Shown here: in pieces, positions 1 to 43,750 of the stretch
Position numbering within the stretch: position 1 is the first letter of the stretch
How the letters are laid out: every line of letters starts with the position of its first letter
Program-made: the position numbers and the translations under genes
Source: a virus
DNA: 43,750 nucleotides
IMG/VR virus record: IMGVR_UViG_3300033143_003067
Strand: one strand, 5' to 3'
Notes under the pieces: model-generated
Seen by the model: the letters and a program-made list of their open reading frames with translations, nothing else
The model's database searches: none
What the model was told of the DNA's origin: nothing

Positions 1-114
1 TAATACTTTAATATCCATATTTACAGGAGCGCTTAATGCTACGATATATTTCTACGATACTGCTATATCTGATTGGGGAACTTCTACGGTAACTAATCTT
101 GATAATAACGCTAA
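1..114. repeat. Terminal direct repeat, copy 1 (identical to 43637..43750). The contig closes into a 43,636-bp circle.
   Basis: All 114 nt match 43637..43750 when read side by side. A long ORF reads through the junction in frame. Confidence 0.95.
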
Positions 115-1249
115 AGTAAGAACAGCAGTATTTAATGATAGAGTATTTATAGTTAACGGAATTACCTCTGCTCGTTCATCTTTAGATATTGGCAATGACT
201 GGAATTATGAGAATACGCCTAATAATGTTATTCCATCATTAATATTCAGAACTAAAGAACGATTGATATGCGCTGGAGTTCCTGCTTATCCAGATAGAGT
301 ATATTTTTCATCTGTGATTGATCCGACTGCCGCACCTTTTATAACTTGGAATAATGATAATGATACTGGAGATTTTATAGATATAAATCCTAACGATGGT
401 TCAAATATAACTGGTTTTGCTGAATCTTCTAATCAAACACTTATATTCAAAGAACACGCTTTATACAGAATGAATGTCATCTCTAAAACAGTTGATAATG
501 AAAGTATCTCTAATGTAGGAGCAGTTTCACAAGAGGGAATAACAACTTGTCAGGGAATAGTGTATTTCTTTAGTGGAATTGATATTAGAAGAACTAATGG
601 AGGTTATCCAGAACAGATTTCACGGTTAGGAGTTCAAGATTGGATAGATGCTATTCCACAAGCTAATTGGAAGAATGTTGTTGCTGGACAAGATGGCTGG
701 AATGTTACTTTCGCCATAGGAGATATTACTTTAAATGAAAATCAAGATAATGAAAGAACATACAAGAATGTAGAATTGAAGTTTTCTACAAGAGATGAAA
801 CTTGGTCAGTTCATTCTAAAGCAGATAGATATAGAGCATTTGCTAATTATACTACTGAAACAGATGGCAGAAAAATGGTAGGAGCTGAAAGAGATGGAGC
901 AGTTCAGACAATAGATAAAGGAACGACTGATAACACTACTCCAATATATTACGAGTTAGAAACACAAGAGCAAGAATTTGGAAATAGATTTCATCTTAAA
1001 AAGATTTCAGACAAATTAAGCGTGATTTGTCAATATGGATTAGATGGCGCTTTCCAAGCAAAAGAGAATGATGGAGATTTTAAGGATTTGAATATAACTT
1101 TAAATAAAAGAGTGAATATAGGGCAAAAGATTAATTTAGAGGGTAATTTCTTCACTTTTAGGTGGTATGGTAATTCCAGCCAAAAAGCTCCTATTTTAGA
1201 GGGGATTTATGTGGAAAACATAACAGATTTAGGATTTATAAAAAAATGA
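1..1249 (+). CDS. Virion structural protein, 3' part of the junction-spanning gene that starts at 43404 (493 aa once circularised)
   Basis: The frame of track ORF 263..1249 stays open back to nt 2 and is in phase with the ATG at 43404 (43637 = nt 1). Stop 1247-1249 overlaps the next ATG (ATGA). Confidence 0.8.
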   Translation, partial: NTLISIFTGALNATIYFYDTAISDWGTSTVTNLDNNAKVRTAVFNDRVFIVNGITSARSSLDIGNDWNYENTPNNVIPSLIFRTKERLICAGVPAYPDRVYFSSVIDPTAAPFITWNNDNDTGDFIDINPNDGSNITGFAESSNQTLIFKEHALYRMNVISKTVDNESISNVGAVSQEGITTCQGIVYFFSGIDIRRTNGGYPEQISRLGVQDWIDAIPQANWKNVVAGQDGWNVTFAIGDITLNENQDNERTYKNVELKFSTRDETWSVHSKADRYRAFANYTTETDGRKMVGAERDGAVQTIDKGTTDNTTPIYYELETQEQEFGNRFHLKKISDKLSVICQYGLDGAFQAKENDGDFKDLNITLNKRVNIGQKINLEGNFFTFRWYGNSSQKAPILEGIYVENITDLGFIKK

Positions 1250-2037
1250 GTTTAGAAAACTACGACAAATTTGGAAATTATATTGACGCAATGAAAGAGA
1301 ATTTTAGTTTGCTTCCTAATCAAGTTACAGATGAGATAAATTCATCAATAATACCAAGAATAAAAGAACAAACTGTTATTGAAGGTTCAACTTATTTAAC
1401 TGGAACATTTGTATCTACTGAAGTTACTTTAGCAGAAGAAAGAATAAACTCTTTATTTAAAAAATATGTATTTATAGGAAGTTATCAAGATGCTTTGACA
1501 GAAACACCGGGAGCAGGCGGCTCTATATCAAGATTTTTAATATTAACAAGATTAAGGTCAGCTGGAGTAGATTGCACTCTAAGTAGTGTTAGAACTGATG
1601 TATCTTCTGGAGGCACATTTCGCACCTCTGTCAGAGATTTTGAAACAACAATGGCAGTTCAATTAAGTGCTATAGTAACTCAAGATGTTATTTGGGGAAT
1701 AACAGATGGAAATACTACTTTACCTGTTAATGCTGCTCTGGTTACTCATCATTTTGCTTTTATAGTAGAAGATGGTGATTTATATGCTTCAAATGGAGAT
1801 GGAAGTCAAACCAAAACTCAAATTACTGGTATTACTCTTACTGATTTGAATGTTTATAGGATAGAATATGATGCTTCTACTGGAATAACAAAGTTTTATG
1901 TTAATGATGTATTAGAAGTAACTCATACTACTGATGGTTCAGGAGCAACCGACCCCAGTTTCTTGTTCGGAATAAATGCTATTGCTGGAACTAAAGATTT
2001 AAAGATTACAAATAATTATATGATAATACATTCATAA
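1246..2037 (+). CDS. Virion protein of unknown function (263 aa)
   Basis: Track ORF, ATGA-coupled to the upstream gene, with its stop 1 nt before the next ATG. It lies inside the structural operon. Confidence 0.75.
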   Translation: MSLENYDKFGNYIDAMKENFSLLPNQVTDEINSSIIPRIKEQTVIEGSTYLTGTFVSTEVTLAEERINSLFKKYVFIGSYQDALTETPGAGGSISRFLILTRLRSAGVDCTLSSVRTDVSSGGTFRTSVRDFETTMAVQLSAIVTQDVIWGITDGNTTLPVNAALVTHHFAFIVEDGDLYASNGDGSQTKTQITGITLTDLNVYRIEYDASTGITKFYVNDVLEVTHTTDGSGATDPSFLFGINAIAGTKDLKITNNYMIIHS

Positions 2038-2038
2038 T

Positions 2039-3358
2039 ATGCCAATTACTACATCACAAGGAAAAATGCCTTCAATAGGAGAAGTTTATATAGAAAAAAC
2101 TTATTCTGGCCAACCGGGTTATTTTAGGATTTTCAAAATGACAGAACAAGGCCCAGATTTTTATAAAGAAGATAAAGCTCATTTTTATCAGCCTTCTACT
2201 GGAAAGATATATAAATCGGGAACTACTACTCAATTTGAAGATACAGGAGAGAAATTAGACACTACACCTCCTAAATATAATACAGCAGATGTAAGTTCTT
2301 TTGCTGAAAGTGCTGAATTTGCTCAAATACAGGGAGTTCCATATACAGGAAGGCAACGATATACAGAACAGCAATTAACTGGGGAAGTTCCTAAAATAGG
2401 AGAAGTTGGAGGAGTTGGAGTGCCTAGAGGAACTACGCCTACTCAAGGAGGAGGACAACCTACAACTCACGAAGTTAGAGAGGGAGAAACGCTTTCTCAA
2501 ATAGGACAGAGATACGGAGTAGATTGGAGGCAGATAACAGGATTTCGTTCTGGAGACCCGGACCTTATTTATCCGGGTGAAGTTTTAAATATACCTTCTG
2601 GTGCTGGAGGACAAGTTCCAGGACAAATCGCTCCTACTGGGCAACCAGGCGACACAGGAGGTGTTTCAGGGAGGGGAATAGTAGGAGGAGATGGTGGAGT
2701 GCCAATATCAAATATCCCTGAAGAAATAAGAAATATGTTAAGTCCTGAAGAATTATCATTCTGGGAGCCGATGTGGGCATTTTTAGCTCAAAAACAAGAA
2801 CAAGGAAAAGAAATTCCGCCAGTTCTTTCACCTGCTGAATTAGATTCACTTTGGCAAGAAGCAAAAGCAGATCCAGTCATTTCCAAATATTTTTCTGATC
2901 AATTAAGAATAGGAGAAACAAATTTAACTAATATGATAGCGGATGTAGCCGAAGAAAGTGGACAGTGGAGTCGTGAACAAAGTGAGGTATTTAAGCAACA
3001 ACGAATAACAGGAGCAGAAGAAGCTGTAGCTGGAGGCAGAGCATTTTCAGGCTACCGTCAACAAGCCCGAGAGCGTCTTCAAAGGGAACAAACAGGTATA
3101 GTTTCTTCAACAAGGCGACAATTACAAAGACAATTACGCCAAGCAGGACAAGCATTTGAAACTGCGTTTGGAACTGCTCAACTTCCAACAATGGGATTAC
3201 CTTTTACTGATCCTCTTACTAAAAAAACTGAACAACTACAATTTCAATCATACGGAGATATTGCTGGAGGTGCGGCAACCGAACAATTATCAGCAGAAGA
3301 ACAAAGGTATCAAGATTTAATAAGAGAAAGTTTACAACAGAAAGGAGCTTACTATTGA
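2039..3358 (+). CDS. LysM-domain virion protein (439 aa) with Gly/Pro-rich linkers and a Gln/Arg-rich C-terminal helix
   Basis: aa 143-186 HEVREGETLSQIGQRYGVDWRQITGFRSGDPDLIYPGEVLNIP fits the LysM peptidoglycan-binding motif. Confidence 0.75.
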   Translation: MPITTSQGKMPSIGEVYIEKTYSGQPGYFRIFKMTEQGPDFYKEDKAHFYQPSTGKIYKSGTTTQFEDTGEKLDTTPPKYNTADVSSFAESAEFAQIQGVPYTGRQRYTEQQLTGEVPKIGEVGGVGVPRGTTPTQGGGQPTTHEVREGETLSQIGQRYGVDWRQITGFRSGDPDLIYPGEVLNIPSGAGGQVPGQIAPTGQPGDTGGVSGRGIVGGDGGVPISNIPEEIRNMLSPEELSFWEPMWAFLAQKQEQGKEIPPVLSPAELDSLWQEAKADPVISKYFSDQLRIGETNLTNMIADVAEESGQWSREQSEVFKQQRITGAEEAVAGGRAFSGYRQQARERLQREQTGIVSSTRRQLQRQLRQAGQAFETAFGTAQLPTMGLPFTDPLTKKTEQLQFQSYGDIAGGAATEQLSAEEQRYQDLIRESLQQKGAYY

Positions 3359-3373
3359 CAATTTAATAAGGAA

Positions 3374-3464
3374 ATCTTATAATTAAAGTAAAGCTGTTGG
3401 TTTTTATTATGCCCCCGCATAGCCAACAGCTTAGCGGGGGCGTTTATTAACTAATTATAAGATT
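3374..3464 (+). promoter_or_regulatory. Structured leader, copy A, in front of an HNH gene: TATAAT box, two interleaved GC-rich helices, U-tract
   Basis: H1 is AAGCTGTTGG 3391-3400 / CCAACAGCTT 3423-3432. H2 is GCCCCCGC 3411-3418 / GCGGGGGC 3434-3441, followed by GTTTATT. The conserved blocks recur at 14858-14949. Confidence 0.6.
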
Positions 3465-4190
3465 ATGATTAAAAGAAACTCAAAAGGACAATTTGTTAAA
3501 GGAATTATTCCACATAATAAAGGAAAGCAATGGTCTAAAAAGCATAAAATAAAACTTAAGTTAGCTTGGATTAAAAGAAAGGAAAAAGGATATATAACTT
3601 GGAATAAGGGAAAACATATAAAAGTTAACGATGCTTTAAAAATATGGAGAGAAAATGGAGGTCAACCTTGGAATAAAGGTAAAAAAGAATTACAAGTTGC
3701 TTGGAATAAAGGAAAGGAAATGTCTAATAAATATAGAAAAAAATGTAGTAAAGCACAAAAAGGAAAAAAACTTTCTAAAGAAACAAAAAATAAATTAAGT
3801 AAAATAGCAAAAGAAAATGGATTTGGTCAATGGATGAAAGGTAAGAAGCTTTCTGAAGAAACAAAAAGGAAATGTAGTGAAGCACATAGAGGAAAAAAAT
3901 CATATAACTATAAAGGTAATTCTAAATTATGTCATCTTATAAGGAATTGTTATAAATATAAACAATGGACTAAAGCAGTTTTTGAAAGAGATAACTATAT
4001 TTGCCAAAAGTGTAAAATAAGAGGAGGAAAACTCCACGCTCACCATATTAAAAAGTTTAGTTTAATTTTAGAAGAAAATAATATCAAATCATTAAAAGAA
4101 ACACTTAATTGCGAAGAATTATGGAATATAAATAATGGCATAACATATTGTAAAATATGCCATAAAATAATACATAAAAAATATGCCTAA
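3465..4190 (+). CDS. HNH homing endonuclease with N-terminal NUMOD3-like repeats
   Basis: C-terminal CQKCK..HAHHI..NNGITYCKICH matches the HNH motif. WNKGK and KGKKLS.ETK.K modules repeat in the N-terminal part. Confidence 0.85.
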   Translation: MIKRNSKGQFVKGIIPHNKGKQWSKKHKIKLKLAWIKRKEKGYITWNKGKHIKVNDALKIWRENGGQPWNKGKKELQVAWNKGKEMSNKYRKKCSKAQKGKKLSKETKNKLSKIAKENGFGQWMKGKKLSEETKRKCSEAHRGKKSYNYKGNSKLCHLIRNCYKYKQWTKAVFERDNYICQKCKIRGGKLHAHHIKKFSLILEENNIKSLKETLNCEELWNINNGITYCKICHKIIHKKYA

Positions 4191-5514
4191 CCCTACTAAT
4201 TTATACGAATACTATACTTCAAAAGGTCAACAATTACCTTCAATTCAAGAAAGGGGTGTTTTATATTCTCAACAAGGATTAGGAACTGGATATACTGGAA
4301 CAGCAGAACAAAATACTGCTTTACTTCAAAAACTATCGGTAGGAGATATTTCAGGAACTATGACTATTCCTCCGGTAGGAACTACACCTACTACTCCAAC
4401 TCCACCACTAGCAGGAGGAACGCCAGAAACGACAGGAGGACAAACAGGTATGGGAACTACTGATCCTATGAGATTTTATACAATAATGGATCAGATGAGT
4501 CAGAAGCTTAATAAAAATCAAGAATTAGTTGATATGAGGAATAAGGTGTTTACTCATTTATACGATAGGCCTTTGACAGATGAGGAGAGAGGTGCTTTGA
4601 CTCCGGAGCTTCAGCACGCAATAGAAACCAATGACTTTAATTTGATAAATTTTCACGTAAGAAAAATTAATGACGAAATTAAGGGTAGGAAAGACACTTT
4701 AGATCAGAGTATTGAATTCCTTTCAAGAGGATATGAATTACAACAGCAACAAATTGAAAGCCAAAGAGAACGAGCAGAAAGTATTTTAATGAGTGGTTTA
4801 GAAAAATATGGAGGCGATATATTAAACATTTATAGTCCTGAACAAATAGAACAATTAAGAAATATGGGATATGACATTGCTGGAATTGCCGGATTGCCAA
4901 GTGTAGAAGAAATAAAGGCAGGATTAAAGGGGGGAATTGGAACAATTCCCGGACAAACAATATCCTATGAACAATTATCTCCTACTGCTAAATTAGTTGT
5001 TGATGGAACTTTTAAACTATCTGATATTACTCCTACTCAAAAACAAGCGATAGCCAGTGAATTAGTTGCTTATGGATTTACTTATGCTATGGCTCAAGCA
5101 GATCAACAGAATGTTAGTTATATTAAAAATCAGTTAATGGGTGGAGGAGAAATAACATCTGATGAAAGTGTATTAGGTTCTTGGAAGAAAATACCCGATC
5201 AATATAAAGGACTTATTCAAGGTGCTTGGGGAGAACTTATAGGAAAAAAGATAAGTCCTGAAGTAGCGAGATTTAAAGCTTCTCAAGGAATAGTAGGTAT
5301 GCAACTTACACGATTATATGAAAAGGGTCGTATTTCCGATCAAGACAGGATATTTTATTTAAGTTTAATGCCTAATCTTTATATGAATGAAGCCGCAGCA
5401 GTAGCTGGGGCTAATGAATTAGTAAGATTATTACAAGAAAAATTAACTAATCAAGTAAATGAATTAGAGGGTTTGGGAGCAACCCAAAATGATTGGGAAT
5501 ATATCCCAGAATAA
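4183..5514 (+). CDS. Virion-associated protein of unknown function (443 aa), with a Thr/Pro/Gly-rich linker
   Basis: Track ORF. It overlaps the HNH stop by 8 nt and lies in the structural operon. Confidence 0.75.
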   Translation: MPNPTNLYEYYTSKGQQLPSIQERGVLYSQQGLGTGYTGTAEQNTALLQKLSVGDISGTMTIPPVGTTPTTPTPPLAGGTPETTGGQTGMGTTDPMRFYTIMDQMSQKLNKNQELVDMRNKVFTHLYDRPLTDEERGALTPELQHAIETNDFNLINFHVRKINDEIKGRKDTLDQSIEFLSRGYELQQQQIESQRERAESILMSGLEKYGGDILNIYSPEQIEQLRNMGYDIAGIAGLPSVEEIKAGLKGGIGTIPGQTISYEQLSPTAKLVVDGTFKLSDITPTQKQAIASELVAYGFTYAMAQADQQNVSYIKNQLMGGGEITSDESVLGSWKKIPDQYKGLIQGAWGELIGKKISPEVARFKASQGIVGMQLTRLYEKGRISDQDRIFYLSLMPNLYMNEAAAVAGANELVRLLQEKLTNQVNELEGLGATQNDWEYIPE

Positions 5515-6859
5515 TAATATGCCTTATAGAAATAAAAAAACAGGAAAAGTTATCTCTGATGAGGAATATCAGAAAACGATACAAAAGCAGATTAAACCTA
5601 CTAAAGGATTAACTTTTGCTGAAATATCACAAGAAACTCAGGAAGCAATGAAAAAGGGAGAAGAAGCTAAAGAGTTTTTAAAGAAACCTTGGTATAAACA
5701 ACTTTTACCTTCAAAATTTGCTCCTTCAGCAGGTGAAGTTATGAAAGAAGTTTTTGTAGATCCTTCATTAAAAGTTGCGAAAGCTGGATTGGAAACTCCA
5801 GAAACTATATTAAGAGGAGGAAAAACTCCAACAATTACAAGAGAAGCATTAACAGGAGTTCCTTTTCTTGGAAAAACTAAAAGTTATATTCAAGAACAAG
5901 AAGAAAGAGTGCCACAGATAATAGAAGGCGAAAAACCCTTATGGACTGCTGCTTTACCTTTTGCTGAAATTCCTTTATCAGTAGCAGAAGTTTTTATGTA
6001 TACAAAAGGATTAACAAAATTAAGTCCAAGTGTATGGAAAGTGGCAAAGAATATTATTACCAGAGAATCTAAAAAGTTTACTAATGTGCTTGAATTAGTT
6101 TCTAATCCTATTATTAAAAAAGAAGCCACTCAAGCAATAATGAGAGCTGGAAGACCGGGAGGAGTAAAAGTCAAGGGTATTATAAGGAAAAAACCTGTTA
6201 TTAAACCAACTTCTTATGAGCAAGAAATAGCAAAAACTGTTAGGCCGTTTTATAACAAAAATCCATTCAAATTCGCAGAAAAGATAAATAAAGGAATTGA
6301 AACAGAAGCAAAAAGCGTTTCAAATTTTCTTACAAAGAATAAAGTTGATTATAATCCAGACGAATTATTAGCTAAAATAGATGCTATTGAACCACCAGCT
6401 TTGATTACTCCAGAAAATGCGACTGCTGTTCAAAGAGCAAAAAATATAGCAAAAGATGTGATAACATCATCTGAAAATAATAATGTTGCTTTATGGGAGG
6501 TTAGAAAAACACTTGATAATATGTTTGAAAATGCCAAATCTGGAGTATTAGATCCAGATAGAGTAGCATCTATAAATTTAGTAGTAAGACGAGTAAGAAA
6601 AACAATTAACAATCATATTGCTGAAATAACAAAAGGAGGTCAACAATTTACCTCCCAAATGAAAAAAATGTCAAATATGTATAGTGCTTTAGATGAAATA
6701 GCAGATAAGAATTATAGGGTGTTAATTCAAGTATTAAAAGAAAAACCCCTATTAAAAAGAATGCTTAAAAAAGGATTAAGATATGCTGGATATGGAGTAG
6801 CAGGAGCTGTTGGAGGAACAATAGCTGGTCGTATATTTCGTGGAAAACCGAAATACTAA
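5489..6859 (+). CDS. Internal-virion-like protein with a C-terminal glycine-zipper hydrophobic segment. The likely true start is ATG 5519.
   Basis: Track ORF. ATG 5519 (MPYRNKK) is in frame, 5 nt after the upstream stop. The C-terminus reads YGVAGAVGGTIAGRIF. Confidence 0.75.
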   Translation: MIGNISQNNNMPYRNKKTGKVISDEEYQKTIQKQIKPTKGLTFAEISQETQEAMKKGEEAKEFLKKPWYKQLLPSKFAPSAGEVMKEVFVDPSLKVAKAGLETPETILRGGKTPTITREALTGVPFLGKTKSYIQEQEERVPQIIEGEKPLWTAALPFAEIPLSVAEVFMYTKGLTKLSPSVWKVAKNIITRESKKFTNVLELVSNPIIKKEATQAIMRAGRPGGVKVKGIIRKKPVIKPTSYEQEIAKTVRPFYNKNPFKFAEKINKGIETEAKSVSNFLTKNKVDYNPDELLAKIDAIEPPALITPENATAVQRAKNIAKDVITSSENNNVALWEVRKTLDNMFENAKSGVLDPDRVASINLVVRRVRKTINNHIAEITKGGQQFTSQMKKMSNMYSALDEIADKNYRVLIQVLKEKPLLKRMLKKGLRYAGYGVAGAVGGTIAGRIFRGKPKY

Positions 6860-6945
6860 ATAGCCAAAAAACCCATAACAAACCCGACTGCTATGGCAAT
6901 TATTATTCCTATATCTCCTATATCGTTGTTATAATCATTATTCAT
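6856..6945 (-). CDS. Possible 29-aa membrane micropeptide (MNNDYNNDIGDIGIIIAIAVGFVMGFLAI)
   Basis: Hand-translated ATG..TAG ORF with a hydrophobic C-terminal half. It is convergent with, and overlaps the stop of, 5489..6859. Confidence 0.25.
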   Translation of the reverse strand: MNNDYNNDIGDIGIIIAIAVGFVMGFLAI

Positions 6946-7009
6946 AATTCATCTTTCGGCGATTGTATGGATAAAAAACAGTAATTCCTCGCCAGAAAAT
7001 TTAGTTCTT

Positions 7010-7225
7010 TCATAATTTTTTTAGATTTCTTCTAACTTTATTTGCTTTTATTTCCTCCTTCTGTATTTTCTCTGCATCTTTATTAGCTTCAAACCCAGAC
7101 ATAAAAGCATTTCTATCTTTAGGAGAAAGATGTTTCCACCATTTCTTCCCTTTATAAATATATCTTAATTCTTTTCTTATTCTTGGATGTTTAGACATAA
7201 TAGTAGTCCTTCTTAATAAGCCCAT
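7010..7225 (-). CDS. Small basic protein (alternative start ATG 7198, MSKHPRIRK)
   Basis: Track ORF. It is the only - strand ORF in an otherwise non-coding gap of the + strand block. Confidence 0.45.
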   Translation of the reverse strand: MGLLRRTTIMSKHPRIRKELRYIYKGKKWWKHLSPKDRNAFMSGFEANKDAEKIQKEEIKANKVRRNLKKL

Positions 7226-7622
7226 AGATAAAAGCTCCTTCTACTTTCTTTCTTTAAAATAGAAGCAAATAGATTAAATAATAAAGAACAATGCCTTAAT
7301 GTATTACAACAAAGAAAGAAAATTTGACGGAAACATCAATTTAACCTTTAAACCGTCATAGTTCTTTTCCCAGATTATCTTACAGTTCAGAGCTGTTAGC
7401 GATAGATTATCCACTCAGCTAAACTTATCCTTTAATCTTTGAGCCGAATTATTCACGCTCTGCTTAAGATTAAAGACAATTAGCGCGAAAAAGAGCTATT
7501 GGTAACCAAAAAGGCTACCAAGCTGATATAGAACTTGATAGCCAAATTGGTCTTTCTTCGTTATAATATGTTAATAAGCTCTATATCAACTTATATTCCA
7601 ATTATATACCAACCATAAATAT

Positions 7623-8177
7623 ATGTCAATAGTAAAAAAATTAAGCGACCCCAAAACATTCTCCAAAATAATGTCCGTCCTAAAAATCCCTACCGAACAA
7701 ATAGAGGGAGAAGACTTTTCATATAATCTAAAATGGAATGGCAAAGAGTTTGAAAATGGAGATTATCCCGAATTAGTTAAAGCTACATCCGATAAATTAA
7801 AGAGCTTAATGGAAAAAACAGAATATCGTGGGCAAGTTTCATTAAAAGGAAAGCTTAATGATACCACTATTTCTTTATCAGAACTTCAATTTAATACTTC
7901 AGAAGCCTTAGAAGTCCCTGAAGAAAAGAAATCTGATAAGGATTTAATACTAAAAGAGAATGAAGGTCTTAAACAAAGAATGAAGCAAAATAGAGAAAGG
8001 TTAAAAGAGATAGATAGAATAGAGCAAGGTGAGAAGATAGAAAAAGAAATAACAGAGAAGATTAAAAAAATATATGAGAAAAAGTTAGAAGAAGAAAAAA
8101 AGAAAATGGATGCTCATATTAAAAAGATTAAAAAAGCTATTAAAATAACAATAAAAGAAGATGATGAATCCAACTAA
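7623..8177 (+). CDS. Lys/Glu-rich coiled-coil protein (184 aa)
   Basis: Track ORF that follows a ~400-nt non-coding region. The C-terminal half is K/E heptad-like. Confidence 0.7.
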   Translation: MSIVKKLSDPKTFSKIMSVLKIPTEQIEGEDFSYNLKWNGKEFENGDYPELVKATSDKLKSLMEKTEYRGQVSLKGKLNDTTISLSELQFNTSEALEVPEEKKSDKDLILKENEGLKQRMKQNRERLKEIDRIEQGEKIEKEITEKIKKIYEKKLEEEKKKMDAHIKKIKKAIKITIKEDDESN

Positions 8178-8940
8178 AAAGAAAAAACTAAAAAAGATTT
8201 TAGAAGTATTGAATACAGAAGAAGAAAATGACTTCTTTTCTTTGTCTAAAAAAATAGAAGTGCTTGGAGAAGATGTTAATTCGTTTTCTTTAGAAAATAA
8301 AACGACAAGAAAAAAATTAGAACTTGATATTGCTAATATAGATAAAAGAATAAAAAAGATTAAGAATACTGATATGTCGGAGATCACAGGATTACTGGAA
8401 GAAATGTTAAAAAGCTTTCTAGATATGAGAGCATCTGTGGAAAGTGGTAGAAAGGATTACTCTCTTACTATTCAACAGTTGATTAAACAGCTCTCACAAG
8501 GGCTTACAGGGGTTGAAAAGACGATTAAGGGTCAACCTAAACCAGTATGGAACTTTCCTCAATATCTTCAAACTGGGGTTAGGAATACTCAATTTAGCCC
8601 AATAAATCCTGCTACCGAAGAAGGACAAGCTATAATAGGCACTAACAGTTCTCCTTCTTCAACAGTGGGTAGTGGAACAACGACAATAGCTTCTCTTGGA
8701 GTAGCAGTTCAGGTTTCTGCTACATCTGTAGCTTGTAGAAGAGTTTGGGTAGGGGCGCACGAAAGTAATACTGGAACAGTGGTTGTAGGGGATTCTAATG
8801 TAGTAGCTGCTTCGGTAGGAAGAAGAGGATCTCCTTTATATCCAACTCAAGGAGATTATTTTAATATCGCAAATCTTAATCTTTTATATGTAGATTCAAC
8901 AGCTAACGGAGATAAAATAAATTATTATTATGAAGTTTAA
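8161..8940 (+). CDS. Structural protein of unknown function (259 aa)
   Basis: Track ORF. It overlaps the upstream gene by 17 nt and lies directly upstream of the tail-fibre gene. Confidence 0.7.
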   Translation: MMNPTKKKKLKKILEVLNTEEENDFFSLSKKIEVLGEDVNSFSLENKTTRKKLELDIANIDKRIKKIKNTDMSEITGLLEEMLKSFLDMRASVESGRKDYSLTIQQLIKQLSQGLTGVEKTIKGQPKPVWNFPQYLQTGVRNTQFSPINPATEEGQAIIGTNSSPSSTVGSGTTTIASLGVAVQVSATSVACRRVWVGAHESNTGTVVVGDSNVVAASVGRRGSPLYPTQGDYFNIANLNLLYVDSTANGDKINYYYEV

Positions 8941-8942
8941 AT

Positions 8943-9068
8943 ATGCCTAAAAAACCAGAATATATTTATAATACTAGAGGCGGTAGAACTGTTCGCCTTA
9001 AAATAAAAGACAAAAAAGTCGTGGCAGTTAAACCTGATTATATTAATAAAGAAACAAAATTAAAATGA
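8943..9068 (+). CDS. Small basic protein (41 aa, MPKKPEYIYNTRGG...)
   Basis: Hand-translated ORF. It starts 2 nt after the upstream stop and is ATGA-coupled to the tail-fibre ATG. Confidence 0.5.
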   Translation: MPKKPEYIYNTRGGRTVRLKIKDKKVVAVKPDYINKETKLK

Positions 9069-12000
9069 AAAAACTAATTATAGGAATAATAATAGGAGCT
9101 ATTCTTTTTTCAGCAACTGCAGTATTAGCTGACAGAGGATTTTGGTTTTATAATGGAACAATTCTTAGACCAATACTTAATACTTGGAATATAGATATAG
9201 GTTCTGGTAATTTTACCACCACAGGCACAATATCAGATGGAGTATTAACTATATCAGATGGCTCTATAACTTCTGCCGTTAATGGGACTTTTTCTGGAAC
9301 ACTTCAAGCCGAACAACTCACCTCAACAGATGACGCTACTATTACAGATTTGCTTTCAGGAGCAAGAGCCCATTTTACCGCTACTTCTGAAACAATGGAT
9401 ACTCTAAGACTGAAAGCTACTACTTCTATTGGTTCAATTACCTTCACAGGCACGGGTGATGATGATATGTCTACAAGCGGGACATATATTGGCACATCTA
9501 ATACAGACTTTTATGTTGAAATAGATGGCACAGGTAATCCTAATACTTTTAAGTGGTCTAACGATGGCGGAGGGTCATTTGAAGCCACAGGAGTAGCAAT
9601 TACAAAGGCGGCTCAATCATTAGAAAATGATGTATCTATTACTTTTGTTGATGATGATAGTCACAATATGGGCGATAAATGGGAGTTTACCGCTAATGCT
9701 TATTCAGGCAATCTTTTAGAGTTTATGAATGTGTCAGGAAATGTTCGGGGCTACGCTACTGACCAGACACTTGTTTTAGACGCAATGGATTTACAGATAG
9801 ATAGCGATACTAAAGTTCTTGAGCTTGGTGAAGCGCAAGATTTTCGTATTCGCTATGATGGTTCAAACGCTTACATAGAAAACAGAATTGGAGGAGCGCT
9901 TTATATTGAGAATGAAGTAGCTGACGAGGATTTAATCTTTAGAATACTTGATGGAGCTCAAGTAAAATCTATAACTTGGGACGCTGATGTTGATAAACTT
10001 AAACACTCCGCAGGAACATTTGATTTTGATGATGATAATATCACCACAACAGGACTTATTACATCAAAGGTTTTACCTCATATTTATGTAGCCGCAAATG
10101 ATTCTTCAGCTAAAGGAAAAGCTCAAGCCGATTATGTAGCTGATGGCACATCAGATGAGGATACAATTAACTCTGCCCTTACGGCAGGGGCTGGGGGTAA
10201 AGTAATTCTACTTGAAGGAACATATACAATAGATGGAGCTATTCTTGTTCCAAGCGACACTACTCTTGAGGGTTCAGGTTATGGCACATTCATCACAATA
10301 GCTTCTGGAGTTAATGGAATAAATATGGTCCAGAACTCAGATGTTAGCGGTGGCAATAACAATATCAGGATAGCTAATTTAAGAGTTGATGGAACAGATA
10401 CGCAAGCTGCTACCACATCAGGTCAAAGCGGAGTATGGCTTCAAAAAGTAACCAATTCCATAGTAGAAGATGTTTGGGTGGAAAATCTTGGTCGTTTAGG
10501 TGTTCCTTCTTCCATAGGCATTCTTCTTTGGGAAACAACCGATACTATTGTAACCAACAACATTATAACTGATGTAACTGACGGCATAAATACCGCAGGT
10601 TCAGGCGCTGAATGTTATAGATTAGTGATAACAAATAATGTAATCAACAGCACCAATAGGGATTATGGAATCAATTTGTTTCACATCTACGATTCTATTA
10701 TATCTAATAATACTATAAGAGAATCTTTTAAAGATGGTATTTTTCTTAATACTCTTGCTCAAAGAAATCTTATTACTAACAATCAAGTTGAGAATAATGG
10801 GCGACAAACAGATAATACTTATAATGGTATTATTCTTCATAACAACGCTAACATAGCAGATAATACAATTTCTCATAATATCATCCGAGATGCCGCATCA
10901 GGAAACAATCAACAATATGGTATAGCCATAGGTTCTAATGCCGTAAGAAACAAGATATATTTTAACGACTTAAAAGATTCTGGACAGACAGGGGATTATA
11001 TTGATGCCGGAACAGATACAATAGCAGTAGGCAATGTAACCACAAGTGTTGCTAATGTTTTTGAAATACTGGATACAGGAACACAGTTAAGATTGGCGTA
11101 TGATACTTCTAACTATTTTACTTTTACAACCCAAAGCGATGGTGATTTAACTTTAGATAGTAATAAGGCAAGTTATGACTTAGATTTTGGAGATGGAAAT
11201 CTTCTTACCACAGGGTCTATTACATCTAATGATTTAACTTTAACTGAACCGGGGAGCGCATCTATTTCTTCTATGCTCACACTATCAAATAAGACAGGAG
11301 CAGCCACTGAATTGGGGGTTGCTATTGGTTCAGGTTTTTCAAAGACAAATGCAGGTTCTGAATTCTTTAATTTATGGGGACCAGATGTTAATACAACAAT
11401 ATTCGGTGGAGGTGTAACTGATGATGATTATAGAAGATATAGGATACTTGCTGATGGAAAAATGTGGTGGGGTTCAGGTGCAGCAAATGTAGATACAAAT
11501 CTTTATCGTAGCGCCGCAAACACTCTTAAAACTGATGATAGCTTAGATGTTGCTGGAAATATCTTAACACCGACTCTTACGGCATTGACTATAATAGTGG
11601 GAACTAATTCTGGAGCAGAAGAGAGAGTATTAACATTACAAAATAATGCCACAGCAGCAAATACAGCCACTGCGTTAAAGTTCACAAATAGCACATCTGT
11701 GGAATCAGGAGCTGGTTCTGAAATCGTTTCTGTTAGAACAGATAGCCCATCAAGTGGAAGCAGTGATTTTATAATAAGAACATCATTGGCTTTTACCCTT
11801 GCTGATAGATTTAAGATTTCTCCAAATGGAGCATTTACCTTTACGCCATCTGCGAATACAGACCTTGTAATGAATTTTGTTGGCACAACCAATTCTGGTA
11901 TTCTTACTTGGATGGAAGATGAGGATTATTTTTTATTTGATGCATCTATATTTACTACAGAAACAATGAGTGCTAATTCATTTTCTATTCTTGGAGATAG

Positions 12001-13171
12001 TGTTTTAAAAGCCAGTGATTTGGGAGCTACAAATAATACTGGAGGATTAGGAAATACCTTTTTAGGAATAGATATTGGAGCATTTAATGCTAATAACAAT
12101 AATACTTTTATTGGATTTACTTCTGGCAAAAGCAACACTTCGGCTGCAGGAAATACTTTTGTTGGATATGCTACTGGATATGATACTACTACAGGTGGTT
12201 CTAATACTTTTATAGGTAATTTATCTGGCAATAATGTTACTGAAGGAACATTAAATACTTTTTTAGGAGCAACTTCAGGAAATACTTTAACAACTGGCAA
12301 TAGTAATGTATTTATTGGAAATGCTGCTGGATATTATGAAACTGGTTCAAATAAACTTTTTATAGATAATCAGACGAGAACTAATGAAGCAACTTCAAGA
12401 ACTAATAGTTTAATTTATGGAGTATTTAATGCAACAGTAGCCAGTCAATCTTTAACAATGAATGCTGGGACATTTAATTTTAATGGAGGAACTAATAATG
12501 ATATAGTTCTTAATTTCACTGGCACAACTAATTCAGGATTATTAACTTGGATGGAAGATGAAAACCAATTTGATTTTGCTAATGAGGTAGTTTTAAAGGG
12601 TGATTCTCTAAGTCTTTATCAGGGCCTGAGTGATGACTTTAAACAATACTATGATGGAAATGACCAATACTTTGATATAAGCGAAGCAACAGCAAATGCT
12701 GGAACACCCGATATAATAATGAAACTCCAAGATAATGCTGGTGCTTCATCTTTTTGGATTAATGATAGTGATGATGAACCATTGTTTGGATTAACCTCTG
12801 ATGGAGGTATGACTGTTGTTGGAAATGCATTTGTCTGGGGAGCAATTTATTCTGGGACATTGGTGGTTGATTCTAGCAATGATGGAGCAGGTATAAATGT
12901 AAATCAGGTTAATACGATTTTTATTAATGCTTTAGATGATAATATTTCAATAAACGATTTTACTGGTGGGTCGCAGGGCCAGATTTTACATGTCGTTATA
13001 AAAGATAACACAAATCAAGTAACATTTGTTGATACATCAGGGGCAAATCAAGAAATGTATTTGCATGCTAAGACAAATTTAGTAATATCTGCTGGAGATA
13101 GAGGGGGGATTACTATTATTTGTGATGGAAGTGATTGGTATGATGTGTCCCACGCTAAACATGTGCCTTGA
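9065..13171 (+). CDS. Tail fibre/spike with a right-handed beta-helix (pectin-lyase-fold, depolymerase-like) core and YadA-head-like NTF[ILV]G repeats
   Basis: 1368 aa. PbH1-like repeats (NNIITD, ITNNVINS, ISNNTIRE, ITNNQVEN, ISHNIIRD) span about aa 340-640. (G)NTF[ILV]G repeats span nt ~12050-12330. The N-terminus MKKLIIGIIIGAILFSATAVLA is hydrophobic. Confidence 0.8.
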   Translation: MKKLIIGIIIGAILFSATAVLADRGFWFYNGTILRPILNTWNIDIGSGNFTTTGTISDGVLTISDGSITSAVNGTFSGTLQAEQLTSTDDATITDLLSGARAHFTATSETMDTLRLKATTSIGSITFTGTGDDDMSTSGTYIGTSNTDFYVEIDGTGNPNTFKWSNDGGGSFEATGVAITKAAQSLENDVSITFVDDDSHNMGDKWEFTANAYSGNLLEFMNVSGNVRGYATDQTLVLDAMDLQIDSDTKVLELGEAQDFRIRYDGSNAYIENRIGGALYIENEVADEDLIFRILDGAQVKSITWDADVDKLKHSAGTFDFDDDNITTTGLITSKVLPHIYVAANDSSAKGKAQADYVADGTSDEDTINSALTAGAGGKVILLEGTYTIDGAILVPSDTTLEGSGYGTFITIASGVNGINMVQNSDVSGGNNNIRIANLRVDGTDTQAATTSGQSGVWLQKVTNSIVEDVWVENLGRLGVPSSIGILLWETTDTIVTNNIITDVTDGINTAGSGAECYRLVITNNVINSTNRDYGINLFHIYDSIISNNTIRESFKDGIFLNTLAQRNLITNNQVENNGRQTDNTYNGIILHNNANIADNTISHNIIRDAASGNNQQYGIAIGSNAVRNKIYFNDLKDSGQTGDYIDAGTDTIAVGNVTTSVANVFEILDTGTQLRLAYDTSNYFTFTTQSDGDLTLDSNKASYDLDFGDGNLLTTGSITSNDLTLTEPGSASISSMLTLSNKTGAATELGVAIGSGFSKTNAGSEFFNLWGPDVNTTIFGGGVTDDDYRRYRILADGKMWWGSGAANVDTNLYRSAANTLKTDDSLDVAGNILTPTLTALTIIVGTNSGAEERVLTLQNNATAANTATALKFTNSTSVESGAGSEIVSVRTDSPSSGSSDFIIRTSLAFTLADRFKISPNGAFTFTPSANTDLVMNFVGTTNSGILTWMEDEDYFLFDASIFTTETMSANSFSILGDSVLKASDLGATNNTGGLGNTFLGIDIGAFNANNNNTFIGFTSGKSNTSAAGNTFVGYATGYDTTTGGSNTFIGNLSGNNVTEGTLNTFLGATSGNTLTTGNSNVFIGNAAGYYETGSNKLFIDNQTRTNEATSRTNSLIYGVFNATVASQSLTMNAGTFNFNGGTNNDIVLNFTGTTNSGLLTWMEDENQFDFANEVVLKGDSLSLYQGLSDDFKQYYDGNDQYFDISEATANAGTPDIIMKLQDNAGASSFWINDSDDEPLFGLTSDGGMTVVGNAFVWGAIYSGTLVVDSSNDGAGINVNQVNTIFINALDDNISINDFTGGSQGQILHVVIKDNTNQVTFVDTSGANQEMYLHAKTNLVISAGDRGGITIICDGSDWYDVSHAKHVP

Positions 13172-13208
13172 GTTTAAAAAGGTTGTTTAATAAATTAAAC
13201 AAAAAATT

Positions 13209-13511
13209 ATGAAAAAAAGACTTATACTATTTATAGCCATATTCGTAATAACGCTATTAGTTGGCTGGAGTGTTTATTCCTTTTATGCAATTGTTTGGAA
13301 TAAGTTAAGCAATTGGAATGAAATGAAACAAGATCTTTATAGAAATGCCGAGATTAATGTTGTTAATTCTATTATAAAGATAGTTGATGAGAAAGGAGAG
13401 GTTATTATAAACTTTCCAAGCGAAAAAGAGGGTATTCCAGGCAGACAAGTGATATTAATTAATAAAGTCGGATTACAACAATTAAATAATTTACAAAACA
13501 ATGAAGAATAA
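13209..13511 (+). CDS. N-terminally membrane-anchored small protein
   Basis: Track ORF with the TM segment LILFIAIFVITLLVGWSVYSFYAIVW. Confidence 0.65.
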   Translation: MKKRLILFIAIFVITLLVGWSVYSFYAIVWNKLSNWNEMKQDLYRNAEINVVNSIIKIVDEKGEVIINFPSEKEGIPGRQVILINKVGLQQLNNLQNNEE

Positions 13512-13538
13512 AGATTTTAAAATAATTAAAAACTATTT

Positions 13539-13928
13539 ATGTCATTCCAAAAAGGATTGTCAGGATTTTTAGGAAAGCATCATACAGAAATGAAAATGAG
13601 TGAAAATAGTTTTATGAAAGGAAAGTTTAACGAAAATTGTCCAAATTGGAAGGGAGGAATTAGAAAAATAAATAATGAAAGAAATGATAGTAAATATCAA
13701 TGGTGGGTCAATCAAGTCAAGAAAAGAGATAATCAAATTTGTAAGTTAAAAGATAAAAAATGTTTTGGATATAATATAGCTCATCATATTAAGGGTTGGT
13801 CACTATATCCAGAATTAAGATATAAAACTAATAATGGTATCACATTGTGCCATTTTCATCATCCTCGCAAGAGAGTTGATGAACAAAAACTTATACCATT
13901 CTTTAATAGTTTGGTGGAGGTTAAATGA
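13539..13928 (+). CDS. HNH endonuclease (129 aa)
   Basis: CKLKDKKC..AHHIKGW..NNGITLCHFHH matches the HNH motif. It resembles the C-termini of 3465.. and 14947... Confidence 0.85.
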   Translation: MSFQKGLSGFLGKHHTEMKMSENSFMKGKFNENCPNWKGGIRKINNERNDSKYQWWVNQVKKRDNQICKLKDKKCFGYNIAHHIKGWSLYPELRYKTNNGITLCHFHHPRKRVDEQKLIPFFNSLVEVK

Positions 13929-14323
13929 TTATTTTGAAAAATAAAGAAACAAAAATCGGATTAGTAGTAATAACTTTAATAGTAATTCTTACTATTGCTT
14001 ATTTCTCGTATAAAGATGCTCCTGTTGATATTCCTGTTGATATTCCTGAAGAAATTGATACTAATTACACGATTGCCCCAGAAGTTTTAGCAACCGAATA
14101 TGAAGTTTTTGAAGGAGTAGCTATATTACCTGAACCTGAAATTATCCCTTTAATAGAAGTATGTTTTAAAATCCCAGCTGATACAGAAGAAGCAGTAGAT
14201 AATATGGTAATGATAGCAATAGAAAGATGGCTTAGGGGTCAAAAGAAAACAGATATTGATACAATAGAATCACAAGTAGAATCTAATTTAGAGGAAATAA
14301 AGAAAGCTAATTTACCTAAATAA
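13925..14323 (+). CDS. Membrane-anchored acidic protein (spanin-like position)
   Basis: Track ORF, ATGA-coupled. The N-terminal TM segment is IGLVVITLIVILTIAYFSY and the ectodomain is acidic. Confidence 0.6.
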   Translation: MIILKNKETKIGLVVITLIVILTIAYFSYKDAPVDIPVDIPEEIDTNYTIAPEVLATEYEVFEGVAILPEPEIIPLIEVCFKIPADTEEAVDNMVMIAIERWLRGQKKTDIDTIESQVESNLEEIKKANLPK

Positions 14324-14325
14324 TA

Positions 14326-14550
14326 ATGGAAATTATAACAGAGATACTAAAATACGGCGGACCGACTGCTTCTGTTTGTGTTGTAGGATATTTTATTTTC
14401 AAAGAGTTCCTTAGATATCTTAAAGGAAGAGATGAAAGTTTTATCACTCTAATATCCAATCATATTACACACAATACAGAAGCAAGTAACAATCTTCAAA
14501 AAACAATTGCTGAGCTTATTACTTGGCTCAAAAGAAAAAACGGCAAGTAG
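14326..14550 (+). CDS. Small single-TM protein (holin/antiholin candidate)
   Basis: Track ORF with the TM segment GGPTASVCVVGYFIF and a charged C-terminus. Confidence 0.55.
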   Translation: MEIITEILKYGGPTASVCVVGYFIFKEFLRYLKGRDESFITLISNHITHNTEASNNLQKTIAELITWLKRKNGK

Positions 14551-14571
14551 TTCTTTTAAGGAGGTAGAAAA

Positions 14572-14784
14572 ATGGCGACCACAGAGGTCAAGTCAAACCT
14601 TGTTTACAGCAAGGAATTGGTCAATTTTGTAGCATATGCCAATGCGTGTAGGCATATCAAGGAATTGTTAATTGCTGCCGAAAAGACCAACGAAGTTGTT
14701 ATAATTGAGGTTTGGCAGTTTCCAGACACAAGACCTCCAGAAGCAACAGCCAAAATGAGGCTGGAACAGGACCTAAAGGGCTGA
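14572..14784 (+). CDS. Moron-like small protein of unknown function (70 aa)
   Basis: It is the only gene I found with a canonical AAGGAGG upstream of its ATG. Hand-counted GC is about 44%. A strong hairpin follows. Confidence 0.55.
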   Translation: MATTEVKSNLVYSKELVNFVAYANACRHIKELLIAAEKTNEVVIIEVWQFPDTRPPEATAKMRLEQDLKG

Positions 14785-14797
14785 GTTGCTTCTAACA

Positions 14798-14845
14798 AAG
14801 TCAAGGGGGGAAATTCTGAACTTCCCCTCAGTCCCCCCTTGACTT
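14798..14845 (+). terminator. 13-bp perfect inverted repeat hairpin downstream of 14572..14784
   Basis: AAGTCAAGGGGGG 14798-14810 pairs with CCCCCCTTGACTT 14833-14845. TTCCCC in the loop (14822-14827) can pair instead with GGGGAA. No clean T-run follows. Confidence 0.5.
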
Positions 14846-14857
14846 ACTTATTCTAAT

Positions 14858-14946
14858 ATCTTATAATTAAAGTATCCTGCGAGGAACATAAACTATTTAT
14901 GCCCCCTTAATCCTCGCAGGTTCTGGGGGCGTTTAATTATAAGATT
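14858..14946 (+). promoter_or_regulatory. Structured leader, copy B, in front of an HNH gene
   Basis: H1 is CCTGCGAGGA 14876-14885 / TCCTCGCAGG 14911-14920. H2 is GCCCCC 14901-14906 / GGGGGC 14925-14930, followed by GTTTAATT. The flanking blocks match copy A. Confidence 0.6.
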
Positions 14947-15507
14947 ATGCCAACAGGAATATATAAACATAAACCGCTTTCTAAAGAACATAAAAGAAAA
15001 ATAAGTGAAGCGATGAAAGGAAAGAGACCCCAAGATTATAAAAATTGGTGTCCAAGTTGTGGAATGAAAGGAAAAGTTGGTTATTGGAAAGGAAAAAAAA
15101 GACCATTGGCAGGACAATGGATGAAACAATTTAAAGGAAAAGGACTTCAATCTTGGATGAATATAAGTGGTTTAAAAAAAGGACAAGGTTGGAATAAGGG
15201 AGGAACTTCATGGAGTAAAGGTAAAAAATTATCTAAAGAACATGTAGAAAAAGTAAGACAATCTTTAATTAAAAGATCAGATAGAATTGGAAGGAAAAAA
15301 TATATAAGACCTAAACATAATACTCATTGGAAATATAGAGAATGGAGAAAATTAGTTTATGAAAGAGATAATTATAAATGTTGGATTTGTGAAGCTACTA
15401 ATTTGAATGCTCATCATTTGAAGTCGTGGGCTAAATATCCAAAATTAAGATACAAAGTAAATAATGGTTTAACTCTTTGTGAGTTTTGTCATAAAATATA
15501 TGCTTAA
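14947..15507 (+). CDS. HNH homing endonuclease with NUMOD3-like N-terminal motifs
   Basis: CWICEATNLNAHHLKSW..NNGLTLCEFCH matches the HNH motif. The N-terminus has MPTGIYKHKPLSKEHKRKISEAMKGK and WNKGG/SKGKKLSKEH repeats. Confidence 0.85.
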   Translation: MPTGIYKHKPLSKEHKRKISEAMKGKRPQDYKNWCPSCGMKGKVGYWKGKKRPLAGQWMKQFKGKGLQSWMNISGLKKGQGWNKGGTSWSKGKKLSKEHVEKVRQSLIKRSDRIGRKKYIRPKHNTHWKYREWRKLVYERDNYKCWICEATNLNAHHLKSWAKYPKLRYKVNNGLTLCEFCHKIYA

Positions 15508-16489
15508 ATTTATTACTAATTTCTTTAGAAATTTATTTAAAGAAAAAATAGAAAATGGAAAAGGTTGGACAAAAGATCCGACCGATTACAGAGATGTTTT
15601 ATTAGAATCAGTTATTAAAGATCGTGTTGATATACCAAAAACATATAATCTTCCATTTAAATTACCGATTAAGAATCAAGGAAGAGAACCTGCATGCGTA
15701 GGTTATGCCTGTTCTACTATTAAAGATTTTTTAGAATTAAAAGAACAAAATGAGATTGAGTTTGATGGATTATGGATTTATAAAAAAGCCAAAGAAATAG
15801 ATAATATGCCTAATTTTAAAGGAACTTATTTTAGGGCTGGTTTAAAAGTTTTACAGAAATTTGGAGCAAAACCATTAAATGGAAAAGAAGAAGATGCTGA
15901 AAAATATAAAATAGGAGGATATACTAAAGTTGAATCTAATTTTGAATCTATTAAAGAAGCTATTTATAGATTTGGGCCAGTGTTGGTTGGATTTAAAGGA
16001 TCTAATCAAGGTTGGAGGAATGCTCGTATTAGACCTCCAAAATTTGGTGAAAAAACATGGGGTCATGGTGTTGCTTTAGCGTTGGGATATACAAAAAATC
16101 TTATCATTATTCATAATTCTTGGGGTGAAAATAGAGGAGATAAAGGATATTTTTATTTTGATAAAAATTATCCTATAATATCTGCTCATGTTGTTTTAGT
16201 TGATCTTCCTAATAATTGGGCTGACCTTATTCCAAACAAGACCGACAAGCCCTCTCACTACTTCAGAGAGGACTTAAAAAGAGGTATGAGGGGTAGAGAG
16301 GTGGTAATGCTTCAAGATTGCTTAAAATGGCTTGGGTGCTTTGATAAAGCCATAGATAGCAGCGGTTTCTACGGCCAAATAACTCAAAACGCTGTTATTT
16401 GTTTTCAGAAGAGGTATAACATTTCCCCTCCTTATGGATATTTCGGCAAATTAAGTCGTGCTAAAATTAACGAAATACTTAATTCATAA
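15479..16489 (+). CDS. Endolysin candidate: papain-family (C1) cysteine peptidase fused to a C-terminal PG_binding_1-like domain. The likely start is ATG 15500.
   Basis: The Q67-x5-C73 spacing (NQGREPAC) matches papain. H196 (WGHGVAL) and N213 in NSWGENRGDKGYFYF complete the catalytic set. The C-terminus reads LKRGMRGREVVMLQDCLKWLG..FYGQITQNAVICFQK. Confidence 0.75.
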   Translation: MSFVIKYMLKFITNFFRNLFKEKIENGKGWTKDPTDYRDVLLESVIKDRVDIPKTYNLPFKLPIKNQGREPACVGYACSTIKDFLELKEQNEIEFDGLWIYKKAKEIDNMPNFKGTYFRAGLKVLQKFGAKPLNGKEEDAEKYKIGGYTKVESNFESIKEAIYRFGPVLVGFKGSNQGWRNARIRPPKFGEKTWGHGVALALGYTKNLIIIHNSWGENRGDKGYFYFDKNYPIISAHVVLVDLPNNWADLIPNKTDKPSHYFREDLKRGMRGREVVMLQDCLKWLGCFDKAIDSSGFYGQITQNAVICFQKRYNISPPYGYFGKLSRAKINEILNS

Positions 16490-16520
16490 AGGTCGCAGAG
16501 AATAAATAACATTTATTATT

Positions 16521-16748
16521 ATGAATAAATTATTACGCTCAAGCGCAAATCCTGAAAAGTTATCCCTTACTATAAAGGGAGTGCTACTTGCTTTAATTCC
16601 AGTTGCTGTTTTTCTTCTTGCTAAATTGGGATTTGATTTAACAGAAGTTGAATTGCTTGAATTAGCAAATGCTTTTGTTGTTGTTGTATCAGCAGTTTTA
16701 GTATTTATTGGACTTATGAGAAAGATAATTATAAAATTAAAGCAATAA
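16521..16748 (+). CDS. Holin-like two-TM protein (75 aa)
   Basis: TM1 is GVLLALIPVAVFLLAKLGF and TM2 is AFVVVVSAVLVFIGLM, with a basic C-terminus. The gene lies directly after the endolysin candidate. Confidence 0.55.
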   Translation: MNKLLRSSANPEKLSLTIKGVLLALIPVAVFLLAKLGFDLTEVELLELANAFVVVVSAVLVFIGLMRKIIIKLKQ

Positions 16749-16785
16749 AAGGTCGTCAATAGTTAACTAACATTTATATATAAAA

Positions 16786-16911
16786 ATGATTAATTTTAAA
16801 TTGGAAGAGGAGTCAACTCCTGAGGCTGGAGGTTCTGATACTCCAGAGGAAACTCCAGAAGAAACTCCTGAAGAAGAAACTTCAAGTGAAGAAACTTCTG
16901 ATGGCGAGTAA
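16786..16911 (+). CDS. Acidic 41-aa protein (TPEE repeats)
   Basis: Hand-translated as MINFKLEEESTPEAGGSDTPEETPEETPEEETSSEETSDGE. It is the last + strand ORF before the terminator. Confidence 0.4.
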   Translation: MINFKLEEESTPEAGGSDTPEETPEETPEEETSSEETSDGE

Positions 16912-16952
16912 AAGAAAAAGAAATCTCGCCAAAAGACGTAAAAGACGATTAA

Positions 16953-16983
16953 AAAAGTCCCCACAAACCTAACGGGGACTTTT
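16953..16983. terminator. Bidirectional intrinsic terminator between the convergent late (+) and early (-) blocks
   Basis: AAAAGTCCCC 16953-16962 pairs with GGGGACTTTT 16974-16983 across an 11-nt loop. A/T runs flank both sides. Confidence 0.75.
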
Positions 16984-17116
16984 ATGATACCGATCTGCCG
17001 CTATAAAGATACACAACAGACTTCATTTAGAAAAGTGTTTCCCTTGTTGACAATGAAGCCAAGCAAAAGGACTTATCCTAATAGCCAGCCCATCTTCTCA
17101 CGAGCAGATCAGTATC

Positions 17117-17671
17117 TTATTCAATGTCTTTAAAATAATGAGTAATTCCTAATCTTTTACAAACTCCTTTTAAAGTTTCTCTAACTTCATCATTAAAAGG
17201 ATTCATCTTTTTATCTTTTGTTAAAAAAGCATTTAATTCTTCTTGTATTCCATGTTCATAATCAAATCTTCCCATTTTTATCTTGATAATTTCATTCAGA
17301 AATCCTGCTACTATTATTATTGAAATCCCAGCCAAGAAAGATAGAGAAGGTATCCATACTTTAAGAAAAGTCATAATTACTGAAACCCTTGCCACATCTG
17401 GAATAACAAAGGCATTAAATAGTGAATACCAGTAATTTCCTCTTTCTCTCCAAGTTAATCTTTTAGATATTCCTAAAAAAAGTTTGCTTTTGGGGATATT
17501 CTTTTCGTTTAACTTTTGAAGGATATAATAGAATAATAATTCAAATATCTTTATTTTCCACCATTTTTTAATCATATATTTGATTCCAATAACTTTAATA
17601 TCTGCCAAAGAATATATGCTATTACTAAAAGAGTTATCCAGTTTAATCCTAAAGCTAATGCTTTTGTCCAT
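17117..17671 (-). CDS. Membrane protein, last gene of the early block
   Basis: Track ORF with hydrophobic segments VSVIMTFLKVWIPSLSFLAGISIIIVAGFL. An alternative internal start is possible. Confidence 0.65.
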   Translation of the reverse strand: MDKSISFRIKLDNSFSNSIYSLADIKVIGIKYMIKKWWKIKIFELLFYYILQKLNEKNIPKSKLFLGISKRLTWRERGNYWYSLFNAFVIPDVARVSVIMTFLKVWIPSLSFLAGISIIIVAGFLNEIIKIKMGRFDYEHGIQEELNAFLTKDKKMNPFNDEVRETLKGVCKRLGITHYFKDIE

Positions 17672-17683
17672 TGAACTTTTGTT

Positions 17684-17854
17684 TCATCGTTTGTCATCTT
17701 TAAGCCATTTTAGGAGTTTGATATAACAAGGTTTGCATAAATCAAAAGAATCTTTAAAATACCAACTTACTTCTTTGCGGGCCATTTTTTCAATTCTTAA
17801 TCTAAGTTCATCTTTCATTTCCTTTTTACACTTATCACAATAATGTTTAGTCAT
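17684..17854 (-). CDS. Zinc-ribbon microprotein (56 aa)
   Basis: Hand-translated codon by codon as MTKHYCDKCKKEM...LCKPCYIKLLKWLKDDKR, with CxxC...CxxC. Confidence 0.55.
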   Translation of the reverse strand: MTKHYCDKCKKEMKDELRLRIEKMARKEVSWYFKDSFDLCKPCYIKLLKWLKDDKR

Positions 17855-17856
17855 AG

Positions 17857-18219
17857 TTATTTAATTATATATTCCAGTTTTCTTACTAATTCTTCTTGAG
17901 ATTCTTCTAAATCATCAGTAGTAATATATCTTGTTTCCCCGTTATAAGCTAACCTTCCAATTAAAAGATGTATCATTTCGTGTTTAGCCACTATTTTAAT
18001 ATCTTCATCTGTAATTTTTTGGTAATTAACCCACTCTTCTGACAAAGTAATAGTAGCTATATATCCATTAAGATTATGATTTATACTCGCCCTATTTGTG
18101 TTTTTTTTCGCCCATCTAAAATGTAATTCCCAATTATGTAATTCAAATCTATCTTGCCAATATAGACATTCTTTTTTAAAATTATCAAAATGTTTATTTG
18201 TTAGTTTCATATTTGGCAA
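17857..18219 (-). CDS. Putative Zn-metallopeptidase-like protein (HExxH)
   Basis: It carries the VAKHEMIHLLIG motif. This is a track ORF of 120 aa. Confidence 0.5.
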   Translation of the reverse strand: MPNMKLTNKHFDNFKKECLYWQDRFELHNWELHFRWAKKNTNRASINHNLNGYIATITLSEEWVNYQKITDEDIKIVAKHEMIHLLIGRLAYNGETRYITTDDLEESQEELVRKLEYIIK

Positions 18220-18262
18220 GTGTATAATTCATAGATGTTATAGTGTTATTTAAGGTTTTCTT

Positions 18263-18367
18263 TTAAGGATAAGAAATTGAGCCGCAACCACAACACCATT
18301 GACTCATAAATCCACCGTGAGGAATATATATAAAATCGGGCATTTGAGGAAACTTTATCTTTTTCAT
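18263..18367 (-). CDS. Possible 34-aa Cys-rich peptide (…SQWCCGCGSISYP)
   Basis: Hand-translated ORF that fills the gap between two track ORFs. Confidence 0.3.
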   Translation of the reverse strand: MKKIKFPQMPDFIYIPHGGFMSQWCCGCGSISYP

Positions 18368-18375
18368 AGTTATAT

Positions 18376-18573
18376 TTAATTAGGTTTATTAAGTTCATCT
18401 AAAATAAAATCAGCTAATTCTGAATGAGTTGAATATTTTGTTTCAACTTTAAACTCTTTAAAAATCTTTATTATTTCTTTTTTAAGTTTTGCTTTCTTTC
18501 CTTTATTAGCTATACTAATTTTCTTTTTAGTTTCGTCCGAAAGTGGTTTTCTTTTATAAACTCCTGTTGGCAT
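18376..18573 (-). CDS. Stand-alone NUMOD3-like DNA-binding module (65 aa)
   Basis: MPTGVYKRKPLSDETKKKISIANKGKK closely matches the N-terminus of the 14947 HNH protein (MPTGIYKHKPLSKEHKRKISEAMKGK). Confidence 0.6.
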   Translation of the reverse strand: MPTGVYKRKPLSDETKKKISIANKGKKAKLKKEIIKIFKEFKVETKYSTHSELADFILDELNKPN

Positions 18574-18919
18574 ATTCTTTTAATTCTTTTAATACATTCT
18601 CATAATAAAAAATAGTTTGAAAAGAAACTTTGCTCCTACCAAGTGCTTTTTTCTTTAATTCATTATACCACAAAATACCCTTTTTCTCTACAATCTGGTC
18701 TGTTATCTTTTTTGGGTCTTGATGATGTAAAACGAAATGGCAACCCACACAAAGAGAAATACCATTATCTATATCAAAGCGTAGATGAGCATAACTTCCT
18801 TTATACCAGAAATGATGAACTTGAATTGCGGGTTTGTCGCATACTTCACATTTTGGCTTCAAACATACTTGAAAATATAACCTGTCTGCTTCTTTTCTTA
18901 ATCGTTTCTTTTTATCCAT
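18554..18919 (-). CDS. HNH endonuclease (121 aa)
   Basis: CEVCDKPAIQVHHFW..DNGISLCVGCHFVLHH matches the HNH motif. Confidence 0.8.
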   Translation of the reverse strand: MDKKKRLRKEADRLYFQVCLKPKCEVCDKPAIQVHHFWYKGSYAHLRFDIDNGISLCVGCHFVLHHQDPKKITDQIVEKKGILWYNELKKKALGRSKVSFQTIFYYENVLKELKEYANRSL

Positions 18920-18996
18920 AGATTAAAAACTGCCAAATTAACATACATTCCCAACAAATCCCAGAAGTGGTGTCGGTTTGGTTTATATAACAGATT

Positions 18997-19152
18997 TTAC
19001 AGGTCATTTATCTTCTTTTTTAAGTATTCAATAAACTCATCAACTTCTGCTTGAGCCATCATACTTCCTGTGTCAACATTCATTTCATTTTTCCATTCAA
19101 TATAATTTTCGGGTATTTGTTTAATTATTTCTTGTTTTGTTTCTTTTTTCAT
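18997..19152 (-). CDS. Small acidic protein (51 aa)
   Basis: Hand-translated as MKKETKQEIIKQIPENYIEWKNEM...; 52 codons checked. Confidence 0.45.
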   Translation of the reverse strand: MKKETKQEIIKQIPENYIEWKNEMNVDTGSMMAQAEVDEFIEYLKKKINDL

Positions 19153-19168
19153 ATATCTTTATGAGGAG

Positions 19169-19744
19169 TTAGAAATCTAATAATAGTAATCCGTCTTTTT
19201 TTATTTCTCCAAACTCGCTGTTAAAATCATTAGGATTAAATGGTTCTGTTATTATATGAGTTCCGTTTTTTGTAGGATATTGAAGGATTGTTTTTACTCC
19301 AATTTCCTTTAAATGATTTTCAACCATAGTAGAATGAAAAATTATATCATCAATATCTATCAAAAACTTTGTTTCAGCCCGACTGCTTGGTTTCATTAAA
19401 CTACTAATCCATTGATTTTTAATATCCAAATAAAATCCGTGCTTACTATCTACATCATAATAATCAGCGTCTAATTGTCTTCTTTTAAACTCTCTAATAG
19501 TTTTTTCAATATCTCGGGCATTAACACAACTATAAATCCTCATAGGAACATTGCTTTCGGCTTTTAATTTCTGTAATTTCTCCAATACTTCAATAAACTC
19601 CTCTCGGTTTTTAGTTATTCTTTTAATCCCATTTTTTTGCAGTCTGTTAGATTTTCCGCCTTCTTTATTTCTATGAACAAGCATAATAAACCTATATCCG
19701 TCCATAAAATCTTTAAATATCTCCTTTATATTATTCTTGGTCAT
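19169..19744 (-). CDS. Hypothetical protein (191 aa)
   Basis: Track ORF. It contains FLIDIDD and KNGTHIITEP motifs of uncertain meaning. Confidence 0.6.
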   Translation of the reverse strand: MTKNNIKEIFKDFMDGYRFIMLVHRNKEGGKSNRLQKNGIKRITKNREEFIEVLEKLQKLKAESNVPMRIYSCVNARDIEKTIREFKRRQLDADYYDVDSKHGFYLDIKNQWISSLMKPSSRAETKFLIDIDDIIFHSTMVENHLKEIGVKTILQYPTKNGTHIITEPFNPNDFNSEFGEIKKDGLLLLDF

Positions 19745-19803
19745 AAAATTAGTATCCTTTTATTTTTTAATAGATACTATGTCTTTATTTAGTATGTCTT
19801 TAT

Positions 19804-20010
19804 TTATAGTTTTATTAGGTTAGTTTTAGAGTTTTGTAATTTTATTGCTAATAACACAAAACCATAGAATCCTCCTATAAAAGTAAGAATAAATCCGAAT
19901 GGATTTTCTATTCCTATAATCAATCCAATAAAACACAAATAAAACATTACAGGTATTGGATATAACATTGGGATTAAAAATCTTTTTAAAGTTTCTTTAT
20001 TCATAGTCAT
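19804..20010 (-). CDS. Two-TM small membrane protein (68 aa)
   Basis: Track ORF with segments IPMLYPIPVMFYLCFIGLIIGI and ILTFIGGFYGFVLLAI. Confidence 0.6.
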   Translation of the reverse strand: MTMNKETLKRFLIPMLYPIPVMFYLCFIGLIIGIENPFGFILTFIGGFYGFVLLAIKLQNSKTNLIKL

Positions 20011-20011
20011 A

Positions 20012-20176
20012 TTAGGTTATTTTCTTTAATAATAAACAAACCCCGAAAATACCAATAATAAACCCTCCTAAAAAACTGAAAATATATGAAATTGGCGGTT
20101 CAATTAAAACATTCATTAAATATCCCCATAATCCTCCCGCTATAAGTATAATAATTATCTTTATTGCTATTTTCAT
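20012..20176 (-). CDS. Two-TM small membrane protein (54 aa)
   Basis: Hand-translated as MKIAIKIIIILIAGGLWGYLMNVLIEPPISYIFSFLGGFIIGIFGVCLLLKKIT; 55 codons checked. Confidence 0.5.
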   Translation of the reverse strand: MKIAIKIIIILIAGGLWGYLMNVLIEPPISYIFSFLGGFIIGIFGVCLLLKKIT

Positions 20177-20188
20177 AAGGTTATTAGG

Positions 20189-20422
20189 TTAGCCAGAGCC
20201 ATAGCCAGAGCCAGAGCCATAGCCAGAGCCATCGCCAGAGCCAGAGCCATAGCCATAGCCATCGCCATAGCCATAGCCATCGCCATAGCCAGAGCCAGAG
20301 CCATCGCCATAGCCATCGCCATAGCCAGAGCCATAGCCAGAGCCATAGCCATAGCCATAGCCAGAGCCATCGCCAGAGCCATCGCCAGAGCCACGCATAT
20401 ATTCTTTATCTATTGTTTCCAT
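20189..20422 (-). CDS. Glycine-dipeptide repeat protein, METIDKEYMR-(G-[S/D/Y])x33-G
   Basis: Track ORF. Its ATG overlaps the end of the upstream gene, and its stop lies 12 nt before the next ATG. The codons form a strict (GGC-TCT/GAT/TAT) array. Confidence 0.55.
   Translation of the reverse strand: METIDKEYMRGSGDGSGDGSGYGYGYGSGYGSGYGDGYGDGSGSGYGDGYGYGDGYGYGSGSGDGSGYGSGSGYGSG
20192..20392 (-). repeat. About 33 tandem hexamers, GGC-[TCT/GAT/TAT] on the - strand
   Basis: On the + strand this reads as AGAGCC / ATCGCC / ATAGCC units without interruption. Confidence 0.9.
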
Positions 20423-20769
20423 ATTTTTACTGAAGCTATACTTTCTTGAGCTTCTTTAGAACAATCCAAGATTTCTATTGCTTCTAATAGTTCAACACTA
20501 TCTACTTCTACTGGAAACTTACAATTTTCAGGTTTGGATACTCCTTCCATTGCTAATTGGGATAAAGAAGCCGCACCTTCCCAATACCACAATCTACGAG
20601 CTTTTAATAATATAACTTCTTTGTTTTTTCGGCTTTTTAAATATCCAGCAAAAACTCCCGCTGAATAAGTGCGAATAATCACATAAGGCATTCCTTTTAA
20701 AGAAATAGCTTTTGTTTTAACTTCGCTTTGTGGGACATATTTTATCCCGTCTATTGTTATTGTTTTCAT
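20410..20769 (-). CDS. Hypothetical protein (119 aa; RLWYWEGAASLSQLA motif)
   Basis: Track ORF in the early operon. Confidence 0.65.
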   Translation of the reverse strand: MKTITIDGIKYVPQSEVKTKAISLKGMPYVIIRTYSAGVFAGYLKSRKNKEVILLKARRLWYWEGAASLSQLAMEGVSKPENCKFPVEVDSVELLEAIEILDCSKEAQESIASVKIWKQ

Positions 20770-20799
20770 AATTATTTACCCATTCCCATAAATAGGTAG

Positions 20800-20979
20800 T
20801 TAGTCATAGTTAGAAAGCAGTTTAAAGCTCCAGCTCCCGCTCCCGCTCCTGCTACTGCTCCTGCTACTGCTCCCGCTCCAGCTCCAGCTCCTGCTCCAGT
20901 TCCTGTTCTCGCTCCCGCTCCAGCTCCAGTTCCTGCTCCAGCTCCAATTTAATATATTATAAGAATTTATTAAAAACAT
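20800..20979 (-). CDS. Repeat microgene unit A. The ATG frame gives MFLINSYNILNW + W/S/R-rich (59 aa). The +1 frame gives Gly-Ala repeats. The frame is unresolved.
   Basis: Hand-translated. 20 GGAGCN-type hexamers lie at 20826-20946. All three - strand frames are open. Confidence 0.35.
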   Translation of the reverse strand: MFLINSYNILNWSWSRNWSWSGSENRNWSRSWSWSGSSSRSSSRSGSGSWSFKLLSNYD

Positions 20980-20994
20980 ATTACCAAAAAGCAG

Positions 20995-21135
20995 TTAAAA
21001 GCTCCAGCTCCTGCTCCTGCTCCAGCTCTCGCTCCTGTTCCCGCTCCAGTTCCAGCTCTTGCTCCCGCTCCTGCTCCCACTCCTGTTCCCGCACCATCTC
21101 CAATTTAATATATTATAAGAATTTGTTAAAAACAT
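20995..21135 (-). CDS. Repeat microgene unit B, paralogue of unit A (ATG frame 46 aa). The frame is unresolved.
   Basis: The ATG lies 1 nt after the stop of 21137..21448. 17 hexamers lie at 21001-21102. The 44-nt head is identical to unit A apart from 1 nt. Confidence 0.35.
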   Translation of the reverse strand: MFLTNSYNILNWRWCGNRSGSRSGSKSWNWSGNRSESWSRSRSWSF

Positions 21136-21136
21136 A

Positions 21137-21448
21137 TTACCAATTGGGAGACCAAAAACTCTCAATAGCATTTCTCATAACATATACATTACTTGGAAGT
21201 TCTTGCTTATCTACTGGATTACTTGCTTTAAGTTCGCCAGTTTCATAAATTATGCTTGCTTTTGTAAGCTCTATGTAATTAGCATTTATGCTTTCGACCT
21301 TTCCGTAATAAATATATCTCGCGCATTGAAAGAGATATGTCTTGCCAATAAGCTCATCAAGGTTCTCTATTTCTTGAACCTCACTTTCGCCTGATTGTTC
21401 TTTTATCTTGTCATAGGTTTCATCTGAAACCTCAATTGTTTTTGTCAT
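21137..21448 (-). CDS. Hypothetical protein (103 aa)
   Basis: Track ORF. Confidence 0.65.
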   Translation of the reverse strand: MTKTIEVSDETYDKIKEQSGESEVQEIENLDELIGKTYLFQCARYIYYGKVESINANYIELTKASIIYETGELKASNPVDKQELPSNVYVMRNAIESFWSPNW

Positions 21449-21519
21449 CTTATTTTCTCAATCCCATAAATTGAGTATTAACTTATACATTTTTATCTTT
21501 AATCTTATTGATTATTCTC

Positions 21520-21602
21520 TTTTGGGGGGCGAGGTATACCTCCTATCCATAGTCCCTATCACTAAGGCATTAGGATTTCGCTGGTAGCCCAGACCCCCAG
21601 AA
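21520..21602. other. GC-rich multi-hairpin element in an intergenic gap (candidate small structured RNA)
   Basis: The closing helix is TTTTGGGGG 21520-21528 / CCCCCAGAA 21594-21602. Inside are the palindrome GAGGTATACCTC (21531-21542) and three 4-bp hairpins. Confidence 0.35.
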
Positions 21603-21639
21603 AAAAACAATCTTTATATATCTCTTTGTTGTTTCATAG

Positions 21640-21876
21640 TTATTTAAGTTGTTTTAAAATGTCTTGGAGGGCTTGGTTATTTCCAGCAGAAAAAGCCATT
21701 GATTGTCCCCTAAAATGTGAATACTTTTTTTGGTCTACTTTATTCTCAAAATCTTTTCTGGTAATTATATTCATTCCTTTAATTACATCTCTAACTTTTT
21801 TAATAGCATCATCTTCCCCCTTTTCATATCCCTCTAATTTAGCTAATGCTATTATTTCTTTGTTTTCTTCAGTCAT
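21640..21876 (-). CDS. Hypothetical protein (78 aa)
   Basis: Track ORF. Confidence 0.6.
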   Translation of the reverse strand: MTEENKEIIALAKLEGYEKGEDDAIKKVRDVIKGMNIITRKDFENKVDQKKYSHFRGQSMAFSAGNNQALQDILKQLK

Positions 21877-22049
21877 AGTTATTTAAGTTTATTTAATATA
21901 TCTTGGAGTTTTTGATAAGTATGGCAAGTATCACATCCACCACAAAATTGATTTTCATGGTGAAATCAAATATATAACTATACAGGCGATTAATATAACA
22001 ACGAATAATGTATCCATTTTTTTGTCAGTAGTTTTTATTAAGCTACTGA

Positions 22050-22238
22050 ATAGAATGCTGAATTGTTATAGCTTGGGCGAATTCTTTATATGCCTTTAGG
22101 CAATATGTAAGAATTGTTGATGAACAAGTTAGATACAAGCTGATTAGTCAATTAAGATTAATACTTTGCTTGGTGCAACCCAAGTTATAAACAGATTACG
22201 CTCTTGCGACAATCTATATTCAGCATTCTATCAAGAGC
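22050..22238. repeat. 14-bp perfect long-range inverted repeat closing a ~180-nt non-coding segment, interleaved with a 7-bp inverted repeat
   Basis: ATAGAATGCTGAAT 22050-22063 pairs with ATTCAGCATTCTAT 22218-22231. GCTCTTG 22200-22206 pairs with CAAGAGC 22232-22238. Confidence 0.8.
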
Positions 22239-22475
22239 TTAGATTTCTTTTAATTCAAAATCTTCGTTTTTTAATTCTTTGTTTCGTAATTCTTCTAATA
22301 CTTCAGTTATTTGAATTCCGTCTATATTATCAGCTATTTTATTAAACTCTTTTGCTATAAAAAACTCTGATAATTTCTGGGCTTCGTCAAAAGTTAATTC
22401 TGAATTTTTAGCGGAAAAAGTATCACTTTCATAAACTCTTAAATAATCTGTAAGAACATTTATGGGATGTCTCAT
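22239..22475 (-). CDS. Hypothetical acidic protein (78 aa)
   Basis: Track ORF. Confidence 0.6.
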   Translation of the reverse strand: MRHPINVLTDYLRVYESDTFSAKNSELTFDEAQKLSEFFIAKEFNKIADNIDGIQITEVLEELRNKELKNEDFELKEI

Positions 22476-22564
22476 AATTCTAATTATTAACTTTTCTAAT
22501 GAACGACCTTTTGAGGATTGCTCCTCATTCTGCCTCAGGACACGCTCTAAAGCAGAATCAAGAG

Positions 22565-22873
22565 CTATCTTTTATTAACCTTGTGTCGTTTTCGGCATTT
22601 CATTCTATTTAAAATCTTTTTCTTTAATCCTCTTATTTTTTTAAAAGTATCTTGGCGGATTTTCTTATTTTCTTTTAAACAATCATTGAAACCCTGCCGA
22701 TATGCTTCTATTAGTTTCTCGGCAAGGAATTGCTTAATGTCTTCTAACGCACTTTCTGGTAGATATTCAGGAATACCATCTATATCTTTGCCATAATAAC
22801 AACCTCCGTGTTCTTCACTAAACTTCTCATCAAACTCCTCGCTTATTTTTTTATCTAACTTTGAGATAGACAT
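22565..22873 (-). CDS. Hypothetical protein (102 aa), paralogous N-terminus to 23359..23652
   Basis: KLDKKISEEFDEKFSEEHGG...IKQFLAEKL resembles KLKPKIEKEFDKKFQEYDG...IEQFLAEKL in 23359..23652. Confidence 0.6.
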   Translation of the reverse strand: MSISKLDKKISEEFDEKFSEEHGGCYYGKDIDGIPEYLPESALEDIKQFLAEKLIEAYRQGFNDCLKENKKIRQDTFKKIRGLKKKILNRMKCRKRHKVNKR

Positions 22874-23354
22874 TGATTTTGTCTCTTGTCTCTTGCCTGT
22901 TAATATTTATTATATTTTTTAAGATTTCGTCTTCACTTTTTGAAATCCCTTCTGTATAATGAATAGGACAAAAAGGATTAGTTCGAAAATTACTACACTT
23001 ACAACCATATCCAAGTTTAGTAAGAATATGCTGTAATCTTAAAATCATTTCTTCTGGCTTCCATTTTTTGGGTTGGGATTCTTTCTTATCAAATCGTGTT
23101 TTTCCACATTTTTTACACCTATAACCATTATAACAATATACTGGATTACTATTGCTATGAGAACCTACAATAAATTCCCATTCGTGGTCGCATTTTTTTG
23201 GTTGGGAGTTTACAGCTAATTCCACACCGCATTCTTCACACAAATATTTGGCATTGTCTTCTTCTTTATTATGGGAATCTATTAGTTCGTTGATTTTTTC
23301 TCCTATCTCATATCTACTTAAACTTTTTCCTAAATCTAACTTTTGTATTTTCAT
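22851..23354 (-). CDS. Cys-rich multi-zinc-ribbon protein (167 aa)
   Basis: CEECG..KKCDHEW, CKKCGK and CKCSN..FCPIH motifs. Confidence 0.6.
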   Translation of the reverse strand: MKIQKLDLGKSLSRYEIGEKINELIDSHNKEEDNAKYLCEECGVELAVNSQPKKCDHEWEFIVGSHSNSNPVYCYNGYRCKKCGKTRFDKKESQPKKWKPEEMILRLQHILTKLGYGCKCSNFRTNPFCPIHYTEGISKSEDEILKNIININRQETRDKINVYLKVR

Positions 23355-23358
23355 AGTT

Positions 23359-23652
23359 TTATTTTAAGTTAAATAATCTTGGTTTGCCACAAATCTTACA
23401 ATAACTTCCACTTAAAAACCAAATATATTTATATTTACAACCAAATATTTTATGAAGTATTTTATAGATTTGTATTTTCATATTTATTTTTAAATCTTTT
23501 TGAGCCAGTTTCTCGGCAAGGAATTGCTCAATGTCTTTCTTTAATAGAGCATCACAATATCCTTTATTATTTTTAATCCAAATACCATCATATTCTTGAA
23601 ACTTCTTATCAAACTCTTTTTCTATCTTAGGTTTTAACTTTTGTATTTTCAT
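23359..23652 (-). CDS. Hypothetical protein (97 aa) with a C-terminal CxxC
   Basis: Track ORF with a YCKICGKP tail. Confidence 0.6.
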   Translation of the reverse strand: MKIQKLKPKIEKEFDKKFQEYDGIWIKNNKGYCDALLKKDIEQFLAEKLAQKDLKINMKIQIYKILHKIFGCKYKYIWFLSGSYCKICGKPRLFNLK

Positions 23653-23656
23653 AGTT

Positions 23657-24040
23657 TTATTTTATCTTCTTATAAATTACATAATTCTTATCCCGACTTA
23701 ACTTAATACCATACTTTTTCCATTGTTCATTTACATATTGTTCTTCTCCTAAATCTCTTAATAAACCGGAAGCGAATACTATCTTAGCTGTTTGCTGGAC
23801 ATACTTGCTTTTAACACTATTATCAAATTCTTTTCCTTTTAAACCATAAACTTCTTTATTAGTTTGTTTTCTGGCTCGGAAACCTTTTAAGCAATCGTAT
23901 CCTTCTAAGGCCAGATTATGTTCTATTAAATCGTGGAGTTTGGTTTTGAGATGGATTTTGAGTTCAGGGGTTTTGTTTTTTGTTTCAGAAAAGAGATATC
24001 CTATTGTTAAGAATAGTAGGGCTATGAGTAGGGAGTTCAT
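23657..24040 (-). CDS. Secreted or membrane-anchored protein (127 aa)
   Basis: The N-terminal hydrophobic segment is MNSLLIALLFLTIGYLF. Confidence 0.6.
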   Translation of the reverse strand: MNSLLIALLFLTIGYLFSETKNKTPELKIHLKTKLHDLIEHNLALEGYDCLKGFRARKQTNKEVYGLKGKEFDNSVKSKYVQQTAKIVFASGLLRDLGEEQYVNEQWKKYGIKLSRDKNYVIYKKIK

Positions 24041-24195
24041 TTTTCTTTACAAACTTTACATTTATATTTTGGATTTAATTTCTTATTATTCTTATCCATT
24101 TCTCTACGGCCTTCTGCTGTTTTACATTGAGGACAGTATTTGTCTTTACCTTTTGCTTGAACGCTACAATGGGAACAAAGTGTTATTATTGGCAT
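24037..24195 (-). CDS. Zinc-ribbon microprotein (52 aa)
   Basis: Hand-translated as MPIITLCSHCSVQAKGKDKYCPQCK...CKVCKEK. It is ATGA-coupled to the next gene. Confidence 0.5.
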   Translation of the reverse strand: MPIITLCSHCSVQAKGKDKYCPQCKTAEGRREMDKNNKKLNPKYKCKVCKEK

Positions 24196-24197
24196 AT

Positions 24198-24443
24198 TTA
24201 TCTAGGTTTTTTAGGTTTAACTGAAACTAACTTATAATAACGATATGATGAAATCATTGGATTATTATCATAATATAGTGCGATAATATCATATCCTTTT
24301 TCTTCCCAACATCTTTTACATAAAGATAAAGTGCTATATTCCTCCCAACTTTTATCCCATAAAATAGGCACTTCTTTTATTTTCCAACTTACAACTAATG
24401 TTCCACATTCATCACACGCTTTACTTTTTTTGTAGCTTTTCAT
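24198..24443 (-). CDS. Zinc-binding small protein (81 aa)
   Basis: ACDECGT...LCKRCW. Confidence 0.6.
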   Translation of the reverse strand: MKSYKKSKACDECGTLVVSWKIKEVPILWDKSWEEYSTLSLCKRCWEEKGYDIIALYYDNNPMISSYRYYKLVSVKPKKPR

Positions 24444-24444
24444 A

Positions 24445-24624
24445 TTATTTAGTTTCTTCTATTTCAGGTTCTATTATTATTTTATAAACACCACTGGGAA
24501 GTTTAGGAATATCTTTTATATTGTCATATTCATCTAATCCTGTATCCACCTCAATTCTAAAACCTTTATCTGTTCTTAATTGTTTTAGGAATACATCGTA
24601 TCCTTTGAAGACTATTTTTTCCAT
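24445..24624 (-). CDS. Hypothetical protein (59 aa)
   Basis: Hand-translated as MEKIVFKGYDVFLKQLRTDKGF...EPEIEETK, one codon below the track cutoff. Confidence 0.5.
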   Translation of the reverse strand: MEKIVFKGYDVFLKQLRTDKGFRIEVDTGLDEYDNIKDIPKLPSGVYKIIIEPEIEETK

Positions 24625-24818
24625 AATTTTGCCATTTTAATATGCGAACAATCCCGTTTATACATTGAAGCCACACAATCGCAAAAATACTTATTATTTT
24701 CATCAACTTCCACAATATGATAGCTATTAGGTTCTGATTTACTGGGGACTTTATATTTTTTAACTATCTTTCCTCTGCCAGTTCGTTCTTGAACATAATC
24801 TTGGAGTGTCTTACTCAT
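24612..24818 (-). CDS. SWIM-type zinc-finger protein (68 aa)
   Basis: CDCVASMYKRDCSH fits CxCx(n)CxH. Confidence 0.6.
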   Translation of the reverse strand: MSKTLQDYVQERTGRGKIVKKYKVPSKSEPNSYHIVEVDENNKYFCDCVASMYKRDCSHIKMAKLWKK

Positions 24819-25173
24819 CTCTATCTACAGGCACTTCCTCAAACTTATCTTTTTCCTCTAATGGGAAATCAGTTTTAAATACTTCCACTTCATACTTTGT
24901 ATCCATACCCTCGCCTGTTCTGGTAATCTTAATCTTAGAGTCTTCTTTTACTTCACTCATCTGGTCGGCAAAAGAAGCTGACTGGCTATCTAAGTTCCGA
25001 ACCTGTTTATCTTCTAAATCTTCTAAAAGATAACGGGCATACTCTTTAGTTTCTCCAAAGCTATCTTTTTCTATAAACTTGTATCCTTTATATACACAGG
25101 AATAGCTTTCTCCTGCTTTTATACTAACGAAGTTTGATTTTGATTTAGCGTATTCGTCTAATGTTTTTGTCAT
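24811..25173 (-). CDS. Acidic hypothetical protein (120 aa)
   Basis: Track ORF in the recombination/replication neighbourhood. Confidence 0.6.
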   Translation of the reverse strand: MTKTLDEYAKSKSNFVSIKAGESYSCVYKGYKFIEKDSFGETKEYARYLLEDLEDKQVRNLDSQSASFADQMSEVKEDSKIKITRTGEGMDTKYEVEVFKTDFPLEEKDKFEEVPVDRDE

Positions 25174-25194
25174 AATAGTTTTTTATTATATTTA

Positions 25195-25422
25195 TTAAAT
25201 TATTATTTCAGATTTTTCAAATGGAACTTCAAGCTCTTTATGAAATGCCAATGATTTCTTAAAGTTATCCATTGCTATTTTTTGGGCTTTTTCTAACTTT
25301 TTATGAAATCCATTTTCTAATATGCTTTGTTTATTTTCTCCACGATAACACCATAATCCACAACACCACTTTTTAATACTTGGAAAGTATTTTATTTCTT
25401 GTGTTAATTTTAAGTTTTCCAT
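25195..25422 (-). CDS. Hypothetical protein (75 aa)
   Basis: Track ORF. Confidence 0.55.
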   Translation of the reverse strand: MENLKLTQEIKYFPSIKKWCCGLWCYRGENKQSILENGFHKKLEKAQKIAMDNFKKSLAFHKELEVPFEKSEIII

Positions 25423-25431
25423 AATTTTTAT

Positions 25432-26100
25432 TTATTCTTTATTATCCTTACAATGAGAATGATAGCGACAGAATTTGCTACGCCAGTCCTTATCGTCATA
25501 AAGGGGAAGAATAGATGGGTCTTTTTTCTTCCACGCTTTATTAAGCAGTTCTAACTCTTTCATAACTTCGTTATAGAGTGCCTTATTATCCCTTAAGACG
25601 GGATATTGGAGTATAGTCATATCATCTTTGCTGACATACACTAAACTGCCCTTAGATATCTTTGTAAGCCATAGATAGAGCCATAGCTGGTATTGATGAT
25701 GCCTATGTGCGCCTTCTCCCTTCTTCTCCATCCACCAAAAGGACTTTGAGTGTTTGGATTTAATCTCGTATAACTCTGTATCTCCATTAACTCCGAGTTT
25801 TAAGTCAGCATAACCTGATACATTTAAATCTTTGTCTTCTACTCTAATCTGGGTTTCTACTTTGATGTTAGGATTTAAGGTTAGCTGTTCTACTACCCAA
25901 TCCTCAATCTTATTTCCTATATCAAATACTCTTAAAGTTCTATCGTCTATTTCTGTATCTGGTTTAACGCCTAATCGTTCATAATAAACACCTCTTAAAC
26001 AAGAACCTAATCTGCTGATATGCCAAGAAGTTATTTCTTTCTTTTCTCTTTTATTCTTTTCTTTAAGAGTTTTGTTGATTATGTCTTGAATTGGAATCAT
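25432..26100 (-). CDS. PD-(D/E)xK nuclease, Cas4/RecB-like exonuclease
   Basis: GYADLKL...ELYEIKS supplies the D..ExK core. QYQLWLYLW is the QhxxY motif. There is an N-terminal Cys (LGSCLRG) and a C-terminal FCRYHSHC. Confidence 0.7.
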   Translation of the reverse strand: MIPIQDIINKTLKEKNKREKKEITSWHISRLGSCLRGVYYERLGVKPDTEIDDRTLRVFDIGNKIEDWVVEQLTLNPNIKVETQIRVEDKDLNVSGYADLKLGVNGDTELYEIKSKHSKSFWWMEKKGEGAHRHHQYQLWLYLWLTKISKGSLVYVSKDDMTILQYPVLRDNKALYNEVMKELELLNKAWKKKDPSILPLYDDKDWRSKFCRYHSHCKDNKE

Positions 26101-26390
26101 TTTACTAATTGAAATCTTAATGACTCTGAAACTTTAGATATAGCAATTCCATTTTCTTCTTCAGCTTTTTTTAATTCCTTTATTGCTCCTTCTGATAATT
26201 TAATAGCATTAGAATATGTCCAAGTTTTCTTTTCTACTAATGAAAATGTTCCTAATGGATTTTTAACTTGATTAAGTTCATTCTTTTTCATTTCTTCTAA
26301 ACATTTTACTGATAGCTCTTTCTTTTGGTCTTCTAACTTTTTAATTTGAGTTTGAATGTCAATATATTCAATAAATACTTTTTCTTCCAT
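26097..26390 (-). CDS. Coiled-coil protein (97 aa)
   Basis: Track ORF, ATGA-coupled to the nuclease gene. Confidence 0.6.
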   Translation of the reverse strand: MEEKVFIEYIDIQTQIKKLEDQKKELSVKCLEEMKKNELNQVKNPLGTFSLVEKKTWTYSNAIKLSEGAIKELKKAEEENGIAISKVSESLRFQLVK

Positions 26391-26397
26391 AATAGTT

Positions 26398-26658
26398 TTA
26401 TTTAGATTTACTATTTTGTTCTTCTTCTAACCTTCTTTCTTCCACTTCTTCTGGATTAAAGTCAGGTTCGTCTATTAATTCTCCTATTAACGACATTTGT
26501 TGTTCGTGAGCTTTGAATACTTTTTTTAGTTCTTTGTTTTCCATTGTTTTATTTAAAGAAGCAAGATATTCCTCTGGAAAGGGTTTAAGCAAGTAAATGC
26601 TGAACAGCCAACTTGCCTCTTGCTTCTTTAAATGTTCACCATTAATTAATCCCCCCAA
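26398..26658 (-). CDS. Hypothetical acidic protein (86 aa)
   Basis: Track ORF. Confidence 0.55.
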   Translation of the reverse strand: MGGLINGEHLKKQEASWLFSIYLLKPFPEEYLASLNKTMENKELKKVFKAHEQQMSLIGELIDEPDFNPEEVEERRLEEEQNSKSK

Positions 26659-26828
26659 TAATACTTGTTATCCTCCTCTTCTTCTTCTGCGTCTATTCTT
26701 TCTCTTGACTCCTCTTCTAAACTTTGTCTTTTGTTAGCTTCTGCTGTTAGACGCTTTGACTCTTCTTCGGTAAGAAGACCTTTTCTGATTTGTTTGCGAT
26801 AGATAGCTGGCTGGGTTAGTTTAGTCAT
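26646..26828 (-). CDS. Hypothetical charged protein (60 aa)
   Basis: Track ORF. Confidence 0.5.
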   Translation of the reverse strand: MTKLTQPAIYRKQIRKGLLTEEESKRLTAEANKRQSLEEESRERIDAEEEEEDNKYYWGD

Positions 26829-27018
26829 AATTTTGTTTTATATTAGGTTTATATTCTCCACAATAATCATTTTCTGAATTATGAGGATAATAAACTCCTA
26901 AATTACCAGAAAAAGTTATAGATGGAGGAAGTCTTTTACAATATCCAAAACCTTTTCTATCACGAAAGTTTTCTACTTTCTCAAAATACTTACAATTTTT
27001 ACAGGTTTGTTTTTTCAT
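26821..27018 (-). CDS. Cys-rich small protein (65 aa)
   Basis: CKNCKY...YCKRL...YCGEY. Confidence 0.55.
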   Translation of the reverse strand: MKKQTCKNCKYFEKVENFRDRKGFGYCKRLPPSITFSGNLGVYYPHNSENDYCGEYKPNIKQNYD

Positions 27019-27086
27019 ATTAATACCAAACTAATAAACGCCATTACTACTAAACATATCATTCCTATTAGGGCTTGATTGTCCAT
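27015..27086 (-). CDS. Possible 23-aa hydrophobic micropeptide
   Basis: Hand-translated as MDNQALIGMICLVVMAFISLVLI, ATGA-coupled. Confidence 0.25.
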   Translation of the reverse strand: MDNQALIGMICLVVMAFISLVLI

Positions 27087-27092
27087 AATAGT

Positions 27093-27266
27093 TTATTTAT
27101 TTATTTTTGCTTTGCCGACCTTTTTTGTTTCTCTTAAATCTTTATTTTTATTGAAGAAACATAATCCACAAGTAGAAGTATTACCTTTTTTATTATCATA
27201 TCCAGCAAAACTCATTTCATTTTCTCCAAATTCTTTTTTACAAATTGAACATTTATTTTTTTTCAT
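27093..27266 (-). CDS. Zinc-ribbon microprotein (57 aa)
   Basis: Hand-translated as MKKNKCSICKKEFGENEMSF...TCGLCFFNK. Confidence 0.5.
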   Translation of the reverse strand: MKKNKCSICKKEFGENEMSFAGYDNKKGNTSTCGLCFFNKNKDLRETKKVGKAKINK

Positions 27267-27396
27267 TGTTATTTTTTTTTATTTGGTCTAATAGTTTATT
27301 TTGTTTCTGTTGTAATCCTTTTATTTTTAGAATTCGTTTTCTTGATCGTCTTATTTTTTCATTTAACACTTTGATTTTTTTGTCTTTTTTATCCAT
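27253..27396 (-). CDS. Basic coiled-coil microprotein (47 aa)
   Basis: Hand-translated as MDKKDKKIKVLNEKIRRSRKRILKIKGLQQKQNKLL. Confidence 0.4.
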   Translation of the reverse strand: MDKKDKKIKVLNEKIRRSRKRILKIKGLQQKQNKLLDQIKKNNNEKK

Positions 27397-27476
27397 ATAT
27401 TTTTTAGTTATGATTTATTACCTCATCCTTATATTTTAATCTTATCATACCAAGATACCTTGTCAACCTCAACCTG

Positions 27477-27737
27477 TTAATAACTTTTCTCCCCCCTCAT
27501 AATCCACTCCACTTCTTCTTTACTAATTAAGATTTTACTACTACAACGACATCTAACAAGCTTCTCGGAATTGTCGTCTATTCTTACTAAACACCATTTT
27601 CCACAAGATATACACTTGATTAAGATATTGAACCAATTTCTATCGTAATCGTTAAAATAACACTCTCTGGAACAATACTTTTGTTTATTGTGATGAGTGT
27701 TGTAGGAGTTATTATAAGATATACATTGTTTTATCAT
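27477..27737 (-). CDS. Cys-rich zinc-ribbon protein (86 aa)
   Basis: YCSRECY...CISCGKWC...RCRC. Confidence 0.55.
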   Translation of the reverse strand: MIKQCISYNNSYNTHHNKQKYCSRECYFNDYDRNWFNILIKCISCGKWCLVRIDDNSEKLVRCRCSSKILISKEEVEWIMRGEKSY

Positions 27738-27763
27738 GGTTTGTTATTATTTTTCTTCTTCCC

Positions 27764-27904
27764 CTAATAATCAATGTCCTTGCCTCCACATTCGGCTTTA
27801 TTTTTACAAGTCCATACTTTTTTAAAACCAGAAGAACTTATAAGCATAGGAGTAAGGCAATTTGAACAAAGCGAAGCGATTTTTTGTGGTTTAATTTTTC
27901 TCAT
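27764..27904 (-). CDS. Zinc-ribbon microprotein (46 aa)
   Basis: Hand-translated as MRKIKPQKIASLCSNCLTPM...WTCKNKAECGG. Confidence 0.45.
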   Translation of the reverse strand: MRKIKPQKIASLCSNCLTPMLISSSGFKKVWTCKNKAECGGKDIDY

Positions 27905-28172
27905 AATGTTTTAAAACCATTATCGTCTTTTTCTCCATCATCTTTATTTCTTCAAAATTACCTTTAGGCATCCAAAATGTTCTTCCACAATCATTACATT
28001 GATATTTATTATAACGAGTGGCAAATTGTGCCCAAGGTGAACTATATTCAATCTTTGTTTCTCCACCAAGCCCATAATCATTATATTCTATACAATTCAT
28101 ATACTTGTGATGTCCAAGCATATGCCATAAGTTGTATTTTTTTTTATAACATTGTTTTATTTCTTTTGTCAT
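27891..28172 (-). CDS. Cys/His-rich small protein (93 aa)
   Basis: Track ORF with a CNDCGRTF motif. Confidence 0.55.
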   Translation of the reverse strand: MTKEIKQCYKKKYNLWHMLGHHKYMNCIEYNDYGLGGETKIEYSSPWAQFATRYNKYQCNDCGRTFWMPKGNFEEIKMMEKKTIMVLKHYEKN

Positions 28173-28213
28173 ATTATTTAGTTTCTTCTATTTCTGGTTT
28201 GGGTTTTCTCATA

Positions 28214-28921
28214 TTATTTATAAACTATATCTTTCTTATTACCATTAAACTCAAGCCATTGGCCGCCCTCTTTAGGAATACACCAGAGTTTACCTTTGAC
28301 ATCTCTAACTTCTAAATCGTTATAATAGGGTTTTTTCCCATCTTCTCTTTTTTTAAAAGAAGAAGGATTTGTATTCTTATTCTTATTAAGATTAAGATTA
28401 AGATTAGAATTAAGATAGTTCAAAGGGTATGTATAGGGTATAGATAGGGTATTCAATCTATATCGTATTGATTGGGGTATTTTATCTAAAATTGTCTCTA
28501 TTCCTGTCTTTATTAGAGGACTTCTGTTATATTCTTGATGTTTTGGGAAGTTAGCTATTATTATCCAACTATCAATATAGGTTATTTTTTTATCTTTTTT
28601 AAACTTTTTAAGTATATTATTAACTGCTTTCATTTTTATTCCAGTATCAAAAGATATTTGTTTTAAAGATATTTCATAAATCCCAGCTATATTTGTTAGA
28701 GGATTTGTTAGAAAGTATAAAAATAAATACTTTTGAGTAGGATCTAAATCTGAAATATAGCTATCAGTCCAGAATTTTGTATTAATATAGCGATGACTTG
28801 CCATTATAAAACGAAGCGCCTCCAAACCAGTGAAGGCGTGGAGGCACAACTTTAAGCTCAAAATTGTATTAGTGTGATAGTTGCCTTCACTGGATACTTT
28901 AATTTTATCAAACCAAGACAA
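28214..28921 (-). CDS. DnaD-like replisome organiser / replication initiation protein. The likely true start is ATG 28804.
   Basis: FWTDSYISDLDPTQKYLFLYFLTNPLTNIAGIYEISLKQISFDTG resembles the phage DnaD/replisome-organiser N-terminal domain. The segment 28805-28921 is packed with GC-rich inverted repeats. Confidence 0.6.
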   Translation of the reverse strand: MSWFDKIKVSSEGNYHTNTILSLKLCLHAFTGLEALRFIMASHRYINTKFWTDSYISDLDPTQKYLFLYFLTNPLTNIAGIYEISLKQISFDTGIKMKAVNNILKKFKKDKKITYIDSWIIIANFPKHQEYNRSPLIKTGIETILDKIPQSIRYRLNTLSIPYTYPLNYLNSNLNLNLNKNKNTNPSSFKKREDGKKPYYNDLEVRDVKGKLWCIPKEGGQWLEFNGNKKDIVYK

Positions 28922-28966
28922 TAAGTCAATAACCTTGTTCTGTGGAAAACTCCATCTTTTTGCCTA

Positions 28967-28994
28967 TTGACTTTCTCTGTCAGTATGCTAAGAT
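28967..28994 (+). promoter_or_regulatory. Sigma70-like promoter candidate for the tRNA-like RNA
   Basis: TTGACT (28967-28972), a 16-nt spacer, then TAAGAT (28989-28994). Confidence 0.3.
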
Positions 28995-29034
28995 AGAATC
29001 ACTCAAGCCATAGAAATTACCACTTGGGTTTTAT

Positions 29035-29252
29035 GGGATAGTTGCTAGTTAGGAAGAACTAGATAGGAAGCAAGATGACAACTTACTTCTGAAATTATAA
29101 TTAGGGTTGCGAATCCTTTTGGTGTTGCCCATCATTTCGTCTGGGGGTTAAAAGTTTCTAAGCCGAAGAGCCCGAAAGGGTGGGCGAAAGCCCCGTTCGG
29201 CAAAGAAGCGAACCAGTAAAAACCAATGGGGTGCGAATCCCCATCTATCCCT
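29035..29252 (+). ncRNA. tRNA-shaped structured RNA with a 135-nt insert (three-way junction with two GAAA tetraloop hairpins). It is not a canonical tRNA.
   Basis: The acceptor-like helix is GGGATAG 29035-29041 / CTATCCC 29245-29251. The T-arm-like hairpin spans 29226-29244 (loop TGCGAAT). The anticodon-like loop AUGACAA spans 29075-29081. The three-way junction spans 29162-29201. Confidence 0.5.
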
Positions 29253-29297
29253 TACTATCATGACAAATCAAAATACTCATTTTAATAAAGATGAAAC

Positions 29298-29327
29298 AGC
29301 CCTTTAAAAGTAGGGTTTTTATTTTTT
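29298..29327 (+). terminator. Intrinsic terminator candidate after the structured RNA
   Basis: AGCCCT 29298-29303 pairs with AGGGTT 29312-29317 (one G.U) and is followed by TTTTTATTTTTT. Confidence 0.5.
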
Positions 29328-29334
29328 AAGAATT

Positions 29335-29490
29335 ATGGCAAGTGAAAAAAAACAATTGAATAAGAATATATCAGAGAACCCAATTTTTATAGTTTTTGGG
29401 TCAATAGTAATTAGATTATTGGAATTAAACGCAATAGTAATGTCTTTCGGTTTAATTATCTATATGATTTTTCTTGCTTTTGTTAAATAA
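29335..29490 (+). CDS. Small membrane protein (51 aa)
   Basis: Hand-translated as MASEKKQLNKNISENPIFIVFGSIVIRLLELNAIVMSFGLIIYMIFLAFVK; 52 codons checked. Confidence 0.45.
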   Translation: MASEKKQLNKNISENPIFIVFGSIVIRLLELNAIVMSFGLIIYMIFLAFVK

Positions 29491-29627
29491 GATTGTAATA
29501 ATGTGGAAGTATTACTCATTTATTTTTTGGACTATGGGTAGAATATTGGAAGTTATGCTATGAAATATATTTTTTCAAAGCATTAAAAGAGTATTCTATC
29601 CAGAGTTCAGTAAATAACCCTTTCACC

Positions 29628-29795
29628 CTAAAGCAGGGACATCATTTCAAGGTTTCACTTATAAGCGGATAAGCCCAAATTATTCCGAAAAGCAGAGACA
29701 GAAATCAAGTAAGTGGTGTTCCATACTTTCTTTTTATTTTCAACCTTTATCTATTCATTGAAAGTAAAATTCTGTCTGTTATGTCTCTGCTTTAG
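29628..29795. promoter_or_regulatory. Three copies (two direct, one inverted) of a 15-nt motif CTAAAGCAG[A/G]GACAT upstream of the late operon
   Basis: The copies lie at 29628-29642, 29687-29701 (GAAAAGCAGAGACAG) and, inverted, 29781-29795. Confidence 0.55.
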
Positions 29796-29813
29796 GTTAA
29801 AAATACTAAAACA

Positions 29814-30023
29814 ATGCTTAAACAAAAAGGTAAAATAGGTATATTCAATAAGTATAGTTATCATTGCGATGAATGTAAAAAAGAACTAAAAGATATGAAT
29901 GATTATCCAATGTTATTTAATGGAATAAAAACTGAATGGGACTATATTATGAGAGATACTTTAAGAATTGGTAATAAGTGGCAACAAATAAAATCAATAA
30001 TTTGTAATAATTGTTTGAATTAA
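29814..30023 (+). CDS. Zinc-ribbon protein, first gene of the late operon (69 aa)
   Basis: HCDECKK...ICNNCLN. Confidence 0.6.
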   Translation: MLKQKGKIGIFNKYSYHCDECKKELKDMNDYPMLFNGIKTEWDYIMRDTLRIGNKWQQIKSIICNNCLN

Positions 30024-30043
30024 AAAGATAACAATTTATTAAG

Positions 30044-30418
30044 ATGACTCCTAAGCAACAGAAGCTAATAAATATCATTACAGAGAATTACAGAGATAAA
30101 AAAACTACAAAAACTTTAAAGAAAATGCTCTTGGAAGCTGGATATACTACTGAAACTTCAGAACAGGCAATTAGGATATTAGAAAGTAAAACTATTCAAG
30201 ATAAATTATCTCCTATTGTTGATAAATTAAATAAAAAAAGAGATAAAGCATTAAAGTTTATTTCAGATGAGAAATTAAAAAAGAGTTCAGCAAGAGATTT
30301 ATCAGGTATAGTAGATGTTTTAACTAAAAACTCTCAACTATTATCAGGCAAAGAAACAGAAAAAGCAGGTATAACTATTGAAGTAGTAGATTATGATAAA
30401 GATAACAATTCCCCATGA
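30044..30418 (+). CDS. terS: Terminase small subunit (putative)
   Basis: 124 aa, helical and basic, immediately upstream of terL and overlapping it. Confidence 0.6.
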   Translation: MTPKQQKLINIITENYRDKKTTKTLKKMLLEAGYTTETSEQAIRILESKTIQDKLSPIVDKLNKKRDKALKFISDEKLKKSSARDLSGIVDVLTKNSQLLSGKETEKAGITIEVVDYDKDNNSP

Positions 30419-31682
30419 ATATACGCCAAGAAGTTATCAGTTAGAACTTTTAAAAGCACCACAAAGATTCAAGATAGCTGTCTGGAATAGAAGAAGCGGT
30501 AAATCTAAAACAGCTCTTAATCAGCAGATAGCCAGAACACAAAAAAGAAAAGGTATCTACTATTATTTCCTCCCAACTTATAAACAAGCCAAGCAGGTAA
30601 TATGGGATGCATTAGTTAAAGAACATATCCCTCTTGAAATAGTAGATAAATTAAACGAAAGTGAGTTAGCAGTTTATTATAAGAACGGAAGTATTCAAAG
30701 ATTTGCTGGTTGTGAGGATATAGATAAACATAGAGGAATAGGCCCGATAGATATAGTTTTTGATGAGTATGCTGAGATTAACGAGGAAATGTGGAATGCT
30801 ATTATTCAGCCGGTATTAAGAGAAAATCAAGGCACAGCCACATTTATCTTCACTCCTAAAGGAAAGAACCACGCTTGGAAGTTATTAGAAAAGGCTAAGC
30901 AGAATCCTAATTACTGGTATTGGAGCGTAAAAGATGTTTATGAAACCGACTCCATACCCTTAGAAGAGATAGAAGAAGCTAAGCGAGATATGACTGAGGT
31001 TCTTTTTAATCAGGAGTTTCTCTGTGAGTTTCACGAAGGAGCTGGTCAGGTATTTAGAAGAATAAAAAAGAATCTTTATAGTGGTCATTTAAGCATAGAA
31101 GCAGATAAGAGATTTAGAATAGGAGTAGATCTAGCCAAGCATCAGGATTGGACTGTTCTTACTCCATTTGACCTTACAAGCTTCAAGGTAGGACATCAGG
31201 ATAGATTCAACCAGATAGATTGGAACTTACAAGAAGCGCGCATAGAAGCTATGCATTTGAGGTATAATAAGGCCTTGATACGAGTAGATAGCACAGGAGT
31301 TGGAGACCCTATCTATGAAAATCTTAGTAAAAAGAGATTACCAGTAGAATCTTATCAATTCACAGAACGAAGCAAGCAGGCATTGTTTGAAAATCTCGTT
31401 ATCTTATTAGAAAAAGATAAGATAAAGCTTCCTAATGATATAGGGTTGATAGAAGAATTAGAAAGCTGGCAGTATAAATATGACGAGAAGACTAAGAAGA
31501 TTAAAATGGAAACTAACACCACAGATGACCGAGTAATAAGTTTAGCCTTAGCAGTCTGGGACTTGCCTAATGTTCCATTAAGTTATCAAAAAGAAAGAGA
31601 ACGAGAAATCTTGAGCCAATTTGACCATTATAAAGATAAACCACTCAAACAGCGAGGAGTGGAGAAGTATAAGATATTATGA
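30393..31682 (+). CDS. terL: Terminase large subunit
   Basis: Walker A-like NRRSGKSKT. Walker B IDIVFDEYAE. The nuclease half has GVDLAKHQDWTVL, RVDSTGVGDPIYE and TDDRVISLALAVW. Confidence 0.85.
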   Translation: MIKITIPHEYTPRSYQLELLKAPQRFKIAVWNRRSGKSKTALNQQIARTQKRKGIYYYFLPTYKQAKQVIWDALVKEHIPLEIVDKLNESELAVYYKNGSIQRFAGCEDIDKHRGIGPIDIVFDEYAEINEEMWNAIIQPVLRENQGTATFIFTPKGKNHAWKLLEKAKQNPNYWYWSVKDVYETDSIPLEEIEEAKRDMTEVLFNQEFLCEFHEGAGQVFRRIKKNLYSGHLSIEADKRFRIGVDLAKHQDWTVLTPFDLTSFKVGHQDRFNQIDWNLQEARIEAMHLRYNKALIRVDSTGVGDPIYENLSKKRLPVESYQFTERSKQALFENLVILLEKDKIKLPNDIGLIEELESWQYKYDEKTKKIKMETNTTDDRVISLALAVWDLPNVPLSYQKEREREILSQFDHYKDKPLKQRGVEKYKIL

Positions 31683-31888
31683 ATCTTTTAAAAGCTCTTA
31701 AATCTCTATTCAAGAAAAAAGAACCAGTTAAGAAAAAAGAACCAGAAATAGTTGAAGAAATCAAAGAAGACATCAAACCAGAAATAGAAAGCAAGTATAA
31801 AATAATAAAAGAATGTCCTGGTGGTTTTCATTCTTGGATAGAAAAAGACGGAAGAATAATGAGAAAAGAGAACAAATATGTCTATTAA
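31679..31888 (+). CDS. Small Lys/Glu-rich protein (69 aa)
   Basis: Track ORF, ATGA-coupled to terL. Confidence 0.55.
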   Translation: MNLLKALKSLFKKKEPVKKKEPEIVEEIKEDIKPEIESKYKIIKECPGGFHSWIEKDGRIMRKENKYVY

Positions 31889-32162
31889 ACCATTCAACGA
31901 AAATATCCTAATAAAACCCATAAAACCAGAAAAAACCAAGTCAGGACTTATCTATCCAGACACTAACAAGTCAGAAAACATAGCAGAAGGCGAAGTTATT
32001 TCAACTGGAGCAGGTCGTCATACTTTAGTGGGAGTCCTTCCCTTAAAGATAAAAAAAGGAGATAAAGTAATTTTTATCCACTATTCTCCTCGTAAGATAA
32101 AGCATAAAGGAGAGGAGTTTATGCTTATTAGCGAGGATGATGTGTTGGCTGTGGTAGAATGA
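31878..32162 (+). CDS. groES: Co-chaperonin GroES
   Basis: 94 aa. IKPFNENILIKP...KTKSGLIYP...AEGEVISTGAG...KKGDKVIF...ISEDDVLAVVE aligns along the full length of GroES. Confidence 0.85.
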   Translation: MSIKPFNENILIKPIKPEKTKSGLIYPDTNKSENIAEGEVISTGAGRHTLVGVLPLKIKKGDKVIFIHYSPRKIKHKGEEFMLISEDDVLAVVE

Positions 32163-32309
32163 AAAACTTTGAAACCAGATTAAACGACCATAAACTCTCT
32201 TTAGAGTTATTATATTGCCTTATAAAAACACTCTTCTATCATTTAAAGTTAGATTATAAGATAGAGAGAGATACGAGTGGGTATGTTATAAAAATTAAAC
32301 CTAAAAAAA

Positions 32310-33866
32310 ATGGACGAAAAAATAATACTATTCAATAAAACAGCTAAAGACAAATTATTAAAAGGAATAAACAAAGTAGCAGACGCAGTAAAGATAACGC
32401 TGGGTGCTACTGGCAGGAATGTAGTAATAAAAGATGAAGTAGTCCCAGCTTTCTCCACGAATGACGGAGTATATATATCCCGTAAGATACACTTAAGAGA
32501 TGAAGTAGAAGAAGCTGGAGCTGATATTATAAAAGGAGTAGCAGAACATACTAACGAAGCAGTAGGAGATGGCACAACTACTTCAATCGTCTTGGCTCAA
32601 GCTCTTATTAACGAAGGATTAAAGTATAAGGTAAATCCCTTAAAGATAAGAGCTGGAATGAAAAAGGGATTAGAAGTTCTTATCAAAGAGATAGAAAAGT
32701 TAGCCAAGCCTATTAAAACAAAAGAAGAAATGAAGCAGATAGCCACTATATCTGCTGAAAACGAGGAGATAGGAGAGCTTATCGCTGATACTATCAAGGA
32801 AGTAGGGCAAGATGGTGTTATCAAGATAGAAGAGTCTAAGACATTTGGATTAGAGAAAGAAATAGTGGGAGGTATTCAGTTTAATAGTGGATATATATCT
32901 CCATATATGATAAATAAGTTTGATAAATTAGAAGCTGAATATGAAGATCCATTGTTCTTAATAACTGATAAAAAGATTTCTATGGCTAAGTCTGAATTGA
33001 TGCCCATATTAGAGAAAGTAGCCCAATCAGGTAAGAAAGAGCTGGTAGTCATAGCAGAAGATATAACTGATTCAGCTTTAGCTACCTTAGTAGTTAATAA
33101 AGAAAGAGGTTTGTTTAATGCTCTGGGGATAAAAGCACCCGATAAGGAAGTATTACAAGATTTAGCTCTTATTACTGGAGCAACGCTAATATCAGAGGAA
33201 ACAGGATTAAGATTAGAAAGTTTTGAGATGAAACATCTGGGTAAAGCTAAGAAAGTAATTTCCACTAAAGATAATACTACGATTATAGGGGGTAAGGGTA
33301 ATGTTAAAGATAAAATTAAGCAAATTAAGGCAGAAATAGAGAAATCTAAACAATCTGCTGATTTATTAGAAAGATTAGCTCGTCTTACAGGAGGAATAGC
33401 AGTTATTAGCGTAGGCGCTGCTACTGAAATAGAGAGAAAAGCCAAGCAACACAAGGTAGAAGATGCTCTGAATGCTACTAAAGCTGCTGTTGATGGAGGG
33501 ATTGTGGCAGGGGGGGGAGTTGTGTTGTTAAGATTAAGGAAAACAAAGATGTATGCTTATGATAAAGATGAAGAAACAGGAAGTAAGATATTAAAAAAGG
33601 CATTAGAAGCTCCTATTAAGCAGATGGCAGAAAACGCTGGATTAGAGGCAGATAAACTTATAGCAAGTATATTAGAAAAAGACGAAATAAATTACGGATA
33701 CAATTTTAATACTAATAAATACGAGGATTTAGTTGAGAATAAAGTAGTTGACCCAGCTAAGGTCCTAATATCTACATTAACCAATGCTGTTTCAGCTGCT
33801 GGTATATTTCTTACAACAGATTGTGTTATAGCAAAAAAAAGGTTGCCATTAAATAATGGCAGATAA
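32310..33866 (+). CDS. groEL: Chaperonin GroEL (518 aa, no C-terminal GGM tail)
   Basis: AVGDGTTTSIVLAQAL, VISVGAATEIERKAKQHKVEDALNATKAAVDGGIVAGGGVVLL and VVDPAKV are GroEL signatures. Confidence 0.92.
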   Translation: MDEKIILFNKTAKDKLLKGINKVADAVKITLGATGRNVVIKDEVVPAFSTNDGVYISRKIHLRDEVEEAGADIIKGVAEHTNEAVGDGTTTSIVLAQALINEGLKYKVNPLKIRAGMKKGLEVLIKEIEKLAKPIKTKEEMKQIATISAENEEIGELIADTIKEVGQDGVIKIEESKTFGLEKEIVGGIQFNSGYISPYMINKFDKLEAEYEDPLFLITDKKISMAKSELMPILEKVAQSGKKELVVIAEDITDSALATLVVNKERGLFNALGIKAPDKEVLQDLALITGATLISEETGLRLESFEMKHLGKAKKVISTKDNTTIIGGKGNVKDKIKQIKAEIEKSKQSADLLERLARLTGGIAVISVGAATEIERKAKQHKVEDALNATKAAVDGGIVAGGGVVLLRLRKTKMYAYDKDEETGSKILKKALEAPIKQMAENAGLEADKLIASILEKDEINYGYNFNTNKYEDLVENKVVDPAKVLISTLTNAVSAAGIFLTTDCVIAKKRLPLNNGR

Positions 33867-35829
33867 GCCCAAAAACCAATTAACATATAGTCCAAGCAAA
33901 GAAGACCAAAAAGACATTAAACTTGTTTTAGATGATTTGGTATTAGGAAGAAATGTCATCAACAAGGTATATAATTACTTTAATGGTCGTTCTTTGTATG
34001 AGGTAATAGACGATTGGACTAAACGCTGGAATGGATATATCCCAGCCAGAAGCGAGTTGTTAGAAGACTGGCAGTCTAGGATATTTCTTAACTATACTCG
34101 CAATCAAATCATATCTTATCTTGTTAAGACGGCTTTATCGTTGCCTAAGCCAAAGATAACAGCAGTAGATAAGAAGACTGGATTGACTAATAAGAAGCTG
34201 GCTCAAACTTTAACTGACTTAAACCAGTTCTCATCTAATGAGGAACAAGGAGATTCTCGTTTCTTTGAGAGTGCTTTAGAGAATACAATCAAGGGGACGG
34301 TTATAAAATACGAGGGATATGTTAAACAAGAACAGGAGTTTCCAGTTCCTATTTCTTTTGATGCTGAAACTGGGAATATAAAGACAAGAAAAGAAGTTAG
34401 AACCGTGTTTGATAACTGCTTTCAGGAAATAGTGCCAGTAGAAGACTTCTACATCTCTAATCCTTATCAGCCAGATGTTCAGAAACAGCCATTTGTTCAG
34501 TGGTTAAAGATAACTACTTACGAGGAAGCAGAAGTAGAGTTTAAAGATTATCCTAATTGGAAGTATGTAATAGCTGGAACATATAGTTTTGGCATAGAGC
34601 CACGCCCATTTTACAGGCAATCTATTCCCCACGATTTAACTCAAAATCAAGTTCAAATTGTAAGATATTATAATAAAAGCAAACAAAAGCACATCATTCT
34701 TGTTAATGGTGTTTTATTATACTCTGGCACAATTCCTTTTAAAGACGGCCAGTATCCTTTTGCTAAAGGAGTATTTGAGCCATTTGGCAATGATTTCTTC
34801 TGGGGAGCAGGTTTTCCACAGAAGATACAAGGCGATCAGGATTTAATCAATACTATCTGGAATATGATGGTAGATAAGACCTATGGTTCATTATTGCCAT
34901 TCGGACTTACTTCTGATGTAGATGACATTATAGAAGATACAAGATTAGAAGCCCATAAGATAAGAAAGGTTACTGATATTGATAAATGGAAGTGGGAAAC
35001 CTTGCCTGGAGTTAATTCAGGAGAGATGAATATGATAAATATGGCTTTAAAGTTTGTTCAAGATAACTCTGGTAATGTTCAGGGAGCTGGTCAGGCTCAA
35101 ACTCAAAGAGGTGGGAAGCTGGCAGTAAGACAGGTATTGCTTCAACAGCAAGAAACTATGGCTAAACTGGGATTTTCTATGAACTTCTTAGAAGATTTTG
35201 AAAGAGATAGAACAGAATTAAGAGTTAGTCATATCTTACAATTCTATTCTATTCCTAAGATAGAAAAGATTACTGGTAAAAAGGGACAAGAAGTAGAGGA
35301 TTTACTATATCGGGAAGTAAGATTGCCTAATACTAAGTTAGAAGATGGTAAGATGGGAACAAGGATTATCCAGCTTACTGGTAAGTTAGATGAGAATCAA
35401 AGATTGGCTAAACAAGAAGAATTATCAGTATTAGAAGAAATGGGTGAGTTAGAGGAAACTCCAACAGAGGCATTGGCTATTGATGTTAATACTTTTAATG
35501 ACTTTAATTGGACAATTCAGATTATAAAGAATAGTTCTTATGAGAAGAATGCTGTATTAGACCAAGCTTCACGAATGGAATATGCTAATTGGAGATTAAG
35601 TATTATGCAAGTATCTCCTATTGATGTAGAGAGGTTAATAGATTTTGTAAATGAGAGCTATGATATAGATACAGACCAATTTAAGCCACAGCAACAACCG
35701 GGAATGATGGGTATGATGCCGGGTATGCTACCACAGCAAGGACAGCAAGGACAGCAAGGACAACAAGGCCCAGCACAGCAATTAGCCCCTAAGGGATTAG
35801 GGACATTAAGTGAGTTAGTAGAAAAATGA
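33856..35829 (+). CDS. Portal protein (putative), with a Gln/Gly-rich C-terminal tail
   Basis: 657 aa. It is the first large gene after terL and the chaperonins and lies upstream of scaffold and capsid. It overlaps the groEL stop by 11 nt. Confidence 0.7.
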   Translation: MADKPKNQLTYSPSKEDQKDIKLVLDDLVLGRNVINKVYNYFNGRSLYEVIDDWTKRWNGYIPARSELLEDWQSRIFLNYTRNQIISYLVKTALSLPKPKITAVDKKTGLTNKKLAQTLTDLNQFSSNEEQGDSRFFESALENTIKGTVIKYEGYVKQEQEFPVPISFDAETGNIKTRKEVRTVFDNCFQEIVPVEDFYISNPYQPDVQKQPFVQWLKITTYEEAEVEFKDYPNWKYVIAGTYSFGIEPRPFYRQSIPHDLTQNQVQIVRYYNKSKQKHIILVNGVLLYSGTIPFKDGQYPFAKGVFEPFGNDFFWGAGFPQKIQGDQDLINTIWNMMVDKTYGSLLPFGLTSDVDDIIEDTRLEAHKIRKVTDIDKWKWETLPGVNSGEMNMINMALKFVQDNSGNVQGAGQAQTQRGGKLAVRQVLLQQQETMAKLGFSMNFLEDFERDRTELRVSHILQFYSIPKIEKITGKKGQEVEDLLYREVRLPNTKLEDGKMGTRIIQLTGKLDENQRLAKQEELSVLEEMGELEETPTEALAIDVNTFNDFNWTIQIIKNSSYEKNAVLDQASRMEYANWRLSIMQVSPIDVERLIDFVNESYDIDTDQFKPQQQPGMMGMMPGMLPQQGQQGQQGQQGPAQQLAPKGLGTLSELVEK

Positions 35830-36128
35830 CACAAAAACCAGACAAATTCGCAGAACTAATGAAAGAAGTTTTAGATTTAGAACCTTTGACTTTTTACAAA
35901 GAACCGACAAATAAAATGGATAATGAGCAGTGTCAGGCATTAGCAGAATGTTATGCTAAAAAAGGATTCAGATTATATATGGAAAACGCTATCAATTTAA
36001 TGATGAAAGAAGCAGTAATGAATAAGGGAGATGATTTTGCCAGAGGATTAAGAGCTGGAAGAATTACATCTTTAAAAGAATTTCTTTCTGTTTCGTATAA
36101 ATTGTTTAATAAATATCCTAAGAAATAA
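35826..36128 (+). CDS. Hypothetical head-module protein (100 aa)
   Basis: Track ORF, ATGA-coupled to the portal gene. Confidence 0.6.
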   Translation: MTQKPDKFAELMKEVLDLEPLTFYKEPTNKMDNEQCQALAECYAKKGFRLYMENAINLMMKEAVMNKGDDFARGLRAGRITSLKEFLSVSYKLFNKYPKK

Positions 36129-36244
36129 TGCCATATCGTAGCGCAAAACAAAGAGCTTGGATGCATATTCACGAACCAGAATTAGCTGAACGCTGGGATA
36201 AAAAATATGGTAAAATAAAGAAAAAAGGTCGCAAGAAGAAATAA
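36128..36244 (+). CDS. Small basic protein (38 aa, MPYRSAKQRAWMHIHEPELAERW...)
   Basis: Hand-translated, with a TAATG overlap with the upstream stop. Confidence 0.45.
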   Translation: MPYRSAKQRAWMHIHEPELAERWDKKYGKIKKKGRKKK

Positions 36245-36257
36245 TTTACATACTAAA

Positions 36258-36377
36258 ATGGCATATAAAAAAATAGATCCAGCCATAGATTTAAACTATA
36301 TTCCAGGCAAGAAAAAGAAGAAAAAATATAATAATAAAAAATACGAGAAAGCAAGAAAAGCACATTATAAAATGTAA
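36258..36377 (+). CDS. Small Lys-rich protein (39 aa)
   Basis: Hand-translated as MAYKKIDPAIDLNYIPGKKKKKKYNNKKYEKARKAHYKM. Confidence 0.35.
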   Translation: MAYKKIDPAIDLNYIPGKKKKKKYNNKKYEKARKAHYKM

Positions 36378-36461
36378 TCGCTTGAGGATAGCGCTAACAT
36401 CCTCTCTAATTATTAATATAATCGTGGGTAAGCTCCACGCAAAACCACAGCTTATAAAGTT

Positions 36462-37280
36462 ATGACTAAAGAATTAGACGAAATACTCGGTGAAGAGGAG
36501 AACGAAACTCCCCCAACGCCGCCAGAGGAAACTCCAAAGGAGGAAACTCCAGCAGAGCCGCCTCAAGAGAAAAAAAATGAAGACGAAGTTCAAGAAGAAG
36601 ATATAAGACGAACTTTAGAAGCAAGAAAAGCTGCTGAAGAAGAATTGCGTAAGATACGCAAGATTAAAAAGACAGCTAAAAAAGTTGTTTCTGGAGAAGA
36701 GGAAGATGATGAAGATGATCTTCCTCCGATTGACTATAAAGATCCATCTGTAAAAGCTTGGGACAAGCATATTGATAATAAAGTATCGCCTGTTAACAAG
36801 GAAATGGAGATGGAGAAAGATGAAGTCAGAGGACTTGCTCTTAAAGACTTCTTAGCAGATAAACCTACTTTAACTAAAGATCCTGAAAAACTCAAAAGAG
36901 TTATGAAGAATTATCATTCTTTGGCTCAAGGTGAAATTACCGAGAGAAATAAAGAAATGGTAGTTAATTATTTAGAAAAAGCGTATGCTGCTGAAAGTCA
37001 TGAGGAACTTCGTGATAAGGCTCATCAAGAAAGAGTTAATAAGGCGAAAGCCGAAGGAGCTTTTTCAGATGTAGCTATTACAAAGGGTTTAACTGGTTAT
37101 CCTTCTTCTAATCCTGAACAAATGCCTCAATTTAGTGATGAGGAACGAGATATCATCAAGAAAATGGGTTATGGCTCTCCTGAAGAATACTGGAAGATGA
37201 AACAAAAGTATCCTGGAGAAGTTGAAACCGATGATGAGAAAGTCAGGAAGTTAAAAGAAGAAAAAACAAGTGATAATTAA
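36462..37280 (+). CDS. Scaffolding protein (putative)
   Basis: 272 aa, highly acidic and helical (EEEL, KAAEEELRK), positioned between portal and capsid. Confidence 0.65.
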   Translation: MTKELDEILGEEENETPPTPPEETPKEETPAEPPQEKKNEDEVQEEDIRRTLEARKAAEEELRKIRKIKKTAKKVVSGEEEDDEDDLPPIDYKDPSVKAWDKHIDNKVSPVNKEMEMEKDEVRGLALKDFLADKPTLTKDPEKLKRVMKNYHSLAQGEITERNKEMVVNYLEKAYAAESHEELRDKAHQERVNKAKAEGAFSDVAITKGLTGYPSSNPEQMPQFSDEERDIIKKMGYGSPEEYWKMKQKYPGEVETDDEKVRKLKEEKTSDN

Positions 37281-37308
37281 CAATTAAATACACTTAAATA
37301 CACTATAT

Positions 37309-37839
37309 ATGGCAGAAACCATTCATGGTGCAAGATTGTGGAATACGCCTAGTGAAGCTGTAGTTAATCACGCTGCTCTCTTTATTGGAAGCAACTCTAC
37401 TGTTTATAGCAAAGGAGATGTTGTTGCCCAAGAAGGAGGTCAGTTAGTGCTTAAAGGAGCAACTTCAAGTCCAGGTATTGTAGGAGTAGTTTTAAGAACT
37501 CAAACAATGAGTGATACTAATATCACTGTTGCTAAAGTATATCCTAGATATATTGATGTAACCCAGAAAGAATTATCTTTCTTAATGGGATGTAATACTG
37601 ATATGACAGCTATTTCATCTGTAGGATTAACTTTTGCTATCCATTCTGATGGAACAACTGCTATTCAGCAAGTTGATACTTCTGTTGTTTTGGGTTCAGG
37701 ATTGACTGACGCAGAAGTAATTTGTTTAGAAGTTGATCCTCAAGCCGAAGGTGGTTCTGGTTCAGGAAGTGGATTAAGACAAGGAGTTTTCAGGTTTGTC
37801 AAATTATTTGGTAAAACATATAACTCTGTTCTAACATAA
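37309..37839 (+). CDS. Head protein of unknown role (decoration/cement candidate)
   Basis: 176 aa, directly upstream of the capsid gene with a 1-nt overlap (TAATG) with its start. Confidence 0.5.
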   Translation: MAETIHGARLWNTPSEAVVNHAALFIGSNSTVYSKGDVVAQEGGQLVLKGATSSPGIVGVVLRTQTMSDTNITVAKVYPRYIDVTQKELSFLMGCNTDMTAISSVGLTFAIHSDGTTAIQQVDTSVVLGSGLTDAEVICLEVDPQAEGGSGSGSGLRQGVFRFVKLFGKTYNSVLT

Positions 37840-38768
37840 TGGCAGATATTAACACTTTATTTGACCTTGCAGATCCTCGTGTTAGAGGAATCTGGGATGA
37901 GAAGAATACTCAATTATCCACACGATTAGAGTATGGACAGCTGGGAATGAGAGATACTACAGCTGAAATACTTGAACCAAAATACGAGAACTTCTCTGGA
38001 TTAGGATTAGCTCAACCAACTGGTGAGAAAGAGGCCTATGACCAAGAAGAATTGGCACAGGGATTTCAAGTAGAAATTTCTCCAACCAAGAAAACTAAGG
38101 CAATATCAATTACTGAAGAAATGCTTCGCTTTAACCTCTGGCCAAAAATTAACAACTTGGTTAGCGCTACTGCGAATGCAGTAAATGCCAGAATTGATAC
38201 TGATGCCGCCAAGATATTTTATCTTGGATTTGGGACAACCTTTTTCACAGGCGGAGATTCCGCAGCTTTAATTGCAGATAGCCACACAATGAAAGAAGCT
38301 GCTACTCAAGATAACGATTTAGACACTGTTGCTCTATCTTATGATAATCTTAAAATAGCTTGTCAGAGGATGGATAGATTCTATGACGACAAAGGTATTC
38401 AACTCATTCCTTGTAGACAATTTCGTTTAATTGTAGCAAGGGAGAAAAAGGAAAGAGCTGAAGAAATCCTGCGTTCTATTGGAAATCCTGACAGTGCTAA
38501 CAGAGTCAATAATGTCTTCAATAATGGAGCAGGATATATTGACTACCGAGTAGCTTCTTGGATACCATCTACTACTTATGGAAATTATTGGTTCGTGATA
38601 GATATGGAACGAGCCGATTATATGGCTAAGATGGTTTGGGGTTGGAAGCCTAAGTTTGATGACGATAAAGTTATCAACAACGGCACAAAAGTTTATACCG
38701 CCTCAACTATGTTTAGACCAGGTTTCCAAAGCTGGCAGTGGATGATAGGCTCAGCTGCAACTACCTAA
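37839..38768 (+). CDS. Major capsid protein (putative, HK97-fold size class)
   Basis: 309 aa. It follows the scaffold gene. Strong hairpins follow its stop. Confidence 0.7.
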   Translation: MADINTLFDLADPRVRGIWDEKNTQLSTRLEYGQLGMRDTTAEILEPKYENFSGLGLAQPTGEKEAYDQEELAQGFQVEISPTKKTKAISITEEMLRFNLWPKINNLVSATANAVNARIDTDAAKIFYLGFGTTFFTGGDSAALIADSHTMKEAATQDNDLDTVALSYDNLKIACQRMDRFYDDKGIQLIPCRQFRLIVAREKKERAEEILRSIGNPDSANRVNNVFNNGAGYIDYRVASWIPSTTYGNYWFVIDMERADYMAKMVWGWKPKFDDDKVINNGTKVYTASTMFRPGFQSWQWMIGSAATT

Positions 38769-38903
38769 TTTGCACGGTTAAAATATATAAAAAAATGGTT
38801 CTTATCCCTTGTAGATAAGCGAGTTATCGGGTTCTCGTTAAAAAACCCGCCAACAAAGCAACTAACTTTACTGTCCAAGTTAGTTGATTAAGGAAACGAC
38901 AGT

Positions 38904-39191
38904 ATGAGAACTCTTTTAATCAAAAAAAACTCAACAAAAGCTGAAAGAATTGTAGGTGAAGAATTAAAAAGACGCCATATTCCTTTCAGACATAGAGTTT
39001 TAATTGATGGAAGAGAATATGACTTCTTAATTGGAAAACGCCTTATTGTAGAAATCGGAAACCATATTGTTAAGAAAGAGAAAAACATAGATATTCTCAA
39101 TAAGGGTTATAGTTTATTTGACTTTTCTAATGAAGAAGTGGTCGTCAATTTACAAATGATTATTAAAAAAATACAAAAATATGGCAACTGA
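38904..39191 (+). CDS. Vsr/DUF559-like small endonuclease (free-standing homing-endonuclease candidate)
   Basis: The pattern E..L...HIPF..Q..IDGREYDFL...LIVEI.G......D....L...G..L..F..EEV matches that of DUF559/Vsr-fold proteins. Confidence 0.5.
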   Translation: MRTLLIKKNSTKAERIVGEELKRRHIPFRHRVLIDGREYDFLIGKRLIVEIGNHIVKKEKNIDILNKGYSLFDFSNEEVVVNLQMIIKKIQKYGN

Positions 39192-39918
39192 TAAAACAAA
39201 TAAAACTACGGCTGTAAATGCTCTACAAATGGACGGAGAAACTCTTAGTGATGAATCTACTGTTACGGCTCTTCAAAAGGATAGTTCTGGTAATGTATTA
39301 TTAGCTTCAGGAACTTCTGTTCCCGGAGATACTACTGCCTTTACATACGCTAAAGGATGCCAGTTTATTCTTACAAACGCTGATACTTCTGTTAGTGCGA
39401 TGTATGAGAATGTTGGTTCAACTACTGCTCCTACATTTGTTCCTTCTGGAGGATATTCTGTTACCAGAACTGCTTTAACTACACAGAATATCTATGATTT
39501 ACACGCTTTTCCAACAGAGGTTATTCCTGCTCAAGGTGCTGGTTCTTTAATTATTGTAGAAGATTATACATTTAAAGCTGAATGCGGAACTATTCCATTT
39601 ACTGTTGGAAAAGATGTAGAACACCCACGACCATATTTAGCTTATGGAACTTCTACTCCAAGAGGTGGAGTAGCAATTACCAACGGTATTGAATCAGTTA
39701 TGACAGCAAAATCAGAAACCAGATATACTATTCAAAAAGGAACAAATGTCTGGGGGGACCAAACATTTGTATCAGCAGATGGACTTGAACCTGTAAGATA
39801 TTTAGCTAATGTATTAAATACTCCTGTTGTGATATGTTCTACTACTACTGGATATGATACTGCTGCTTCAAATGGAAGTGCTGTTGTTACGGTTAGATAT
39901 AGAGTTATTTATCCTTAG
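39181..39918 (+). CDS. Thr/Ser-rich virion protein (245 aa)
   Basis: Track ORF in the structural operon. Confidence 0.7.
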   Translation: MATDKTNKTTAVNALQMDGETLSDESTVTALQKDSSGNVLLASGTSVPGDTTAFTYAKGCQFILTNADTSVSAMYENVGSTTAPTFVPSGGYSVTRTALTTQNIYDLHAFPTEVIPAQGAGSLIIVEDYTFKAECGTIPFTVGKDVEHPRPYLAYGTSTPRGGVAITNGIESVMTAKSETRYTIQKGTNVWGDQTFVSADGLEPVRYLANVLNTPVVICSTTTGYDTAASNGSAVVTVRYRVIYP

Positions 39919-40007
39919 ATAATTAAATAAATGGTTGTAGGGGAGAGGACGGAATTAAGGTTTTGGGCAACCATTTTCCTTACTTGCGTCCTCGCCTCTG
40001 AAATATT

Positions 40008-40196
40008 ATGGAAAATAAAACTGAAATAGAACAACAACAAAAAGACAATAAAATTGCAGAAGAATTCTTAAGAGAATACGAAAAACTGGTTCATAGGTTT
40101 AAAAGACATTTTACTCCACTTGTAAATATGGCTATAGCAAAGCTTCCAGATCCTCCTCCACCACCACCAGAAACACCTAATCCACCAAAAAAATGA
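40008..40196 (+). CDS. Small protein with a poly-Pro tail (62 aa)
   Basis: Track ORF with the C-terminus LPDPPPPPPETPNPPKK. Confidence 0.55.
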   Translation: MENKTEIEQQQKDNKIAEEFLREYEKLVHRFKRHFTPLVNMAIAKLPDPPPPPPETPNPPKK

Positions 40197-41074
40197 GTCA
40201 ACAATATCCAGATTTTATCCAACTAATGAAAAATGCTCTTTTTAAAGAAAGACTTAGGTTATTCGTAATAAATGCTAGAAGAAAAAAACAACTGACCCCA
40301 GAACAATTAAAAGCAGAAGGAGAAGTAGTAGATTATCATACAGATTTTAAGTTTGATTTAAAGAAAGGAGCATTAAGCTATCTTGAAGGAAGATATATGC
40401 CAATGAGGATATATCCTAATCACGATTCAGTTATGATAGCCAGTGTGTTTAAAAAGGTAATTCCCTATTTATTCAAGATTCTTAACAAGACGAGTATATT
40501 CGGAAAAATAGGATTTGTTCTTTCAATAAAATGGTTTAGTAAATTATATGTTGAAATAGCTTATTTCGGATTAGAGGATTATTTCTTAGATGTTCAGTAT
40601 TATTCCCAACCAGTTAGAGAGATATATAGGTCATTAACAGGTGTAGTAAGTGATAAGTTAAGGGATATAATATGCTTCTACGCTGAATACGATATGGCTT
40701 ATAGATATAGGATGCAGGATATATTGGCAGAGTTAGATAAAGAATCTTTAAAAAATAATCCAGCTATTGAGTTAAAGAGATTGCTTGATATTTTATGCGA
40801 GAGAGAATCTTATCACGATAAGATGGAAGATTATGGAATGGCAAGAAAGTGGAATAGATTGTTTAAGTTTGTATCTTGGGCTATGTTATTTAACCCAAAG
40901 TTTAAAAAAACAATTGTAAATGTTTTATCAAATATCAATTTAGAAGAAGTAGCTTTTTCTGAAGAAGATATTTGTTGGACTAATTATTACGAAGATTATA
41001 ATTTTAGAGGAATGAATTATAAACAAAGAGAAGCGGATAATACAAGTCGCTTCAGTGAAAAGGTCGTAAGTTAA
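40193..41074 (+). CDS. Hypothetical protein (293 aa)
   Basis: Track ORF, ATGA-coupled. Confidence 0.7.
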   Translation: MSQQYPDFIQLMKNALFKERLRLFVINARRKKQLTPEQLKAEGEVVDYHTDFKFDLKKGALSYLEGRYMPMRIYPNHDSVMIASVFKKVIPYLFKILNKTSIFGKIGFVLSIKWFSKLYVEIAYFGLEDYFLDVQYYSQPVREIYRSLTGVVSDKLRDIICFYAEYDMAYRYRMQDILAELDKESLKNNPAIELKRLLDILCERESYHDKMEDYGMARKWNRLFKFVSWAMLFNPKFKKTIVNVLSNINLEEVAFSEEDICWTNYYEDYNFRGMNYKQREADNTSRFSEKVVS

Positions 41075-41091
41075 AATTAAAACAAAAAATT

Positions 41092-41520
41092 ATGAGTGCA
41101 CCATTTACTACAAAAGAAGTAATGCTAAATGCTCAAACAACTCCTGATGCTACAAATGATGGAGCAGACGGTTATGTTTTAACTTCATCCGGTTATCAAG
41201 TTGGAGATAGAAGTGAATTATCAATTCAAGTTATCTCTGTGGGAAGCACACCAACTTGTTATATTGATGTTTCTCAAGATGGAATTAATTGGACTCCATA
41301 TTTCAGAATAATTGATAATGCTACTGGAAGCCCTTTAACTGTTGGTTCTGTTCAAGTTCCAGCTATTGTAGGGATACATTCTGGAGCTATGTTGATGTTT
41401 CCAAGAGGAGATTTGTTTGATTATATAAGAATTAGATCTTTATTCTCAACCCCAATGAATGCTTCAACTGATGAAGATACTGCTCCTTATGTAACAGCAA
41501 CATTACACGCATTATACTAA
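41092..41520 (+). CDS. Virion protein of unknown function (142 aa)
   Basis: Track ORF. Confidence 0.65.
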   Translation: MSAPFTTKEVMLNAQTTPDATNDGADGYVLTSSGYQVGDRSELSIQVISVGSTPTCYIDVSQDGINWTPYFRIIDNATGSPLTVGSVQVPAIVGIHSGAMLMFPRGDLFDYIRIRSLFSTPMNASTDEDTAPYVTATLHALY

Positions 41521-41521
41521 T

Positions 41522-41914
41522 ATGACTTTATCACTTAAATTTCCTACAACAGAAGCATTAGCTTCTATGTCTTTAAAACAACTTCGTGAGATTGATATTA
41601 CAAGCGTAGATGAAGAAAAAATAGTTCAGAAAGAGATAAATGTAAGATTAGCATCTATGCCTCTTGAAAATCCTACTAAACCAGAAAGTTTAAAAGTTCC
41701 CGATATTAAAACTCCAGAAGAGGAAGCAAAATGGCAGAAAAAGCTTGATGAAGAAAATGCTAAGAGGCGAAAAAATGTTCTTCAAAGCACTGAAGAAAAG
41801 ATAAAAGAAGAGATTAAAGAGATTGATAAAGTATCTTGCGAGATTTGTAAAAAAGAATTCAAGAACGAAGTTGGATTAAGGCTTCATTTAGGAAAATTTC
41901 ATCCAAAAAAATAA
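41522..41914 (+). CDS. Lys/Glu-rich protein with a C-terminal classical C2H2 zinc finger
   Basis: CEICKKEFKNEVGLRLHLGKFH equals C-x2-C-x3-F-x5-L-x2-H-x4-H. Confidence 0.65.
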   Translation: MTLSLKFPTTEALASMSLKQLREIDITSVDEEKIVQKEINVRLASMPLENPTKPESLKVPDIKTPEEEAKWQKKLDEENAKRRKNVLQSTEEKIKEEIKEIDKVSCEICKKEFKNEVGLRLHLGKFHPKK

Positions 41915-41958
41915 TACACAAGAACAAATAAAAGAATTTTTAGTTTCCAAATAAATGG

Positions 41959-43404
41959 TTGCCATCATTTTTTATGGAAATTCGTCCTCGCTTAAAAATT
42001 ACATACGGCAGGGAAAATATGCCTATACAGATACCTCTTACGGATTTATTAGTTAATAATCCAAGAACATTTCTTACTGCTGATTCCACGCCAAATTCAT
42101 TAAATTTAATAATAAAAAGCACTGTTGGCTTTAATTTTAATGATATTATTCTTGTAGGAGAACCGGGAAATGAAGGTTCAGAAATTGTGTCAGCTGTATC
42201 TGGAACTACTCCATTTACATTAATGACATTATCCACTCCTATTAATTTCCCTCATAGTGCTAATGCCTCTATACGAGTTATTGATTATGATAAAGTTCAG
42301 ATTCTTTCAGCTCCAACTTTAATTGCTACTAAAGAAGCTATAACTACTCCTTTATTAGTTGGGGATAATTTAGAAACCGTATCTACATTAACTACACCTT
42401 CAACAGGTTTTTATTTTGCTAGATTCTTTAATAGTGTAACTCAAAGTTTCTCTGATTATTCAGATGGAGTTCCAGTAGCAGGATATACGCAATTTATGGC
42501 TCGGTCTATTATAGATAATGCTTTGGGGATGATAAATAAAAAGACATCAGAAACTTTACCTGATGAATATGCCTTTAGTGAAATTAGTAATTGTCAAATA
42601 GAAGTTATCCGAGAGTTTAAAAGATGGAGTTTCTTACAAGAGTTTGATGCTAACTTAGGAGCTTTAACAGTTGGAAATTGGAGAGTGGCTTTGCCTTCTG
42701 ATTGCGATGATCAGAATAGCAATAGATCAATCTATAATTTCCGTATAGCAGCAGAGAGGAATATAATTTGGGTAGATAAAGAGAAATGGAATGCTATTAC
42801 CCAAAATGTAATTCATAGCACTACATCATCACCTATTGCTGTCGGAAACCTTAAAATATATGTAACTGATCCTTCTGATTTTGCTGATGATGGTAGTGTT
42901 AAAATAAGAGGAAACTCTTATGATTATACTGCTAATGATAGAACTAATGGGATTTTAACTATTACAGCTGCTACTACTACTGCTTTAAATGGAGATGATA
43001 TATTTCAAGGAGGTTCAAGTGGAAATCCTACTTATTGGACTACTTTTGGAGGCTATTTATATTTCTATCCTTATTTAAGTTCAAATTATGACCAACGAGA
43101 TGGACATCTTGACTATTATAAGAAGATGACAGAGATAGTATCTGATACTACTGAAATTGTTTTACCAGATCCTACTGTTGTTCAATATTATTTAGCTTGG
43201 AAGTTTTTATTGCGACAAAAAAATGGAGAAGAAGATAATGCTTCTCGTTCAATGTATAACAGATATGTTGAGAGAAGAGAAAGGTTGAAAAGTAAAGAGA
43301 CAATGAATAGAACAGCTAAATTTAAACCCCTGCTTAATAGATTGAATCAAGAGTATGAAGATACAGAGGGACGAAAAATCAGAACGCAGGGATTTCTTCC
43401 CTGA
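41959..43404 (+). CDS. Virion structural protein. ATG starts are possible at 41974 or 42019.
   Basis: Track ORF beginning at a TTG. In-frame ATGs lie at 41974 (MEIRPR) and 42019 (MPIQIP). Confidence 0.75.
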   Translation: MPSFFMEIRPRLKITYGRENMPIQIPLTDLLVNNPRTFLTADSTPNSLNLIIKSTVGFNFNDIILVGEPGNEGSEIVSAVSGTTPFTLMTLSTPINFPHSANASIRVIDYDKVQILSAPTLIATKEAITTPLLVGDNLETVSTLTTPSTGFYFARFFNSVTQSFSDYSDGVPVAGYTQFMARSIIDNALGMINKKTSETLPDEYAFSEISNCQIEVIREFKRWSFLQEFDANLGALTVGNWRVALPSDCDDQNSNRSIYNFRIAAERNIIWVDKEKWNAITQNVIHSTTSSPIAVGNLKIYVTDPSDFADDGSVKIRGNSYDYTANDRTNGILTITAATTTALNGDDIFQGGSSGNPTYWTTFGGYLYFYPYLSSNYDQRDGHLDYYKKMTEIVSDTTEIVLPDPTVVQYYLAWKFLLRQKNGEEDNASRSMYNRYVERRERLKSKETMNRTAKFKPLLNRLNQEYEDTEGRKIRTQGFLP

Positions 43405-43750
43405 TGCCTGTTAATCCTTTAAAAATACGAGATTTCAGCAGAGGAGTTATAAGAAAATCATCTGTAAGTAATGATTTAGTTCCTTTAAATAGTGTAGCTC
43501 ATAGCATAAATGTTAATTATGATGAGATTATAGGGGCAGCAAAAGTAAGAAAGGGAACTACTCTGTTAGGAGCAGTAGTATCAGCTGGTTCAACTCCTCT
43601 TGGTTTAACTGAATTCGTAGGAGCAAACGACTCTCCTAATACTTTAATATCCATATTTACAGGAGCGCTTAATGCTACGATATATTTCTACGATACTGCT
43701 ATATCTGATTGGGGAACTTCTACGGTAACTAATCTTGATAATAACGCTAA
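43404..43750 (+). CDS. 5' part of the junction-spanning virion protein gene (continues at nt 2 after circularisation)
   Basis: ATG 43404-43406 overlaps the upstream TGA (ATGA). The frame is open to the end of the window and in phase with 2..1249. Confidence 0.8.
   Translation, partial: MPVNPLKIRDFSRGVIRKSSVSNDLVPLNSVAHSINVNYDEIIGAAKVRKGTTLLGAVVSAGSTPLGLTEFVGANDSPNTLISIFTGALNATIYFYDTAISDWGTSTVTNLDNNA
43637..43750. repeat. Terminal direct repeat, copy 2
   Basis: Identical to nt 1-114. Confidence 0.95.

Follow-up and report, generated by a model that had tools for sequence, protein, structure and literature searches.

Two HNH nuclease genes of the phage genome in IMG/VR record IMGVR_UViG_3300033143_003067 are each preceded by a leader of approximately 110 bases, which is composed of a promoter and three competing RNA helices. 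Together with at least 12 further copies in metagenomic phage contigs, the two leaders form a family of 14 members that share the same parts in a conserved arrangement. Two of the helices, H1 and H2, covary, belong to the plus-strand RNA and are interleaved in such a manner that they exclude each other. The third helix, P1, closes over the region just before the start codon. The leader is a real, conserved cis-element that has seemingly not been described, with no description found in Rfam or in the literature searched. There is about an even chance that its four parts constitute a portable cis-acting leader that controls the expression of free-standing (homing-type) nuclease genes. The single parts are of known kinds; what is new is their combination, together with a two-state pair of interleaved helices and an association, within a clade of uncultured phages, with diverse nuclease genes and nothing else.

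Phage genomes are rich in homing-type nucleases. To our knowledge, almost nothing is known outside the T4-like phages as to how phages limit the harm of these nucleases to their own genome, and the regulatory signals of phages of uncultured Patescibacteria are essentially uncharted. The leader would represent a second, independent solution to nuclease control, in which a promoter within a start-masking helix is combined with an attenuator. It contains a bistable helix pair with unusually clean covariation. As the leader moves between unrelated nuclease genes, it also offers a sequence handle on the assembly and exchange of cassettes, and as a promoter with a self-insulating leader it may be a compact natural part for synthetic biology.

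Organization of the two leaders

The window, meaning the whole stretch of DNA that was analysed (43,750 nucleotides), holds a phage genome of 43,636 bp that is complete and assembled as a circle, with bases 1-114 recurring at 43637-43750. The genome, which comes from JGI metagenomes, has a G+C content of 33%, and no close relative was found among the deposited phages searched. The HNH-A gene (3465-4190, plus strand) encodes a protein of 241 amino acids with NUMOD3 repeats and an HNH domain, and ends in a stop codon that overlaps the ATG of the gene behind it (TATGCCTAA, 4182-4190). No relative of this downstream gene is present in IMG/VR, and its distant homologues resemble it only in a C-terminal domain. 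The HNH-B gene (14947-15507, plus strand) encodes 186 amino acids, and its stop codon likewise overlaps the ATG of the following gene (TATGCTTAA, 15499-15507), a peptidase with a peptidoglycan-binding domain. No terminator in the window separates the nuclease genes from the late genes behind them. A third HNH gene (13539-13928), which the first-pass annotation had missed, does not carry the leader.

The positions given in that annotation for the conserved blocks and the helix arms of both copies were all confirmed, as was the claim that one and the same leader precedes two diverged genes. The blocks are 100% identical between the copies, whereas the two proteins are 34% identical over 118 amino acids. 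The longest unbroken identity between the two leaders is 17 nt. Both fold far better as RNA than shuffled sequence, with z-scores of -4.4 to -4.5.

An almost perfect sigma-70-type promoter, which had been overlooked, has its -10 box within the conserved block ATCTTATAATTAAAGTA. In copy A, the promoter occupies 3355-3383 of the plus strand, with the -35 box TTGACA at 3355-3360, a spacer of 17 nt and the -10 box TATAAT at 3378-3383. The upstream ORF ends within this -35 box, its stop codon being at 3356-3358. The copy B promoter (14839-14867, plus strand) is formed by TTGACT, a spacer of 17 nt and TATAAT. The match to the sigma-70 consensus, which may not be that of the host polymerase, is 12 of 12 positions in copy A and 11 of 12 in copy B, and both leaders are among the three best such matches of the whole 43.6-kb genome. 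Across the family, a -35 box (TTGAC(A/T) or TTGATA) is found 16-17 nt before TATAAT in all 14 members, and it was required by none of the searches. No conserved -35 box is present on the minus strand, by which an antisense promoter in the right arm was rejected.

Transcription is predicted to start at approximately 3390 in copy A and 14874 in copy B, 1-2 nt before H1. Of the 12 members analysed, 11 have their predicted start at -1 to +4 nt relative to the first H1 pair. The predicted start lies 5-7 nt past the 5′ arm of P1, and the -10 TATAAT sits within that arm. The first-pass annotation had described the block as a conserved segment of the leader. Its conservation is real, but the block is mainly a promoter, and the transcript therefore probably begins at H1 and not at 3374.

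All parts of the leaders lie on the plus strand. In copy A, the 5′ arm of P1, ATCTTATAATTA (3374-3385), includes the -10 box and can pair without a mismatch with 3452-3463, its reverse complement. It is followed by the 5′ arm of H1, AAGCTGTTGG (3391-3400), which can be extended to 3402 by U.G and U-A pairs, the A/U-rich linker L1, TTTTTATTAT (3401-3410), and the 5′ arm of H2, GCCCCCGC (3411-3418), which can be extended to 3409 by U.G and A-U pairs. The 3′ arm of H1, CCAACAGCTT, is located at 3423-3432. After a gap of 1 nt, the 3′ arm of H2, GCGGGGGC (3434-3441), and the adjoining GTTTATT resemble an intrinsic terminator (3434-3448). The 3′ arm of P1, TAATTATAAGAT (3452-3463), a single T and the ATG of HNH-A (3465-3467) complete the leader (3452-3467).

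Copy B begins with an additional element, a poly-G/poly-C hairpin (GTCAAGGGGGG...CCCCCCTTGAC, 14800-14843) that overlaps the -35 box; the T-rich tract behind it gives it a terminator-like appearance. The 5′ arm of P1, ATCTTATAATTAAA (14858-14871), is the reverse complement of 14932-14945. The arms of H1 are CCTGCGAGGA (14876-14885) and TCCTCGCAGG (14911-14920), and those of H2 are (AT)GCCCCC (14899-14906, with GCCCCC at 14901-14906) and GGGGGC(GT) (14925-14932, with GGGGGC at 14925-14930). The 3′ arms of H1 and H2 are 4 nt apart. In this copy the U-tract is itself the 3′ arm of P1, TTTAATTATAAGAT (14932-14945), and precedes a T and the ATG at 14947-14949.

The helix P1, formed by the first conserved block and the block just before the ATG, had also escaped the first-pass annotation. 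It comprises 12 bp in copy A (3374-3385 with 3452-3463) and 14 bp in copy B (14858-14871 with 14932-14945), and in both it ends one base before the ATG.

A leader family in front of nuclease genes

The window had no match at gathering thresholds in Rfam 15, which includes the HNH-associated HEARO and omega RNAs, and relaxed Rfam searches of both leaders reached at best 22 bits against thresholds of 50-56. A ribozyme or known RNA motif was thus rejected. Exact scans of IMG/VR for block 1 and for the H2 pattern returned chance matches only. Relatives of HNH-A and HNH-B in IMG/VR carry the leader at none of 31 loci, and it is therefore not a property of these two protein families. No homologue of HNH-A closer than 55% identity was present in a set of 5.8 billion proteins.

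Further copies were obtained by two routes. In the first, metagenomes were scanned with the two P1 arms of 10 nt each and a free interior. There were at least 120 matches, mostly AT-rich noise. Visual inspection of those listed singled out at least eight members (L068, L075, L093, L100, L104, L108, L110 and L130), which nhmmer and a covariance model confirmed. The P1-arm pattern recovered L167 (L168 is the same element) and L170 from IMG/VR; in 185,579 bacterial and archaeal genomes it gave 12 chance matches and no member. An arm-independent pattern returned only the already known L167/L168 element. In the second route, which does not require P1, the regions upstream of relatives of the L167 nuclease were read. 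This yielded two full members, L227 and L230, which score 63 and 59 bits against the covariance model R1 and lie outside its training set.

The protein route also yielded two diverged leaders, L185 and L206, which have an interleaved H1/H2 pair just before the ATG and lack the family arrangement of P1. L206 keeps a TATAAT, while L185 has neither promoter nor P1, from which it follows that H1 and H2 must have a role independent of both. Other relatives of the L167 nuclease are preceded by leaders resembling the promoter-early stem-loops (PeSLs), made up of a terminator, a -10 box and the ATG. The relatives of 223-238 amino acids have their genes flanked by ssb and rpsR, on contigs whose gene content is that of a bacterial chromosome. 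The source names of other proteins in this nuclease family (Patescibacteria, Parcubacteria, Staskawiczbacteria) point to CPR bacteria as possible hosts, and the leader probably belongs to phages of uncultured Patescibacteria.

The ORF directly behind every copy is a nuclease gene, of the HNH, endonuclease VII or another type. The first-pass annotation had suggested that the element travels with the endonuclease, and this holds for all 14 members and for the two diverged versions. At least five kinds of nuclease are involved. Proteins with NUMOD3 and HNH follow window copy A and L093; other HNH types follow window copy B, L110, L130 and L170; and endonuclease VII types follow L108 and L100. An unannotated family with the motif SYW-IDH-PKS...NLQP follows L068, L104, L167, L227, L230 and, in truncated form, L075, which keeps its leader with an ORF of only 43 codons. 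The similarity of the leaders does not follow the ORF family. The leader cores of L108 and L170 are 79% identical in front of an endonuclease VII and an HNH gene, and those of L093 and L075 are 78% identical, again in front of unrelated ORFs. It follows that leader and ORF have probably been recombined.

This modularity raises the question of whether the leader is a module for recombination and portability like the T4-type PeSL cassettes, in which the blocks would serve as short homologies for swapping nuclease ORFs and the hairpins as insulating terminators, with no switch. Such an account on its own is unlikely, albeit one that deserves some weight. It would explain the occurrence of one leader before so many nuclease families, the unrelated ORFs behind the most similar cores and the complete identity of the window blocks in front of proteins that are far less alike. 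The hairpin over the -35 box of copy B is arranged as in PeSLs, and relatives within the same nuclease family carry true PeSL-like leaders. However, a plain insulator has no need of two interleaved, mutually exclusive and covarying helices, and an uninterrupted identity of at most 17 nt offers little length for homologous recombination. The searches turned up neither an empty site nor a recombinant junction, and in PeSLs the stem-loops precede the promoter or span it, rather than following it. A module of this kind is compatible with an expression-control leader and may well be true in addition.

Covariation and mutual exclusion of H1 and H2

The members follow a common plan: the 5′ arm of H1, a linker, the 5′ arm of H2, 0-4 nt, the 3′ arm of H1, 0-5 nt, the 3′ arm of H2, TT(T)(T)AAT... 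and the ATG. The linker L1 is A/U-rich and usually has TAT(G) at its end; its length is 8-16 nt in 13 of the 14 members, whereas L230 has 5 nt. The interleaved order noted in the two window copies is invariant in the family members.

The sequence of H1 differs in every copy, and its arms are even flipped between L108 and L170. Despite this full turnover, its pairing is kept in every further homologue, as the first-pass reading of compensatory change had anticipated. In a covariance-model alignment of the 14 sequences, all ten H1 pairs show double changes and 98.5% of the cells are paired; when the partner columns were slid as a control, only 21-55% were paired. Double changes are seen in five of the seven H2 pairs, with one position running through C-G, U.G and U-A. 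These counts come from covariance-model alignments, which lean towards the structure under test, the MAFFT alignment being out of structural register. Dinucleotide-preserving shuffles of each sequence were therefore added as an alignment-independent control. For each of 12 members, only 0-3 of 300 shuffles contained interleaved stems whose combined length reached that of the best pair in the real sequence.

At the DNA level, each of the three helices is also an inverted repeat, and I-TevI is known to repress its own promoter through an operator (PMC2988022). The repeats could on these grounds be a DNA-level element, such as a cruciform, a protein-binding palindrome, a homing site or a nuclease operator. 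This is very improbable given the type of pairing that is conserved. The helices can be extended by 37 pairs if G.U is allowed against 11 if A.C is allowed, which corresponds to G.U on the other strand. The G.U pairs inside H2 (L130, L104 and L170) and the two inside P1 of L230 would be mismatches in DNA, and the wobbles place both H1 and H2 in the plus-strand RNA. Moreover, an H1 that differs in every copy would be unreadable by any protein, the arm spacing varies over 52-66 bp, and the nucleases belong to unrelated families.

The invariant order of the arms and the covariation of both helices would also suit a static H-type pseudoknot of H1 and H2, which might for instance block the ribosome or hold it on standby. 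This is scarcely credible on steric grounds. The linkers L2 and L3 together measure 0-8 nt, and a crossing loop of 0-5 nt cannot span the H1 stem of 10-14 bp; in four members (L093, L075, L108 and L170) L2 and L3 amount to only 0-2 nt. As these linkers are too short, the full pseudoknot is sterically impossible and H1 and H2 are mutually exclusive, in line with the earlier suspicion that two full helices cannot coexist.

The balance between the two states was estimated from predicted energies. For an RNA ending at the 3′ arm of H2, these range from -14.8 to -24.9 kcal/mol for H1 and from -13.4 to -21.5 kcal/mol for H2. The states are close, differing by only 0.6-8 kcal/mol, with H1 favoured in nine of 12 members. 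H1 is transcribed before the 3′ arm of H2 and should as a rule win the kinetic race. Since H1 comes first and is the more stable helix in most members, H2 may rarely terminate.

The first-pass view of H2 and its U-tract as terminator-like is borne out by the family. H2 is a G+C-rich hairpin of 6-10 pairs with UUU(U)AAUUAU directly behind it, and TT(T)(T)AAT follows in every case. It resembles a terminator of the same phage that lies where plus- and minus-strand units converge (AAAAGTCCCC, a loop of 11 nt and GGGGACTTTT, 16951-16985). The loop of H2 is long (11-20 nt) and the U-tract is interrupted in the core family, and partial termination at most is therefore expected. The diverged leader L185 has a long U-tract.

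A strong promoter with a terminator-like hairpin within approximately 55 nt could also be a small RNA gene in its own right. In that case the promoter, H1, H2 and the U-tract would produce an RNA of approximately 55-60 nt with its own function, and nuclease expression would be read-through. The retention of the leader in L075, before an ORF of just 43 codons, fits such a gene. It is nonetheless quite improbable, as every copy found has an ATG 1-5 nt past its 3′ end, its variable part is self-complementary and not a free guide, and L185 has no promoter. The H1 arms of both window copies match nowhere else in the genome, and their use as guides was rejected.

The first-pass annotation had gone further and proposed a terminator/antiterminator or a translational switch. 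A regulated switch of either type is not demonstrated by these results, given that no sensor was found, the U-tract is modest and H1 would form first. The analysis identified no input able to shift the balance between H1 and H2, no conserved upstream ORF and no conserved loop beyond a loose UAUUUAU(G). An upstream ORF was rejected in that the AUG of the linker is absent from five of 12 members examined, and its frame and length vary. It is conceivable, if rather doubtful, that H1 and H2 form a regulated two-state RNA switch of a new class, dedicated to selfish nuclease genes in phages of CPR bacteria and set by a trans-acting input such as a phage or host protein, a polymerase modification or RNA cleavage in the A/U linker. 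Such a switch would time nuclease expression, and its conserved blocks would allow the module to take up new nuclease ORFs.

Helix P1, the proposed mode of action and known systems

In contrast to H1 and H2, which are less likely to do so, P1 is the likeliest candidate for gating translation, as judged from predicted structures. Across the family it comprises 10-15 bp, has its arms 52-66 nt apart and ends 0-4 nt before the AUG in 14 of 14 members. It is included in the MFE fold of both window copies (in copy A, that of 3374-3467); with long flanks it is present in the MFE fold of five of 12 members and absent from the other seven. P1 is A/U-rich and only marginally stable, at -9 to -15.5 kcal/mol. 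The predicted accessibility of the start site is greater on the promoter transcript than on the read-through transcript in all 12 members examined.

The invariance of P1 is uninformative in the 12 of 14 members that were selected with a pattern requiring both of its arms. Because the pattern-selected members do not inform on P1, independent support is provided by the two window copies together with L227 and L230. In L230, a member found by the protein route, P1 survives with two G.U pairs and a switch of the outer A-U to U-A, and in L227 it survives with a bulge.

The start of HNH-A has no Shine–Dalgarno sequence, and such sequences are generally absent from the genes of this phage, which makes an open start site important. 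The expression-control leader may function as follows. The sigma-70-type promoter would allow the nuclease gene to be transcribed alone by the unmodified host polymerase. On the resulting transcript, H1 would form a 5′-terminal hairpin, usually 0-4 nt from the predicted end, that protects this end and hinders H2. H2 with UUU(U)AAUUAU would act as a weak intrinsic terminator or attenuator at which some polymerases stop, thereby limiting how much transcription continues into the nuclease gene and on into the late genes downstream. Only transcripts that started upstream would carry the 5′ arm of P1, and the start site would thus be masked on late polycistronic read-through RNA. Promoter-derived transcripts, without this arm, would leave the start site open. 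The outcome would be a brief burst of nuclease at a low level, driven by the gene's own promoter, with the surrounding operon contributing nothing.

Several known systems share parts of this design. Classical attenuators (trp, T-box and riboswitch platforms) also rely on two exclusive helices, the second of which is G+C-rich and followed by U residues. Here, by contrast, the helices share no nucleotides and the exclusion is topological, through interleaving; no leader peptide, tRNA- or ligand-binding domain or conserved aptamer-like core was found in the leader family. A closer parallel in function is seen in T4 mobE and segF, where attenuating terminators near the 5′ ends lower the transcript level (PMC2988022). 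These likewise place a weak terminator in front of a free-standing endonuclease gene (PMC2988022). The leader differs from them in that its terminator-like hairpin is located in the untranslated region and is paired with a conserved competitor helix.

The PeSLs (PMC2839356, PMC4122927) are similar in being composites of approximately 100 bp that combine a strong sigma-70-like promoter, a stem-loop with G/C tracts and the next start codon. They are also repeated within a genome, front accessory genes and have been implicated in modular shuffling (PMC2839356, PMC4122927). Unlike the PeSL stem-loop, which lies upstream of or across the promoter, H1 and H2 are downstream of the -10 box and inside the transcript; only copy B has an extra hairpin over the -35 box. 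The leader further differs in its two interleaved helices and long-range helix, and its partners are only nucleases as opposed to assorted ORFans.

The start-hiding hairpins of T4 e, soc, 49, I-TevI, I-TevII, I-TevIII and segB, and of mobE in Aeh1, carry a promoter in their 5′ strand (PMC3014915; PMC2988022). The leader is unlike them in using a host-type -35/-10 promoter, whereas the T4 hairpins use the gp55-dependent late promoter TATAAATA. Its strands are 52-66 nt apart and enclose two competing helices, with no Shine–Dalgarno sequence, and it is found in phages unrelated to the T4 type, with AT-rich genomes of approximately 40-77 kb. The principle is nevertheless alike. The promoter lies in the 5′ strand, the 3′ strand covers the translation start so that transcripts from upstream would be masked and those of the gene itself would be open, and in both cases the device serves homing-endonuclease genes embedded in other operons.

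Genes flanking the HNH-A cassette

The cassette of copy A, which comprises a promoter and three helices (H1, H2 and P1) ahead of the nuclease gene HNH-A (3465-4190), lies between ORFs 2039-3358 and 4183-5514. A LysM domain and a conserved C-terminal domain are encoded by these flanking ORFs. The two domains are combined in a single protein in P0123, where this is shown directly, and probably also in P0122. The stop codon of ORF 2039-3358 is located inside the -35 box of the cassette, and the ATG of ORF 4183-5514 overlaps the stop codon of HNH-A. One gene may therefore have been split by the HNH-A cassette into these two ORFs.

Nuclease and leader loci outside the window

Relatives (223-238 aa) of the unannotated nuclease found behind the leader of contig L167 are inserted between ssb and rpsR, the gene for ribosomal protein S18, in several lineages (loci L213-L223). 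In most of these relatives, a 6-bp hairpin, ATTCTT/AAGAAT, is located directly 5′ of the ATG, and at L213 the leader of approximately 62 nt is tandemly duplicated. The contigs that bear L213-L223, from metagenomes and from Logan, have a gene content of bacterial chromosomal type. At L108, a leader-bearing locus, the leader begins immediately behind a tRNA-Pro(UGG) gene (71-143).

Further promoter-like sites and other features of the window

The third perfect TTGACA-17-TATAAT of the genome is on the minus strand (7601-7629) and points leftwards within the plus-strand late operon. It is followed by about 370 nt without an ORF and then by a 71-aa ORF (7225-7010); region 7010-7600 may represent either a moron in antisense orientation or a non-coding RNA. 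A second stretch, 28967-29325, has TTGACT-16-TAAGAT and an upstream TG as a promoter-like site. Non-coding sequence of unusually high G+C content follows for approximately 250 nt (about 29090-29250) and is closed by a terminator-like hairpin (29298-29325). The stretch 28967-29325 has no Rfam match and no tRNA.

ORF 32310-33866 encodes a GroEL/Cpn60-like chaperonin with 43-45% identity to matches in phage records, some of which bear that annotation. Long arrays of 12- and 18-nt periodicity (20161-20441 and 20821-21155) lie among small minus-strand ORFs. At 17851-17895, about 45 bp are absent from L046, a near-identical contig of another sample; the difference resembles an indel that is polymorphic within the population.

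The third HNH gene and the hairpin at copy B

The third HNH gene of the window (13539-13928) is without the leader of the other two. Its start context, AAACTATTTATG, is a 12-mer identical to the linker and ATG within copy B (14890-14901).

The reference for terminator form in this phage is the canonical terminator AAAAGTCCCC / 11-nt loop / GGGGACTTTT (16951-16985), where plus- and minus-strand transcription units converge. Upstream in the window, a poly-G/poly-C hairpin, GTCAAGGGGGG...CCCCCCTTGAC (14800-14843), overlaps the copy B -35 box, and its G-run has a possible alternative partner in the inner TTCCCC. This arrangement resembles the terminator-promoter junction of PeSLs, the promoter-early stem-loop mobile regulatory cassettes of T4-like phages.

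Follow-up and report, generated by a model that had tools for sequence, protein, structure and literature searches.

The cellular RNA chaperone Hfq of Acinetobacter, which has the canonical Hfq sequence, carries in cis a long, disordered, glycine-rich C-terminal domain of GGFGGQ repeats, which combine Gly with an aromatic residue, with an acidic tip, both needed for function, and the number of repeats matters in that system (PMC11617691). Acidic Hfq C-termini compete with RNA. The eukaryotic Sm proteins B, D1 and D3 bear RG-dipeptide tails and LSm4 an RGG tail that mediate higher-order assembly. These tails are basic, methylated and attached in cis. In phages, the uncharacterised early proteins GoF, MotB.1 and Frd.2 of T4 are recognised as LSm-like only through structure prediction and are suspected to act on RNA (PMC12152347). 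Dense GYG/SYG motifs in a Gly/Ser background characterise the [G/S]Y[G/S] low-complexity domains of the FUS type, which are S/G/Y/Q-rich with very few charged residues and undergo phase separation. Dipeptide periodicity encoded by short tandem DNA repeats that expand and contract in frame is found in the GX repeats of the Bombyx fibroin heavy chain and the Ser-Asp repeats of staphylococcal Sdr/Clf proteins. The latter are secreted structural or surface proteins with X = Ala/Ser (fibroin) or no Gly (SD repeats), and their codons are not uniform.

Here we analyse a phage gene for a protein made almost wholly of Gly-X dipeptides (X = Ser, Tyr or Asp) that overlaps the gene for an uncharacterised DUF6948 protein with a predicted Sm-like fold. 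In contrast to Acinetobacter Hfq, the repeat region is a separate and probably translationally coupled ORF that is only rarely fused, the repeat is a dipeptide rather than a hexapeptide, and DUF6948 has no sequence similarity to Hfq/LSM. Compared with the eukaryotic Sm and LSm4 tails, the array is acidic and aromatic and contains no Arg or Lys. DUF6948 belongs to a different sequence family from the T4 proteins, for which no Gly-X partner is described in the abstract of that study. The array resembles FUS-type domains in its predicted disorder and in its 13 Tyr residues, all in GYG, but its alternation is strict, it shows no Gln or Asn enrichment (there is no Gln), its Asp content is high (7 of 67 residues, 10%), and the protein has only 77 residues. 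It differs from fibroin and the SD repeats in being a small, predicted cytoplasmic phage protein paired with DUF6948. Low-complexity Gly-rich tails on Sm-type proteins and in-frame tandem-repeat proteins are both already described. What appears to be new is the split arrangement, the suggested translational coupling, the strict dipeptide repeat, the acidic/aromatic composition and the phage-wide distribution. Searches on DUF6948, fibroin heavy chain-like phage proteins, dipeptide-repeat phage proteins and the GSGYGSG motif gave nothing relevant, and we found no description of the pairing in the literature we could search.

The repeat gene and its surroundings

The window, a stretch of 43,750 nucleotides from the IMG/VR virus record IMGVR_UViG_3300033143_003067, is a tailed-phage genome. 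Its plus-strand genes include a terminase, a P22-like portal, capsid, an SU10-type adaptor, a beta-helix fibre and a papain-like/PG-binding lysin. A minus-strand block holds small early-type genes, including an HNH/NinG-like nuclease. A DNA similarity search with positions 17000..24000 against 50,697 GenBank phages gave no match.

Coordinates of the features discussed, numbered along the window
Feature	Coordinates	Strand	Description
Gly-X gene	20189..20422	-	77 codons plus TAA; predicted pI 4.05, net charge -8.5
Start codon of the Gly-X gene	20422..20420	-	ATG
Leader	20422..20393	-	10 residues, METIDKEYMR
Hexanucleotide array	20192..20392	-	67 codons (201 nt): 33 hexamers plus a final GGC
DUF6948 gene	20410..20769	-	119-aa protein, Pfam PF22253 (E 1e-32), pI 9.06
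Stop codon of the DUF6948 gene	20410..20412	-	
Overlap of the two genes	20410..20422	-	13 nt
Next ATG	20176		12 nt after the Gly-X stop
Second open frame	20173..20394		MA/LA repeats, GTG start
Two-TM gene	20012..20176		
Two-TM gene	19804..20010		
Gly-Ala unit	20826..20946		in a 156-bp tandem duplication with the other unit
Gly-Ala unit	21000..21102		in a 156-bp tandem duplication with the other unit
Terminase	30393..31682	+	
Early-type gene block	about 17000 to 29000	-	small genes

The original prediction described an early-operon gene of 33 strict GGC-NNN hexamers without synonymous variation, and this observation was confirmed. The ORF reads ATG GAA ACA ATA GAT AAA GAA TAT ATG CGT, followed by GGCTCT (13 copies), GGCTAT (13 copies) and GGCGAT (7 copies). 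Gly is GGC in 34 of 34 cases, Ser TCT in 13 of 13, Tyr TAT in 13 of 13 and Asp GAT in 7 of 7. TRF reports a period of 6 with 34 copies. The exact unit count in this assembly is not guaranteed, since the array is longer than typical short reads, could be mis-sized by short-read assembly, and many related contigs end inside their arrays. The array is 61% GC in a 32.9% GC window. In 25 long ORFs of the window, Gly is encoded by GGA (58%), GGT (24%), GGC (10%) and GGG (8%), and TCT makes up 35% of Ser codons. Under this usage the exclusive use of GGC has P of about 1e-34 and that of TCT about 1e-6, whereas TAT and GAT are simply the preferred codons of the genome. The three hexamers form a one-step mutational chain (TCT-TAT-GAT), and the array is therefore best explained as a shuffled and expanded set of three unit types. 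The leader contains no double-glycine or signal motif.

Database searches with the Gly-X protein were largely uninformative. Pfam matches of Gly-X sequences to TrAA12 and KRTAP, and sequence matches in the PDB, were rejected as composition-driven matches to Gly/Ser/Tyr linkers, and PHROGs and NCBIfam returned nothing. Rfam gave only sub-threshold miRNA-type matches to the repeat, and promoter and terminator scans did not exceed shuffled expectation. Exact-pattern scans for near-identical relatives returned no hits in a metagenome collection and one viral hit (locus L089), a chance match in an unrelated gene. A phmmer search of 1.84 billion representative proteins recovered only 187 hits because of composition filtering, making it useless for counting but useful for finding domain architectures.

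Pairing with DUF6948 across phages

The DUF6948 gene, mentioned in the original prediction only as an overlapping ORF, is the real conserved partner. We used it to retrieve 80 IMG/VR loci (48-74% identity). In about 70 of these the ORF at or overlapping the DUF6948 stop is a (Gly-X)n array in the Gly-X frame, and most of the rest are cut by contig ends. The test was repeated on an independent set of 80 loci from GTDB genomes and MAGs of CPR bacteria, Firmicutes, Proteobacteria, Acidobacteria, Chlamydiae, Ignavibacteria, Cyanobacteria and a few archaeal bins, where a Gly-X ORF is present in 67 of 71 evaluable loci. Together these roughly 150 loci span 39-88% DUF6948 identity. Six of the seven apparent exceptions examined still carry a degenerate G/S/Y/D-rich ORF starting at -13 relative to the DUF6948 3' end, which keeps the composition but loses the alternation, and only L058 has none. 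Some loci carry extra Gly-X paralogues away from the canonical position.

The start of the Gly-X gene lies 13 nt inside the DUF6948 3' end in about 60 of 80 viral loci and in 47 of the 71 evaluable genome/MAG loci. The codon at -13 is ATG in 55 and GTG in 5 of 65 distinct cases. In the window, the ATG is formed by the base before, plus the first two bases of, the invariant Trp117 codon of DUF6948. This geometry suggests translational coupling.

Cultured phages also carry the pair. The Gly-X gene is annotated as hypothetical in Pectobacterium phage Ymer and relatives and as 'fibroin heavy chain-like protein' in Ralstonia phage NK-7, is unannotated in Iodobacter phage phiPLPE, and is annotated in the wrong MA/LA frame (gene_25) in Chlorobiaceae phage CV-1-33. 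The pair is CDS0033/0032 in Ymer and XCO36016/XCO36015 in NK-7. DUF6948 has at least 7,991 homologues in a collection of 5.8 billion proteins.

Within each genome the array uses essentially one codon per amino acid, with a median uniformity of 0.98 and 25 of 62 arrays perfectly uniform. Between genomes the codon sets differ: Gly is GGC, GGT, GGA or GGG, Ser is TCT, TCC, AGC or TCA, Tyr is TAT or TAC, and Asp is GAT or GAC. The amino acid composition nevertheless stays constant. Of non-Gly array residues, S accounts for 37%, Y 26%, D 21%, F 4%, N 4%, C 2% and Ala 0.9%, whereas Lys, Arg, Glu, Gln, Leu, Ile, Val and Pro are nearly absent. The family can be defined by this composition (about 45-50% Gly, no basic residues in the array, a short leader and little or no C-terminal tail), by the position behind DUF6948, and by uniform codons within but not between genomes together with variable unit number, and the window gene fits on each count. 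Since TCN and AGY serine codons are two mutational steps apart, the conserved entity is the protein and not a nucleotide motif. Peptides from the alternative frames are unrelated between genomes (MA/LA here, GPGT in GC-rich loci). That relatives might lack the ORF or keep the repeat in varying frames had been named beforehand as grounds for regarding it as non-coding, whereas in relatives the frame, the start position and the composition are conserved.

Repeat-number change is directly visible. The related loci L065 and L067 have 92-98.6% identical flanks and arrays that differ by exactly 120 nt, or 20 units. In a fused variant, proteins that are 98% identical outside the array range from 186 to 242 aa, with the length variation confined to the array. 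The nearest relatives of the window, at 88, 85 and 76% DUF6948 identity, keep the leader (MEEIDTEYMRG, MEKLTKKDMCG, MERIDKEYMRG), but their arrays differ in length and unit mix, with Gly-X proteins of 89 aa in L086 and 121 aa in L088. Because the unit is 6 nt, slippage never breaks the frame or the downstream genes and tunes length rather than switching the gene on and off.

The wider module proposed in the original prediction, comprising two Gly-Ala-type units upstream and two small two-TM proteins downstream, is not conserved. A homologue of one of the two-TM genes lies upstream of DUF6948 in L086, and neither is seen in L087 or L088. Only 14 of 114 downstream neighbours have any predicted TM segment. 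The Gly-Ala units are absent from the closest relatives. Their 46-nt spacer is nearly identical between copies (45 of 46), and an exact-pattern scan with it found no hit. Three frames are open across most of each Gly-Ala array: a W/R/G-Ser frame with an ATG one base after the preceding TAA, a Gly-Ala/Thr frame that has no canonical start but ends 2 nt before the DUF6948 ATG, and a Glu-Leu/Gln/Arg frame that stops early in unit 2. Flanking genes of the pair are a changing mix of early recombination, replication and accessory functions (AAA_24, RusA, SSB, YqaJ, RecT, ERF, Gp157, Cro/HTH and, occasionally, Tad2 or Acb2) and provide no consistent functional context.

Predicted fold of DUF6948 and fusions of the array

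An AlphaFold2 model of the DUF6948 protein, built from a 55-sequence alignment, is confident (pLDDT 93.3, pTM 0.80). All 50 best Foldseek matches in the PDB are Sm/LSm proteins, including archaeal SmAPs, spliceosomal Sm, Lsm1-7/2-8 and the Edc3 LSm domain, with modest E-values of 3e-3 to 2e-2, a probability of 1.00, target-normalised TM mostly 0.45-0.7 (up to 0.71 for archaeal SmAPs) and an RMSD of about 2 Å over about 80 columns for the best. The model has five main strands, but a helix is inserted between strands 3 and 4, and a beta-hairpin takes the place of the N-terminal helix that usually precedes the bent five-stranded Sm sheet. Viral structural matches are other DUF6948 proteins plus entries named 'RNA binding protein' and 'Sm-like domain'. 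At the sequence level Pfam returned only DUF6948, with no LSM hit, and a profile search of PDB sequences found no Sm protein. We therefore call the protein Sm-like in predicted fold only, and any RNA binding or formation of a hexameric or heptameric ring is inferred by analogy.

Several observations link the array to DUF6948 beyond gene order. Locus L076 carries an in-frame fusion of the two. Searching with the Gly-X protein alone recovered arrays attached to three other domains: a roughly 70-aa 'GAC-motif' helical domain, a DUF7666-like domain (on either side of the array) and a 155-aa 'AHG...WHHxLTGSCxxGR' domain (on either side of the array). Of seven such genes looked up, five of the six evaluable have a DUF6948 gene immediately upstream, whereas one Gly-X protein (P0274, in locus L175) has no DUF6948 neighbour. 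The 155-aa domain had no Pfam or PHROG hit, no PDB sequence hit and no Foldseek match (best E 0.12), and has no recognisable fold. The predicted charges of the two proteins are opposite (family median pI of DUF6948, 8.4). In a fused homologue, the Gly-X stretch is modelled as disordered (pLDDT below 50) between well-folded parts. The constant feature is therefore a predicted Sm-like DUF6948 followed by a protein carrying a (Gly-[Ser/Tyr/Asp])n array, and everything else varies.

Interpretation and alternatives

We conclude with high confidence that the Gly-X ORF is a real protein-coding gene and the second half of a conserved two-gene phage cassette, and we regard this as demonstrated by the analysis. 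The same holds for its mode of evolution: selection acts on amino acid composition while the DNA array is continually rebuilt by in-frame gain and loss of hexamers, which explains one codon per amino acid within a genome, different codon sets between genomes and length differences in multiples of 6 nt. The interpretation given in the original prediction is thus partly supported. Its proposals of a Gly-X coding frame, a homogenised and slippage-prone repeat, a length-variable product and a predicted disordered chain hold. Its view of the array as something other than an old coding sequence is not supported, since the gene family is ancient and widespread and only the individual arrays are young.

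What the pair does is inferred. We tentatively favour a model, held at somewhat less than even confidence, in which the Gly-X polypeptide is an intrinsically disordered, acidic, Tyr-studded tail supplied in trans to the basic, predicted Sm-like protein and made in step with it by translational coupling. It may modulate the nucleic acid binding of a putative Sm-like oligomer as an acidic, nucleic-acid-like competitor, or it may provide multivalent Tyr 'stickers' for higher-order, possibly condensate-like, assembly, two sub-models that the present data do not separate. The evidence for contact between the two proteins is indirect, resting on adjacency and a single fusion, and the Hfq, eukaryotic Sm/LSm4 and T4 proteins are precedents by analogy, not by membership. 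Where the array is fused to other domains, it would tether them to the DUF6948 assembly. In this view the cassette acts early in infection, within the recombination/replication/accessory gene region. Condensate formation, also raised in the original prediction, rests purely on analogy and is unlikely on present evidence. In its most far-reaching form, which we likewise consider unlikely, DUF6948 and its partner would be a split, phage-wide Sm-like ribonucleoprotein system. The dipeptide-repeat polypeptide would act as a detachable low-complexity tail or address tag that drives the Sm-like oligomer, and any client domain fused to an array, into a condensate-like assembly on phage RNA or ssDNA early in infection, with repeat number tuned rapidly by slippage. 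This would be a prokaryotic-virus counterpart of eukaryotic Sm/LSm proteins with Gly-rich tails.

Among the alternatives, a decoy, anti-defence or host-takeover role survives best, although it is unlikely. In this case the acidic polypeptide, with DUF6948 as chaperone or co-factor, would titrate a host protein such as a nucleic-acid-binding defence or RNA-decay factor. The position in the variable early/accessory region, the Tad2-like and Acb2/Tad1 anti-defence genes nearby in a few loci, the nucleic-acid-like charge and the rapid turnover of length and composition typical of arms-race genes are compatible with it. However, there is no direct evidence, the Pfam, PHROGs and NCBIfam searches gave no support, and the conservation of composition across hosts from CPR bacteria to Proteobacteria argues against a host-specific target.

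Less likely still is an autonomous silk- or amyloid-like structural protein whose alternating chain forms beta-sheets with a Gly face and an X face and builds a fibre or scaffold independently of DUF6948. Strict Gly-X alternation is the fibroin crystalline pattern, Tyr-rich Gly repeats can stack, and the NK-7 annotation points the same way. However, fibroin consists of (GAGAGS)n-type blocks in a very large secreted protein, whereas the window array has no Ala, the family has almost none and about 21% Asp among its X residues, and the net charge is about -0.10 per residue. In addition, the segment is modelled as disordered, the protein is only 43-168 aa without a signal peptide, degenerate homologues lose the alternation, and the near-obligate link to DUF6948 is left unexplained.

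A non-coding role of the array as DNA (iterons, recombination hotspot) or RNA (protein sponge) is very unlikely. All three sense frames are open, Gly uses a codon rare in this genome, and gene callers often pick another frame or none (CV-1-33, phiPLPE and the JGI call in L088), but the nucleotide motif is not conserved while composition, frame and start codon are, degenerate non-repetitive versions keep the composition, arrays are fused in frame to folded domains, and no Rfam family reaches its threshold. A secreted microcin- or bacteriocin-like peptide with the two-TM proteins as export or immunity partners is equally improbable: Gly/Ser-rich small peptides next to small membrane proteins resemble class II microcin loci, but the double-glycine or signal leader is missing, the TM genes are not syntenic, and there is no transporter or maturation gene. 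A variable region of a diversity-generating retroelement, in which AAY template codons become NNY, can be dismissed, since despite variation confined to the first two positions of the X codon with a fixed third-position pyrimidine, which is formally the NNY pattern of these elements, no reverse transcriptase was hit among the roughly 29 window ORFs scanned, no template-like second copy occurs in the window, only 3 of 16 NNY codons are used, in a one-step chain, and arrays differ in unit number, which these elements do not produce.

DUF6948 occurs in phages or prophage-like contigs assigned to CPR bacteria, Firmicutes, Proteobacteria, Acidobacteria, Chlamydiae, Cyanobacteria and others, and the Gly-X genes that follow nearly every one of the loci examined here are often missed, called in the wrong frame or lost at contig ends. 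Recognising the pair gives a simple annotation rule and a clean natural example of concerted evolution, in which protein composition is selected while the DNA array turns over. It also yields a testable hypothesis that many phages deploy a predicted Sm-like protein together with a tunable low-complexity partner, for which cultured models already exist in the Pectobacterium Ymer group, Ralstonia NK-7 and Iodobacter phiPLPE. If the pair forms RNA- or ssDNA-containing assemblies, it would bear on how phages organise early gene expression or recombination.

Chaperonin, putative lysin and homing-endonuclease-like genes

The window encodes a protein between the terminase and the portal that matches the Cpn60/TCP-1 chaperonin family over its full length (Pfam E 2e-64). 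This is a phage-encoded chaperonin in a genome of only 44 kb. Two ORFs that contain NUMOD3 or HNH domains and resemble homing endonucleases are inserted among the structural and lysis genes. A putative lysin combines an unusual papain-family Peptidase_C1 domain with a PG_binding_1 domain.

Coordinates of features in the window and in related loci
Sequence	Coordinates	Strand	Feature
Window	3465..4190	+	NUMOD3- or HNH-containing ORF
Window	14947..15507	+	NUMOD3- or HNH-containing ORF
Window	15479..16489	+	Putative lysin
Window	19169..19744		191-aa ORF
Window	19778..19806		Perfect 15-bp direct repeat, TATGTCTTTATTTAG x2
Window	19804..20010	-	Second small ORF resembling a two-TM protein
Window	20012..20176	-	First small ORF resembling a two-TM protein
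Window	20826..20946	-	(GGAGCN)n hexamer array
Window	21000..21102	-	(GGAGCN)n hexamer array
Window	about 20832..21143		156-bp tandem duplication
Window	32310..33866	+	518-aa chaperonin-family ORF
L087	814..1233		Pentapeptide-repeat gene
L088	4406..4729		JGI gene call

Sequences flanking the cassette

The two (GGAGCN)n hexamer arrays lie within the tandem duplication and are separated by a nearly identical 46-nt spacer (45 of 46). Three sense frames, none of which could be singled out as coding, are open across most of each array. The W/R/G-Ser frame has an ATG start, the Gly-Ala/Thr frame has only an ATT after a TAA, and the Glu-Leu/Gln/Arg frame stops early in unit 2. No homologues of these units were found, and they are absent from the closest relatives.

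The two adjacent small ORFs look like two-TM proteins, judging from sequence appearance alone. A homologue of the second lies upstream of DUF6948 in the related locus L086, and the two ORFs move independently of the cassette. The direct repeat occupies the short gap between the second of these genes and the 191-aa ORF and may be a regulatory site. In the closest relative (L087, 88% DUF6948 identity), the gene just upstream of DUF6948 encodes a pentapeptide-repeat protein (ADLREANLQGVDLWEANL...), a class that includes DNA-mimic gyrase protectors.

Annotation and domain partners of Gly-X genes

Public annotations mishandle the Gly-X genes of Chlorobiaceae phage CV-1-33 (L085, MT192033 gene_25), the related locus L088 and Iodobacter phage phiPLPE (L082, NC_011142, between gp84 and gp83). 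Two are called in the MA/LA frame and one is not called at all. Many contigs also terminate inside the array, including those of loci L001, L004, L010, L023, L050 and L087.

A widespread domain of about 150 aa with invariant AHG, K, HH..TGSC..GR and YGG motifs was found in proteins P0121-P0259 and P0365 and loci L075, L077, L079 and L080, with 2,059 homologues. It has no Pfam or PHROG family and no PDB fold match. The domain always carries a Gly-X array, at either end, and sits downstream of DUF6948.

Follow-up and report, generated by a model that had tools for sequence, protein, structure and literature searches.

The control region of a phage genome of low G+C content carries a G+C-rich element that is likely to be a real gene for a structured RNA, and probably a non-coding one with its own promoter-like and terminator-like sites on the same strand. 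The reading preferred here, to which a probability of about 0.4 is assigned, is that of a stand-alone, early and stable non-coding RNA, which would be matured through a tRNA-like handle. The element is a single-sequence orphan candidate that belongs to no catalogued RNA family, and its resemblance to tRNA is confined to a 7-bp terminal helix and the T-arm-like hairpin that abuts it. Thus, the observation from which the analysis started, a sequence-only reading of the region, is essentially correct, and its description of the RNA as tRNA-shaped is partly supported. The transcription, processing and stability of the RNA, and the partner with which it may interact, are predicted from the sequence, and its function is a guess, because no relatives were found.

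The control region and the parts of the element

The window, i.e. the whole stretch of 43,750 nt that was analysed, is a complete circular phage genome with a 114-nt terminal direct repeat and a G+C content of 32.9% (sd 6%). The plus strand, from about 29.8 kb across the contig end to 16.5 kb, encodes the structural, packaging and lysis genes, including TerL (30393-31682), GroES/GroEL, the portal and a peptidase/endolysin; the minus strand, from 28.8 kb down to 16.5 kb, encodes early and replication genes, including a DnaD-like replisome organiser, a Cas4-like exonuclease, an SSB-like protein and HNH nucleases. The organiser (PHROG replisome organiser/DnaD-like helicase loader) most likely starts at the ATG at 28801 and not at the TTG at 28921, because the PHROG matches begin at residue 1 of the shorter form and the database protein has 196 aa. 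Among the phage proteins scanned, neither an integrase nor a gene for an RNA-handling enzyme was recognised, and ARAGORN finds 0 tRNA genes across the phage genome.

The non-coding control region spans at least 28802-29334 and effectively reaches 29813, because just one uncalled 51-aa ORF intervenes. On the late side, the first convincing ORF starts at 29814 (69 aa, an orphan for which no homologue was found), and about 480 nt of A+T-rich, poorly coding DNA lie between the terminator of the element and this first late gene; an A+T-rich, repeat-bearing stretch (29335-29600) and a second structured element (29621-29802) are found there. The rightward promoter of the element mirrors the leftward early promoter at 28929-28902 (inverted repeat I1), and the same unusual format recurs in a third early promoter at 27466-27439. 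In the leftward early leader there is a terminator-like hairpin, for which an alternative 11-bp pairing exists. The parts of the element are as follows.

28967-28994, plus strand: sigma-70-type promoter, TTGACT-16-TAAGAT, with TG before the -10 hexamer (extended -10), found by promoter scan
29001-29034, plus strand: putative 5′ leader with a 7-bp hairpin (29001-07/29023-29) and U at position -1, from the fold and the sequence
29035-29041, plus strand: 5′ strand, GGGATAG, of the 7-bp acceptor-like terminal helix; pair probability 0.99-1.00
29042-44, plus strand: TTG linker of 3 nt after the 5′ strand, from the sequence
29045-29062, plus strand: first side hairpin ('D-like'), CTAG/CTAG; pair probability 0.84-0.95
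29066-29090, plus strand: second side hairpin, stem of 9 positions, one of them a C.A mismatch, and 7-nt loop AUGACAA; probability 0.78-0.99
29103-29117, plus strand: upstream T-like copy, GGGTTGCGAATCC, from repeat D3, MFE helices and constrained folds
29119-29225, plus strand: rod-like domain of 107 nt, from the fold
29226-29244, plus strand: T-arm-like hairpin, 6-bp stem ATGGGG/CCCCAT and 7-nt loop TGCGAAT, from the sequence and as the top match of covariance model R2
29245-29251, plus strand: 3′ strand of the terminal helix, CTATCCC, the exact complement of GGGATAG, from the sequence and the fold
29298-29327, plus strand: terminator-like hairpin (29298-29317) and T-run, with an upstream A-rich tract that pairs with the T-run, from the terminator scan and folds

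Transcription would start at about 29001. The sequence-only reading had seen a plus-strand unit bracketed by a promoter and a terminator, and both were found by scan; the unit between them is G+C-rich and overlapped by no credible ORF, the sole overlap being with a 37-aa ORF on the minus strand, and the source's gene caller called nothing over the element in the identical copy of the window (L082).

A check of the sequence recovered every helix listed by that reading, with a correction to the spacer after the 5′ strand, which had been given as TT and is the 3-nt TTG. After the 3′ strand of the terminal helix come T29252 and TAC; as had been claimed, CCA is not encoded, pair 3:70 is G-C and the insert between the second side hairpin and the T-like hairpin measures 135 nt (29091-29225). 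The terminal pair is G1-C72. The CTAG/CTAG hairpin placed in the D position does exist, but the minimum is an extended form, CTAGTT/AACTAG, with 6 bp and a 6-nt loop, the version with 4 bp and a 10-nt loop being the alternative. In the second side hairpin, U is the second nucleotide of the loop AUGACAA, and a purine follows the central triplet.

Within the insert, the rod is built by the helices 29146-49/29211-14, 29154-59/29204-09 and 29162-67/29196-201, with a side hairpin at 29128-45. Its tip is the predicted three-way junction, in which GCCGAA/TTCGGC (29162-67/29196-201) encloses CCC-GAAA-GGG and GGGC-GAAA-GCCC, i.e. two G-C-stemmed GAAA hairpins (29170-81 and 29182-93); junction and hairpins have probabilities of 0.76-0.99. 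The degenerate second copy of the T hairpin that had been noticed in the insert is equally there: 29104-16 is identical in 12 of 13 positions to GGGGTGCGAATCC (29228-40), and each copy is near-palindromic. The T-arm-like hairpin directly abuts the 3′ strand of the terminal helix, with which it would form a coaxial stack of 13 bp, versus 12 bp in tRNA, and the central junction of the element is five- or six-way.

According to folds and pair probabilities computed with ViennaRNA, all helices but the T hairpin have pair probabilities of 0.76-1.0. The T hairpin, although present in the sequence and abutting as had been described, is absent from the MFE fold and has an ensemble probability of only 0.05-0.07, because in the MFE fold the upstream copy (29104-17) pairs with 29228-41. 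The copy may thus either fold on itself into a weak hairpin of 3 bp or pair over a long distance with 29228-29241, and the copy-copy pairing makes the molecule a rod. Forcing the T hairpin in a constrained fold costs 2.0 kcal/mol; both folds are tenable, because this cost lies within the error of the energy model, which ignores tertiary stabilization of the T-loop. Compared with the minus strand, the plus strand has a fold that is more stable by 8.5 kcal/mol (-90.7 versus -82.2 kcal/mol), and the GAAA loops are present on the plus strand only.

Likeness to tRNA and to known RNA families

ARAGORN detects 0 tRNA or tmRNA genes in the whole window, Rfam 15 gives 0 matches at gathering thresholds anywhere in it, and a permissive Rfam search of 28800-29500 returned chance matches only (E>=1), with no tRNA match at E<=10. 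No known family explains the element, and the initial judgement that it is neither a standard tRNA nor a tmRNA nor a tRNA with an intron in the anticodon loop agrees with these searches. What does not stand is the notion of a tRNA with an oversized variable region. When the 135-nt insert was replaced in silico by various short 'variable loops', the 9-position stem being either kept or trimmed to 5 bp, ARAGORN reported no gene at its default threshold and made calls at the 80% threshold only, which were mutually inconsistent, and such a cloverleaf was rejected on these grounds. The dimensions also depart from those of a standard tRNA in the linker (3 nt versus 2), the anticodon stem (9 positions versus 5 bp), the variable region (135 nt versus 4 to about 24) and the D-like hairpin (4-6 bp versus a D stem of 3-4 bp). 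The tRNA shape is therefore retained for the handle formed by the terminal helix and the T hairpin, but not for the body.

The handle itself can be compared with an unusual set of phage tRNAs. A pattern search for two TGCGAATCC motifs found L090, part of a 120-kb IMG/VR contig (sample 3300033153), which is probably from the same study as L082 (3300033141), because the sample numbers are close. L090 has about 30 predicted tRNA genes in 5.2 kb, all of which read T-G-C-R-A in the T-loop, and in the 22 that were aligned the D-loop invariably has A-G where canonical tRNAs have G18-G19, so that the set shows a co-varied elbow, A18/G55. Within these predicted genes, TGCGAAT is a genuine T-loop variant (T54-G55-C56). 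The element shares with canonical and L090 tRNAs the 7-bp helix and an abutting hairpin with a 7-nt loop, and with the L090 tRNAs the loop variant TGCGAAT; it differs from both in its 3-nt linker, its 9-position stem, its 135-nt variable region and its T stem, which has 6 bp versus 5. Loop position 55 is G, as in the predicted L090 genes, and the T hairpin has the low probability of 0.05-0.07 given above. A covariance model (R2) made of the 22 L090 tRNAs with a TGCGAAT-type loop was run with filters off over the whole window, and its best match falls exactly on 29227-29243; this match is local to the T arm (13.3 bits, E 0.19 by a rough calibration) and not significant on its own. Together, these comparisons support, at the level of predicted structure, the terminal helix plus T-like hairpin as the most tRNA-like feature in the genome.

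The same features could be the remains of a decayed or disrupted tRNA gene, in which the acceptor stem and T arm would have survived, the canonical D and anticodon arms would have disappeared and extra sequence would have been inserted, leaving it non-functional or a mere transcriptional spacer. Besides the 7-bp terminal helix and a T-like hairpin with a loop known from predicted tRNA genes, the 7-nt loop with U in second place and a purine after the central triplet speaks for such an origin, as does the intron mode of ARAGORN, which at lowered thresholds forces a tRNA-Pro(AGG) with a 143-nt intron. However, the D arm of that model is poor and its insertion point odd, and the forced models, all with poor D arms, appear at thresholds of 70-80% only; no Rfam model, that for group I introns included, gives a match. 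Furthermore, drift to A+T would be expected in a genome of 33% G+C, whereas the insert is the most G+C-rich and best-paired part, and promoter and terminator are intact. This origin is considered very unlikely.

Other classes of RNA were examined and rejected. tmRNA (ssrA) is alike in having an acceptor stem and T arm joined by a large domain, in a molecule of a few hundred nucleotides, whereas the element has two extra hairpins between the 5′ strand and the large domain; its pair 3:70 is G-C and not G.U, the ARAGORN tmRNA search (-m) is negative even at 50%, no Rfam tmRNA match is obtained at E<=10, and no tag reading frame of the tmRNA type was seen by eye. A group I intron within a tRNA was discarded given that Intron_gpI gives no match even at E<=10; a length of 135-143 nt seems short for a group I core. 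For YrlA (bacterial Y RNA), there is no Rfam match and no Ro60-like gene among the phage proteins scanned. An attP site containing the 3′ end of a host tRNA was likewise dismissed, with no integrase found among the phage proteins scanned and no match in 185,579 genomes.

Chance, DNA-level and late-leader readings

The fold z-score is -2.8 for 29035-29252 (300 shuffles) and -2.4 for 341 nt; among 348 genome segments of 220 nt, the element ranks 16th by z-score and has the second-lowest raw MFE. Its G+C content of 44-53% stands against a genome mean of 33%, and two peaks of still higher G+C that were examined (20151-20450 and 20761-21150) proved to encode Gly-rich repeats. The minihelix geometry, defined as a hairpin of 6 bp with a 7-nt loop that abuts a 7-nt strand with an exact complement 40-300 nt further upstream, was seen in only 0.3% of shuffles of the 533-nt intergenic region.

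It may be argued that an unconstrained spacer simply happens to fold, and that the likeness to tRNA comes from picking the best spot in 43 kb. Indeed, about 1.1 occurrences of the minihelix geometry are expected per genome (both strands), two adjacent GNRA-capped hairpins turn up in 42% of genome shuffles, the z-score rank is just 16 of 348, and the searches for homologues showed no conservation. Against this stands the coincidence within 217 nt of a G+C island, precise bracketing by promoter and terminator and several independent helices of high probability, together with the rarity of the minihelix in shuffles of the intergenic region itself. On balance, an origin by chance is judged improbable.

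Relatives were sought at several levels. The sole other copy of the element is that in L082, which is 100% identical. A blastn search against GenBank phages gave one 27-nt chance match only; the loci of the closest TerL relatives in IMG/VR (80 loci, <=64% identity) lack the element according to nhmmer, blastn and a covariance model derived from it (R1), and ARAGORN detects no tRNA in any of the 22 closest loci (L002-L023). Run over the phage genome, R1 matches only the element itself, so that a second RNA of the same kind was not found. In a set of 5.8 billion proteins, the nearest TerL relative (87%) lies on a 1.5-kb contig and the next (72%), also on a short contig, has a different upstream region; relatives of the replisome organiser reach 41-63% identity, and the contigs fetched for them (45-63%) have other genes upstream in a different order, with nothing comparable to the element there.

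Searches with six DNA patterns in IMG/VR, in JGI metagenomes and in 185,579 genomes yielded no matches beyond chance. The T-arm pattern had 1 chance match; the junction pattern had 0 matches in IMG/VR and, when relaxed, 7 chance coding matches in metagenomes; the paired T-loop pattern found only the tRNA array and Cys-rich repeats; the T arm plus 3′ strand had 0 matches in the 185,579 genomes; the twin GAAA hairpins had 2 unrelated matches; and an arm of the downstream inverted repeat had 7 chance matches. The metagenome scan missed the window's own contig despite its matching the pattern, which implies that the source project lies outside that collection, and the absence of relatives is therefore weak evidence.

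A role of the element at the level of DNA, as a replication origin, a platform for binding of the organiser or a packaging signal, with the RNA structure being incidental, would fit its position about 230 nt upstream of the organiser gene and the presence of short repeats, namely GGGKTGCGAATCC, CTAGNTAGGAAG and TGKGATAGTTGC, each in two copies. However, these repeats are all short, two-copy and at a level that the repeat tool flags as often due to chance; iterons (>=3 copies) are absent, and TGCGAATCC is without enrichment in the genome. An origin would be expected to be A+T-rich, whereas the element is a local G+C maximum and it is the neighbouring stretch at 29335-29600 that is A+T-rich and repeat-bearing. 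The strand asymmetry of the GAAA loops and of the promoter and terminator also points to RNA, and there is little likelihood in a purely DNA-level role. None of the present results speaks for the tertiary docking of the GNRA loops or for the origin or priming role that the sequence-only reading had suggested.

The strongest rival, though an unlikely one, is that the RNA is the terminated leader of the late operon, in the manner of lambda PR′-6S RNA-tR′. The promoter would then serve the packaging and structural genes, with transcription stopping at 29298-29327 unless a phage factor or the folded leader itself allows read-through, and the G-C-stemmed GAAA hairpins could, by analogy, be protein-binding sites of the boxB type. 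The order of promoter, structured RNA, terminator and genes is the classic one, with the first convincing late ORF (29814) and TerL downstream, and a scan limited to the sigma-70 type found no other plus-strand promoter between the terminator and terS/TerL. As in lambda, a constitutive-looking sigma-70 promoter would give a short terminated transcript ahead of late genes, so that every part of the lambda-type arrangement (promoter, terminated leader, late genes, no other sigma-70-type promoter) is found, as a matter of layout only. That the leftward early leader also has a terminator-like hairpin, with its alternative 11-bp pairing, adds to this case and implies that attenuation may be a theme of the control region.

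The lambda late leader is not known to form a multi-helix fold rich in G+C, and it relies on the action of Q at the promoter. Here, by comparison, no Q-like or N-like gene was recognised among the proteins scanned (many small early ORFs lack an assignment), and there is no competitive antiterminator pairing: the best pairing that would disrupt the terminator (29103-08 with 29298-303) is about 5 kcal/mol worse and breaks the terminal helix, a cost for which a terminator/antiterminator switch through the upstream T-like copy was rejected. Moreover, the approximately 480 nt of A+T-rich DNA and the structured element at 29621-29802 that precede the first late gene make a separate late promoter of another type equally possible, and consensus sigma-70 promoters also occur inside the late region, at 3355-3383 and 14839-14867.

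A proposed tRNA-like handle for maturation

In the reading preferred here, that of a stand-alone early RNA, host sigma-70 polymerase would fire the mirror-image promoter pair both ways at the start of infection, and transcription to the right would run as far as the intrinsic terminator, so that the primary RNA would measure about 327 nt (about 29001-29327). The 7-bp helix would stack on the T-arm-like hairpin to form an acceptor/T-arm 'minihelix' with U at -1 and the pair G1-C72, a handle that the tRNA-maturation enzymes of the host may recognise. RNase P would cut before G29035, trimming of the 3′ end would follow, CCA addition being possible, and a stable RNA of about 218 nt would result. 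Its function would reside in the two side hairpins and the 107-nt rod with the three-way-junction tip, which early in infection may bind or titrate a partner, either a protein or another RNA.

Phage RNAs that are matured in a comparable manner exist. C4 (P1/P7) and CI (P4) are, as the element would be, small non-coding RNAs of a phage control region; they are about 70-80 nt long and act by base-pairing to targets in phage transcripts, whereas the core of the element measures about 217 nt and has no sequence similarity to them. As to base-pairing, 11 of the 12 nt of 29034-45 are complementary to the leftward leader at 28873-84 (repeat D5), within the paired 5′ strand; antisense pairing to this leader was set aside, the duplex energy being no better than chance and equalled by 25% of shuffled leaders. 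According to PMC4919922 (section 5.4), bacterial RNase P matures 4.5S RNA, tmRNA and phage regulatory RNAs (e.g. C4 of P1/P7) besides tRNAs, and such phage RNA precursors are recognised via a fold that mimics the acceptor/T-stem stack of pre-tRNA. In its sequence, the element has a stack of this kind, with U at -1 and G1-C72, and its cleavage by RNase P is a prediction.

The stable RNAs species 1 and 2 of phage T4 (rnaC/rnaD), of about 120-140 nt and of unknown function, offer a second comparison: they are matured together with the phage tRNAs through tRNA-like ends and lie inside the tRNA gene cluster. Compared by description, the idea of a tRNA-handled, non-decoding phage RNA is common to both; the element differs in having its own promoter and terminator, in a phage without tRNA genes.

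A more far-reaching version, regarded as improbable, would make the element the founder of a new class of chimeric phage RNA, in which a tRNA-derived handle with the rare T54-G55-C56 loop recruits host tRNA enzymes (RNase P, the CCA-adding enzyme and perhaps an elongation factor or a synthetase), a functional 135-nt domain sits at the position of the variable region, and either a toggle between cloverleaf and rod operates or two T-loop motifs grip the elbow of another RNA.

The value of the element lies in its being a concrete and cheap target for assays of RNase P cleavage, RACE and structure probing, and in the seed model that it provides for homologue searches. Should the RNA exist and undergo the proposed processing, it would join the few phage RNAs that make use of tRNA maturation without being tRNAs, with a body that is much larger and differently built and that comes from an uncultivated phage lineage of low genomic G+C content. 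There would also be a link to the co-varied A18/G55 elbow of the L090 phage tRNA set; such sets, as predicted from their genes, suggest that the T-loop is an evolutionary playground for phages.

Promoter-like sites and structured segments around the early and late genes

The contig carries an exact direct repeat of 114 nt at its ends (1-114 and 43637-43750), which shows that it represents a complete circle with a genome size of 43,636 bp. Sites and structured segments near the start of its leftward early operon, of which the gene for a DnaD-like replisome organiser is the first, and that of its late genes are the following:

27439-27466, minus strand, promoter-like site
28802-28897, minus strand, structured leader of the leftward early operon
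28902-28929, minus strand, promoter-like site
28967-28994, plus strand, promoter-like site
29621-29802, second structured non-coding element, directly 5' of the first late ORF

The three promoter-like sites share an unusual format, namely TTGAC(T/A), a 16-nt spacer containing TG, and TAA(G/A)AT, and the two at 28.9 kb are mirror images of each other, with 37 bp between them. The minus strand folds strongly across 28785-29005 (z-score versus shuffled sequence about -6.7, 16 shuffles). Within the early leader, 28827-37 pairs perfectly with 28883-93 (11 bp) in competition with a terminator-like hairpin followed by a U-run (28838-28817, minus strand), which lies shortly upstream of the organiser ATG at 28801; from their sequence, the alternative pairing and the hairpin together look like an attenuator. 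The element preceding the late genes contains a long-range inverted repeat of 16-22 bp, CCCTAAAGCAGGGACAT / ATGTCTCTGCTTTAGG, which surrounds additional hairpins (fold z-score -3.9); it may function as a 5' UTR or a packaging signal, or may represent a further RNA.

Other structured or compositionally distinct regions

A very strong fold is also found on the plus strand at 14560-14950 (MFE -138 kcal/mol, z-score -7.4). Within this stretch are a G+C-rich hairpin with a 14-bp stem, located around 14797-14850, and a near-consensus promoter (14839-14867) that lies upstream of the HNH/lysis genes; a putative small-ORF start with a GGAGG ribosome-binding site was recognized by eye at about 14573. 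The G+C maxima of the genome (up to 63%), at 20173-20422 and 20800-21171 on the minus strand, are low-complexity repeat ORFs and not RNA genes; they comprise GSGYG/GDGYG repeats and a tandem unit pair, in which GAGCNG-type repeats stand behind near-identical A+T-rich heads. The terminase genes are followed immediately by phage-borne genes for GroES (Cpn10) and GroEL (Cpn60), at 31878-33866.

A variant elbow in a tRNA array, and possible hosts

Three loci elsewhere are considered:

L090, 1-5189, tRNA gene array in the 120-kb phage contig IMGVR_UViG_3300033153_010718
L094, 1-2600, and L095, 1-3400, loci carrying a gene distantly related to that of the organiser

About 30 tRNA genes are packed into the 5.2-kb L090 locus (62% G+C), and every one has T54-G55-C56-R-A instead of T-T-C-R-A in its T-loop (GGTGCGAATCC or GGTGCAAATCC). 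Genes with these variant loops are called as tRNAs by both ARAGORN and Rfam. In the D-loop of the 22 tRNAs that were aligned, A-G replaces the normal G18-G19, so that, at the level of the genes, the elbow pair 18:55 has apparently co-varied across the whole set. To our knowledge, such whole-set co-variation has not been described in tRNAs, and a literature search for the L090 T-loop sequence returned nothing relevant.

The organiser relative of L094 and L095 (43% identity) looks to be within a prophage adjoining the host secE-nusG-rplK genes, a setting that might aid host identification for the phage group to which this genome belongs.
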